Assembly: GCA_903813345.2 (NCBI GenBank)
Contig: CAIIXF020000001.1
Coordinates: 14,756,001-14,820,000 of the forward strand
Direction: 5' to 3'
DNA from: Owenia fusiformis
Taxonomy: Eukaryota
Length of the DNA stretch: 64,000 bases
Position numbers and translations under genes: made by a program. Below, in pieces: positions 1 through 64,000 of this stretch. How positions within the stretch are numbered: position 1 is the first letter of the stretch; every line of letters begins with the position of its first letter. Under the pieces are notes generated by a model, which did no database searches, was not told the DNA's origin, and saw only the letters and a program-made list of their open reading frames with translations.

Positions 1-101
1 CATTTTGATTTATAAATCTTTGTATAGTAATGATGATAACAGATATAAAGTTATGGGATATAAATGCAGAACTTTGTATGAAAAACTGCATTTGAAATAT
101 T

Positions 102-302
102 TATAAAATCACGTGACATGGTCCGATCAAAATGGCGATTGACAATGACATATAAAAAAGCAAGTGCGATCGAAGTACAAAATAAGAATTATTCAATTTA
201 TTGCGTTATTTTGACTTCGCAGATCAATTTGTGAAAGTAGCCAGTGAAGACTCAGTTAGTTTGAATGACCTTTTCAGCTGCAAGTTGAGCTCGCTGGTGT
301 AG
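102..302 (+). promoter_or_regulatory. Probable STARD3 promoter and non-coding first exon
   Basis: TATAAAA 102-108, TCACGTGAC 109-117 (CLEAR/MiT-TFE-type E-box), CAAAATGGCG 128-137 (YY1-like) and a donor AG|GTATGC at 302/303. The next strong acceptor (poly-T...TTTCAG) opens exon 3293-3455, which carries the ATG. Confidence 0.5.
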
Positions 303-519
303 GTATGCTCTTTTCTCTACAAATTTACATAATTTTCTTCAAATCTCAATCTGAAATTGATTGGAAATTGAAAATAATGAAAATCTTCAAAATGAAATTA
401 GACTTGAAAATCAAATAAGACACCACATGCAAAATATTTAAGCAAATATCATACCACATGTGCTGGAACCATGCACCATCCGAAATGCATAGTGATAGGG
501 ATACTGAATTATATAATCA

Positions 520-948
520 TTATCATAGGCGGAGGTTAGTACTATGATTTACTTCCTGCGAAAGATATGTGGATTTTGATATAATAGCTTTCTCACGGCG
601 CACTTGAACAGCTGAATAATAGGGCACTTCAGTCAGAGAGCTGAAGTGTAACGAACCAGATGAAAACAACATCCGGTCGTAACTGATTGAAAAGGGTAAT
701 CCCATTTCTGATACCACTGTAATGACCCATCGGGGAGTTGCAGTGTAACGAGCCAGATATTAGACTTGAAAGGGAGTGTGCTAAATCCAATGCCTGCCCA
801 GTATGGGAATCGAACCCAGGACCTTCCAATCTTGAGTCAGATACTCTACTACCCCTGAGCCATAAAGACTCTAGCCACTACAACTGAGGCTGTAGTAGCG
901 ACTTCCTTTCGAAGGTCATTACGTAATCACTGCAGGGTCCCTGGCAGT
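520..948 (-). mobile_element. tRNA-derived SINE-like element
   Basis: Minus strand 871-792 reads GAGTCTTTATGGCTCAGGGGTAGTAGAGTATCTGACTCAAGATTGGAAGGTCCTGGGTTCGATTCCCATACTGGGCAG, with a Pol III A box, a B box (GGTTCGATTCC) and a CAA anticodon-like loop but a poor acceptor stem. A ~270-bp body follows, ending in a TCATAG...CTATGA stem-loop near 523-547. Confidence 0.65.
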
Positions 949-1103
949 TGACAGATTTGGTTCAAATTTAATAGGCTTATGCCTTATTAAGGACCTCTTC
1001 TGGAAAAGGAATTTTCAATATGGCCACTCAATTTTAATTGACATCCATTTTTTGTAAAAAATGGAATCTTTGATAACTCAAATACATCGTTGACGAATTT
1101 GGT

Positions 1104-1222
1104 TCAAAGAATCGGTATCGATATGGTGAACTTTTTGAACACACGTTTCTCTTAAACCAGTCATGAAAAATTTCTGAAAATCTTACAAATTTTCAATTTA
1201 ATGGCAATCTTTTGAATGGTAA
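1104..1222. repeat. Dispersed repeat fragment (second copy ~8085-8203)
   Basis: GGTATCGATATGG(T/A)GAACTTTTTGAACACACGTTTCTCTTAAACCAGTCAT is shared by both loci. Confidence 0.75.
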
Positions 1223-1460
1223 CAAGATAATTTGAAATAGATATACATACTGTCATCTATATTGTTTTAAAAAACAGATCAAACACTAATTATTTTGTTC
1301 TTGGTATCATGTTTCCAGAGTGAAATGAAACATATTTCCGAACCTCATTGGAACAAAATGACATAAACACAACATGTTTAGGTCTCTCAATATTGTAATT
1401 GTACACTGAATGAAATTTTGGTTGATTTTAAAAAAGTATCTTGTTAATGGAATTAAAGGT

Positions 1461-1956
1461 TACTGTAAAACAGGTAATTTTGACACTGGGAAATTTTAGC
1501 GATTTTTCAATTTTAGGGGGTTTTAGCGCGGGAAATTTTAGCGAAATGAAGATTAATCTTTAAAAAATCAAATTAGAGAAATGCATTAGAAATTTTATCA
1601 TTTATGGCAGAAGAATGAATAACGGACATGACAGAGGAATTATCAAAATGTAAGACTTCTAACGCACATGGTATTGGTCCAAACTTCTGTAATCTCATCT
1701 GACTAATCACAAAATCACGAAAGATTGAAAGGAACATAAGATTTAAAAATATTTACCTTTTTCAAATTACAAACCGGAAGTCGAGCACTGAACGAAAAGC
1801 TCCTTAAATACAAGTATTCATGTAGTTTCCCGGGAATTTGCAAATTTTAGCGCCCGGTTTATTTTAACCCCGGTTTATTTTAGCGAATTGAATTTTTAGC
1901 GAAACTATAGCGATCGCTAACAATTACCCCTCGCTAACAATACCCGTTTTACAGTA
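1461..1956. mobile_element. Tc1/mariner-type MITE (copy 1), inserted in an older palindromic element (~1290-2150)
   Basis: TA|CTGTAAAAC...GTTTTACAG|TA termini and internal TTTTAGCG repeats. A near-identical inverted copy lies at 44558-45043. The flanks ~1340-1440 and ~2000-2100 are inverted repeats of each other. Confidence 0.85.
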
Positions 1957-3440
1957 TTCTTGATTTTTATCTATTTTGGGGGGATTTTGTTTTAATTTTT
2001 TGAATACTTTTTAAAATCAACCAAAAATTCCTTTGTATAACTATAATATTGATAGGTCTAAAATCATGTTGTATATGCTATTTTGTTCCAACAAGGTTCG
2101 GAAAGACATTTTATTTCATTCTCAAGAATTGGTAGAAAGGAGCAAAAACAATTGCACTAAAAAAAACAAAAAATGTTAACAAAAACAGTTATATATAATA
2201 AAATATTTCTAAATAATTTTCGCATTAAATTGTTGTCAATCAGTCAACATTACATAAAATACATGTACCATGTTTTTTACAGAATGTTTTCAATGATTGG
2301 GTTAAGAGAAAACATTGTTGAATTCAGTTCTCCATATCGATACCTATCCTTTTACACGTTCATGACTATAGGGACAATGCAGCTTTGGTCAAGTAGAGAT
2401 TTTCAAGATGGCCACTAAATTTCAAATTGGCTGTCATTTCTGCCATTTGTAATAACCAATACAATGCCACACATGTATTAAATATATATACAGCATGGTC
2501 ACATGGTGCTAAATAATGTAAGCCTATGTCATCATGTCGTAAGCTAACTGTACACCAGGCAAGACCTGAAATTTCATCACACCTTTTCATTCATTGGATC
2601 TTACCAGGCAATGTTTGATCTTGCCCTATCTTCCCTTGTGAGGTCCGATGAAAGAATGAACATGTCACTTCTTTACACCAGACCCCGAAGTGCATTCAAT
2701 CAAGAGACGATTTGTGATTTTTTCTAAATGGCTTCACAATGAAATTCAGATTGTGATATGATAAAATACTTAAATACTTGTACATGTACAGTATGTTGGT
2801 TAATATTTCACTGGGTCTGAGTAGGCTAAAACAGACCACCAGGCAAAGCTGGGCAAGATCTGATCTGCTGAATGGCTAACTTTACCTTAACATTAGCTGT
2901 TCAGCATTTTTGTTAAGATGAATCCAAAGTTATATTTGAAAGCAAACCATTTCACAAACAAGAAGCTAATGCAAATATAGTTCTGGCCACTTGTTCTGGC
3001 TATTATAAATTAATTGGAGTATGCCTGGCTTGACATGGAATTGAAATCTTCCTCAAAATATTTTTCCTCAAAAACATTCCTTTATTTATTCAGTTCAACC
3101 ACATTTGAAAGAACATTTCAATTAACTACAATGAACCAGGAAGGAAAATACATTTCATTAATTCAGAAAAATGTAACTGCTATAGTAGTATGACAAGATC
3201 AATGTCATAATGCTCTTTCTATTTTATCTGCCTGTATTTCAGACTAGCTGATGCATTACATTATCTATTGTATTCATTTTTTTTCTTTTCAGATTCATCC
3301 TCACTTAATTTGTTGGGTTATAGCAATCTAAGTTTATGAGATAACATCACCTTCAATCGACTTGACACTCCACTGCTTGTGCATGCTGACCAACACCTTG
3401 TGCTATCTCTGCGATACAATTTACCTTAAGTCAGGGGACT

Positions 3441-6400
3441 ATGTCAGTCAATAGGGTAAGATTTATTTCTAGGTAAAATTTCTTTTAAAGTGAGATTCAT
3501 TTTCAGGTGAAATTAATTTTTTAGGGTAAGATTTATTTTTTAAGGTAATGTTTGTTTTTTGTGCAGTGATTTCACATACACTGAAAAAAATACAGTATTA
3601 AGATGCATAAAAAAACTTTTTTTGATTTTGATAGGCTACATGCATTTGAAATTGTAAAATGTGTCAAACATAATAGTGCAATTACATAGTCACAGTATAT
3701 CAACCCCAAAGGTCAAGATGACTTCAATATCAGTTATCAGGTTGTTTTTTTTTATCAAAGACATGAATTAACGAATATTCATTTGTTGTTCACAGTGTAT
3801 TATTATCTTAACCTCAAAATACTCACAATCGCAACTAGTTGTCGAATTAATATAGTTTTCTATATCTTGTTCTACTTTGGGAAACATCAGTCAAATTCAC
3901 AATGATAGCATTACGTGTAAGTTTATTACTTTTGTTTATTAATATCTTAAGTATTGTGTCTATTGTTAAAGGAATGAGAAGAGATATAGGTAAAATAATG
4001 TTAAATGTTAAAAGCAGTGTTTTCAAAAATCATGCTAATATTTTATGTACATGTAAAATCCTAATTTTGTTTATTTCCTGAAAAATGAATCGAGGTGCAT
4101 GTATCTGATCAAATATACAGTTATTGAAGGTTTAGATGCAGAAATAAATTGTTAGAAACTAGTAGATTTGAGAAAAGGAATGCACAATTAAAATATCAAC
4201 ATGAGTGAGCAAAGCAAATGACTTTTCGATATTTGATATCATGAGAAATGATCTGATATTGGGTAAATTTCTTGATCACTATCAAAAAAAAAAATTCATT
4301 TATCGTACGAATGTGCAGCTGATAAACGAAAATTAATATACACTTAGTGTGCTAAATGTATAATAACATTAAAAAATAAATTTGATATCTATTGGCTAAA
4401 TGATTAACTGGAGGATATCGCTACGATATACTCCGGAAAACCAATATGTGGAGGATATTGTGACGATATCGTAGATAAAAACTATATTCTTCAAAATCAT
4501 AGGATATCCTATAAATATCACCTAGATCTCTATAATATCAGAAATATCACTGGCTGCTGCGATAACACAATAATTGTGAGATAATGTTCAATATTGTACA
4601 TTTTTCCCTTTTAGGCACCTAATGACATGGGTTCACGGAATGCTAAAGCGAGGGAGGCAGGAGAGATCTTATACAACAGTCTAAGCAACTCTAATAATTC
4701 AAGTTCAAGGTGAGTCTGAGCTGACATGGGAAGTAGGTGCTCTTGATTCTTCTATGCTGGCCTTAAAACTTGGACAAAAATTCTCCTTTAAAATCTGTCT
4801 TCAACAATTCAGTGAGTCTTAGACTTAATCCTTTATTCAATAATATTGAAATAAAATGAACAACATTTTTCAGGCTCGATGGAAGAAGTAATACGCGGAA
4901 TCTTGCAGAGTCTTCAATAGCTATAGAGGGTGGGATTGATGGACGTGTTTCCGCTGTCAGACGCACTTTCTGTCTCATCATCTTATTTGATTTATTGTTC
5001 TCATTTATACTTTGGGTGTTATATTCTCAGGTAAGACTGTAAATTTTAGTATATCTTCATGTAGTTATGCAAATCTACAAATTAAATAGGCCCGGTGCTG
5101 CATTTATGGAAACTAGAAACTAATCTTCTATTTTGACAGTAATATGTATATTTTGTTATACATTTTATTATACATGACTAGTCTTTTGAGGATATTAGAT
5201 TCTGGCAAAGCCCCTTTATTACTTCTGACAGGTTTCTTCTAGAAACTTTTTTTTTGGAGCCACAACATGGTTTGCTGATGCTGGTAAAATAAAGGAATTG
5301 AACTTTAATTGAGAGAAGATATTTTATAATTACTTTACCTAGAAAGCAAGTGAATGACATTATTTTAAGGTTTCTGTTCTCTAGTAATCCTTGGTATTCC
5401 AATATAGTCGTGTTATTTTAATAAAAATTATTGTAATTTTAGTTCACAAGTAAACCTCTGATGGTTGCTATCTATGAGCAGGTGGAAAAATACTCAATTA
5501 GAACATCACTCTTTGATACAGTGGTAAGTACTAATATAAAAGATAAAAAATAGAAAGTGTGATATTTTAATATTTTAGAATAGGTTTTAAGGTATAAATG
5601 TTGACAACACCTAATTGCAAAGAAACATTGGATTGCAAGGAAACATTTAAGAAATACAAAGATATAAAATGCTTACAGTTCAGGCACATGAAACATTAAA
5701 TAAAACTTTTTTTATAAGAAGTAATAGAAATGAGGAGAGATTGGCCAATCCATAGGTAATGAAATTTTGAAACGGCAAGGAAGAGTAAGTTTTTTACATT
5801 AGTACTAAGAGTGGAAAGGAAATGTTTCTTTGTTACATTTGTATATTAAAAGTAACAAGTGTCGCAATATCCTTTATATTATCATTTCAGTTGGCGGCAG
5901 CATCAAGGTTTACAATACTTATTCTGTCATATGCTCTCTTCAGATCCAGGAAGCCCTGGTTTGTTGCAGTAAGTAAAACCAGTAACTTCATATTTTATAT
6001 AACCTGGTTTTTGCCATACTATCCTAAACTTCATCTTGACCCTCTCCAACACACCTCACCTCCATGATCTGGAGTTGAACTAGTTATAGGGGTCCAAAGA
6101 CTTGATATAGTAGTTTAATATAATACTTTTCTGTGTCATAAATCCTATTTCAATCCGTCGTACTGGAGTCTCTCGCAAATAGCCCCATGGGTGTTTATTT
6201 GAAAGAGAGATTTGAAAGAGGTTTTCACGTTTTTCAGGGGCTTCTAAATAAACACCTAGGTGGTGAAATATTAGAGAAAGGATTCTTATGTTATTAAAAT
6301 GCCTAAAAACAACCTAATATTTACTAAGTGATTACTGCCATAATAAAAAGTACCAAACCTGTCTTGGTAAATTAAAAAAACAACACCATTCAATTGTTGA

Positions 6401-9400
6401 ATTTACAAATGTTTTTCAAATTGTAACACTAACAGCAAGAACAATTTGGTAAGCCTAACTATGTCAACATACATTGTGCTATCACTTAAGAGGCCAGGTC
6501 AAAATATCGATGTCCGTCAAAAAACGTAATTAATTAAGTTAGGTCTTGCCCTCCCCCCTTCTTAACGAAAGTCAAATTGTTGATGAGTTTTTTCTTATGA
6601 AATTTCCACTTATGATTTACTCAGTTTAATAGCTTTTCTATCACCATCCAAACTCCACCTGAATGCAGAAATTGCAAAAAACAAAACCCTTGGAAACTGA
6701 AAATCGATGTCCGTCATGTCACCTCATTAAATAGCATTTTACCCCTCCCCATTGTATTACGTTTTTTGATGAACAATATTCAGATATTTGCCTTTTCTCT
6801 TTGTCATGGAACCAGATCTTCAATCAGTAGAAATTTTTATTTTCTGCCCCACCCTCGGCTTTCTGTATGCCCTTTTAATGGTCTTAGATAACACATCATT
6901 GGAATTTGTTATCAACTCACCAATTTATTTTTGAGAAACATTAAGTTTTTACTTGTGTGACTGAGATTGTGCTGCACATGGCGGAAACACAAGCTCACTG
7001 GCTTGAAAATCAATTTCCCCCTTAATTAAAGCCCTAGCCTTGGAAAAACACTATTTCCCTCTTTAAAGGGAAAATGGGCATTCTTTTTGAGAGCTTCCAA
7101 ATAAACATCCATGCGAAGTAAACACCCTGTTGGCTTATTAGCGAGAAACTCTTATACAGAAACAAGTTGAAAGGAAGAAAGTACATTTTATATTATACTA
7201 CATTAAGTACAATATACATTATATACATTATACATATACACCCTAAAATCCATTATAAATATGGATTTTAGGGTGTCACACAAATGTTTATGCTTCATCC
7301 CTACATTTACAAACAACAAAAGTAAAAATGACAGTAATACATGAATTAAACTCTGAGTATTTTTAAAGCAGATATGAAATGGTATATTTAACCTAAAGGA
7401 ATCAATATACTTTTTTGATAAATGTAATGGACATATTTTCTCATCAGTAGTGTGAAAACTATTTCACTCTAACGATCGTTATAGCTGCTTAATAAGCAAT
7501 ATTCGAATTGGTTGTGACGTTATTGGCCCCCACGTGATCTCTCACTGGTCCCCACGTGATCTCTCACTGGTCCCCACGTGGCCTCCGTTTTGGTCCATTA
7601 GATCATGATGTCATAATGCCAAAATGTTTTGTTATTTGTTTACACTACAATCCTATGGTTGCCGTGACGTTGTGATTACTAAGGAACCAATAAACCAAAG
7701 CTATATTTTGTATATGACGTTACTAATCACGTGGGGGCCAATTTGACTGATCAGTTAGTTTTATTTCGTTATTTATGACCGTTAGCAGTTATCTAACATT
7801 TATTTTATAATGGCTATCGCAAGAACTCTATGTTGGGCTTACAATGGAGAAAACCGCATTTTTGTAGCTGCAAGTTGAGAAAAGCTATTTCAGTTGTCCT
7901 TTAAGGATGTATTAACAACATGATGGATGGGATTTTGGTCATATAATCAGTTGTAGAAATTTCCCACATTGCGCTGGTTTTGCAAGAATACAGCAAGTTG
8001 CTTGCAAGTTTTTTTAGTTTTCTAGAATTCCCTTTAATTTGCATATCTCCATTTTTGCTTTCTGTCATGACTCACAATATGTAATCAAAGGAGTGGTATC
8101 GATATGGAGAACTTTTTGAACACACGTTTCTCTTAAACCAGTCATAAAAAAATCTAAACATTTTACACATCATCAATTTAATGGTCATCTTTTGAATGGT
8201 TACATATATAGTACCATGTAATCCAAAATTGCCAAAATATATTTCACACCATTTTCAATTAAAAATACATATTACCCTGTGTAATGCCTTCTCATGGATT
8301 CTTATTATCAATAGGAATACCAAGCATTAGCAATGCTAAATTTAAAACAAATAAAACATTCTATGAGCAAGACCAATTTTAATGAACAACCAGGAAAAAA
8401 CCTTGAAAGATGAACAGGTAGTGCCCTCTATAGGATAAAATATTTTTGTATCATTTCTTGAGAGAAGTATAACAGTAATTTACTTCACTTAGCATAAATA
8501 GATGTCACTGTGTGTCAGATCAATAAAATGCATTCCTTGAACTCAAATGACCCTCAACATCAGCAGATCTTTTCTTGGCATCCTTACGATATGAGGCCAT
8601 TCAATATTAACCCTTCTAATCTGGTATTATTTAGTGTATACAGTAGCCATTTCTTTGTTTTGCAGATCACAACAGCATTAACATGCGGCTTCCTTGTTGC
8701 AAAAGCATTTCTATTTCAAGTAAGTTAGGAACTTTATGTATTTATTTTTCTTTGCTTATTTTTAGCAGTATTTGTATCATTGAAGATGTATATTTTATGA
8801 GCGTGGAAATTAATAATTAATTCAAGCCTCCCTTAGGCCATTATTCTATTACCAATGGTCTTTCCTTTGATCATACATTATTATGATATTTCAATTAACT
8901 TAAGAGTTTTTACCACAAAATAATATGCGGTAACAAAGGATACAATACATTAACAATGAGAAATAATGGATGAATGAATGGTACAGTTTTTTTCAATTAT
9001 TTACTATTTGAACAATGGAGCTATATACTCTATATAAATCAGTGCTGCATGTTGTAGCTCACATGTTTATCCTTAATACAAACAGTATAACTCTTTCAGT
9101 TTGATAAGCATAATGCCTTGGACTATATCGTGCTGATTGTCTCATTCCTTATAACCTGGATAGAGACCTGGTTCATGGACTTTAAAGTTCTGCCAAGGGA
9201 ACAGAAAGCAAGAGAGAGAGGTAAATTAAAAAATATTATAAATTATAGTATAATTGCTATTAATTGATAATGAGGGGAAAAGTTGAGATTTCTAGCATTA
9301 TAATTTTTATTTACTTATTTACTATTTATTAGGATATAATATACTTAAAATAGCAACATTACTAGGGTGCATCAACACACAATAGGTTAGATTGCACAAA

Positions 9401-12400
9401 TTTTAAATTGTTTGTCGAATACTTGTACATGAAAGTAACAGTACTTATGCCTCTAAAGTTCACTGGATGTTTACTATTGAAAATAAAATTCAAAACAAAT
9501 AAATTGGCATCCCTCCATTTTTTCTGCTCCAGCACAATGGAAAGAAGATCTTATTTCAAAAATGGAAGAAACACCTGATATGTGAATAAAAAATTTAGAT
9601 GTATGTTGATGAATTACTAATTGAAATTTGTGTTTTGGTATATTAATCAATATACAGTACTGTAATGTGATATGATGACAAAAGTCTGCATTTATAGTCA
9701 TTGGTGGCTTCCGTGTTTTTATTGCTGAAATAATTTTTTAAAGGTTTGACAAAAATATTGACAATTGAATAATTTCTTTTCTAACCGTTTACAACTTAAA
9801 TTGATTAACTTTCCACCTTGACATTTTTTCATATTATTTCAAATGAGTACTTATATTTTGAGCTAAATATTTTAAATGTTTGTTATTTATTTTCAAATAC
9901 AGGAAACATTATTCATTGAGGTCATAAATAGAGGTTTTTTAATGGGAGGGATGGAATATGAATTTTATTTTGATGGAAAATATCATATTGAACAAGGAAA
10001 ATATCATATTGACCTATAATCCTCTGCTGAATGATAGAAAAAAATGATTGAATCTGAGAAATATTAACGTTACATCAATTATTCCACTCTAACATACATT
10101 GAGAATTTAAGAGCAAGAAAAAAGATAATCCTTCAAAAAGTTGAAAAATGAAGATTATTTTTAAACCAAAAAGAAAAATATTTGAAAAAATCAGGTTTTG
10201 GAAAAAATGAAAATTTTTGAAAAAATTATTTTTTGAGACAAATGAAAAAATTTTGAATTTATCCAGGACGATATCCATATCATCCCTGATATCATCCCTC
10301 TAATCCTCATATCATCCCTGTCCCAAATATGTGACTTATCACTTGCTGTTATACATGTTATATACCTGATATTGCTCTGACCATGGTTAAGATAAAATAT
10401 GGACTTTTGTTAACTTATTTGTCATTGAATTGTTATTGAACCTTTCCTATTGAACGTTACAAAATATTTTTTTATGCAATTTACAACAATTTAAATAAAT
10501 AGAGGTTATTTAATGGGAGGGATGCAAATTTTATTCCGAGGGGAAATATGATATTGGCCAAGTAAAATATCAAATTGGCCGAGGGTGATAGCCCAAGTGT
10601 CAATATGATATTTCCTCGAGGCCAATTTCATATTTTCTCAAGGGCTTATTTATTTTTGTATGTCATCACCCAATGATTGTGACATAAAATGATACAATTT
10701 ATCATATAACATTTTCAACTTTTATTAACAAGTTTTAATTGAAAAGTATAAATGATTAATAACACTAGAGAAATTATCGGGAATAGTTCTGATATGGGAT
10801 TTTTGCTGCTATGGGATCCAATACAGGATTTTGGCTGATATGGGATTTGATACAGGATTTTTTGAATATCAATTTTAATCCTCCTTATTTTCACGGGGAA
10901 AACATATTATTATGGAATAATATAGAGTTATTTACTTTTATTTGTTTTTAACAGCTGAAAGTCTTCTGGGATCTTACCCTAACCACATAGTTGATGAGAG
11001 GACACCGTTACTAGGCAACAACATGTCACCTGGTCCACAAGATGACAACTTTATATCATTACCAGGTAGACAGCATTAACATATTTGTTCTTAAGTTTCT
11101 CTTTTATACAACCGTATGAAAAATGTACAGTGAAACTTGTAATGTGGAGCACCTCTGGAAGTGGAACACCTCTGTTAGTGAAACACTTTTCAGAATACCA
11201 AGACCAACTGACTCAATGTTAAATAAACTTCCTATAAGTGGAACACCTCCCAAGTGGAACACATTTTAGAATTTCCAAAGGTGTTCCACTTAGACAGGTT
11301 TTTCTGTAATACAAATATACTGTACTTACCACATATATTTGCATTTACATACTTGTTCATCTCAGGTTTCTCTCAGAGACTAACCATTTATATTTTGTTA
11401 CCAGTTAACATCGTAACTCACAGCATATTTAAAGATACTTATTGATCAGTACTCTAATGATATTATAATGTTTGAAGGATCTGATGATGAAGACAGTCAG
11501 ATATTTGGTTCACTTCCCACCACTAGGGGGCACAGCAGGTCCAACAGTCGCAGTAGCGCCATCTCCTGGCAACTTGGAGAAGAGGTATTTAGCAAAATTC
11601 CCGTAATATTTTGAACATTATATTGTACATGATCAGTAAAGAACAGTATTATTAATTTATTGTTTATTAATTATTCAGAATGGAGATGACCAAGGCCATG
11701 TGTGCATTTGATTAACATAAGATTTGGTATCTGCTTGGAGATTGTAGAGTATATAAATAATATTGTTAGTACCTCAGTTGAAATACTCGATTTTGATTGG
11801 TCAACGAGCGGTGAATAATTTTAACTGTACACCGTGCAATGCATTGCCGGTGAATAATATTCCCAGCATTCCACTAAAATGACGTCATTATCAGACGATA
11901 AAATGGCCGCCGCTAGCACTAGCCGTTTCAAAAATGTTGAAGATGAGGATATTATTGGTCTCTTAGAGAGTAAAGACAGTCAAAATACGAAGAAAAATCT
12001 AAAACTTTGTACAAAGCTTTTAGTGGACTTCGCCCAGGAGAGTAATTTGACTCCATTGAGTGAACTTACTGCCGATATGCTGAAATACAACATGAACGTC
12101 TCGAGGGTCTGGATCCAACTTCAAGTCAACTTCAAGGGTCAGAAAAATCTAAGATATTCTTCGGACTAACAAAAAAATTATAGACCTATCCAGAGGTTTA
12201 CTGTCAAAATTATATCCCGAGACTGTAAACCGAGACCGAGGTCAATAATTGTATACTGTATGTATCTCTATCATTCTCCAGGAGCAACAGTATTTGAAGG
12301 TGGCAAAGGAAGCTTCTGACACTGCCTGGAGATTATACCAAGCAACTGATGGTTGGAAGGAGGAAAATGTGAAGAATGATGAGGAAAAAATCTACACCAA

Positions 12401-15400
12401 AGTTATACCAAACATAGGGAAAATATTTAAATCTGAAGTAAGCACTTAAAATACTTTTGTTAACATTTCTAACAATATTTGTAACAAAATTAGGTTACAT
12501 CTGGGGCTCAGTTTCTAGGCTCAAACAGTTATATATTGTGCAGTATATTTTTGGTTAAACAAGGATATCTTTTCTTTTATGAACCATGATAGGTTGAAAA
12601 GAAGTGAATGGTAATTATACTGCATTCTGATTGGTCAAAACAGTAATGCATATCTAACAATGTGATGTGGCCTCGCACAACCAAATGCGTATTCCCATCT
12701 AAATGATTTGTCTTTCAAAGAAAACTATGATTTGTGGACATGTTTTGCTATCATGCCATCATACCCCAGTATGTCCTCTGTCAGTCAAAAAAGTTTGAAC
12801 CAAAACTCCCCACGAAAATCAAAAGATCTTACCTGTTGGATACGCCATCTACAGAAAATGTCAAAAATTGTCACTCTGATTTTGACAGATGGAGGCAGGT
12901 CAAAAAGGTAAAATTTCTTACAGAAAATGCACCTCAATCACATAAAATCATGTGTTAGAGTTGGTCCATACTCCATACATACACTTTTTCATTCATGCAC
13001 TTCTTAAAATTCAACCACTGGTGATACTAATATAATTAGAATAATTGGACTATATTCTTGTTTTTAAAATGCCATCTATTGTGTCCCCTGTATGACATGT
13101 TGCAGTGGTGTATCATTGTTGTGTATTATTTGAGACATAATTCATTGTTGAGACATATGTAGGCCTATTTCAAACAATTAATAGCTTACATAATATATAA
13201 GCCTATATAATTTTTGGTTGATGCATAGCCCATGGTTGAGACATATCTCATATTTGGGCTTAAAAGTTTGAGGCACAATGTGTGTGTGTTGAAGCATACT
13301 TTATGATTTAGGCAATATTTCTAGTAACCTACTACTCAAGGCATAAAGCCATGGTCCAGGCATAGCCAATGGTTGTGGCACCTATAGTTGAGGTTTAATC
13401 TGTTGAAGTCCAAGAGCAGCCTATTGAGGTAGCTATAGTGTATAATCATGTTTGAGGCATAGCCTATGGCTTAGGTCTAGAATGGTACCTTCAAATAAGG
13501 ATATAAGCTACCATCGTAAGATATGCTAAATTATTCTGAGTCTGTATTTACTTCTGCTATCCAATATACTGTTTGATTCAAAACCAAGTACATGTACTAA
13601 TAAAAACACTATCAATGTTACTTCATTGCTAGTATTAAATCAAGAGTTGATGTATGTTTTGTAGACCATAGTTGATGCTGATGCAGAGAAGCTGTTTGGC
13701 CTGCTGTGGAATGGTGTAGAAGCTGAGACAGAATGGAACCCAACTGTCACTGAAGTTCAGGTACAGCTCCATCAATGGTTACTTTATGTATCTACAATCT
13801 ACATTTATATGTAGCTTTGTCTATAGGGCATGTAGGGTAAGCCATTTTTTCATTAAAAGTTCTTGAGACATCTCTGAAAAGGTTCCAGTTATAGATCTTT
13901 GATGTGTTTCTTGTTCATTCTAGATTGCTCAAACTATAGATGACCACACAGATATTACTTACCATGTGGCAGCAGAGGCTGCCGGTGGCATGGTCTCGGC
14001 AAGGTAAATACACAAACTCATTCTGTTTACTCGTTTCAATCGTTAAGCCATCTTGATATCTCACAAACAATATATTGTCATAAATATTAGTAGCATAGAA
14101 TATTAAAAGTACTTGTGACCCAAATTAATGGATTGAATTGAAAATTTTATTGAGACTTTGCCAATCTGTACATCATTAGGTTTAAATTTTCTCATTTATT
14201 TAGGATCCCTATTTTTTCTCATGTAACAGAGATTTTGTCAATATGGTAATAGAGATTTTGACAATCTGTTTTGATATTACACAAATAAATGAAGGGTCCA
14301 TATTTTCTCCTTTGTTTAAGGATCCCTATATGTTACATAGTACTATATAATGAGTAGTTTACATATTACACAAATAAATTAAGAGTCCATATTTTCTTAT
14401 TTATTTAAAATAGATTTTAACAATCTGTATCCATAATTATACAAATAAATCAAGAGTTCCTATTTTCTCATTTGTTTTCCAGAGATTTTGTCAATTTACG
14501 AACATGGCGTATAAAACACGGTTGTATATTCTCAGCAGGATGTTCGGTGGAGCACAAAGACTACCCTGCTAATCCTAAATATGTCAGGTCAGTTAGTTAT
14601 TCTACTTGGAGGACATGATTACATTGATTAGGCTCAACAAGCATGAGGCAAGTGAGGCCTGGAGGCATTTCAATAAACCTTTGGAAATAAGAGTACATAT
14701 AGGGTTATTATCTGACATGGGGCATTGTCGAACGATCTTCTATAATTCTTTGTTTATATGATTTCTTTATTGAAACTTCAAATTAGACGCATCGATTTAT
14801 CGATACGGTAATATATAGTACTAATGTAAAGAGTCTTAACTATGCCCCAGATTTTCACTTGATGTCAAGGGTTTGTCCAGGAATGCCCTGCTGTAGAGAA
14901 TGCCCTTGTGTACTTTAGATCCAGTGGTAGTTGCCTTGATTTCAAAATTGCCATTTTTGCCTGTGTAATTATAAAGAATATTGGCTACATTCCTGATAAC
15001 AGTATCCATTATATAGTATTTTACCTGAGACGTAAGGGCAGACTTATGCCTGATTAGTTAATTGCAATTGATTAATCAATATAGTGATTAATTCTAGTCA
15101 TTAATGTGTGTTTATAGGGGTGAAAATGGTCCAGGGGGTTGGGTGTTTGAACCAATAGATGGTCAGAAAGGAAGGTGCAGGTTCACCTGGATACTCAATA
15201 CAATGCCAAAGGTAAGGGACTCACTAGCCAGTGATAATTCAGTGTTGTAATGAATGCAGTTATGTTTCAGGTTGTCCCCTCCCTCAACCCACAAACGAAA
15301 ATGCTAGAAGTGGTGATATATTGTTATAGCCACCAATCTTTGGAAAGGAATTTGGCATTGGGTGCAACTTATGAAAATCATATAACATAAGTTCAATACT

Positions 15401-18400
15401 TATTATTTGAGGAAAAACACATACTAGATACTTAATCCTGACCAGAAGTAACATATTTATTTCATAAGTAATATCTTGAGGCCAAATATCAGTGAATGAT
15501 GTTTTAAGTGTATTTTAATATATTAGATAAACTATACTAAACTAAATAATGAAATCCAATATGACTATTTCCCAAAGAATACAATTTTATGCAACTTTTT
15601 GTTGTTGACTTTGTTCAGTGGTTGGTATTTGACATTTGGGTCTGTTACAAATAGCAGGTGGTTATATTTTGCATGTTACTGTAATGCCTTGTTCCTTAAT
15701 TGTTTTAATATGAAAATGTCATATGTATTGGAATAAAGGACACGCTTATTATCATGTGGAGTAATTAGTAGCTATAAGTAAATTGTTTAACCTTAATCAA
15801 CCTGATGCAGGTGGTTCTTTAGTAATGTCAAAATACATTAAATTTCTTTTATTATGGTAACTATGGTGTTTCTAAACATCTTCAAAGATACTTTGCTTTG
15901 ATATAAGACCTAAATGTCATGCATATCGATGAATATAATTCAGGAATATGTGAGCTAATTGAGAGTTTAAGCCATACCCAAAATGTACCCCATCCCAACT
16001 AAATGTGTGGTTTGTCATTTGCAATGTGCTCATAACAGGAATCTTATATTCTGACAAGTAATCTGTCATGTTCTCTGAATACTTCTTGATATCAGCTGGG
16101 CTTTGATAATTGTCTAGATATTTAGGAAGAAGCATGAGTCCAGGAAAGTGTGGCGTCATCCATATGATCCTTGATCCATTTTTAATTACTCGATCTTTAT
16201 TGAAGTTTAATGCAGCAAAGTATTGATCAAGCGTTTCCTTTGTTTGTGCAAAGTTAAGGTGATCATGTAATCCTATTGTGAAGATGAATAAAAAATCTTT
16301 GGCAGATTTTATGTACTTTTCAGATGCTCTGATCTCAGAGAGTCGATCCCGTTGTTGATAAGCCATCTTTACTTTTCCGTTACAAATTGTGGTGTCTCTT
16401 ATTAAAAGATCCCTGCAGAATTTTAGGTCAAACTGCATGTGGAATGCACACTTCACTTTATCTTCTGAAAGTAAAATGCATTATGCACTATGTTATACAC
16501 AAAACTATTAAGGTATAACAGATTTTTTCAGGAAAATGTAATCCCCATTCCCAGAGGCAGTATTCTTACTTAAGATTCAAAATATTGCAATAGTTGAGCT
16601 TGACTCTTTATGAAGAACATTGTTCACTGGCGGATTAGAGGGGGGGGCCTGGGCCCCCCCCCCCTGGGTGGGCCCAGGAAAAAAAATGGGGCTCCAAAAA
16701 AAGTGGGCCCTTTTGGTCATTAATGGGCCTTTTAAGGCCTTATTTTTTAATTTCAAGCAAAATTTTGAAGAAAATGGGCCTCAAGATTTCAAAATTTGGG
16801 CCCACTTTTGGGTTTTAGGGGCCCAAAATTTTTTCGGACATTTTTTTCTCTGACTTGAAATTTGGGCCCCCCCTTATTGATTCCCAGATCAACCCCTGTT
16901 GTTTGTAATACTGTAATAACTGAAAGGTTTTAAGCCCAGTACTCAATGATCTAAAGTATGGTCTCTGATTTAAAGCATGAATGACTTGGATTTAGACTTT
17001 GAATGAGGGTGTTAGCCCAAATTCAATGGCTAGAATGCATTCAATCACCCACAATTGTGTCATTTGCTTTGCAAAAGATTTTGTAAGAAGAAATAGAGAT
17101 GCAACCAGAAGCATTATTGCAAGGGATTTTTCAAGATTTTATTGTTTAATATTTTGACCTGCATAATCCAACTAAGCCTACCTTGCAATTTATCATGATA
17201 CTATTTATCGTTTTTTTGTCACGCAACTACCAACTTGAAATTGTGAAATTGATGAGGGTAATTAATTTCACTGAATCTAAAGATAGCCAACAATGCATTC
17301 TGTTCTAGAAAGCAATTTTTATCTCTAATGTAATAAAATACACATTTACCAGATGAGGCACTTTTGAGGAGTGCACCACTCTCTAGGTTTCCATTTAGCA
17401 ATATTAGCAATCCAGTCCACATGTGTCTAATCAAGGAATTCCCCACAAAGATGAGATTCTTCACTTTCTTCTGCTCTAACATATCACAAACTGCTGGTTC
17501 TGATTCATACTCTCTTATTTGGCAGTTGTTTGTGTCATCTGGTCTCCAAATGTGTTCTTCTGCATGGAGTCTTGATCTCAAGTCAAGGCACCCTTGGCAC
17601 TTACAGTCTTCTACTGATTTTGTGATACAGTGGTTGTTATAGCAACATGCTTTATCTGAGCTAGGGTGACATAAAGCTCTTCTCGTTGGTGATGTAAATG
17701 TTTGGTACACTGTCTCTTTGTTCCCACATTCTCCGCTGGGTAGCGTCAGTTCATCCTTATTTGGTATCCATTTCATCCTTTCTAGATACTTCCCTCTTTG
17801 CTCGGATTTATACCATTGCCCATGGGTCAAACAATCCAGATAACCTTGGTCCGTGAACTTTTTGTGTTTTTTGGGAATGTTCATCTTTGGATGATGTACT
17901 AATATATCAATTGTCTCTTTGTAGTATCCATCCTTCAGGTTTGAGTGATTCAGATGAACTCTCAAATATCCAATGAGAATGAACAAAGATACTGTTAACA
18001 GTAACACTATGAATTTTGTATTTATATGATAATACTTTAAATCCATAGTTTCAGTAATCTTTACTGCTAAAATAGTCTTGTATGTTCTGTTACTTTATAT
18101 ATTACAAAATGCAGGTGATTTAGTTCATTAAACAATAATTAATTCGTTGTATCAAATAAAGCAAGCAGGTGGTTTTTAGATATTTCTTCAATAACTGGAT
18201 ATATACTACATTGATTTGATAAATTACCATGTTTGAACCTTACACTGTTCTTGGCTAATTTTCCCAGTATTTATCAGTATACAAATATTTATAAGTACTA
18301 TCATATTATGTGCATACAAATAATGGTAATTAAAATGAATAAAAAATAATATCACAGCAAAAGTTCTTGTTTGGAGGATTTCACAATGTTGTGTATTCAA

Positions 18401-18885
18401 AGGTGAAATTCTTGTAGAATAGGTAACCATCGCCATAATACTCATATTTCCATATTACATATATAAGGGTTATGTACTGGGAGGTTTTGGATATGGGGTT
18501 TATCCAGAGGGATACATGCATATCTCCCTGCTTTATCCTATACCCAGTTGAGTTTTCTAAAAATCGTTTTTCTGATTTTTTCTAATTTTTGTTTCACCTT
18601 TTTTTCAAAAAATTATTCAACTTTTTTCAAAGTTGGAAGATGTGCCCTGGAGCGGGATATGAAGGTTCTTGATATGGAAACCTCAAAATCAGGATATGGG
18701 AGATATCTCATCAACTTATCTCCCTAAAACTCTACTTGACATAGGATAATACAACTAACATATAACTGTTTTCTGTTTTCCAGGGCTGGCTCCCTCAGTA
18801 CTTAGTAGATCAAGCCCTATCAGGAGTTATGCTACTTTTTATTAAAAACTTAAAGATACGTGTTGCTGATGTTGAAAAGAGCTGA
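3441..18885 (+). CDS. STARD3: StAR-related lipid transfer protein 3 (MLN64): MENTAL domain plus START domain, ~483 aa, 15 coding exons
   Basis: Exons with GT-AG introns and consistent phases: 3441-3455, 4615-4709, 4874-5030, 5443-5523, 5891-5968, 8666-8719, 9100-9220, 10955-11065, 11478-11584, 12282-12437, 13665-13760, 13924-14003, 14483-14587, 15118-15211, 18784-18885 (1452 nt, TGA stop). MENTAL motifs VSAVRRTFCLIILFDLLF and ETWFMDFKVLP. START motifs EWNPTV, AAGGMVSARDFVNLR, KYVRGENGPGGW and KGWLPQYLVDQAL. ATG 4627 is an alternative in-frame start. Confidence 0.95.
6166..7152. mobile_element. Degenerate TIR element in a STARD3 intron
   Basis: Left end GAGTCTCTCGCAAATAGCCCCATGGGTGTTTATT is an imperfect inverted repeat of right end TAAACACCCTGTTGGCTTATTAGCGAGAAACTC. 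Confidence 0.55.
7524..7742. repeat. Short tandem repeat (~22 bp x 2.5) carrying CACGTG, plus an inverted copy
   Basis: GG(C/T)CCCCACGTGATCTCTCACT repeated at 7524-7581; ATCACGTGGGGGCCAAT at ~7726-7742. Confidence 0.7.
9925..10640. repeat. Dispersed repeat family fragments (related pieces at ~29620-29770)
   Basis: TAAATAGAGGTT(T/A)TTTAATGGGAGGGATG at ~9925 and ~10495, with its inverse at ~29626-29648. ATATCATCCCTG...CCTGATATTGCTCTGACCATGG at ~10277-10386 and ~29679-29766. Confidence 0.6.
11126..11308. mobile_element. pogo/Tc1-type MITE (TACAGTGAAAC family; relatives at ~48080-48265, ~50312-50545, ~59841-60105)
   Basis: TACAGTGAAACTTG...CAGGTTTTTCTGTA termini with internal AAGTGGAACAC repeats. 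Confidence 0.65.
11758..12251 (+). mobile_element. Crypton-like (tyrosine recombinase transposon) relic with truncated N-terminal ORF 11879-12169
   Basis: Peptide MAAASTSRFKNVEDEDIIGLLESKDSQNTKKNLKLCTKLLVDF resembles my recollection of the SRF...KDSxNTKK N-terminus of DUF3504/CryptonA-type proteins. No TIR or TSD; TAAT(A)TTGT-like ends. Lies in STARD3 intron 11585-12281. Confidence 0.5.
13125..13475. repeat. Degenerate ~18-20 bp minisatellite
   Basis: Recurring GTTGAG(A/G)CATAGCC(T/C)ATG-like units. Confidence 0.55.
15917..18046 (-). CDS. Nested antisense gene: type II membrane PC-esterase/SGNH-like acyl-esterase or acyltransferase, 414 aa, 2 exons
   Basis: Exon 1 18046-17350 (donor G|GTAAAT, phase 1) joins in frame to exon 2 16464-15917 (acceptor TTTCAG), 1245 nt in total. 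N-terminal TM FIVLLLTVSLFILIGYL, Cys-rich module, IFVGNSLIRH (GDS-like nucleophile motif), IGLHD and SWDGVHF (DxxH). AATAAA on the minus strand at 15853-15848. Confidence 0.88.
16625..16898. mobile_element. hAT-like MITE with 5-bp TSD in the intron of the nested gene
   Basis: CACTGGCGGATT...GATCAACCCCTG termini, GGGCCC-rich subtermini, TTGTT on both flanks. Confidence 0.7.
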
Positions 18886-20593
18886 TGTAGAACAATGAGG
18901 ATTTAGAATAGATCCTGCGATATTGCACATCCATGAGGGGCCACTGATCATGTATAACTCTCTTGTGAGGCCATTCTGTCGTAAACCAATTATTACAAGA
19001 GATAATAACAAATGGGAATTGCCAAGTGCTGGCAATTCAGGATTTTGTATTTCATCATGAGAGCATAATTGTGTTGATTTATAATTATCAAGATCTAAGT
19101 CATAATTGTGAGTTGTATTATATCCAGTACTTCTCCAGTGCTACTCTAGTACTGTTGTATCTGTGCATCATATAGATGATTAAATGAAGTTATCAAACTA
19201 CATTTTTCTTTATTCAATATTTCATATTATAATATGATCAATCAAGATAGTATTGATGTGGTTCAGTCTTTAACTCTGATCCAAAAGCAAATGATTTTAG
19301 ACAGTCATCTTTTACCATGAGTACTTTCTCAATTTAAATATGAAATTTCTCATTAACACACACATGTTATCTTTTAAGTAAATTCCCGAACAATTGGAAA
19401 AATAATGAATAATCAAGATCTAAGTCATGATTGTGAAATGTCAACACTTTTTCAAAATTTTGAACCTATTTACACAGGTACAGGATCTGATTTTCTGACT
19501 TTTATTGCATTATTCAACAAGGGGTCTCAAACTTTTAAAAAGTAGAATGGTATTGAAAGACTAGTTTTGAAGATATCAATTTTCGATGACCAAAATTATG
19601 CTGAAAGAATGAATAACATGAGTTTTCCCTATTGGAAAATAACATGGGATATGTGGTTTTTAACTTTATCGCATTTCAATACCCATCCTCTTCAGAAGTT
19701 GTTAAAAATTGTGAACAAGAAACTTTTTTGACAAGGTGGGGTCCTAATCCATAATTTTTCAGAGAGTTGGATTGATATTTTTACAATCAAAGGGACTTCC
19801 CTTGAAAGAAAACATATTGTTTTAATAAAAACCATTGTATTTGTGGCCAGAATGTACTCATGCTGAAAGTTATGCCTGTCCAAAATCACTTGCCTTACTA
19901 TACATGGTCCTTTACTAGATTTAAAAATGAATATATGATAAATGTGTGACAGGTTGCCAATAGTTATTTTTAGAAAGTTACTTAACCTGAGGTTGAGCTC
20001 CTGTAAGACTGGTGGTGCATACATGTATTAATCAGCTATTTATTCTAAATCCATGATGAAAATTATATAAAATAAGCAGGTATTATTTCGGGACATCATA
20101 TACCTTTGATGTCATTTGCAACTTTTCCGATAGTTAGTGTAATCAATTTGTTAATTCGATTTGAGCACTACTACTGTATACATGCTGGCATCTACAATGT
20201 GTACTTGTATAATTTATATCATGGCTGTAAAAAAATTACTTGATATATTAGCTCATAAAGCTGATGGAGAATTCAGAAATTTAACTTATATTGTAATATA
20301 AAGATGGAAGATGTATTTACTGTATGACAGTTTTCATTTTCAACCATGTTATTTTGACCAAATATTTGTGTAGTTTCAATTGTTTTATACATGGCTTTTA
20401 ATTCCCATTTTGTAAATGCATGGGCAAGTTTACTCCTTTTCTGTATCCATTGATCAATAGTTTAAAATCATTCAGTAGATTTGCAACTTCATATATGGAA
20501 TTGAACATGTAATGAGATGATTAAGGCTTTACTTTTTCATTTTTTGTATTACTGTGTTGATTTATGTCTCCACCAAGAAATCTTTTCATATTG

Positions 20594-20839
20594 TCAAGGA
20601 GGATTGGCTCCACGAGTCGAAGTCGATATTTTCCAACAATGAAAACGGCCAAATGTCATTATTTCTGATTTTATAACTGATAATACAAATTCAAAATAAA
20701 GAGTTCAAAAGATTTGAACCAATATCTCGATCATTTCGTGTGAGTTTTGGAATGTTTGGTGGCTGTTGGAATTCAAATTTTCATCCCCATATATGGGACA
20801 GAATATCGATGTTGCACTCTGGGAGCCAATCCTCCTTGA
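20594..20839. mobile_element. MITE inserted into a HINE remnant (~20560-20945)
   Basis: TIR TCAAGGAGGATTGGCTCC / GGAGCCAATCCTCCTTGA. Flanks TTTATGTCTCCACC and GGTGATGACATTTTGTCATGTTCATGCTTTGTT match the ends of the 22243-23056 element. Confidence 0.7.
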
Positions 20840-22242
20840 TACTGTTTAGCAAACATTTTTCTGACTGACAATGTAATTCATTGTTTATCTGTTTATTTGT
20901 TGCATTCCCAGGTGATGACATTTTGTCATGTTCATGCTTTGTTTTACTTTGCAGTATTACAGTATTAATAGCAAATCAAATGAACTATTAATTACTGTGC
21001 AATCAATTTGTACATGCAAATACATGTAAGAACATTGCATAACAATTACTGTCAGACTTGTTTATTTCACTTAAGTACTTTAAAACTTAAATTAAAAATC
21101 TCTTATTTACCAATCAACAAAGTCAACATGTTCTTAATAGATTTTACCATTAACATTAATTAGCTAAATTCTGCAAAGGTGAAGTCATCAATCATCAAAA
21201 TTATTTGAAATTCAAATTATTGAATACTATACTTAAGAAACTGAATAGAATATTAAAGATGATAATGTACAATAAAGGACAGTTGATCTGCAATGTATCT
21301 TGGCTCAGAGGTAAATATCTTCTAGAAGAATTAATATTTGCTATAGTCTCGCATTAAGCCCCTACACTCTCATCACCTTTCTGTACTGTGTAAGAAAGAG
21401 AGTGTTGGTGGGGGGGGGGGTTCAAGTGAAAGAAAGTCCAAATGTTTCACACTAATACTAGAACACACCTATATTTTGTTTTCTTTTGTTAGTCAAAGAA
21501 AATATTGGGACTTAAAGTACTGTTATAAAAAGTTGTAAAACTATGATACTAATAAAGTATGCATAGACAGTAGAAAAACCTGCAAGACGATACATATACT
21601 GTACATTAAAATATATTTTAATGTGATGTCTGGTGAGGTCAAAATATAGATGGGCAAATCTTGATCAAGCCATTTGCCCACCTGACCTTATAAATGAAAA
21701 TTCTGACTGAAAATGAGAACAAAGTTGTATAAGGCACTGTATTTGAACATGGGCTTTCAACTATTCAAGTATGGAATCTGTTAATATGGAACAGTTGAAT
21801 CCAATCAAGATCAACTTTCAAATGTAATGATTGAGTATGTGGGAGCATCCTTAAAGGAGATTCACAACTCCTTAGCTAAGTGTAGATTTTGACTTTGGGC
21901 CACTACGCAAAAGATTTCAGTGGCATACAGTGGCTTTCAAGCCCCTGCACACACCAAGCCACGGGGATTTGAATCCTTCCTGATTTTTGTTTGCTTATGT
22001 TATGACGCCTTTACATTCTCATTGAATAAATCATATACTGGATTTACATTTTTTATTATAATTCATTGTTATGTTTTTTTATGGTGCGTGTAATGATTTT
22101 AAAGATATTATATGGTAATTGATGGTCTATATTTGTATCAAATTGGGACGTTTTGACATGGTTAGTATTTGAGATCGCTTTTTAATTGGTTAGTATTGTC
22201 TAGACTGTTGTCAATATGTACGCATGATATCCTATCCTAACA

Positions 22243-23056
22243 TTTTTATGTCACCACCAAAAGTGGTGACATATTGTTATGGTCTCCGTTTTTTTGCGAC
22301 GGCGGTTGGTGGTTGGCTCCGGCGGTTGGTGGTTGGCGTCTGTAACAATTTCTTACAATTTCCTATAACTTAACAAATACTGTTTAGACTGACTTCAATT
22401 TTTTTCTAAATCATCTACATGTTCTCAGAAGTTCAAATCTGACTTTAGATTTGACATTTGACCTTCAATGACCTTTTCAAGGTCAAAAAGGTCTTTTTTC
22501 AACTTGCTTCACATTGACTTAATTTTTTTTTTAAATCATCTACATGTTCTCAGAAATTCAAATCTGACTTTAGATTTGACATTTGACCTTCAATGACCTT
22601 CTCAAGGTCAAAAAAGGTCTGTTTTCAACTTGCTTCAAATTGACTAAATTTTTTTTTCAAAATCATCTAAGTGTTCTCAGAAATTCAAATATGACTTTAG
22701 ATTTGACATTTGACCTTCAATGACCTTCTCAAGGTCAAAAAAGGTCAAAAAGGTATTTTTTCAACTTGCTTCAAATTGACTAATTTTTTTTTTCAAGATC
22801 ATCTACATGTTCTCAGAAATTCAAATCCGACTTTAGATTTGACATTTGACCTTTAATGACCTTCTCAAGGTCAAAAAAGGTCAAAAAGGTCTGTTTTCAA
22901 CTTGCTTCAAATTGACCAAATTTTTTTTTCAAAATCATCTACATGTTCTAAGAAGTTCAAATCAAACCTTCTTAAGGTCAAAAGGTATTTTCCAACTTGC
23001 TTTAAATTGACCAAATTGTTTTAGGTGGTGACATTTTGTCATGTTAATGCCTTGTT
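22243..23056 (+). mobile_element. Helentron-associated non-autonomous element (HINE/DINE-1-like) with a tandem-repeat core
   Basis: T-run, subTIR ATGTCACCACC (22248) with adjacent IR, GGTT-type microsatellite, about five monomers of 125-136 bp (registers 22411, 22536, 22663, 22799, 22935), subTIR GGTGGTGACAT (23024-23034), short hairpin and CTTGTT end. Confidence 0.8.
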
Positions 23057-23122
23057 ACTTTTGTAATCACTTTCAATATACCAACCACATTACAGATCGA
23101 TAACAAAAACTGCAACCCACGC

Positions 23123-23977
23123 TTTTTATCGCACTTTGAAAAAGTGCTATATTGTCGTCATCTTGTGCTGTTGGGCGGGCGGGCGGGCGGGCGTGCGGGC
23201 AGGGGGCACATAAACCAAATCTTGTCATCAAATTTCCAGGATAACTGCTTACCTGTTCGACTTGAAATTTTTACAGATGCAAGAGCAGACTAGTACCAAG
23301 ATCTGATTAGGTTAAGGGCATGCTGGGTAAACTACGTGGCGGCGATTTTGAATTTTTCAACAAATCTTGTCATCAAAATTCCAGGAAAACCACTTATCCG
23401 TTCAACTTGAAATTTTTACAGATGCAAGAGCAGACGATTGCCAAGATCTGATTAGGTTTATGGTATGCTTGCTGAATTACATGGTGGCCATTTTGAATTT
23501 TTCAATTTGGCGGTCATTTTGAATTTTTTAACTTGCTCCAAATTGACCAAATTCTTTTTTAAAAAACATCTACAAGTTCTCAGAAGTTCAAATCTGACCT
23601 TAGATTTCAGATTTGACCTTCAGTGACCTTGTAAAGGTCAAAAATTTGATTTTCTAAATTGATATTTTGGATTTCAATTTAGGTCAGCTTAATTAAAAAA
23701 GACCTACTGAGGTCTGAAAAAGTGAAATTTTCAAGGTCGAAAGGTCATCAAATTAGGTCACAAACAATGTTATCTAAATTTTCCCAAAGTTCAAGACTAC
23801 AAATAAATTCTTGTCATCAAAATTGCAGGAAAACCGCTAACCTTGTCAACTTGAAATGTTTACAGATGCAAGAGCAGACTAGTGCCAAGGTCTGATTAGG
23901 TTTTGGCCATGCTGGGTAAATTGCATGGTGGCCAGTTTGCTCTTCAAAGTGCGATATTTATCACTGTGTGTCTTGTT
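23123..23977 (+). mobile_element. Second HINE family with a ~145-bp core repeat
   Basis: subTIRs ATCGCACTTTGAA / TTCAAAGTGCGAT, (GGGC)n microsatellite, three monomers (23221, 23366, 23810) and TCTTGTT end. Confidence 0.8.
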
Positions 23978-24767
23978 GAATCAAACAGTGAGCCTATAGA
24001 TAAGTATGTATCTCTCCCGTATGACTGAAAGCATTCACCGTGTGGTATAACAAAAGGAGATAGACAGCATTCACTTATTCCAAAAGTAGTTCTAATAACA
24101 TAGCAATAAAGAGATTCTACAATAGATAAAGTTCACAAATATGTACCTCTGAGGGTGGTATGTGGAACTGTTTACAGTTCCTGCTTCAAGAAGGGGAAAT
24201 CGTAATATGACTTGTAAAGCTTATATATCAGTATATACCTCAGAGGGTCGTGTTTGGAACTGTAAACAGTTTTTGCTCCCAAGGAAAATTTGAAGATGAC
24301 TTAACCCCCTTCTGTTCCACTTTATCCATTAGCAAAATGAGAAAGACAGAAATGGTTGTCCAGAAGTATTTCTTATAATATTCCTTATTTATCTAAATAT
24401 GATTCTACAATAGATAAAGTTTGCATGTACCTCTGACTCTGAAGAAACTCCGAATGATTCCCCCTCCCTATTTCATTCAATAAATAAGGGAGAAGGACTG
24501 AACTTTACTCACTTATTCCAAAATCATTTCTTCATATATCCCCTTTACCCATGAAGAAATTTTTCAGTTGATACAGATTTCATGTGCAGTTGAGCATAAT
24601 TCAAAGGTTTGTGTGAGACCCCCCCCACATGGAAAGTGATGGAGGTTTTGACAAAATAAAGATTGGGCTATCAAACTCAAACCTATTGAGTCAATTTCCC
24701 CACACTGGAAGCAATAATAGAGAGTCAAATATAGTGAAAATTCCTATTATTAACTTTCGAAAGTCTC

Positions 24768-25105
24768 AAAGCCATATCAAAAATACAAAAAAGTATTTTA
24801 TCATTGCATTACTTATTACAATGTCAGACATAGCTTAGAAATGAGTTTTGAATACTACTTGGAGCACTATAACTGCCTATTATTTCTCTGAAGCTGCAAC
24901 AGTAAAATCGGTAAGACTAAAAAGGGGTAAGGGGTAGGGGTCAACAAAGCCATATTAAAAATACAAAATAGTACTCAATCATTACATTCTATATATTACA
25001 ATGTCACCCATAGCCTGGAAATGATTTTTGATTACTACTTGGAGCACTATAACTGACTATTATTTCTCTGAAGCTGCAAAAATAAGATTGGTGAAACTAA
25101 AAAAA
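24768..25105. repeat. Tandem duplication, ~180 bp x 2
   Basis: AAAGCCATAT...TACTACTTGGAGCACTATAACTG(C/A)CTATTATTTCTCTGAAGCTGCAA occurs twice. Confidence 0.8.
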
Positions 25106-25929
25106 TAACGAAAATATACTTTTTATTTGGATAAATTATATTTTCTCCCAAACCAATCAACATATCTCTCTATAATTTCAGGATCCACTGATCCACTGTA
25201 CTGGTGACATATTATGTGAAATCAGTACTATCTGAGGTACTATGGCAAATATTTAATTGATTTTATTTACTGAACACAGCTGGCTCAAAAGCCCGGTAGA
25301 GTAAGATTTTATAGAATGACAATCTAATAACCCCCTCAAATATTATTCTAGGGGGGGGGGTAAAGGCTCAGAATCATTCGTCCACAAACTAATACGACCC
25401 AGACATATGTGAATTGATGCTGAATTAAGTTATCTATCAGAAAAATTATGTCAAACAAGTGGCTCTTGGACTTCCCAAAATCACCCTTGGTATACGCAGC
25501 TAACGAAAATTGACCGGTACGGGTCAAAAGCTGGACCGGTACGGGTTAACGGTTTTATTTGAATTTTAAAACAGCCATAACTTGCTCAATATTGACTTCC
25601 TCGTGTCTAATTTGAAATATATGATGCCTCCCGATGCTTTTAAGTACATGTACCCCAATTTTTTACAGATTTTTAAACGGACCAAAACTCTCTAAATGCG
25701 CATTTATGCTATTTTCTCTCTAGAACGACTGTCTCATTTTCACGATTACTTTTATTTAGTACTTTTAACATATAAGATCTATTTTTCCCCATCAAGGTAT
25801 GATGTAAATGACATGCTATTTAGTATTTACATCTTGTGAGTTCCAATGACGCCCGTTTGATTTTATAAAAAATGCCAAACTTTGTGACAAAGAATTTCCT
25901 CTTGCTTGCAGCGAGAAGACGGACCGGTT

Positions 25930-26720
25930 CGGGGCAATAGAGATACCCATATAATTGGTCGGTTGGAAAATGTTGTGTTTTTACACATTTCCTTTGATCA
26001 TTTCCTCCCTTGTCGTCTAAGAGTGTCGAGGATTTTTAAGAGCATGTGTTTCTTTAAACAGTTCAATTAAGGTCTGTTGAAGATTTAATACTTATTCACA
26101 TTTTGGCTATAATTTAGAAAATCATAAGTGTACGTTGTCAACTCGAATGTACGTTGTCCCATTGAACTTACTCAATTCACAATTAACCCTAATGCAGACA
26201 ACGTATTTTTCATGACGCTAACAGACAGGGGGGTCAGATGACGAATAATCAAACAGGCTGGAAGCAGACTCCGTGGCAGTGCTAGTCTTCAACATATTCT
26301 ATTCCGAGACACTGGATGGGAGTTTGGGCTGGAAGCTAACACCAAATGGAGAAAAATTAACCACCACCACAACAATACTTTCATAAAATAAAAAAAAAGC
26401 AAAAAGGATACTTGAACATGTTCGTTTAAGATCATTTGTTACTCTTAAAAACCTTAATGAATTTTGAAATGAAATCATTACATTGTTTAATATTACGTAT
26501 ATCTCATGAATTTCAATTACAGGGACAACGTACATTCGAGTTGACAAAGCACATTTCTGATTTTTTTAGATTTCAATAAATACTTGAATATTTACCTATT
26601 ACGAACCTACATCACACCTGCATCATTGTATTTGCTTCAAATCAATTAAATAGGGACATCGTACATCTAAAGTGTACTACTGTATATTTTGACACTGTAC
26701 CTTGTCGATGATTAGGCGTC
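25930..26720. mobile_element. Diverged partial relative of the 60823-62968 Transib-like element
   Basis: Shares GTTGTCAACTCGAATGTA, TTTCAATTACAGGGACAAC and the right terminus CTGTACCTTGTCGATG(A/G)TTAGGCGT. Confidence 0.7.
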
Positions 26721-27602
26721 GTACCATGTGGAGATGAAGTTATAGTTAATAGTTATACAAGTAGCACTCAATAACGCAAATACGAGTAGGTAGTTACCAG
26801 TTTCACCACCAGGTGGCTCGTTCGGGTCAGATAGCATGGCGGGCATATAGAAGTTCCCTTTAACTAAATTACATCTGTTTTACTCGTAGTAGTTCAAATT
26901 TCATATAACCCTTATGTATCTAATAATCAACCCAAACTAGAAGTCACATTTTCGAAAAGATTTAATTTTCAAAGCTGATTAACAATTTTCGAAACCTTTT
27001 TCTACATGTACTTTTACATGGAGATTTCAAATATGACATCACTTTGATTGAACTTTGAATATTTATGACGTAAATCAAGATTATTTTTACATTGGAATTT
27101 TTCACTCACAAATTTGGTCCGCAATGACAATAACGAAACCATAATTCGTTATTTATAGTCCACCCTGGGCATTCTGTTCTGGCTACTGGACTACTAATAC
27201 TATCGAAAAAAATATAGTCCGTTGGAATTCGTCCGTCGGTAATTTTGTCTTTTCCAGCTCCAGAAATAACAGTCGATCGTTCGTCAAATGAACAATATGA
27301 AAATTGGCAAGGTGAATTAATTACTGTGATTAATTATAATTAACGATTTATAAATGAGATATTTCCTATATCTTACACTGCTTGTATTGCGCAATTCAGT
27401 TAGGTAAGAGAGGCCAAGAGAGGAACATACATTTGACGGTAAGCGTACCAACAACTTACATTATCTCAAAACTTGTGTTCGAGGAAGAAGTCAACAAAAA
27501 AACATGTAGGCTAAGCAACATGAAAAAAGCTAAACATAAAGTGAATCAAAATTAAAACAAGCTCTGCTTAATATTTACAGAAAACCAAATTACAAACAAA
27601 TT

Positions 27603-30600
27603 ATGGTATCCTTGTGTATTTTGGCCGTGTTACCTCTTTTAGTATCTTCGCAGTCCAAGCAACCATTCGGTAAGTTACCATATGCATGAATGCATGCATT
27701 TTTGAACGTCTACTACTATGACATTATCCAGCGTTTGATGTATGGCGAATATCAAAATCTAGCTAGAAACTGTATAATTGGTCAAAACCGGGTCACATTT
27801 CATGGCAGAGGCGTAGCTAGCCCATTTTTATGGTTGGCCTATTAGTATAAAGAATGCATGCGTTGTTTACGGGTGTGTAGGCGTTAATTACGCTCGTGTA
27901 GATGTAAAATTACGCCCGTGCACATTTACAGGCGTGAACTTACGGCGTTAAAATTATTAATTACGGGCGTTAAGACTGTTATTTTACACGCGCTGAGAAA
28001 CATCTTCACGCCCGTGGAGTTTATTTTTAGCGCCGTAAATTATGAACCAATCAGAACCTTACTTACATGATGATTTAATGCATCCTTGCTAAAAGAGCAA
28101 CTCCGAGATACTTGCGCTAGTAAACTTTTTCGTCAGCACGGGCGTAATTTTACATCTACACGAGCGTAATTAACGCCTACACACCCGTAAACAACGCATG
28201 CATTCTTTATACTAATAGGCCAACGTAATTTTTCGTCAGCACGGGCGTAATTTTACATCTACACGAGCGTAATTAACGCCTACACACCCGTAAACAACGC
28301 ATACATTCTTTATACTAATAGGCCAACCATACATTTTGCGAGTGTACGCCCGTATGATTTCCCGGTTTTATCAAAATTAACAAAACGATGGTTCCATAAA
28401 ATAGGAAGATCCCGAGTGTTGAGAAGATAGGGGACACACTAAACACTCTTAATTTAATGAAGGAAATATGTATTGTTTGATCATTTTGACATAGCTTTTT
28501 AAAAGCATTGAATTAACTGTATTAACAGATAATATTCGGGAAACAAAATAGACAGATTGAATTCTATATAATCATGCCATCGGCGATCGAAGCCGTCTAT
28601 CAAGGCGATTTTATTTTTTAGGCTACCTAAAACTGTATGTATGAGGCTCATTGTTTTAAGCTTTTGTGGTCATTCTCCATGAAATATTATTATTTTTTCT
28701 GTGTTTGTTTTTATCTAGCTCACAAGATGATTAACAATAAAAGAACAGTTACACGACCGTCTCAACTCCATTTCGGATCTTAACAACTGTACGTGATTCT
28801 ATAGAATAAATTCTATCTTTCTGTTTTTTGCATTTTTGCATTTGCGAACATGTCAATAACAGTATCAATGTTTATATCGTGTTCCCTATGGATATGTATC
28901 ATGGCCAAGGAAGAAAGTCTTTCCTCGTTCATTGTGGAACGCAAGTATGACTTAATGAATAACAGGATCAACGGGATCAATGCCGGGAGCTCTTGCTGGG
29001 GCCGCCATTGAAGAATACACAACTACAATGTCAACTCAACTGAAACGAAATAAAATTCTCTAATTATCAGTAGGTAACTGATTCAAAACAAAGAAAATGA
29101 AATAATCGAGAACTTTTTTATGTATTAACACGAGTCTTCATAGATCTCCTATCGATTTCTATCTCTTGGTAAAATATTTATTTTTCATCACAATTAATCA
29201 GGTAAATTTTATTTTTCCTTAAAATTTGACAGTACGCCTGGGCGTACTTGGCGTACACGTAGCTACGCCACTGCATGGAATATCTGATTTTATCCCATAC
29301 TTAGTGGTGTTATAGGTAAATTACATGCAGGAATATAATTGATATTTGAGGTGAGCGGAAGATATATATATCTCCCGCTGAGCGGAGCGGGAGATATATA
29401 TATCACCCGCTCAACAATCCCCGGTAATTTCGTTTTATGCTAAATAAAAACCTTTGGAGTTTTTAAAAAACATTAAATGTTAATGTAGTTATAATTTGTA
29501 ATTATTACATGAGGGTTCCAAAACATTAAATGCATATATAATCTACTTATCTTCAAAATCTGCCAAGCGTGGGATAAATCAGTTATTTAATGCTCAATTT
29601 TTGATACATACACCTGTATCAAAAACCTCCATTAAATAACCTCTATTTACACCCTTGCCCAAGTCTTTCTAATCCCGATATCATCCCTGATATCGCCCCT
29701 GTCCCAAATGTGTGATTTATCACTTGCTATTATATGTATACCTGCCTGATATTGCTCTGACCATGGTATAATATCTTTTATTTATCTTGATTAAAAAGAA
29801 AAAAAGACACCGACTTAGGCAAGGTCCTGGGCAAGGCTAGTATTCACCTCGGTAGAGTTAAATATTTGTTTAGTATTCTTGTATAAAAGTCATTTCATTA
29901 TAAATAATCAATATTCAATTCTTTTTCAGAATTTACTGGAGAAAATGGTAAGTGTATTGTACTTATATATGGAATATGCCCACGTCTCACTTCATAAAAT
30001 CATAGAACATGTACACGCTATCTTATGATCTAAGAGTCGGAGAGTCGGAAATACTACATACTGTTGTAAGCAAACTTTTTCAAAAGAGCGCGACGGTGAA
30101 CTGTTAATATATTAGAAATAAAAGATTCATTTTCCTTATTCAGTCATGCTTTCTCTCTCTGGTGAAAAAAACAGATTTCATATTCATTCAGGATCCCCAT
30201 ACCTTGGATGATGTATATAAAGATAAACCCAAAATAGTTTTTAAATTTATATGTACTTTTTGACTATGCTCATCTTCGACTTCCAATGAAGCAACTGAAA
30301 CCTTGTGAATCAAGATGGACTATGTTTGGCTCAATAACAAACGATGTAATCTTGGTGTATTATTTGATCTGCTCTACAGGCGTGGATTCCTGGGGAGAAG
30401 ATACTCCTCTCTGTGACACGGGAACGCGACAATCTCCCATTAATATCATCCACGAAGATACTGTTATCGATCGCTCATTATACTCGCTGCAGTTTTATAA
30501 TTTAGACTCCAAAGTACGAAATAATATAGCGAATGATGGAGTTAAAGGTAAGGCAATTTATTTGAGTAGCCCTACGGTAATTTTGAATTTAGACTTAAAT

Positions 30601-33600
30601 TAAGAACCCCGAATGCCCGAAGGCAAGATTGCCCAAGCCATATCACTACATTCTGATACTCAGACCATCTCTGCTATGCACAAGAATTCTAGAAGGAAAC
30701 TGAGAGAAGGCTGTGATATCTCACGATGTATCACTTCGACTATAATCTAGTATATGTCATTCCGTATTGGGTTGGGAAAATCGAAATCTGGAAACACCTT
30801 GCTTGCTATATATACAGGCCGGGCCGAAAAAATTGGAACATTTTTCCATCCAGTGTAACTTTTTTGTTAGTCATTTATTATCTCCAATACTTCTGGAAAT
30901 TGAAATACAATTCATGATATTGATACACAAGAGACACATTATACAGAACATGACCATGACAATCCAAAAATGATTGTACATACATATTTTTATCTTTTTC
31001 AATTCATTTTCATCTTTTCTCATTTTTACAAATAATTATTTTACCAGTATCCGAATTTTTGTGGATTGAACTGCAATAATAAAGAAAATTGAATAAATAG
31101 AAAAATGTTCCAATTTTTTGGCCCATCCTGTATACAGGATGATCATTAAGAAAGATCAAATGTGCTCTAAATTTTGTAAACATAAATGAATCTGGCTCAT
31201 TTTCTTACAGAATGTTGATCTATTAATTATTCATACCGGCTTAAAAATCACCAAAACTGTGTTGGATATAATACCAAATATAAAGAACACCTAAAATAAA
31301 CATCTGAGAAAATAAGAATGTAGGAAGAATGCATTGAATATAACAAAATATGGCGGTATTTCCAAAGTATAAAACCATGAAGAAAGAAAACATCATAATA
31401 TTTTCTTTCTTTTTTTGACTGCTCCTCGACATGGGTTGCCATGATTACCATAGAACGCAGAATTTAAATGTAACGTGTTGAAATTAACGTTTTGTACAGT
31501 GGGGGACATAAAGAATTACAAAAGCTATTGAAATTACATGCTGTCGCACATGTAATAAATTCTTACCTCAGTGTATTCAGTGCTCTATTTTCTCCGTCCT
31601 AGTAAGTCCAGATATAGTGGAATTCGTGTCCACAATGACAAATAAGAACTTAAACATGACACGTGTCAACATGACACGTGTCAGCTTTCAAATGCTGTTC
31701 CGCCATTTTGAAATCTGTCACGAGTAAATAAGGTATGAGGTTCCATATCCATCCGCCAAAAGGTATGACCCCTATATAGTCCATTTAAAAACTCGTGGTA
31801 TTGTTCTAAATAACGCCATAGTTGGCTTCTAGGGTGGTATCAAAATAAAGAGGAGGAGTTCCACTTTCATTTGAATTACGAAAATAGCGATGTAGGTCAA
31901 AAATAGCTCCGACGTGAGCATGTTTACTACGCGTTTGCCCATCATATCAGAATTGAGGAAGTGGTAGCAAACGCGAGTCACAATAAATGGACGCTGATAT
32001 CTCAAAAAGTAACCTGACTCCCTGTAATTTGATGTAGATCAATCGAACGCCTATATGAACAGGTACATTTTGATATATAACACTATGGGGGGTAAGCGTT
32101 TTATAGTTGGTCACGAACGCCATATGTGCAAAGTATTGTTATGAATTTTCGAATTTGGTGTTGGATTACGGTACTCATACCATAAGGTTACCTGATGTTG
32201 CATTCTGGGAGTCAATCCTCTTTGGATCACAAACATGGCGATTCATGAAAACATTCATTCGATGTGGTAGGGATTTGTCCATCATTTGCAGGTATGAAGC
32301 TTTGGATTTATTTATTGTGCTACTTAAAGTGAATGGGAATTATTTTTCTACAGCTTGGGAGAGTTTGAGACACGAAACTTAGAATTTAGCTCATTGTGAC
32401 AACTTTTGAGGGTTGAGTTATATTTTTTGTCCCCACTGTATGTATAGTTATTAGATCAACATTCTCTGAGAAAATGAACCAGATTCATTATTGTTTACAA
32501 AATCAGAGCACTTTTGATCTTTAGGATCACCCTGTAGATCAAAGAAAAGGCTTGAGTTTAAAGTTCAAGGTCACGCCAAAGGTCAAATTTCAATGTATAA
32601 CTAGTATTCTTTAAAATTTTAAAGCTCAACGTGCCTCTGTTTGGGGACATGAGAAGGTCAAAGTAAGGTGAAATGGCAATATTCCCAAGCGCTGTGTGGC
32701 TCCTGGGGTCATGGAATGTCAAGGTCATTTGAAGTCAAATATCAAGTGGAAATTTCAGAAAACTTATACCATGCTTTTGAGTTCATAAAAGGCCAAGCTT
32801 GTATTTTAGGTAATGGGTACTAGATAAGTACTCGAAACGTCAAAGATAACAACTCATTCACATTTTGAATTCATTACTAATATATATTCCCTCGACAATT
32901 ATAAACGTGCAAAATGTTGAATAATGATTGTTTCCAGTAAGAATTGATATTGGTGAGAAGCAGAACGTTTTTGCATATTTTGGTGGGCTGCCTGGAGTAT
33001 ACAGACTGAGAGACGTGAATATAAATTGGCCAGCCAGTCACCTCATTGACGGATATCGGGCAGACTTAGAAGTAAATATAAAGTACTTCTTCGTACTTTG
33101 TTTGATCTCGATTTTGTTAATGTGGTTAATTAAAGGTAGAATCGAAGAAAGAAGCAATTGCTTCTAAAATTGTCTCACTTCGGCCTTTACGGTCCATTTT
33201 TTCAATATTTTCGAATATTATCAGAATCACTTCTAATATTTGTAACCTCAAAGAAGTTTTAACATTTCTCATAGCCACCGTCTTTGCGATTGATGCTGGT
33301 CATTACTAATATATATTCCCATCAATCACTGCGATTGATGCTGGTCCATATATGGCTAATCTAGCCACAAGCCTCTGTGACTCCCCCTTACTCGACTTAA
33401 ATACCTTTTCACACACTTGTTGTACCTAGGGGAGGGGGGGGGAGCTAGACTAGCATTTGGCGTTTCAAGTCTGTAACAAATATTACAAGTTTGCAACCAT
33501 TTTCAATGAAATTAAACCATGTGGTGAATTTATAGCTGACATTACGTGGGTACAATGCTGAGCTGTACAAGAGCATTGATGACGCTGATGGAAAGAAAGA

Positions 33601-36600
33601 TGGTATAGCTTTGTTTTCTGTTCTTTACAAGGTAAGATCCCTTGGTTCTATGTGTCCAAATTGTTTGTGTTTCCACCAGGATAGACAAAATTGCTTAGTT
33701 CCTACCTACATTTACATGTAGCTTTCAGCGGGAGTTACAAAATCGATGTGCTGTAGCTTGCATCTTGTAGAATTTTTAAATTTTTAATACATTTTAAAAG
33801 CAACGGTTTTAAATCCATATATTTTCAGACTTTCACACTTGATTTGAACTGAAATTGTCGAATTCGTATGATTTGTTTTACTTTTTGAAACAGATATCAT
33901 CAGCTCACAATTTCGTTCTGGAACCTTTGATATCTTCTTTGAAGAACATCAGAGACTTTGGTATGTATCATATATTAAGGATGGCGATGGCTTTCTTTTA
34001 TCTTGGCTTTAACATGTCTTATTTTTACATACTTTTAAATAAATAGGGATATTTTCTTTTAAGTTGTGCCTTAAACCAGTTCTCACAACTGTTTTTACAA
34101 TATGAACTTTTTATTTCTGTGAGTATTTAATGTTTTAGGTAACGAAGTCGATATAGAAAGGGGATTACTTCTGGAGGAACTTTTACCAGCCAGTGCAAGA
34201 TCTTCTTATTACCGCTACAATGGGAGCATTCCCCATCCACCATGCACGGAGACTGGATACATTTGGTATGTCTTTGCCGACCACCTTTACCTCTCAGAGA
34301 ATCAGGTACGAAAATCACACTAAATGGTAAAAAACACTTGCCTACTTCCAAATCAATAATAAGTAGCAGCAAATGACAATATTCGGTAAAATAGAATTGA
34401 TCCCCTTCCAGTTAAATGAGCTCAAGATGCTTCGGGATAGTAATGGTAACCGTATGGATAACCTGTTCCGACCTGTGCAAAGTTTAGAAGGACGAATCGT
34501 TTCTAGACCAGCCTTCCGAATACCAAGGGTCGATTTTCTCAGTGATTCTGACAAGGCACCACCAACTAAAAAAGAATGTGAGTAACAATCAGGTATCCAA
34601 AGCTAAGTTCATGAAGAGAAATGAAAAAGATATACCTCTATTATGGATACTCATGGCCGATCAATGTAAGCTACTCGCTTGCATCATTTTGTACCCTCAC
34701 CCTTTTCTAGCTTGCCTTGATGTGTTCTTTGTAATTGACGAGAGCTGTTCAGTATATGAGGATATACCAAAGGTTAAGCAGCTACTGCTTGATGTAGTGG
34801 ATAAGACTATCATTGGAAGGAGGTCTGTGTTGATGTCATTGGTGAGGTAAATAATCATTAGTATAGTTATTTTTAGTGTTAATATAATACTTTGTATGCG
34901 ATGTACCAACATCATACAAAATTCTTCGAATATAAAATGTAGATTCTGTTTCAGGTACCATGACGATGTCAACTTGAATTTTTACCATCTGAACACAACA
35001 AACAACGAAGTGACCAAGAAGTTTATTGAAACACAGCCTCTGGGCCAGACTGCTTCTTGCAAGACTCAGACATACGATGCGTTGAAGTTCAACTCAGAAT
35101 TGTAAGTTACATCGGCTTCAATGTCCATCTTAGTTTGGCTATGTCATTTCCGGGCAAGTAACATTCTCATGCCGGCGATGATGAACTCCCCGGGATGTAC
35201 GCATATTAAGCAGTCCCTACTCTAACGAGAAGTATCATTCTCGCGGCAATTACTCTTCTATACTCCTCAAAATAAGTTAAGGACCAGTCTTTTTCCTCAT
35301 GGGTTTACATGTTTAACCCCATGTATCTTAAAACTCAATTTTCTAAACCCGAAACAAAAGAAAAACTGATATTGTAAATGGATATGTACTTTGACTCTAT
35401 TCTCTATATTTCAGGTAATTTTCAATTTAATCTCTCTATCAAAATCAGATTTTTGGATATATTTTCGGTAAAACATTTATTAAAAATAATTTCTGAGTAG
35501 ACAATTGAATTGTTTTACTTTCTGCATGTTTGGTATTAAGCTTACTTTGTGAGAATTACAGATAATAGAGCATCAACGTATTTTGACAACTCATTTTTGA
35601 CCCCTGTGTTATTTCAATGGGAGGTTTATTGAGAAATGATTTTGACTTTTGAGATTCATAACTTTGTAAAACCTGGAGAAACAAATCAATTTCTTGTTGT
35701 AGACAAGTTAGCAAATTCAGTTGTCTATTTAAATTCCATTTTTGAGAGCAATTGAATGTATGAATATTTTCTCATATGACTTTTGGCAACCCAACCACTT
35801 CCCATTGGTTTACATTGGTTCTGCCATTTTTATTAAATTCCTCAAATTTGACATCAATTTTTGACATATTGAAACGGAGAGATTGAATTGAAAATTTTCT
35901 GAAATATAGAGAATAGAGTCAAGGTACATATCCATTTACATTATCAGTTTTTCTTTCGTTTCAGGCTTTGCAAATATAAGAGTTCAAACAGAGATGGGGT
36001 TTAACATGTAAACCTATGAGGAAAAAGACTGGTCCTTAACTTTTTTTGAGGAGTATATTTCCATGGTCAATTTACATTGTAGTTTCTTCCGTTTGGGCAA
36101 AAATGCATCGGACAAATACACCGGAGTCAGGTCTAATTCAATTGCCAAGGATGTTTTGTTTGTGATCACCGATGGCGTATCGATTCCAATAGGCAGACGG
36201 AGTCGTAAGTAGGCTAATGAATAAATGAATTGGAAAGGCAGAACCGCCATCCGAGTTCATATTATTTCAATATGATGAAAATTGATCTGTGTAATCATTC
36301 TCTTTTTCCTTAACGGAATGACTATAATAAAATGTTTATTTGACAGAGGCATTGAAACAGGCTCAAAAGATTAGGATATCAGGGGTGAAAATGTTTACAA
36401 TTGGGTTACATAACCAGAAGGAGCGAGACGGCTCCCCCGAACTACTAGGCTTCGTCAATGATGATGCGAATCACGCGTTCAGTATAGACGACATTGATCT
36501 AGCGGATACTGTTGCAGGAATTATCAACTCGGCAGACCCTTGCTTTTCTACCACCACTCCTAGGCCAACTACCACAACTACGCTTCCTGAAAGAGAAATT

Positions 36601-39600
36601 GGTAGCTATCTGACTTGGCTAGACTTGGCTATCGTTATTCTTTCCTTTTTATGTCCCCACCACATAGTGTGGAGCCATATTGTCGGCCTAAGCTCGTTCG
36701 TCTGTTTGTCCGTCCATCCACCTGTCCGGCAGTTTTCTCCAAAACAGCTAGAGATATCACCTGAAGATTTTCAGGGATAACTTATGAGTGCATAGTGCAT
36801 ACAGATGTGGATAAAACTTTTTTAACTCGATCTCTACTTCCTGTTGGCCATTTTGAAGTCAAATGCTAAAATCCCTGTCTGCAAACTATAAGAAAAGCGG
36901 CTTCACACATTGGTGATTCACTCGATTACGCTGGTTAACGAAAGAAAAAAGAAAAGTCGTATCTTCGAGGTTCCGACATTTTATTACCGTTTCTTGAACC
37001 AGCGTAATCGAGTGGATCACTAGTGTTCACAGTTGCTTTTCAAACTTTAACATCTTGTTCAGCTCACTTCATTCTACATCTGAATAGGGGTTGGACCTGT
37101 TAGCTCAGTCATTTTCACTTTAACTATTTAGCAGCTTTATAAATAATTTAAGGTGTGATATGTTGTAAAAGACTATGTTATTGTTAAACAGTAGTTGTAT
37201 GCAATAATTTTGTAAAAAGAAATCAGCAAAAACTACTTTTTTATTGCCGGTGTAAAAGGGTAGGAGGTCCTATCAAATTATGGTCCTTCTCTCCATTGAT
37301 TTATATGGTGACCTAAATACAACTCTTTCCCTTATCTTATACACAATCAGGGCCAGTAAGGGCAGTTTAGAAAGGGGACCATAATCCCCAGGGGACCATA
37401 ATTTCTTTCACACCGGCCATTTTGGATTTTTCCACCCTAAAATCTTGTCTGTAAATGGGGATTTCCAAAATTCAAACGCAAATATCTTTGGAAATACAGT
37501 AGGTAATATGTAGGTAAAAGAAAAAAATTTACCCTTCTTATTTTGATGATAATCATATTATTGTAACATCTTAAGAATATGGGTTTTGTTACTCTAGATC
37601 TGTTCTGCAGGGGATCTTTTGAAGATTGATAGATTAACATGAGGCTCAATATAGGTTTTTATAGTTTTTAATGGCTAAATAAATTAAAACTTAAGGAATT
37701 TTCAGAAATATGTCTGTTTGATCTTTTAAAATCAAAGTATTAACTATAGAAATCTACAATATAAGAAAATTTCAAAGTGGGCTTTTTGAGAAAAGGACAC
37801 TTTAGTAAAGCTATATTGATAGCGGTTTATAATGGCACTCAATGGGGATTTTCTAGAATTTAAATGCCAATATCTTTGGAACTAGGAAAAAGAAAAAATT
37901 TAACCCTTCTTATTTTGAAGATAATCATGTTCTTGTAACATACTGCATGTGCTGGGAATATGGGTTTTACTACCCTGCGTGCAGAGTCTAGTTAAACTAC
38001 AACGAAGAAGACAAAGTTCTCTTTTAAGAAGTGAAGTCAAACGAATGCAAACAGGGTAGGGTTTTACCGTTTTTTAACTTTTCTGCAGGGGGTCCTGTGA
38101 AGATTGATAAATTAACAAGGGGCTCAATATACGGTTTTTAATATTATAGTTTTAAAGGCTAAATACATATTAAAGTAAGAAATTTTCAGAAATACGTCTT
38201 TATATAAATGTAAGTCGGCATGTATTCGACAGTTAATGTACATACATGATGTATGCATCAACGTGTGACTTAAATATCAGTTCATGACTATCATATTTGG
38301 CTTTCAAAAATTAAGTTGGAAGTTACAGTGGTAGGAGATTAACGAAAACGTCAATCACATCCAAATATCCGAACGACGTCAAGTATTAACAATACACTTT
38401 TCGTGCATCTCGAACAAGGCAAGGTTCTGTGATCCAGCAATGTGCATTCCGAAAGAAAAAATCACAAATATCAACAAATTTCTTTGAGTAGGATATTACA
38501 TTCGAAATTCACAATTTTCAAAATCTTTGTTTTAACCAAGAATTGTAAGAACTTGAAACATGTTGTTAGTTTTTCAAACCGCATATCCTCATTTACGTTC
38601 TTTCACAAGGATGAATCCATTTGAAAACAAGGATTTTCTCGATTATTCTTCAAAACTACCCTTGAAATATAAGTATGTAGGATATTACAGTGTAAATTGA
38701 CACGCATTTGTTTGCTCCATATCATGAACAAATAAATGCAGTACCATCTTTGAATATTTGAAAACAGAAAGTTAATTCTGTATGTAAACAAGAAAAAATA
38801 CATTTATGGTTGGTTCATAATGAAAAATGACAAATAACATACATCTTTTGAAGTAGGGGTATAAAGGGACACAGTGGAAAATCAGAAATTTAGGCCATAT
38901 CCCCAAGATTGCTTCACCAATATGTAACAGAACATCAAAATTATCATTTACACGTTTGCTGATAGGTGCAATTGTGGCACCATTCTTAGTAAATATTGAT
39001 GAACATACGAAAATCTAATGTTGACTAAGTTACTTGACTTGACCGTTCAATTTTTTTAGTAACAAATTTTGACATTGGAACAACGACCAAGACTCCAACC
39101 ACAACAAAACCACCAATTGCATTCAGTTGCCGAGATAAGTTAGACATCATATTGATAATCGATACGTCTCAGAGTTTGTTAAACAAAAAACAGAGAACAA
39201 GTCTAAAGGTTAGCAGAACGGCTGAAAAGGAATGGGAATATAGGCAAGGTGATAATATGACGTCTGAAAACCTCAAAACAGTCAAGGAGTTTTTGAGAGA
39301 ATTGCTCGATCTATATGTAATCGGTAAGCTTTTATGGGACTAAAAACGTATCTAGTGTCTGCTAAAATATTTAGTTGGTGCAAGTCTGAGTACGGCTACT
39401 ACGTGCAACTACAAGTAGATACTATACTAAATACAATAAAAACTGAAGGATCCATTTCCCAAGTATACTTTGAAATCAAATCTATCTTTAATCCTAGGAC
39501 ACGGTGCAACACACGTGGCAATTCTGACATTCGACGAAGAGGTTGTCTTACATCAAAAGCTTAATGACACAAAGAATAGGGAAACCACGATCCAAGCGCT

Positions 39601-42384
39601 AATGGGCATTAAAGAGTGGACTGGAAAGGGCACAAGAACTGACGAAGCTTTATTTCAAGCGAAAAAGTATGTATCAATGTTTCAACCTTATTTAGAACAA
39701 AGGTTCTGATGGTGTCACATATACATGTACATCATCACCGTTCCACAACTAGTTACTTTGACGGAACGAGTTTTTTATTTTCTCGGTTTAAACCGACTTA
39801 TAAGTCAAGTTGCAGATAATTTGGCACAAAGCTTGAAAATATAGTCTTGCTTTAATAAGTTTCTTCGATTTAAAATTTGTTTCGTTGATGAAGCTGCAAT
39901 TCATATTTAGTCCCTCGCTTTTGTTACCCTATCACACCAAACTAGTTTTCACTACGTTCTCAAAACGGGCGTCAACTGTGTACGAACGGAATGGACGTAC
40001 TTAGAACCGTTTGGGGTCTATTTACAAACTTCATCGAACGTACCCGAACGGGTAGGTCCTCTAGAACTTAGAACATGCTCAAAATGTTCTCGTTGTCGAT
40101 ACGTTCTACAATTAGAACGAGTGACAACGTACTAACGACGAGCTGGACGTACTACGAACGGAACCGTCGTACTTCAATCCTACTAGGGATGTTTTAACAA
40201 CGAGTTGAACTGTCTGAGGACGTATTGAGAACGAGGTAGAACTAATTGCAAACCGGTTTAAACTGATTAAGAACGTTTTTAAGACTGCTTATGAACGAGT
40301 TAGCAAAAATATAGCTATCACACCAACAATTAAGTTGCCACTGCGTTCTTTAAACTGGTTTTAAACTGTGTGCGAACGGAATGAACGTAGCTGCAACTTT
40401 CTAAGGTCTATTTACGAACTTCATAAACGTTCTCAAACGGGAAGGTGATTTTAGAATTTTGAAATGATTCAAAATTCGATGGCGACCATACCGTTCTGTA
40501 ATTAGATCGTGTGACAAAGTACTTCAAACGAGATGACCTACAGGAACGTAATATTAATTGCCGTACTTCAACCCTAATAGGGACGAGTTAACTTACGACG
40601 TTGTGCAATCGGATATCAATTTGTAGTGCATGTACATACCGACATGGTGCGACCTGGACGAACTAGGAATGAGATGGACGTATTATGAACGAAGTGGCTA
40701 ATTATTTTTGACATATTTCACGACCACAGCCAGACTTAGCCCGTTTTACGGATTTTTCGTAGGACTGGAAAGAACGGTTGAGAACTAGTTTGGTGTGATT
40801 GGGGCCTTACATTGACGAAAGTCTATTATATTACCAATGTATGTTACTTTGACGACTTACGTCAATGTAACAAAAGCGATGGTCTAAATGCATAAATTAC
40901 AGCTTTATTTAAAAATCAAATTCCAAACCGAGAGCAATTCTAAAAGCTATACTATATTGCCTAACTTTGTGCCAAACGATCAATCGCAACTTGCCTTATA
41001 AGTAGGTTTCAATTGAGAAAACAAAAACACGTAACAAGGAAGTTCATCCATTTTGCTACATCGACGTTCCGTCAAAGTAACTAGCTGTGGAACAATGATC
41101 ATGGCCCACCATGGTGAGGTCACCGAAACTAGATTCCAATTTCTTTAATTTCATTCGGACTTAACTATAATCAGGATCAATGTATAAACAGTAAAACATT
41201 TTTTAAAATAGAATATTGTCCTCTCGGCCTGACAATCGTCCAGAGGCTGCCGATTTAGTGATTTTGGTAACAGATGGGGTCGTAACACCATGCTGTGAAA
41301 CACATGAACGTGGATGCTGCAGGTACGAAGTGTGTAAACCGAGCATCACTGGGAACCCATGTTTGAGCAAGGATGGAGCCATAGAGGTGAGTTGAATATG
41401 CATGGACCTACATCATCAGTGCAATATATAGGGACAAAAAAGATTGGCCTTTTAAAGTAAAGTTTTTAAAAGTTCCTCACTCTGCGTTGTAAAATTAAAA
41501 ACTTTACTTTAAAATACCAATACTTTTTGTCCCTACATCTCGACACTGATGATACGCCTTGACAATATATAACCTACATAGGTTTGGCAACTGAAACCAC
41601 TTGACATTGCTATGAAAACCAAAGTTTAATAGTGTGACAATGCAGGACTGTACGTTCTTAACAACAGATGTATGCTTATTGAACAGGGCATCATCATATC
41701 TAATTATCATAATTGATTCCCTAAATTGCAAAATATATTTCAGAGAGTTACAAATGTGTCCGAAGAAATACACGCTGATTTCAAGGAGGCAACCTTCATT
41801 GTACTTTCTCTGCCTAATAAACCGGAAGTTGTAAAAAAAGCTAAAAGGAACAAGAGAGGTGTACCAAGTAAAGCGACTAAAGATATTGGTAAATATGACA
41901 ACTCTCTGGATGTTTGTGAAGTCTGTATTTTCCTCAACTACCAATTCACGATAGAAATACGACATGACAAACAGTAGTCTAAATTACCTTCCAACCTAAT
42001 CTAGTGCTATAGAGGACATACACAAATCGTTAATCAAAATGTTTAGTATGCAATGGCAGTACAACTTTTTAAGTTTTTGTAAGCCAATGGTTGGCCATCG
42101 TGGCAAGCCACGCCCTCTCCATCTCTATCCTTCTGGAGATCTGCGATGCAACAGAGAGAATGATGGTTGGCCACGTAATTACTTAATTGATGTATTGTCG
42201 TTGTTTTGTTGTTTCAGCATTTAAGATGTATAAGAATATAGTTGGCAAAGGAAATGAAATGAATATTGTGAACTTTACCAAATTTGATGAGTTAGAGCAC
42301 AGGATGAAGGATGTTAATGACAAAATATGCGAAGGGATAAAAAACAAATGTAAGGGAATAAGTTCACGTTCACTCTTAAAATGA
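27603..42384 (+). CDS. Secreted protein: signal peptide, acatalytic alpha-carbonic anhydrase (CARP-like) domain, vWA, Thr/Pro linker, vWA; ~820 aa, 17 exons
   Basis: Exons: 27603-27669, 29930-29947, 30380-30547, 32938-33071, 33536-33631, 33894-33960, 34139-34305, 34412-34577, 34711-34846, 34955-35101, 36083-36204, 36347-36601, 39060-39323, 39498-39666, 41212-41386, 41744-41888, 42218-42384 (2463 nt, open frame, all GT-AG). Signal MVSLCILAVLPLLVSS. CA motifs RQSPINI, GGLPGVYRL, YYRYNGS..PPCTE and FRPVQSLEGR. vWA1 LDVFFVIDESCS...T...VITDG; vWA2 LDIILIIDTSQS...GTRTDEAL...LVTDG. Confidence 0.88.
27806..29273 (-). mobile_element. Non-autonomous hAT element with 5-bp TSD and transposase dimerization-domain remnant (28813-~28960, minus)
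   Basis: TIRs CAGAGGCGTAGCTA / TAGCTACGCCACTG with CATGG on both flanks. Peptide IKSYLRSTMNEERLSSLAMIHIHREHDINIDTVIDMFA is typical of the hAT C-terminal dimerization domain. Confidence 0.85.
27829..28331. mobile_element. Long-TIR MITE nested in the hAT element, with its right TIR tandemly duplicated
   Basis: ~90-bp left TIR TATGGTTGGCCTATTAGTATAAAGAATG...; inverted copies at ~28137-28224 and ~28239-28331; CATTTT on both flanks. Confidence 0.85.
30813..31132. mobile_element. Tc1/mariner-type MITE
   Basis: TA|CAGGCCGGGCCGAAAAAATTGGAACATTTT...AAAATGTTCCAATTTTTTGGCCCATCCTG|TA. Confidence 0.8.
31133..32536. mobile_element. Tc1/mariner-type MITE containing a nested MITE at 31495-32440
   Basis: Outer ~90-bp inverted ends TACAGGATGATC...GATCACCCTGTA; inner TACAGTGGGGGACA...TGTCCCCACTGTA. 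Confidence 0.75.
35261..36055. mobile_element. Long-TIR (fold-back) Tc1-like MITE
   Basis: TA|CTCCTCAAAA(T/A)AAGTTAAGGACCAGTCTTTTTCCTCAT inverted ends, with the inverted match extending well over 150 bp. Confidence 0.85.
36646..36900 (+). mobile_element. Truncated HINE 5' end
   Basis: TTTTTATGTCCCCACCAC..GTGTGGAGCCATAT followed by a GTCC/GTCT microsatellite. Confidence 0.5.
36906..37027. mobile_element. Miniature inverted-repeat element (~120 bp)
   Basis: GTGATTCACTCGATTACGCTGGTT / AACCAGCGTAATCGAGTGGATCAC inverted pair. Confidence 0.7.
37450..38200. repeat. Diverged tandem duplication (~390-bp period)
   Basis: ATGGGGATTT...ATATCTTTGGAA...CCCTTCTTATTTTGA...GAAGATTGATA...GGCTCAATATA occurs twice. 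Confidence 0.7.
39736..41097. mobile_element. Transib-like palindromic non-autonomous element (second, deleted copy at 53594-53877)
   Basis: Termini CACCGTTCCACAACTAGTTACTTTGACGGAAC / GTTCCGTCAAAGTAACTAGCTGTGGAACAATG; 5-bp TSD ATCAT. Confidence 0.8.
39927..40806. mobile_element. PIF/Harbinger-like element nested in the Transib-like element
   Basis: TIR CCCTATCACACCAAACTAGTT / AACTAGTTTGGTGTGATTGGGGCC with TTA on both flanks. Removing it restores the host palindrome. Internal ~390-bp direct duplication. Confidence 0.75.
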
Positions 42385-43208
42385 CACATATTAACAATTT
42401 CTTTTGAAGCAAAAATATAGGTACGGTTGATAAATATGAATAATGAAACTGAAATCTTGTCTCTTGTTTAGAATTGCTTACTAGCAACCAATATACGAGC
42501 AATTAAAGTTATTGTATTTATTTGCTATTTGATTATCATTCTATTTATTTATTTGTATCCACAACAGACTCCAACAACCTATAGACGTTCGACCTTTACA
42601 ATTTTGGTGGCATATACTGTCTTGCCTGGTTGATTCATGATGGAACGGGATCAAAGAGCGAACATATTGAATCTATGTTGGATATTGTGCACAAAATACG
42701 CTGTGAAAGATAAATGTATGAATAAAGTAAAACTAAATATATCCTATCTTGATTTCTTGTTAACTAGTACTCGTTTTGCAAATAGGAAGTTATTGTTAGG
42801 CCTATTGTTAGTCAGGACGTAATCGCGGATATCTTTATCCATGTTAACTAGGCTACAGAATGACTAACAGATCATTGTCTGTATTTGACTTAAGATTGAA
42901 TTGCATCAAATATGAGGAAAGTAAACATGTTACCTGTGTGAAAACATAGATCTCATAGATCATTCAAATATCTAGATGGAGCCGAGTCTTTTTTGGGACA
43001 ACAGGCAATCTTAGTATACTAAGAACAGTAATTATTTCAACTTGAAAGCAAAAGGCTTGCGCTCAATGCTGTTTCATACAAAATATCAAAACAATTTCAG
43101 CTAACACCCTATATTTTCTTCGAATCTTGATCCCAGACCTAAATTTACAAACAGAAGATAGCAGAAAACGTTCATGAAAAGTTAACACTTGTGAAAAAGT
43201 TTTTTAAA

Positions 43209-43240
43209 TTTCCCGCGATCAGTAAACACATGCGCATGCG
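43209..43240 (+). promoter_or_regulatory. Candidate arginine kinase promoter motifs
   Basis: TTTCCCGC (E2F-like) and TGCGCATGCG (NRF1-like, 43231-43240), ~350 bp upstream of the ATG. Motif match only. Confidence 0.3.
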
Positions 43241-43588
43241 TAGTCGCTTAGCTACCGTATCTTGATTGAAGACCCCTTCAAATAGTGTTGAATTGTTAAT
43301 ACTTTCTAATTTATTATTGTTGTATAAAATAGGCACTCACTTCCTTGATTTCATAACTTTTCAAAGGTCAGACAAAGGTGATTTGCTCAAATTAGTAATA
43401 CTAAGATGGTCTGGTGTGGTTTACCGTAAAAATCATTTTTATAAATGCAAGTTAATTTACAGTCCTTCCAAGCGGTCCTTACTCAATCAAGAACGGGAGC
43501 GTGAATAGTGCTAAGGAAAGTCGCTGTCAGAGGTCCTGCTTATTTTCTCAAAAACCAACTGTTTAAGTTCTCAAATACACTTGTCATC

Positions 43589-46500
43589 ATGGCAGATGAA
43601 AGATACGATGAGTATGTGAAAAAATTGGAAGAAAATGAGTCGAAGTCCTTGATGAAAAAACATTTTTTGCCTAACAAAGATGCGGTGAAAGATCTGAAAA
43701 CTCCTTTGGGTGGGACAATCTGCGACTGCATAAAATCTGGTAAGTAAACTCAAAGTAGGTTCTAAACTAGAAATTTTAAATTGTTATTTTATCTGCCTTA
43801 TATCTTATATCGTTGTGAGAATAGTGTTCCTTTTACATAGCTGGTAGCTGCAAAGACTAGATTACAGTAAAATTTTAAATGGAACTACAGTCTACACCAG
43901 GAGGAGTGAGTAGCTCCCATAATTCTTTCATATTCTATCGTATTCCGGGATTCCCCATTACATCATCTCTTGCATCATCTCCAATCAAATTGCAGGATTC
44001 GATCACGTGAACAATCATGAGCACGTGCTCTCTCAGTGCTTCGCATGCGCAGAGTTAAATTTGAAATCGTTGGAATGGCGTTAACATCAGTTCAACATCA
44101 TCATTTCAAACCTACGGTAATACTATTGAAGTTACTCGATCCATACTTGTAGAGAATACTCATAAAACTACAGTGAACATTTGGAGATCCATTTCAACGG
44201 CAAATTGAGGCCTGTTTATAAAATTTGTTTTCGAACGTGCTAATATGATAGGGCATCTTTGGGAAATCTCCCCCCCTGAGTCTACACTGTACTTTGAATC
44301 ATGGGCTTTCAAGAGAAGGGTATGCAACCTTATCTTGTTCCAACGCCATTCTCTTCATTTCTGGTCTTGGAGGGGATCCATTGAAACACATGTTATTTTT
44401 CAAAAGTCGAAATTTAACGGCGTTAGGTACGCATATATTTCTTACCTCTATCTAATCGGGGAAATGCTGACTGGTTATCGCAGGGGGTAAAAAGAAAGAA
44501 GATATTCTGGATTTTGAAGCCCTGTGATCGGAGGATAGGAAAGAGTACAATTACATATACTGTAAAACGGGTATTGTTAGCGAGGGGAAATTTTTAGCGA
44601 TCGCTATAGTTTCGCTAAAAATTCAATTCGCTAAAATAAACCGGGGTTATAAACCGGGCGCTAAAATTTGCAAATTCCCGGGAAACTACATGAATACTAG
44701 TATTTAAGGAGCTTTTGTTCAGTGCTCGACTTCCGGTTTCTAATTTGAAAAAGGTAAATATTTTTAAATCGTATGTTTCTTTCAATATCTGAAGGATAAA
44801 TAGCCATCCATCCAGTTTAGTTTGGATCAATACCATGTGCGTTAGATGTCTTACATTTTGGTAATTCCTCTGTCATGTCCGTTATTCATTCTTCTGCCAT
44901 AAATGATAAAATTTCTAATGCATTTCGCTAATTTGATTTTTTTAAGATTAATCTTCATTTCGCTAAAATTTCCCGCGCTAAAACCCCCTAAAATTGAAAA
45001 ATCGCTAAAATTTCCCGGTGTCAAAATTACCCGTTTTACAGTACCTACTTCAATCACTAAAATATTAGTTTCTGATGATAGCTTTTCTTTTGCATCAGGT
45101 AAATTAAGATGAAAGGAATACCACATTGATATGTGCATGTCTGAGAAAAGTAACAACTTTTTGCATTCTTATTAGGAAACATGTTCATACCTCGATAGGA
45201 TATTACATACATGTACAGACTATACTGCTTTAGTTTGGTTGCTGATCAGATCTAGAACCCCAAATGTACAGGGAGATTTAAATGATCTTATTGTCACAAA
45301 TGATCTGCTATGACCTATTCCTTGTCATCCTGACTCGGTGACTGTTAACAAACGCATAATAACCAACAAATCAATGATGCATCATGAATCTCTGTATAAT
45401 CCAAATGCTACAAGTACATGTTAAAGTTTATAGGAAATTACAAAACAAGTCCCAGGAATTGTCAAGGCTTCCTTATATGCTATAATTAAATATAAAAATG
45501 AAGGAAGCTTTTTTAATAAAACTTTATGATAAAAATGACAGTCAAAAGAAGAAAGATACTCTTAAAAACTGTTTTTCAATGTTTTGTGCAGAGTTCTAAT
45601 AATCTCAGGAGCACTACTTTTTCAATGTTACCTCTGAGAACCTGGTCATAACAGAGTTGAACCATCCAGTATTGAATTTCTCTCCCTTCTCCCGAGTTCA
45701 ACCCAGTCTGACTCGAATATATAAATCAATTGTCTCTTGTGCCAGACTAGGGCTGTGCCGGAACCGGTTCGGACGGTTCGGAATCGGAACCGGAACTTGG
45801 TCTCACGGAATCGGAACTTTCGGAACCCCTTTTGGTTCACAAATGAAAATAATTATGTATGAGTGAGTTCGACGGCGATCATGACGATATCGTCGTCCAA
45901 GTTTGTCAGGTTAACACTTACCTTTCCTGTCAAGCAAGTTTGAATGTTTTTACGAAAGAAATAGACTCTAAAATCACTTCGACGCCAAGTATAAAAGGCA
46001 ACCAAAAATATAAACGAATACGAAACTACTCGAGGAAAATCTGTCATGGGGAAGATAATTTCTTCTAAATCAATTAATCTGATATTGTAAGAGTTAAAAT
46101 GTAATTAATTAACGCTGTTAGATTGTAAGACGTCATGGAAAAGTAAATTTATTCATTTATCTATGAGTATTTTCGCCCCGTCGATTCCTACTTCCAATGA
46201 AATCCGAAGGTCAAAGTTCGTAAAACAAAACTTGATTTCTGTTGATTTCTCCGCTATTTATTTTGTTTATGCGAGTAATACACATGCAAATTGGATGTAG
46301 TTTGAAGGAAAACATCACTGGAGGAACAATGGTCACGGATATTAACGATTCAAAGCAAGTACTAAGGTAAGGGTCCGATATTGTTCCGAAACCCTTCGGA
46401 ACATGATATTAAAATTCCGAATTCCGGTATTTTAACAAAAGTCCGCGGTTCGGACCGATTCCGGTCGAATGGCACGGCCCTATGCCAGACTGCCTCTAAG

Positions 46501-49500
46501 ACATAAGAATATAAGAATCAATGAGAGTCTTGGATCTGCAGACTTTAGAAAACTGAACTACAACCCCCCCCCCCCCCCAGTGGCCAGCCCTTTTATCATT
46601 GATTATAAATTATATGTTGATTGTCTCTGGCAAGTCATTCTTTTTCTTTCTGATCAGGAAGTATGACTCCAAATTCCTCTAAAACGCAATCTATAATATC
46701 GCCAGGTTTTGTAGTAGGCTTTGATATAATGACTCTTGAAAGCCTAGTTGTTGCCTTACCCACTTAGTAGGATTCGACTGATCAGAAGAACAAAATCAAT
46801 AGTAATAGTTTATGATAAGATAGTGAATCCAGGAGATTTTAACTTTGTTTGACCTTGTTTGATGCAACACCTAGACCAGTGATCTATTTATAGTGTGAGG
46901 TCATTATACCATTTCAACACTCCCTTGAATACTGATAAGTTGTGGAATTTGGATAGTTGAAATACTGGATAGCATTGATGCACTCATGAAAAGTCAATGG
47001 AAAAATGGGCCATGATAGAACACAGCTAACTTATTCACAAGAGAGTATGTCATAAACACTTAATAAATAAATGGTGTACATGGGGCATCAGAAGGATTTG
47101 CCAAGGGGGGAGTGGCGACTTGGATATGGATGGGTTTAGTGTAAATCTAGGGGGATTGGGGGGCATGCCCCCAGAAAATTGTCAAATTTAGACACTCTCT
47201 GGTGCATTCTGAACATATGAACATCACAGTTTTCTGATGTAGTATCCATGGAGAGAGATCCCTGCTAAATTGAAGAGTTTTTTTCATGACTATGATTTAT
47301 GAATTCCTCACCTACATCATGTCAGATATCATAACATATATGTCAGTATGTTGCTTATTGAGTTGAAATGATAATTGTCATGATGCAAGTTAATGCACAT
47401 ATTGCCTCTGCAGCAACTAATATGGATAAATGGAGCTATAATATTCAAGTCCTCACAGCCTCATATTTACTTTCCATATTGTTAAAATAATTTTAGTTTA
47501 TCAGAATTTGACACTTTTTGCTATGGTAAGGTAGCATTTCAAGGCCAAGAGTTGGAAACTATTGGCAGCATGTTTAACACAGCTTAGATATACTGTATCC
47601 TGTGTACATACTTATTAGCTTAGAATAAGGGAAACAGAGAGATGCTATGAATATCAGAATGGGTATGGACTATGATAGGAGAGATGTATCTGAATGTTAT
47701 CCTGGGATGTGGTATTCTCTTCTCAGCATTCTATACTAGGGCTATAAAATTAAATTATGGCCAATAAAATACACTGAAAATGTTTTCCCAGCTATGCATG
47801 GGTTATTGATTTTGGCCCTGTTATTCTCAGTTTATATATTGTTCCCGCATGGTGCCACACAGTGATTCTATTGACTATTCGATCTTAGACAATAAGATGA
47901 AAGTTAGCATCTTTACCAAAGTACAGTAAAACCTGCTTTTGAATAGGGCCTATATTAAACATTGGAGGTGTTGATGTATTATTAGATGTCAAGATGTTAC
48001 AAGGGATTCTATGAATGGTATGAACAGTTTATCTCCCAGTTGCCAAAGAGGGTTTGTGTAGGAGTCTAGAAGAAAATACACTAAAACCTGTATATTCGGA
48101 CACATTTTTAATCTAAACATCTCTCAAAATGAACACTTTTCTTGATCCCAATTTTGTAATCTTCGATTGACTCACATATGTAAGATACCTTGAAATGTGA
48201 ACACCTGCTAATCCAAACACCTTTTGCTCGTCCAAGTAGCATTTAGATTTGACAGGTTTTAATGTACATGTAAATGATACCGTAAACGGTAAACACATCT
48301 TGAATTAGATGTTTGTCATCTCAATCCAGGGTAGAACAATGCATATTACTCATAGAAGGATTAGGCAAAAATAGCCTCTAGTTCTTAGCGGATTTTGAAA
48401 TTCATCTGGTCGTAAGGTATTTCAAAATCATAACTGATTGAGTCAAGATAAAAAAAAAAGAATGAATATCAATGATGCTCATTAAAGAAGGGACATTAAA
48501 ATATTGGAAAGGTACACATTGATAATTCCCCCTCCCCTGCAAGCAATAGTTAAGATGCAATGCATAGAACCTAAATGCTTGTTTAGTTCAGTAAGACACA
48601 TGTTTAGAGCGTGATGTAAAACATCAGTCAGCTGCTCTGTGTATTGATATAGAAAAATTCATGTCACGAACATGTTACAATTTCTTCCTGATTTTAAGTT
48701 AATCCCCCACTTAAAACCTACATGTTTGTTATATCTTTTTGAAATTTTTCCGGTTTTCAATGTCACCTTCAGTTGTAATGTACCATAGTTGATGAACTAG
48801 GCCTGGTGCTGCAGGACCAGCTGGTAGCTTCCATGACAGTTATGTTCATTTTCTCATGCACGTCATCAGACTATTGTTTCTAATAGCTTTCAAGTACAAC
48901 ATAAAGTAGGTTACACATATAGTTACATGCCAATCTGCATGTATGCATATTGAGCCGAAGGTATGGTTCAAAATGACCTTCTAGACCGTTCAACTGTTTT
49001 AATATCCTTGCAATACATGAAGATGATTGTGAAATATATATCTGTACTTTAATAGTCATGATAGTGATTGCGAAATTAATGATAACACAACACATATATC
49101 ATCATTTATTTTTACCATCAGTTTGATGCAAATATGTTATGGTGGCTCTGACATTTTAAATTTTAGAACCCTTAAATCAAATATTAAATTGATTGTGAAC
49201 CTGTAATTTAGTATGTCTATCACAATAGAATGGAATGACTCTCAATGGCGTTGTATTTATTTGTTATTAGCAACGCAGCCACCCTTCACTCAATACTTCA
49301 TGTATGATCATAATAGCTGGCTAAAAAGATTATTGATGAAGGTATTATACGCACATAATACCTTCTTATTTGATCTTATATTGTGGCATTAATAAGTTGT
49401 ACTGGTAGTATATTGGAATTTAGGGACACTTATTTAAATCTAATGTATTCATGTGCCTTGTTTCAAGGGTAGTGTTAAAGCTGTTGTAGATACTAATACA

Positions 49501-52500
49501 CACTGAGTAAATATTATGATTCCTAAACATTGAAATTCTGAATCACATCATGCACATAGACATAGCGAATAAAATATAAAATGAGGAAAGCTAGTGTTGC
49601 ATATATCTATGGTTACTGAAGGTTGGCATAAGGTCAAATATAACTGATGTTTAAAGAGAAATGAACATTGCTCTTTTACAGGCCATTTAGAATTGCCATG
49701 GTGCTACCCTGATGCTTCAACTTTTATGGTAGTTATATCAGGCCTAAATTTAAAATTGGCCGTTATATGTTTTATCTAACTAATGTCTACTTCTACCTAA
49801 AATAGAATCCCTAAAATTAGACAGCTCTCAGTGCAGATACTATATTTTGAAAAGATATGTTGAAATGTTATCAATATATATATTATAAGCTAACTCTTAA
49901 CCAGTGGCAATTAATGTGAATTGGATCATACATGTACATGTATGTATATCAGGTAAATGTGTTGTACTTGGTAACTTGTAAGTTCATAGGCAAACATGTA
50001 ATATTATATACATGTACGTGACAATATACTAGTCCATACATCACGACATGTACCATATTGAGACATGTCTACTGTAAACTTGATATTGTAAAACTTCAAG
50101 TAGAGTAAAGTAAAACTTCAAAATGTAGTTAGGCCTTACATAAAAGTGTTTTATGAGTGTGGATGTTTCCTGTATGAATTCCTGAATGAGGTTGAGTGAT
50201 TTGTTTATTTGAGATCCAAATAATGAAACAAAAATGGATTTTAAAAATTAGGAGGCAGATTGACACAATTACATTATTAAGAAGATTATCAAATAAATTA
50301 AAATATTACATGTACAGTAAAACCTGATATCATAACAATATTTGAGCAATTTTGTATGAAACATGTGAAATTTTATGAAAAGTGTTCAGATTAGACAGGT
50401 TATTTTTCAAAGATGATTGTTCAATGTTCAAATTGAAAGGTGTTCACATTTCAAGTTTTTTTAACATGGGAGTCAATGGGAGGAAAAATAGGAGCAAAAA
50501 AGTGTTCAGAATAGGAGGTGTTCAGATATAATATACAGGTTCTATATATTCAAATTCAGACCCTTCAATTATTCTAATGGGAAAGCACACCGATGTACCA
50601 AAATCTGTACCTCAATTAAGAGCTCTTCAGCATGGGAGGTAATTTTGTAGTCATTCTGAACTATCACTAAAAGACTATTGATTTTCTCTTAGAAGGACTA
50701 TATAACATAAGGCAGGCTAGCACGTAATTAATGGCAGAAGTATATTCATTGTATGGCTCTCCTATCTATTGCTGAATTAGTAGCTCATTAACTCAAATTT
50801 CAATCCCTTAACCATTGACATAATTCATTAAATATTGTTTGTTTAGCGAAAAATTGAACTTCAGATGAAGTATATCATGTATATCTATAGGCCATGCACG
50901 TTCATAGATTCAATTTTGCAGTTCCTAAAAGTATCAAATCAAGTTTTTGACACTTTTTACACAGTCAGAGAGAATGTTTCTGGCAAAATTCTGGGATTTC
51001 AAATACTTGAAGTTGGGAAACCGGAAGGGCTTACCTTTTTTAATTCCCGAATCTCACCGAATCTCTCCAAAATTAGCTCATCTTGGTGACTGTAAATTGC
51101 ACAGCTGTATTCAATGGAGTCTTGTCATATTCAATCAGCCTCAATTTTAAAGTGTATATTTTATTTTTAACGTGATTTCATCGTTTTTTGTCGACTGGTA
51201 AGAATATGCGGGGCAAATGGCAAGATGGTTGACTTTTGACCTGACCTACACCGATGGCGGTGACGTCATTAATTTTATCTATACAAATTCTATTTGGTCA
51301 CGTGACCTTGTCCCAGAATTAAGTCCGACTTTTTTGTCAGTCGACCTACATTTAGTAATAATTATCGCTTTTCAGAACAATTCAGGAAACAATATTTTCT
51401 ATCTACGTCGATTACAAAGCATCTAAGGTACGTAAATTTATATGAACAACTGAGTCAATAGGGATAAATAGCCCAACGAGAGTCGGCGGTCTTGAAAAAT
51501 ACTTGGATCTGGATGCCAGTCCTGGTATAGATATAGTTCCAGGGCAGTTCGAAGAACGTATTAGATGTCCGTGACTTTTTACGCTTATATTTTATAATTC
51601 CCTTCTCGTTACAGTTTAATGTTAAATAATGCTTTTTTGGCAGCTTTTGTTTTTTGCATTATAATTTTTGAATAACCTTAGTGCAACTTTTCTAATTAGT
51701 CAAATTGCCAGATTCTCTTAATCTCTGTTATTTGCTCTAAGATCATTAAATATCATTGCTGGAGTTTTCTTATGTTAGAATGCATCACATGTGTTGTTAT
51801 CTGCCAAATTTTGAATATTATCTCACTGGCTCTTAAGGAAAAACACCCGAACCAAATGTGTCACCAATCCTTAGTGGGTTCATAATTTTCAAATATGTGT
51901 GTCTACTAATACTTTGTCTAGCAACAAGCCCTTGTCACCCCCTCCCCCATCTAGACACCTCTTCACAAGTGCGAGTTGTATTGGTGAAATAGTCCATAGT
52001 CCATAGTCCCAGAAGTAATACTGCCTCATACTAATAATGATGATGTACCAATATGTGTGAAAACTATGATATCATGGTTTTTAATGATATCCATAAAAAT
52101 AATATTACTTGATTATTTCCTGTTATTCCACTAATATTGACATAAGTAGTAAGGGATATGCTCTATGGAATGTATTATTCATTCTTCAGAGGTACTGAAA
52201 GGGAACATATGCTTGAGTTCCCTTTACATTGATTCACTTAGAATGCCATTAAATCACTGTCTATTTAAGAAAAATAATACAGCATCCTTCTAAATTAACC
52301 TACAAGTCACAGTGATCTCCCCGGCATTTAAGCAAGTGGGCGCAGCACCCACCTGAGATTTTGACAATAGGCTTGCACCGACCTGAAAATCCCAATGCAC
52401 CCACTTGAAAATGAGAAAATTTTGACCAATTTTGGTCTCAATTGTGAAAATGAGAATTTTGCACCCACCTGAGAAAAAGAAATCCTGGGGAGATCACCGA

Positions 52501-55500
52501 GTCTGTACCATGCTTAGGATTTTGATATGCATTAAACAATAGCCTCAATATACTTCATGTCATTGTGAGTTTCCTTTTTAGAAACCAATTTTTCTATCAG
52601 AATATTGTCCTTATATTGAAATTTACAACTTGATGTAGAGAATTCTAAATCATAAATAGATATGGATAAGTTTGTATCACAGTGAATTATAAGATTTATC
52701 ATGTATCTTTTTAGCTCTTACTCAGAATTGAAACTGTACCAATAGTATAAATCAGCTTGTTCTTAGTTGGAGATGTTTCAAATTACACAATGTGTACAGT
52801 TCTTCTTAAATACATGTAGGTTCCAATAGATATAGTGTTGGAATTCTTAAACAGTAACTCTCTAATATTATCAGCTTTTCCTAAAGCACATCTATTGCGT
52901 TTCTTGAAATTGGGATGAGCATAAGTAGCATATCAAGAGTTGGAAGAAGGAAAATCGTTAATATTGGGTGTGTAGCCCTGCAAGATCATTTAAGTGTTTC
53001 CCTTGTAATAAAGTCTGGTTCATACTACTGAGATTGTTACTCCAAATGATCATAAGATAAAATTTACTTATATTGCTCTCTTTAAGGTGTAAAGCTGGCT
53101 AGTCTGAGTTAATCATCTTGATTAAACTACAAGATATTGAATAAAGATAATTCACCAGTAAATACATCAGGAGTGCATACACATATTCAGTAGATGTTGA
53201 AATCAATAGTAAGTCATGATTGACGATTCAAGATGCTGTGGCTCGCTGCCTGCTTTGTATTTGCCTTGAAATAGAACTAATCTGATATCAGCAGCTTTAA
53301 CTAATAATAGATGTATAGGAATTACTTAACTTAATGTATGTTAACCTTTCAGATATATTGACTTGTAATATGAAAAATATAAATATACCTTTAATGGTGT
53401 TTGGAGAGAAAAGAATAAATAAGGTTAGGTTGACTTTTGTGAAGTAATACATGTATTAGAGTAAACGGCAGGTTCAATCATTGCTTCATTTTGACAAAAA
53501 AGCTCCATAAGGAAGGACTTTTGAGATACACAGTTACAAAATGTTGATACATGTAGTTACATTTTCCTTCATTGCATCTCCTCACTACACTTGCACTGTT
53601 CCACAACTAGTTACTTTATATTACTAATGTATGTTACTTTGACGACTTACGTCAATGTAACAAAACCGATGGTCTAAATGCATGAATTACAGCTTTATTT
53701 AAAAATGACATTCCAAACCGAGAGCATTTCTAAAAGCTAGACTATATTGTCTAACTTTGTGCCAAATAATAATCTGCAAGATGACTTATACGTAAGATTA
53801 AATCGAGAAAAAAAAACTTGTATCCAGGAAGTTCATCCATTTTGTGTTCCGTCAAAGTAACTAGTTGTAGAACAGTGCCTTTGGAGAGTTTGACTTAAAA
53901 TCCAAAAAAGGCTTTGCGCAGTTGTTTGGTACTGCTCTCTCCAATATGTCTAATGTGTTTCTCCATACTCAAATAAATATTTAAAATCTATATCTAAAAA
54001 TCACCAAATTCAAGGTAATAAAGAGCTGCCAAATTAAATAGTGTAATAGTGTATTTTGCATATTCATATTTTATTGGTTCCAAAATATCTTAGTCTATAA
54101 GGGTGCAATATCCTGATTTTATAAGTTTTGCCCAAAACACCCTTGATAATTCGTTCTTTTGACAGGATGCTAATTTCAACAGTAACTTTCAACAGGATGA
54201 CATCTAATTTTCTAAATTTTGAAAGGGTGCTGATGCTGAGCCTAATGATAGCTCCAACGCTGGACTGATCACTGCATACTTTGGTTGGGCGGTGGTTCTG
54301 GAGGGTACCTACTGAAGTTACAGTAGTCTTTTCATTGCATCTGCTTGTACAGTTCACTTGTTCACTAGAATCACTTGTTTATTTTCAAATGTTTGATTGT
54401 AGGAGTAGATAACTTGGACAGTGGCTGTGGAATATATGCATCCGACCCCGAAGCTTATGAGACATTCGCTGCAGTCTTCGATCCCTTGATCAAGGATTAT
54501 CATCGCAAGGAGGAAGTTGCTCACCCCCAGTCCAACTTTGGTGATCCTGAAAATCTTGGAATTGGAGATGCTGATCCAGACAACCAGTTTGTTGTGTCAA
54601 CCAGAATCCGTGTTGGTCGCTCTGTCAAAGGAATTCCTTTCCCACCATGCATTACAAATGAGGTAATATGATAAAATCTTAGAGGGAATAAAGAGGGAAA
54701 GGGCATTGTAAATTTGTCGATTTGATACTGCTTTTATATCTCTTTAACAAGATATTTTCATCATCGTCAATCGTCATCATGAAGTCCCGGATCTTCATGC
54801 TTTGTGTTCTTAATGTTTTCAGCAAAGGCAGGAGGTTGAGACTAGAGTTTGTGAAGCTCTGAATACAATGCCTGGTGAGCTGGCTGGCAAATACTACTCA
54901 CTCACCAAGATGACTCCAGAAGAGAACCAGACTCTAATCGATGACCATTTCCTTTTCAAGAATGATGACAGGTTAGTTGAACTCATGTGTATTTTGTAAT
55001 CATTGAACCAAAGCAAAATCTAGCATCTATTATTTTCAGTACAAGGTATGCTCAGCTGCCAGGAAAATAAAAAGCTTTCTAGATAAAACCAATGTTGATC
55101 AGTTTAATGACTTCTTGGTATAAATCAAATTTCAAGCCTGAAATCAAAGTTTTCTTATTTATCGATTCCCCATATAATTACAGTGTAGATTGACCAATGT
55201 ACCTCATGTGTGTAGGCCTATTGTATTATAAGATAATTAAGCTTAGGAGATGGGAACATATGGTCTTGATGACATATTTTGCAAGAAAATTGACTCCTAA
55301 TAGGTAGGGGTATTAATTAAGAGTGCATAATCATTCACTGTATGGTAGTGTAATATGAGAAATAACAAGTACCAGTGTGTAGAGATGGATGAAAAACAAG
55401 TGAGAGTACAAGCAAGTAGATTTGAAATCCAGCACTATGTTACTAGCAGAGAAGAAATTGTCCAAGCTCATTATAATGTCCCAATATTGCAATATATCTA

Positions 55501-58500
55501 AGTCAATGTTTTAATTCTTTCCCAAATTGTCCTAACACTTTACAATACAAGTGAGGCAAATGTAAAAATTACATTATTGGCCTCCTATAATATATGTTAT
55601 GCAGGCCAAAGGATGAGTCTGGGAATGAGTCTGGATATCGACTTAGAAAATATTGAAAATTGTAATGTCTGCAAAAACAACTCAATCACACATAGTATTA
55701 AACTTCAATATCTTATCCTTCTTCTGAGAGCACAAAAATATCAATTTGTATCATAATTAATGAAGAATATTGGCATCAAAGAGAATGCATATGACTATGC
55801 CACTATTGAAAAAAAATTCAAGTGCAAATACTAAATGAATAATTTATACAATAAGTTTGATGCATATCCTCCAAAACAGTGCTTACTTTCTTTGTAAAGA
55901 CATTGATTGGTATTTCTTGATAAGTGAATTGGTGTTTATCTGAGTAATCAGGGGATTATAGTCACTCAAAGTTACTGAGCATCCAGTTTTGACACTTCAA
56001 TTGTGTTGGTGAAATTATACATATTTCAGTCAAATTCATGCTGAGCACAACATTTTGGTTTAAATTTTATAATCTCTATTCATGACCCTGGTGATGAAGA
56101 GTCAGAATCAGTCAAAAAACCCAAACCAGAAAACTGTGCTCATTGTGAAAATTAAAAGTGAAGCTACTTTTTTCTGATATTTCTTATACAAAATTGCAGC
56201 CATCTTGCTTTTCCCACTTCAAATTAAACTGGCGGGAAATTCAAAAATTTGAAAAAATTAAATCATAAAATTTATTTAAAAAATATGATTTAAAAAAAAT
56301 TCTTCATGGGTCTTTTAAGAATTTTCTATTTTAAATGTCATACATGTTGCAATTGGTGTTTTTTCTATGATAATGATTACCGGATTTTCTCGCATATAAG
56401 CCCTGGGCGTATAACTGAAAGAAGGGGTAATTTCGTCTGTTATTTTACCTCTTATTTTTCGCCCATGGGCGTATAAGTGCACTACTTTCGATTTTTGGCC
56501 CAGTGGGCGTAAAGGTTAGAAGAGCTGATGAATACAATGGACTACCGTACCTACTGTTGTAGTCCTACCACATGTTTTGTAAGAATTATAAAGGAAATGT
56601 CACCTACAACCTTGGACTTAATGTTGAAACAAGCATATATGCGAGAAAATTCGGTATTTGTTTTCTGTTAGAACACTCATTTTGACTCTCAGCAGGGGGT
56701 TAATTATGCATCAAAACTCTTGAAAAAGTAAATATACTTAACAAATATAATTAGGACAGTTATAAAATTCATATTTCACATACATTTAACTGAGGGGCCA
56801 AAAGGGCATAAATCCAGACTCATCCTTTGGTAATATATATGCTTATTTAAATGTATACCATATTAATGTGGCCGTGTTTCTGTATTCCAGGTTCCTCGAG
56901 TCTGCTGGAGGATACAAAGCCTGGCCAGAGAGTCGTGGAATTTTCCACAATGACAGCAAGACATTCCTGGTCTGGTTGAACGAGGAGGATCACATCAGAA
57001 TCATTTCAATGCAGAAGGGAGGAAATATTGATGAAGTCTTTGCCAGACTGATTAAGGTAAGTTGACCTGCAGTAATAAAGGCCTCTGGCCTACTAACAAT
57101 TATTCATTCTAAACAGAGAATATGGAGAGATTTGCTTGTGGATTTCCTTAATGAAGATATTGTTTTCAATGAAAACTGATGCAGTTGTTTAATGTTGGAT
57201 GAATTACAATTTATTTTACAATTCTAGCACAAAATACAATTTTATTACAGGCTGTAAACCACATCCAAGATAATGGAGGTATTGAGTTTGCACGCACAGA
57301 TCGCCATGGTTACCTTACATTCTGCCCCACAAACATTGGCACCACCCTACGTGCCAGTGTGCATGTTAAGATCCCTCTGGCCAGTAAGCATGCAGACTTC
57401 AAGGAATTCTGTGAGAAGAGGTTCTTGCAACCAAGAGGTATGTAAAAACTGATTCCTTAGGAAACACCTGCCAGTCTGGCTGACATGAAAACAACAAGCA
57501 AAATAATATAAGAAATTGAAATTTTGACATTACATGAAAATTATGAAAACGGTTGCCAACTAGAGAAACTTGTTTTTTTGCCTGTCACTTATGAAACCCT
57601 TGGGCTTAACCACATGTAGCACGGTCATCATTAGACTAAGGTAAATAATGTCCAGCTGATCCTCCTTTATGTTTTAATGAAGTATAAATAAATTTGGTCT
57701 TGAATAAACTGAGATTCTCACATATTTCATTTATTCCGATAGAAATATGATATATTCTCGGGGGTATTTCAAATTGAGATTTGAAATGTAACTGGATATA
57801 TGTTACCTCTTAAACACTCACCCCAGTTTCTGCAAGTTTAAGTTATGATTTACAAGTGAGACCATAACAAGCAAATTCAAGATAGGTATGTTGGATTTCT
57901 CTGCAGTTTGAGATGAAAAATGAGACAAATTTGACAAAAACATTGTGAAAATCATTGGATCAGTCATAGAAATAGCATCATCTAGCAAATAAAACAACAG
58001 AAAAGCAATTGAAATACAGATTTGGGTAAAAATTACAGGTAAGGCTGCCTGTTCATTATGGTAACATAATTATTTTATTCCTTTGACAGGTATCCATGGA
58101 GAACATACAGAGAGTGTTGGAGGTGTGTATGACATATCTAACAAGGGACGTATGGGCATGACGGAGTTTGACGCTGTTAAAATCATGGCTGATGGTGTCA
58201 GAGATCTCATTGCATGGGAGAAAGAACTCATGGTATGTATATCCAATGTAATACCTTTTAAAAAGAAAATGCGTGTATCACTACAGATAATGCCTATCAC
58301 ATGATGCATATAACCTATCGCTTGCTTGTCAAAATTTACAGAAATTTTAGGGTAAATTATTTTGTCAAGCGGGATAAAAATGATATCACTACCATTCCCA
58401 ATATGTGTTTGTCATGAAGCATGCTTGTACAACTGATGGCAATTATTTATCACCACAAATGCTAACCAACAGGCCTCTAGTGAAGGAACTGCTGAACCCG

Positions 58501-61500
58501 AGGAAGCTGCACCTGCAGCAGAAGCTGCTGTAGTAGCAACTGAAGCTACAGAAGAGAAAGTAGATGAACCAGCAGCAGAAGAGCCTGCAAAACCAGCAGA
58601 TGAGGAGGCTGGTGGGGAACAGGTGACCATCATGCCCCACCCCAAACTAACTAATTATTTATATCCTTATTTATGTGTTGTCTTTTACTTGAACTGTACT
58701 GTGTTTGACTGTCTTAAAATCACTCACCATATTAAGATTTAACCAATACTTTTATCTACAAATAAATCCCTGATATTACTGTGGCTCCATATCCAGTGAT
58801 GCCACAAGAGAGCAACTTAAGACATATTGTTGGAATCCTATAGGTGATTGGTTTTAACATTTTATTGTATGCTGTCGTATAGAAATGTTTTATTGAATCA
58901 GATGATATCGTATATGCAGTTTCAGCAAATAACAGGCAAAATTCTGCAATATGATATCATTTGAATCATTTCACTTTTCTCTCATTCGAAGTAATACTTA
59001 ATTTAATTGGCTGAAATATACCTAGTAATTTTTAAGAAATACACAACAAAATAAGTATATTATTAAAAAATGAGAGAAGGTAACCTTACTTATTAAATAT
59101 TTTAAAAATACTTGACTGTTTCTATTTATACACAATCAACTAATTCTACCAATGCATTAATTTTTCTCATAATATCTTCAATATTTTAGATGGATATATT
59201 TATAAGTTCTTCATGAGTTAAATCTGATATTTAACAGTGAACAACCTTTATATATTTCATCAATAGTATTTTCCTGTTTCATAAATAGATCCCCTGACTC
59301 TATCAAGGAGAACAAAAGAAAAAATGATGTTTTTTAGAAGAACCTGCAACATTTTTTCATTCTCTTTATCCGCATGATTTCTAATCTCATCCAAGCCTCT
59401 ATTTTATGTTTCCTTCATAAGAGGTCTCAGTTACCTTGAAATTGTACCAATGGCTTTGATAGCCTAATAGGATTATCCCTCTAATCCATAAAATGTTTAA
59501 GTCTTTGTATACAAACCTATATATGCCTAACTACTACTTAAACATCTGTAGTCTTCATCCTCCGATCACAGGGCTTCAAAATCCAGAATATATTCTTTCT
59601 TTTTACCCCCTGCGATAAGCAGTTAGCATTTCCCCGATTAAGAACTCACAATCTGATTCTGCGACAGATATCATGTATAAGTCATTGCGCATAATTAGAT
59701 CACATGATTCAGTTTAATCGGGCGCTTCTAAATTGGTTATAGCAGGGGGAAGAAGGATTCTGTACACCTGGTAAGGAGGATGGTAGTCTTCTAATCATCT
59801 TGTTATATGCCATGAAATATTAGACTTGTAGTTCTGTACAACAGTAAAACCTGTAAATTTAACACCTGTCTAAAGTGAACGCTTATTTTTGGTTCTACCT
59901 CCTTGATCTATGTGTCATTGGTAGTTTTAACAATCTCAGCAAGCAAAGTATTGCTGAGATGACAGACATGTTCTCTTCAGTGGTGCGAGTACTGATGCTA
60001 GTTGATTTAGAAAAATTAGTTTTGTTTGTCTGTCTGGTAGATATTTTGTCTAGAGGAAATCTCATTCCCAGCCAATAGCGTTCACTTTAGACAGGTTTTA
60101 CTTTAAGTTAAAGGCACATGTAAATTGTTTACACTTTAGAGGCACTGAATTTGTACTAGAACTGAATAAGTATATTACATGTATTATTAGATTAGATCTT
60201 ATTATATATGATGTATAATTGTTGTATTTTCACTAAGATACACAATATTAACGATTTTCTCTATAAATGCTACGTCCAAATAGCTGTATTGTGGTATAGC
60301 TAATGTATTAGATGCAAATTAACAAACATTGATGATAATGACTGTTATTTTAACACTGATGCTTAGTGCATATCTGACTTTCTCTATTTTGTATATAGGC
60401 CTAATCACGGTGACTCAATGAAGTCAATTCACAGCCAATTCAGAATAATTATTAGTTCTTATTAGTTAAAAATACCCTCTTACTTTATTTACCTAAACAT
60501 GCTTTTAAGTAAGGGCTCAGTTTCTAACCCCGATTATGATAACTTTTTACTGTTGACTTTGCAGCAAACCTTATTTTCTGTAAATACCAGCAGTGGGGTG
60601 CTATTATAAAAGGTGCATTTCGTATACATTGAAAAGACGCGTAATTCACATTTTTCGAGCAAACCTTTCTTTGCTTAAGTTGTATGCACATATTGTATCA
60701 AAGTCTAATGATGGTACAAGTTGTTGTTTGGTGTATCTTAAAGTTTGGGACTGAGCCCATTCCATTTAGGTTTGAACAATATAAATTTCTAACTTCATGA
60801 TTCTAATTGTACCCCCTTATAACACGCCTAACCATCGACAAGGTACAGTCACGTGACAGTGACAAAATATGCCGTAGTACACTTTTGATGTACTATGTCA
60901 TTTCCGCCATTTTATATCGCCATTTTCTAGAATGAGGAAGCGAGGTAAGAACTAGCATTGATTTGATCAATATTGTGTCAGTTCATTATCAGGCAGTTGT
61001 TGCATTCGATTTGTAATTAAGTTGCAAATATGCATATCTATTTCAAATGATCCTCAGCAACTTCAATATCTTGTTATAGATCTACCCAGTACGTCAGGGA
61101 TCTCTAAATCTTGACTGAATTTCGCAAAATTCTCTCTAATTTTTGTTTTGCTATGCAAATAACAGCCAAACTACGACTAACACAACTTAAGATAAGTATA
61201 CAAATATACATCCAGAGTTAATGAAAAACCGCTTTTTACTTTGGATGCTACTACGAAAAACAGATAATGTATGTTGTCAACTCGAATGTATGTTGTCACA
61301 TTGGCCTTACATATCTCAATTCACAGTTAATTTTACATGAATGAAATGCTATAATGTACGTGTAATAGAAGGAACATATTTGATAATAAAGTAATGATTT
61401 ATAATAATAGGGCTGGCATATCGAAAAATTTACTCTAATATTTTGTCCGTTAATCAATAAAATTGTCATTGATATGATTAAATTTCAATGTTACTAATAA

Positions 61501-63841
61501 TTTTTTAGTATTCCATAACCCTGGCTTTTGAACTTCTGCACTTTCCCCCCTAGGCAGACATATACCAATTTCTCCATAGTATGTGTCATATATCATATTT
61601 AAGCTTATCCAAAGTTACATTGATTTGCCAAATATGATGGTTCAAATGGTAAAAAGTAACAGGCATTTCAAAAAGTAGCGTTTTGCCAAAAAGTCCATTT
61701 CAGTATCCTGGAAACAGCCCTGACCTGAATGTGACAGAAAATATGGATGCTATTCTCGAAGATAATATATGGATATCGAGTTCTAAAAAGATGACGTTTA
61801 GGGTAGATACTCCAAGGAAACTCTTCTTATGCCTTAAAAAGGTTTTATGAAGATTACAAAACGCCATATCCCTATTTGAAGCCAGTTTAAGATCATATAT
61901 GGAAAGTATTGCTGCTGTTAACATGGCGGCTAAGGAGACACACCGACTATTGTTTTGGTGTAAAACTGACTTTAATTTTGTCCAAACACTAACTTTTGAA
62001 ATTCCTGTAACTTTTTCCATTTGTGAGTTGAACCATGATACTCGGCAAATTAATGTAACTTTGGATGAGCTTTAAAATGATATACGACACATACATGGAG
62101 TCATTGGTATATGTCTGCCTATGGGGGCCCATAATTTCGGGACACCCTGTAGCATAAAGTCATCTTGGATTAGCTAGTAAAGATCTCTCCATGAACTCCT
62201 TAAGATTATTAAAATTCATAAAAGTGCAACTAAACATAACGTAACGTACCAACGTCGAGTGGTTAAAGAGGTCGGAAGAAAACACGCCGTGGTCACATAT
62301 TAGTCACCATATTAATACTTTCATAAAATAAAATAGCATTCAACGAAAAAATCCCTTTTACCTGTTTATCTGTACTAGGGATACAGGAGCAAGTTCGTTG
62401 AACATCACTTGTAACGCATAAAACCCTTAATGCATTTTGAAATTAAATCATTGCAATGTTTAATATTATAACTCATGTATTTCAATTACAGGGACAACAT
62501 ACACTGTGAGTTGACAACGACATTTCTGATTTTTTAAATTATATCAAATGCATGAATGTTTATTAAATGTTCACCTGTCCTAAACTGTGTAGTTTAGAGA
62601 AACACATTCTCATAAAAATATTCGACACTCTTAGACGTAATGGGAGAAAATTATCAAAGGAAATGTGTAAAAAACAACATTTTTCCAACCGAAGAATCGT
62701 ATGGGTAGACTAACAACGAAAAAAATCGAGCACTGCTCGAAGATCTTTTAACGTTATTAGAAAAATAAATGTCTTCGAAATCGAATGCACGCGAAATCAA
62801 ACATAAAATCCTTTGTGTTCTCCTAAAATTTATTTTTGAAAACCTGCATCGAACCTACATCATGGTCTTCGCTCAAAATCAGTTAATAGTGACATAGTAC
62901 ATCAAAAGTGTACTACGGCATATTTTGTCACCTGTCACGTGACTGTACCTTGTCGATGGTTAGGCGTGTATAAATGAAATAAAGTGTGCAACATGTGAAC
63001 ATTTGTATGTATTTCAATTTCAGTGTTCACTCTCTGGTGATGATATGATCAAAATCTTGGTTGACTCCAGTTCTAAGTCTCTGCTGAAGACATATCTCAC
63101 ACAGGCTGTGTATGACAAAGTGAAAGACCGCAAGACTGCTCTTGGAGGCACTATTGCTGACTGCATGAGATCAGGTATGGAACCATTGCTCTGGCTATTT
63201 ATTAATGAAATAGAATAGTTGTTATTCCTTGAGTATCAAGGTAATTCTTAATGTTAGGACAATCTGAACAATGGCCTCGAGAGGAAAAGAATAAGAATAC
63301 TTGCGACTGTCATTTTTCATGGAAATGTGGTCTGGGGATAAGACAGTGGCTTTTACTAGCAGAGAAATAAATAGAGAAATGATGAGTGGGTTTTGTTAAA
63401 GAGAAAAGATACTGCATGTATCCAAAAATTATTTTGGTCAGGAGAAAAATGCTTAGAACCTGCAGGAGCCAGTGGTGTACCCTTTACTTAACTGTAACAT
63501 GTAAGTAAGTCCACTGTACTTAAAGATATGTTTACTTCCAATATGTTTGTCAAACTTCATTTTGCTGTATTCTTCCAGGTGTTGAGAATCTGGACTCTGG
63601 CACTGGCATCTATGCCTGTGACCCTGAGGCTTATGAGACCTTCAAAGAGGCATTTGACCCCATCATTATGGACTATCACAAATGCAAGTCTATTGCCCAT
63701 CCTGAGGCTGGACAGTTTGGAAATACGGATGATCTTGGTTTCACTGATCTAGACCCTGACAACAAATATGTTGTTTCCACTCGTGTACGTGTAGGGAGAT
63801 CATGTGAGGGATACGCTTTCCCACCCACTATCAAAACAGAG
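43589..63841 (+). CDS. AK: Arginine kinase, probably contiguous multi-domain (domain 1 complete, acidic linker, domain 2 partial; continues beyond the window)
   Basis: Domain 1 exons 43589-43739, 54403-54662, 54823-54971, 56891-57056, 57251-57437, 58090-58232 (352 aa) carry [66 protein letters not shown] and DISNKGRMG. Linker exon 58473-58622. Domain 2 exons 63024-63174 and 63579-63841 carry [24 protein letters not shown] and [11 protein letters not shown] identity is strong; the fusion is inferred. Confidence 0.88.
43887..44291. mobile_element. Degenerate TA-flanked MITE
   Basis: TACAGTCTACACCAGGAGG / CCCCCTGAGTCTACACTGTA imperfect inverted ends. Confidence 0.5.
44452..44538. repeat. Dispersed repeat (inverted copy at ~59557-59641)
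   Basis: TAATCGGGGAAATGCT...TATCGCAGGGGGTAAAAAGAAAGAA...GAAGCCCTGTGATCGGAGGAT is shared in opposite orientation. Confidence 0.75.
44558..45043. mobile_element. Tc1/mariner-type MITE (copy 2, inverted relative to 1461-1956)
   Basis: TA|CTGTAAAACGGGTA...TACCCGTTTTACAG|TA; the body matches copy 1 over most of its length. Confidence 0.85.
45748..46482. mobile_element. Non-autonomous hAT element with 8-bp TSD
   Basis: TAGGGCTGTGCC...GGCACGGCCCTA termini, perfect TSD TGCCAGAC, subterminal CGGAAC/TTCGG repeats. Confidence 0.9.
52310..52499. mobile_element. hAT-like MITE
   Basis: CAGTGATCTCCCC / GGGGAGATCACCG termini, repeated GCACCCACCTGA, flanks AGTCA/AGTCT. Confidence 0.7.
53594..53877. mobile_element. 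Internally deleted copy of the Transib-like family of 39736-41097
   Basis: CACTGTTCCACAACTAGTTACTTT...AAAGTAACTAGTTGTAGAACAGTG; the body matches 40826-41097. Confidence 0.8.
55608..56828. mobile_element. TIR element containing a nested pogo-type MITE at 56378-56656
   Basis: Outer AAAGGATGAGTCTGG / CCAGACTCATCCTTT; inner TACCGGATTTTCTCGCATATA / TATATGCGAGAAAATTCGGTA. Confidence 0.6.
60823..62968. mobile_element. Transib-like non-autonomous element (2.1 kb) in the intron between the AK linker exon and domain 2; contains a Tc1-like fold-back insert at ~61545-62151
   Basis: ~78-bp near-perfect TIRs starting CACGCCTAACCATCGACAAGGTACAGTCACGTGACAG; TATAA duplicated at 60818-60822 and 62969-62973; no transposase ORF seen. 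Confidence 0.8.
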
Positions 63842-64000
63842 GTATGTTAATATCAACAATTTCAAACAAAAATTATAAATTGAGGTGAATAATGGCAATA
63901 AGGGTGAAAACTTCATAAAGATCAAAAATCACCAAGAATAAATCAAAACAAATCACAACAAATCAAAACAGCAGCCAATCTCAGTCAGCGGGGATCATTA

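Follow-up and report, generated by a model that had tools for sequence, protein, structure and literature searches.

A predicted acatalytic carbonic anhydrase domain joined to two vWA domains in a secreted protein of the annelid Owenia fusiformis

Do a carbonic anhydrase (CA) domain stripped of its zinc ligands and two vWA domains really share one polypeptide, and if so, what might such a protein do? The question arises from a 64,000-nucleotide stretch of the Owenia fusiformis genome (hereafter the window; contig CAIIXF020000001.1, positions 14,756,001 to 14,820,000), in which separate plus-strand exons match the Pfam families Carb_anhydrase and VWA. Owenia is a slowly evolving, tube-dwelling annelid that serves as a reference for evo-devo studies. 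A preliminary description of the window read a single 17-exon frame (27603-42384) through these exons, and took the product to be a secreted fusion of a catalytically dead alpha-CA with two vWA domains. The locus is a single 18-exon gene, and its product is an 814-residue secreted, soluble, modular glycoprotein with the order: signal peptide; extracellular-type alpha-CA; vWA1; a disordered, mucin-like Thr/Pro linker; and vWA2, which carries a six-Cys insertion (Table 1).

The public Owenia fusiformis protein P0001 (809 residues; Pfam CA, VWA, and VWA_2) is 100% identical to the window's translation and maps exactly on the plus strand between 27603 and 42348/9, in 17 exons whose 16 intervening introns all have GT..AG ends and good consensus. 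The CA and vWA1 exons meet in frame across the phase-1 intron 8 (donor AAT/GTGAGT; acceptor TTTTCTAG/C), and the read-through stop codon, TAA at 34583-34585, lies within this intron. Transcript-like contigs agree with the model. In X12, an independent run from 2014, one spliced contig of 2268 nt spans exons 3 to 16 and so holds CA and vWA exons together. Exons 3/4 lie at record positions 1834-2133 of this contig and exons 9/10 at 1055-1337; the intervening 496 letters are the sum of exons 5-8 (96+67+167+166), the count expected for a direct join of exon 8 to exon 9. Runs X6 and X12 together display 14 more GT..AG joints of the model.

The 34577/34711 joint itself is not among the 15 joints listed from the X6 and X12 contigs (there are 66 others), and the X6 contigs are broken from 34573 to about 34744. 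Support for the junction therefore comes from the X12 record arithmetic, the annotation, and the paralogues. The unlisted joint and the break in X6, together with the "partial" flag on the public model, are what might suggest that neighbouring CA and vWA genes were wrongly joined during annotation or assembly. Such an artefact is hardly credible. It is opposed by the exact count in a contig that has both halves; by the canonical splice sites and the in-frame join; by vWA1 itself, ahead of which the window sequence offers neither a start codon nor a signal peptide; and by a junction peptide that recurs in paralogues on three chromosomes. The flag, for its part, is accounted for by a final exon that the public model lacks. 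The claim that CA and vWA are joined in one gene through intron 8 thus holds.

The earlier 17-exon frame was exact in its exons but wrong at its end. A GT..AG joint from 42349 to 42568, present in both X6 (depth 1755.6) and X12 (depth 24), leads to an 18th exon in which five codons precede a TAG stop; the last 11 codons and the stop (42382-42384) of the 17-exon reading are intron read-through. In the 3' UTR an AATAAA lies at 42721, and X6 depth continues through the bin 42475-42981 and is zero in 42982-43488. At the other end of the gene, a loose end of X6 at 29929 matches exon 1 over its final 30 letters. Adding the 18th exon and its stop codon would make the public gene model complete, a practical gain that is modest.

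The k-mer depth of the spliced contigs, a poor measure of expression, is 1290-2749 in X6 versus 16-24 in X12. None of the runs listed by the sequencing-run search as matching the window is recorded as RNA. Of the four runs compared with the gene, X6 and X12 are those described above. Raw reads of X13, which is certainly RNA, give about zero depth on the exons, meaning non-expression in that sample only. The X5 contigs are collinear with the genome, introns included, and so are DNA-like. Neither X13 nor X5 has a bearing on splicing. Elsewhere in the window, a tblastn match to the CA core on the minus strand (8552-8626; E 0.52) has no frame behind it and is due to chance.

Table 1. Features of the gene, in window coordinates
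Feature	Position	Strand	Evidence
Exon 1, start codon and signal peptide	27603..27669	+	P0001 mapping; Kyte-Doolittle; model helix; X6 loose end
Exons 2-8, acatalytic alpha-CA (aa about 23-275) and spacer to aa 295	29930..34577	+	Pfam, Foldseek, joints
Exons 2-5	29930-29947, 30380-30547, 32938-33071, 33536-33631	+	
Exons 6-8	33894-33960, 34139-34305, 34412-34577	+	Exons 3-8 bounded by phase-1 introns
Intron 8, phase 1	34578..34710	+	GTGAGT..TTTTCTAG; X12 arithmetic; paralogue junction peptide
Exons 9-12, vWA1 (aa 296-495)	34711..36601	+	Pfam, integrin alpha-M alignment, motifs, joints
Exons 9-12	34711-34846, 34955-35101, 36083-36204, 36347-36601	+	
Thr/Pro linker, first and second halves	36544-36601, 39060-39127	+	
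Exons 13-17, linker second half and vWA2 (aa 538-805)	39060..42349	+	Pfam, motif, joints
Exons 13-17	39060-39323, 39498-39666, 41212-41386, 41744-41888, 42218-42349	+	
Exon 18, coding part, stop TAG 42582-42584	42568..42584	+	X6/X12 joint, translation

Each of the three domains is a block of exons with phase-1 introns at its bounds. Modules bounded in this way are the classic signature of exon shuffling among extracellular proteins, of which this gene, with three phase 1-1 modules, is a clean example. The protein itself has the marks of secretion. Its amino terminus has a hydrophobic core at aa 2-14, modelled as a helix, followed by small residues before about aa 16-18; Kyte-Doolittle hydropathy peaks at aa 1 (1.58), and over the whole protein it shows no second hydrophobic segment and no membrane segment. 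Cys40 and Cys219 form a pair, as in CAs of the secreted type, at columns with a conservation of 90% or more. The Thr/Pro linker is likewise where it was first described, and the AF2 model (mean pLDDT 79.9) treats it as disordered, with residues 497-535 below pLDDT 50.

The CA fold is fully retained. Pfam PF00194 (Carb_anhydrase) matches aa 29-270 with an E value of 8.8e-51; block means of pLDDT exceed 89 across aa 21-270; and the best Foldseek matches are CA I/XIII/XIV/VII/XII and PTPRZ, with target TM-scores of 0.84-0.90 for the human and mouse CAs. Foldseek with the whole model returned CA chains only, with no vWA chains among the matches. The active site, however, has gone. We take the zinc ligands to be His94, His96, and His119, the gatekeeper pair to be Thr199 and Glu106, and the proton shuttle to be His64 (CA II numbering). 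Compared with human CA12, H-x-H-W has become N-x-N-W, E-x-H has become E-x-T, and the T-T before P-P-C has become P-H. The zinc positions are therefore occupied by Asn112, Asn114, and (once correctly spliced) Thr131, and the equivalents of Thr199, Glu106, and His64 are Pro215, Ser118, and Val83. In a baseline of 68 single-domain CAs, His occupies the first, second, and third zinc columns of 60, 67, and 61 proteins; the gatekeeper columns hold Thr in 66 and Glu in 67, and the shuttle column holds His in 55. The second zinc His, present in 67 of these 68 proteins, is missing from all six Owenia family members that have the region; all six thus fall into the class of acatalytic CA-like domains (CA fold, at least one zinc His lost). 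Judged as an alpha-CA enzyme, the window's protein has the fold but neither the zinc His, the gatekeeper pair, nor the shuttle His.

Because all of these residues are replaced, established alpha-CA chemistry implies that the domain should be unable to hydrate CO2, in keeping with the earlier description of it as dead. An enzyme might nevertheless persist, as a CA with other ligands or as some other hydrolase or esterase, and the intact fold is compatible with this, as are Glu117, conserved in 6/6 family members, and the paralogue P0002, which retains two of the three zinc His. Set against the replaced residues and the family-wide absence of the second His, continued enzyme activity in the window's protein is very unlikely, although, given the two zinc His of P0002, some metal binding may conceivably persist within the family.

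Both vWA domains keep their MIDAS pattern, as had been claimed. Pfam matches VWA in two stretches (2.7e-32), one at aa 298-480 and the other within vWA2, and VWA_2 at aa 544-681 (4e-15). In vWA1 the pattern comprises D304/S306/S308, T377/T379, and D419; aligned with the I domain of integrin alpha-M, vWA1 matches it at D-x-S-x-S, T-x-T, and T-D-G. In vWA2 it comprises D549/S551/S553, a Thr in a G-T-R-T-D stretch, and D680, as judged from the pattern and the family alignment only. A divalent cation is predicted at each MIDAS from these motifs rather than from coordinates. The same fold with MIDAS is found in collagen VI alpha chains, matrilins, and integrin alpha I domains, and the best non-CA matches are collagen VI alpha-3, integrin alpha-M, a Physella collagen alpha-6(VI)-like protein, and matrilin-2-like clusters. 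The Owenia vWA domains, however, resemble the solved matrix and integrin ones only weakly (E 3e-5 to 4e-3), too little for homology to indicate a class of ligand. Shared with those proteins are terminal Cys pairs that flank each domain (Cys296/Cys495 and Cys538/Cys803 in the Owenia protein); Pfam finds none of the collagenous, EGF, or coiled-coil parts of collagen VI and matrilins. A further peculiarity is the six-Cys insertion of vWA2 (aa 686-709), placed after the MIDAS Asp: motif and insertion occur together in 5/5 family members with a vWA2 domain, and in 0/190 of the other proteins compared.

The same CA and vWA architecture is encoded by six or more Owenia loci, which are spread over three chromosomes. 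The junction peptide is conserved in P0002, P0003, P0152/P0004, and P0050, and is contiguous in P0156. The MIDAS pattern is present in vWA1 and vWA2 of every paralogue, two of which have a D-T-T-Q-S variant. Paralogues share 34-39% identity in CA versus 37-54% in vWA; for P0003 the values are 61% and 78%. The CA domain is thus about as conserved as the vWA domains, which suggests that it is under constraint although inactive; its pocket residues vary between paralogues. Consecutive accession numbers and shared contigs suggest that paralogues adjoin one another in tandem. Three partial models on a 31.9-Mb chromosome probably represent one further member, and the only non-family row in the main clade of the CA tree, P0057, is an Owenia partial model adjoining P0050/P0032. 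Sequence, profile, and cluster database searches found no CA and vWA combination outside Owenia, and a literature search, whose scope excluded supplements with Owenia expression or proteome lists, found no paper on a CA and vWA protein or on the gene. The architecture is an undescribed combination of known modules, so far present only in an Owenia family, in keeping with the earlier statement that no characterised family with CA, vWA, and vWA was known.

What, then, might a dead CA contribute? PTPRG/PTPRZ and CA8/CA10/CA11 likewise have an extracellular alpha-CA fold from which zinc His have been lost; for the Owenia protein, use as a binding module is what we infer. These vertebrate-type proteins keep different domain company. 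PTPRG/PTPRZ pair the CA with FN3 and phosphatase domains (Pfam), both absent from the Owenia protein; in CA8/CA10/CA11 the CA-like domain stands alone; and none of the receptor phosphatases or CARPs has a vWA domain. RPTP zeta and gamma bind contactins, and CA10/11 bind neurexins. By analogy the Owenia protein could be a soluble cell-surface ligand, with a dead CA that binds an Ig-superfamily or neurexin-like receptor and vWA domains that hold the protein in place or gather it into clusters. Among the best PDB matches are the CA-like domains of RPTP zeta and gamma (E 2.7e-23 and 1.5e-22, compared with 3.9e-25 for CA12); they also dominate the non-Owenia matches of the family profile, and a chain of the PTPRZ-CNTN1 complex is matched by Foldseek with a target TM-score of 0.85. 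Yet a ligand of this kind seems unlikely: the mucin-like Thr/Pro linker, the two vWA domains, and the tandem expansion are features more usual in products of matrix or secretion, and a quick tree of CA domains shows no affinity to the RPTP or CARP clades. Orthology with RPTP gamma/zeta or CA8/10/11 is not supported in that tree, in which 38 of 70 inner branches are open and P0188, on a long branch, is the sole named CARP row.

We favour instead, as the probable role, an extracellular protein that bridges or cross-links, with two MIDAS anchors in the matrix and a dead CA that binds a third partner. In vWA and I domains the divalent cation of the MIDAS is coordinated together with an acidic side chain of the ligand. 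Each MIDAS cation of the Owenia protein would be completed in this manner, permitting cation-dependent binding or self-assembly, and the two sites could anchor the protein in the secreted lining of the tube, in cuticle, or in basal matrix. Retained as a folded binding module, as are its counterparts in RPTP gamma/zeta and CA8/10/11, the dead CA would be held out on the same chain to grip the third partner. Animals would then have put an inactivated alpha-CA fold to use in extracellular binding in three independent ways: in the receptor phosphatases, in the CARPs, and in this family. The small family, Owenia-specific so far, offers a concrete candidate for work on the matrix of tube or cuticle; to our knowledge, annelid tube and cuticle matrix proteins are little known outside the sabellariid cements.

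Comparison with biomineral proteins, drawn in the preliminary description along with a putative scaffold, adhesive, or mineral-nucleating role, is less apt. Nacrein/N66, with a CA, and Pif/BMSP, with vWA and chitin-binding modules, are likewise secreted invertebrate proteins, from the shell matrix of molluscs. Nacrein, however, is an active-type CA with a repeat insert, and nacrein-type CAs keep the zinc site. Pif and BMSP add to their vWA and chitin-binding modules an acidic mineral-binding part, whereas Pfam finds only CA, VWA, and VWA_2 in the Owenia protein, whose net charge is modest (CA -9, vWA1 -2, vWA2 +5). In these shell matrix proteins the CA and vWA modules reside on separate chains (PMC7747718; PMC11291548). 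The tube of O. collaris has a secreted, fibrous organic lining with sediment grains embedded in the outer layer, and no secreted mineral (PMC4375521). With an organic tube, a host that secretes no mineral skeleton, and a protein lacking any chitin-binding or acidic repeat domain, the analogy is weak.

Such a tube does allow a role close to the mineral reading of the preliminary description, as a tube-cement or carbonate-surface protein: the zinc-less pocket would bind bicarbonate, carbonate, or the CaCO3 surfaces of shell fragments, and cross-linking of the organic lining would fall to the vWA domains. The lineage-restricted, tandemly expanded family would suit this role, as would the very high k-mer depth of the X6 spliced contigs, had depth been a better guide to expression. 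On the other side stand a charge that is not markedly acidic, the lack of a chitin-binding or acidic repeat domain, and the variation of pocket residues among paralogues, which argues against one conserved small-anion site; a tube-cement or carbonate-surface protein is therefore improbable. Equally doubtful is the idea that the family is an oweniid invention, secreted as a main constituent of the tube lining or of the cement between particles; its CA pocket might grip carbonate, shell fragments, or tube polymer, and its MIDAS sites and six-Cys insertion might cross-link fibres. If true, it would constitute a new class of annelid bio-adhesive.

The joining of a secreted alpha-CA to another extracellular binding module has a precedent. 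The CA VI-pentraxin fusions of non-mammalian vertebrates are of this kind, with a different partner domain and a CA that is regarded as catalytic. An Atlas cluster named "putative carbonic anhydrase 6" has this combination, CA with Pentaxin.

In the annelid Owenia fusiformis, the window is AT-rich (31-38% GC), its short open frames broken by stops, which marks it as eukaryotic. Translation of one 70-aa exon retrieved a single public protein at 100% identity: P0001, 809 aa, recorded as 'unnamed protein product, partial [Owenia fusiformis]', located on a 62.2-Mb contig, with precomputed Pfam domains CA, VWA and VWA_2. Seventeen plus-strand exons, beginning at the ATG at 27603, match P0001 letter for letter; all 16 introns are GT..AG with pyrimidine-rich acceptors. 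The CA-vWA-vWA gene of the preliminary description is thus confirmed, with a corrected 3' end: its 17 exons stand, and its last 11 codons and stop at 42384 are intron read-through. Both X6 (depth 1755.6) and X12 (depth 24) instead splice 42349 to 42568 (GT..AG), after which five further codons precede a TAG at 42582-42584. The completed gene has 18 exons and a coding sequence of 2445 nt, encoding 814 aa; residues 1-809 are identical to P0001, whose 'partial' flag is explained by the missing exon 18. An AATAAA lies at 42721, and X6 depth stops before 42982.

Four sequencing runs (X5, X6, X12, and X13) were compared with the genome over 29800-45000. X6 and X12 contigs are spliced, with 14 GT..AG joints of the model among the 15 joints listed. 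A single 2268-nt X12 contig includes exons 3, 4, 9, 10, 12, and 13. Its 496 record letters from exon 4 to exon 9 equal exons 5-8 (96+67+167+166), and its 122 from exon 10 to exon 12 equal exon 11. These counts place CA and vWA exons on one transcript contig, with no space for extra junction sequence; the 34577/34711 joint itself is absent from the 15 joints listed (66 others being unlisted), its support being this record-letter arithmetic rather than a printed joint. X6 contigs are interrupted between 34573 and about 34744. The TAA at 34583-34585, previously noted as a read-through stop, lies inside the CA-to-vWA1 intron, and a mis-joining of neighboring genes is unlikely. At 29929 an X6 loose end exactly repeats the final 30 nt of exon 1, linking exon 2 to the signal-peptide exon. 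X5 follows the genome collinearly, as DNA would; raw RNA reads in X13 give approximately zero depth over the exons.

Three exon blocks are each bounded by phase-1 introns: exons 3-8 (CA); exons 9-12 (vWA1 and half the linker); and exons 13-17 (the other half and vWA2). Such 1-1 symmetry is the pattern expected from exon shuffling of extracellular modules.

Pfam places Carb_anhydrase at residues 29-270 of P0001 (8.8e-51), VWA in two stretches (2.7e-32, the best at 298-480), and VWA_2 at 544-681 (4e-15). The AF2 model was computed from a 76-row alignment and reaches a mean pLDDT of 79.9; ten-residue block means exceed 89 across residues 21-270 (the CA domain), lie mostly at 80-95 in both vWA cores, and drop under 50 in three loops and the linker (497-535). 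Foldseek matched alpha-CA chains only, at target TM-scores of 0.84-0.90. Among 19-residue windows the N-terminal one is the most hydrophobic (1.58), and no other reaches membrane-helix hydrophobicity; the C-terminus is polar. The protein is thus secreted and soluble. CA cysteines 40 and 219 occupy alignment columns at least 90% conserved, the disulfide position of extracellular CAs, and Cys pairs bracket each vWA domain (296/495 and 538/803). Of 50 linker residues, 16 are Thr and 6 are Pro.

Alignment with human CA12 reveals replacements at the catalytic positions of CA II numbering. Asn112 and Asn114 stand in place of the two His that precede Trp, and Thr131 in place of the His following the conserved Glu. 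Pro-His replaces the Thr-Thr that precedes Pro-Pro-Cys, Ser replaces the Glu of S-E-H-T, and Val replaces the shuttle His. Among the 68 single-domain CAs found, His occupies the three zinc columns in 60, 67, and 61 proteins, Thr the next two in 66 and 63, Glu the S-E-H-T column in 67, and His the shuttle column in 55. With zinc-ligand, gatekeeper and shuttle positions replaced, the CA domain is acatalytic by every sequence criterion, and residual enzyme activity is unlikely.

The vWA domains, in turn, retain their MIDAS motifs. When vWA1 is aligned with the integrin alpha-M I domain, D-x-S-x-S, T-x-T, and T-D-G all match; vWA2 carries D-T-S-Q-S, G-T-R-T-D, and V-T-D-G. Directly after the vWA2 MIDAS Asp lies a C-C...C-C...C...C insertion (P0001 residues 686-709; exon 15, 41212-41386), of which residues 688-705 are modeled at low confidence. 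These six Cys, two Cys-Cys pairs and two single residues, are invariant in all five family members with vWA2, and the insertion is missing from all 190 other proteins compared. A disulfide knot is one possible structure for it, a metal site beside the ligand face another. The structural part of the original interpretation (a CA fold without catalytic residues, MIDAS motifs, secretion, and a Thr/Pro linker) is therefore supported.

How widespread is this architecture? A HMMER search of 1.84 billion representative sequences returned 4686 matches at E <=0.001, of which the best 150 were listed. Among 155 proteins compared with P0001, both its CA and vWA parts were matched in five, all from Owenia (P0001, P0002, P0003, P0004, and P0152); 131 matched in CA only and 19 in vWA only. 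With a family profile, 41 of 8000 scored candidates reached E <=1e-10; PF00194 and PF00092 occur together in four, again all Owenia (P0001, P0002, P0156, and P0003), and the other 37 are 36 CA proteins and one collagen VI-like vWA protein. ESM Atlas clusters were vWA-only or CA-only. Any CA+vWA protein outside Owenia with ordinary divergence should have ranked above the 150th match (97 bits), making the absence of one meaningful, within a taxonomic range limited by sparse oweniid sampling and fragmentary transcriptome proteins. No characterized family with this architecture appears among the matches listed. Main-text literature on Owenia (including its carbonic anhydrases, tube, and proteome), shell matrix, CA-like domains with von Willebrand factor, and oweniid tube glands yielded nothing on it; the CA domain passages of PMC7747718 and PMC5379566 concern nacrein-type proteins. 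CA-vWA-vWA combines known modules in a new way and is so far restricted to one annelid lineage.

The Owenia paralogues lie on three contigs: P0156/P0002 (consecutive accessions) on the same 62.2-Mb contig as P0001, outside the window; P0003 (partial, 70% identical) on a 34.9-Mb contig; and P0152/P0004 on a 31.9-Mb contig. The last also holds three 'partial' models with consecutive accessions, P0057 (CA), P0050 (CA/vWA1 junction), and P0032 (vWA1 end and vWA2), probably one split gene model and a sixth family member. The junction peptide aligns across the members covering it (P0002, P0003, P0152/P0004, and P0050). The second zinc His is lost in all six members with a CA core (P0001, P0002, P0156, P0152, P0003, and P0004); P0002 retains the other two, and P0156 one. 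Between paralogues the CA domain is about as conserved as the vWA domains, which indicates that it is constrained.

The reading best supported by these sequences is a secreted bridging protein, in which two cation-dependent vWA sites, separated by a flexible linker that is probably O-glycosylated, would mediate matrix attachment or assembly, and the inactive CA fold would be re-used as a binding domain. A rival is a soluble receptor ligand of the RPTP/CARP kind; RPTP CA-like domains are close among the matches. Another is a tube-cement or carbonate-surface protein, for which three points speak: the lineage-restricted family expansion; high X6 contig depth, though depth is a poor measure of expression; and the animal's biology, the related O. 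collaris being described in PMC4375521 as inhabiting a fibrous, secreted tube whose outer layer holds sediment grains.

Features of the CA-vWA gene, its X12 contig and its surroundings
Feature	Position	Strand	Remarks
CA-to-vWA1 intron	34578-34710	+	phase 1; donor AAT/GTGAGT, acceptor TTTTCTAG/C
Exon 3 in X12 2268-nt contig	1970-2133		record positions
Exon 4 in same contig	1834-1969		record positions
Exon 9 in same contig	1204-1337		record positions
Exon 10 in same contig	1055-1203		record positions
Exon 12 in same contig	679-932		record positions
Exon 13 in same contig	415-678		record positions
Neighbor gene	15917-18094	-	two long open frames; upstream frame with N-terminal hydrophobic anchor
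Next gene, first exon	43505-43747 and downstream	+	begins M-A-D-E-R-Y
High word-depth stretch	31321-32334		intron 3
High word-depth stretch	36391-38418		intron 12
High word-depth stretch	39940-40446		intron 14
High word-depth stretch	43489-45000		downstream of CA-vWA gene
Intron 1 repeat	27817-28367		two copies of a 103-bp unit (28126-28327, 98% match); also one short frame in inverted copies
Intron 10 second inverted pair	35378-35935		

The upstream frame of the minus-strand neighbor probably encodes a type II membrane protein of the PC-esterase family; its PC-esterase (GDSL/SGNH-like) match is weak (E 4.7e-4, 20.6 bits) and under the Pfam cut-off. The next plus-strand gene, which begins near 43567, probably encodes a phosphagen kinase and forms the 3' boundary of the CA-vWA gene. 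Its first exon weakly matches the ATP:guanido phosphotransferase N-terminal domain (E 5.6e-4, under cut-off), and a 2143-nt X12 contig (depth 337) starts at 43567 and departs from the genome at 43740, as spliced mRNA would. In the four high-depth stretches every run is very deep (X5 reaching 116,000), and loose ends and odd joints are numerous. These stretches are dispersed repeats or remnants of transposons, and X13 includes transcripts from some of them. The intron 1 and intron 10 repeats look MITE-like.
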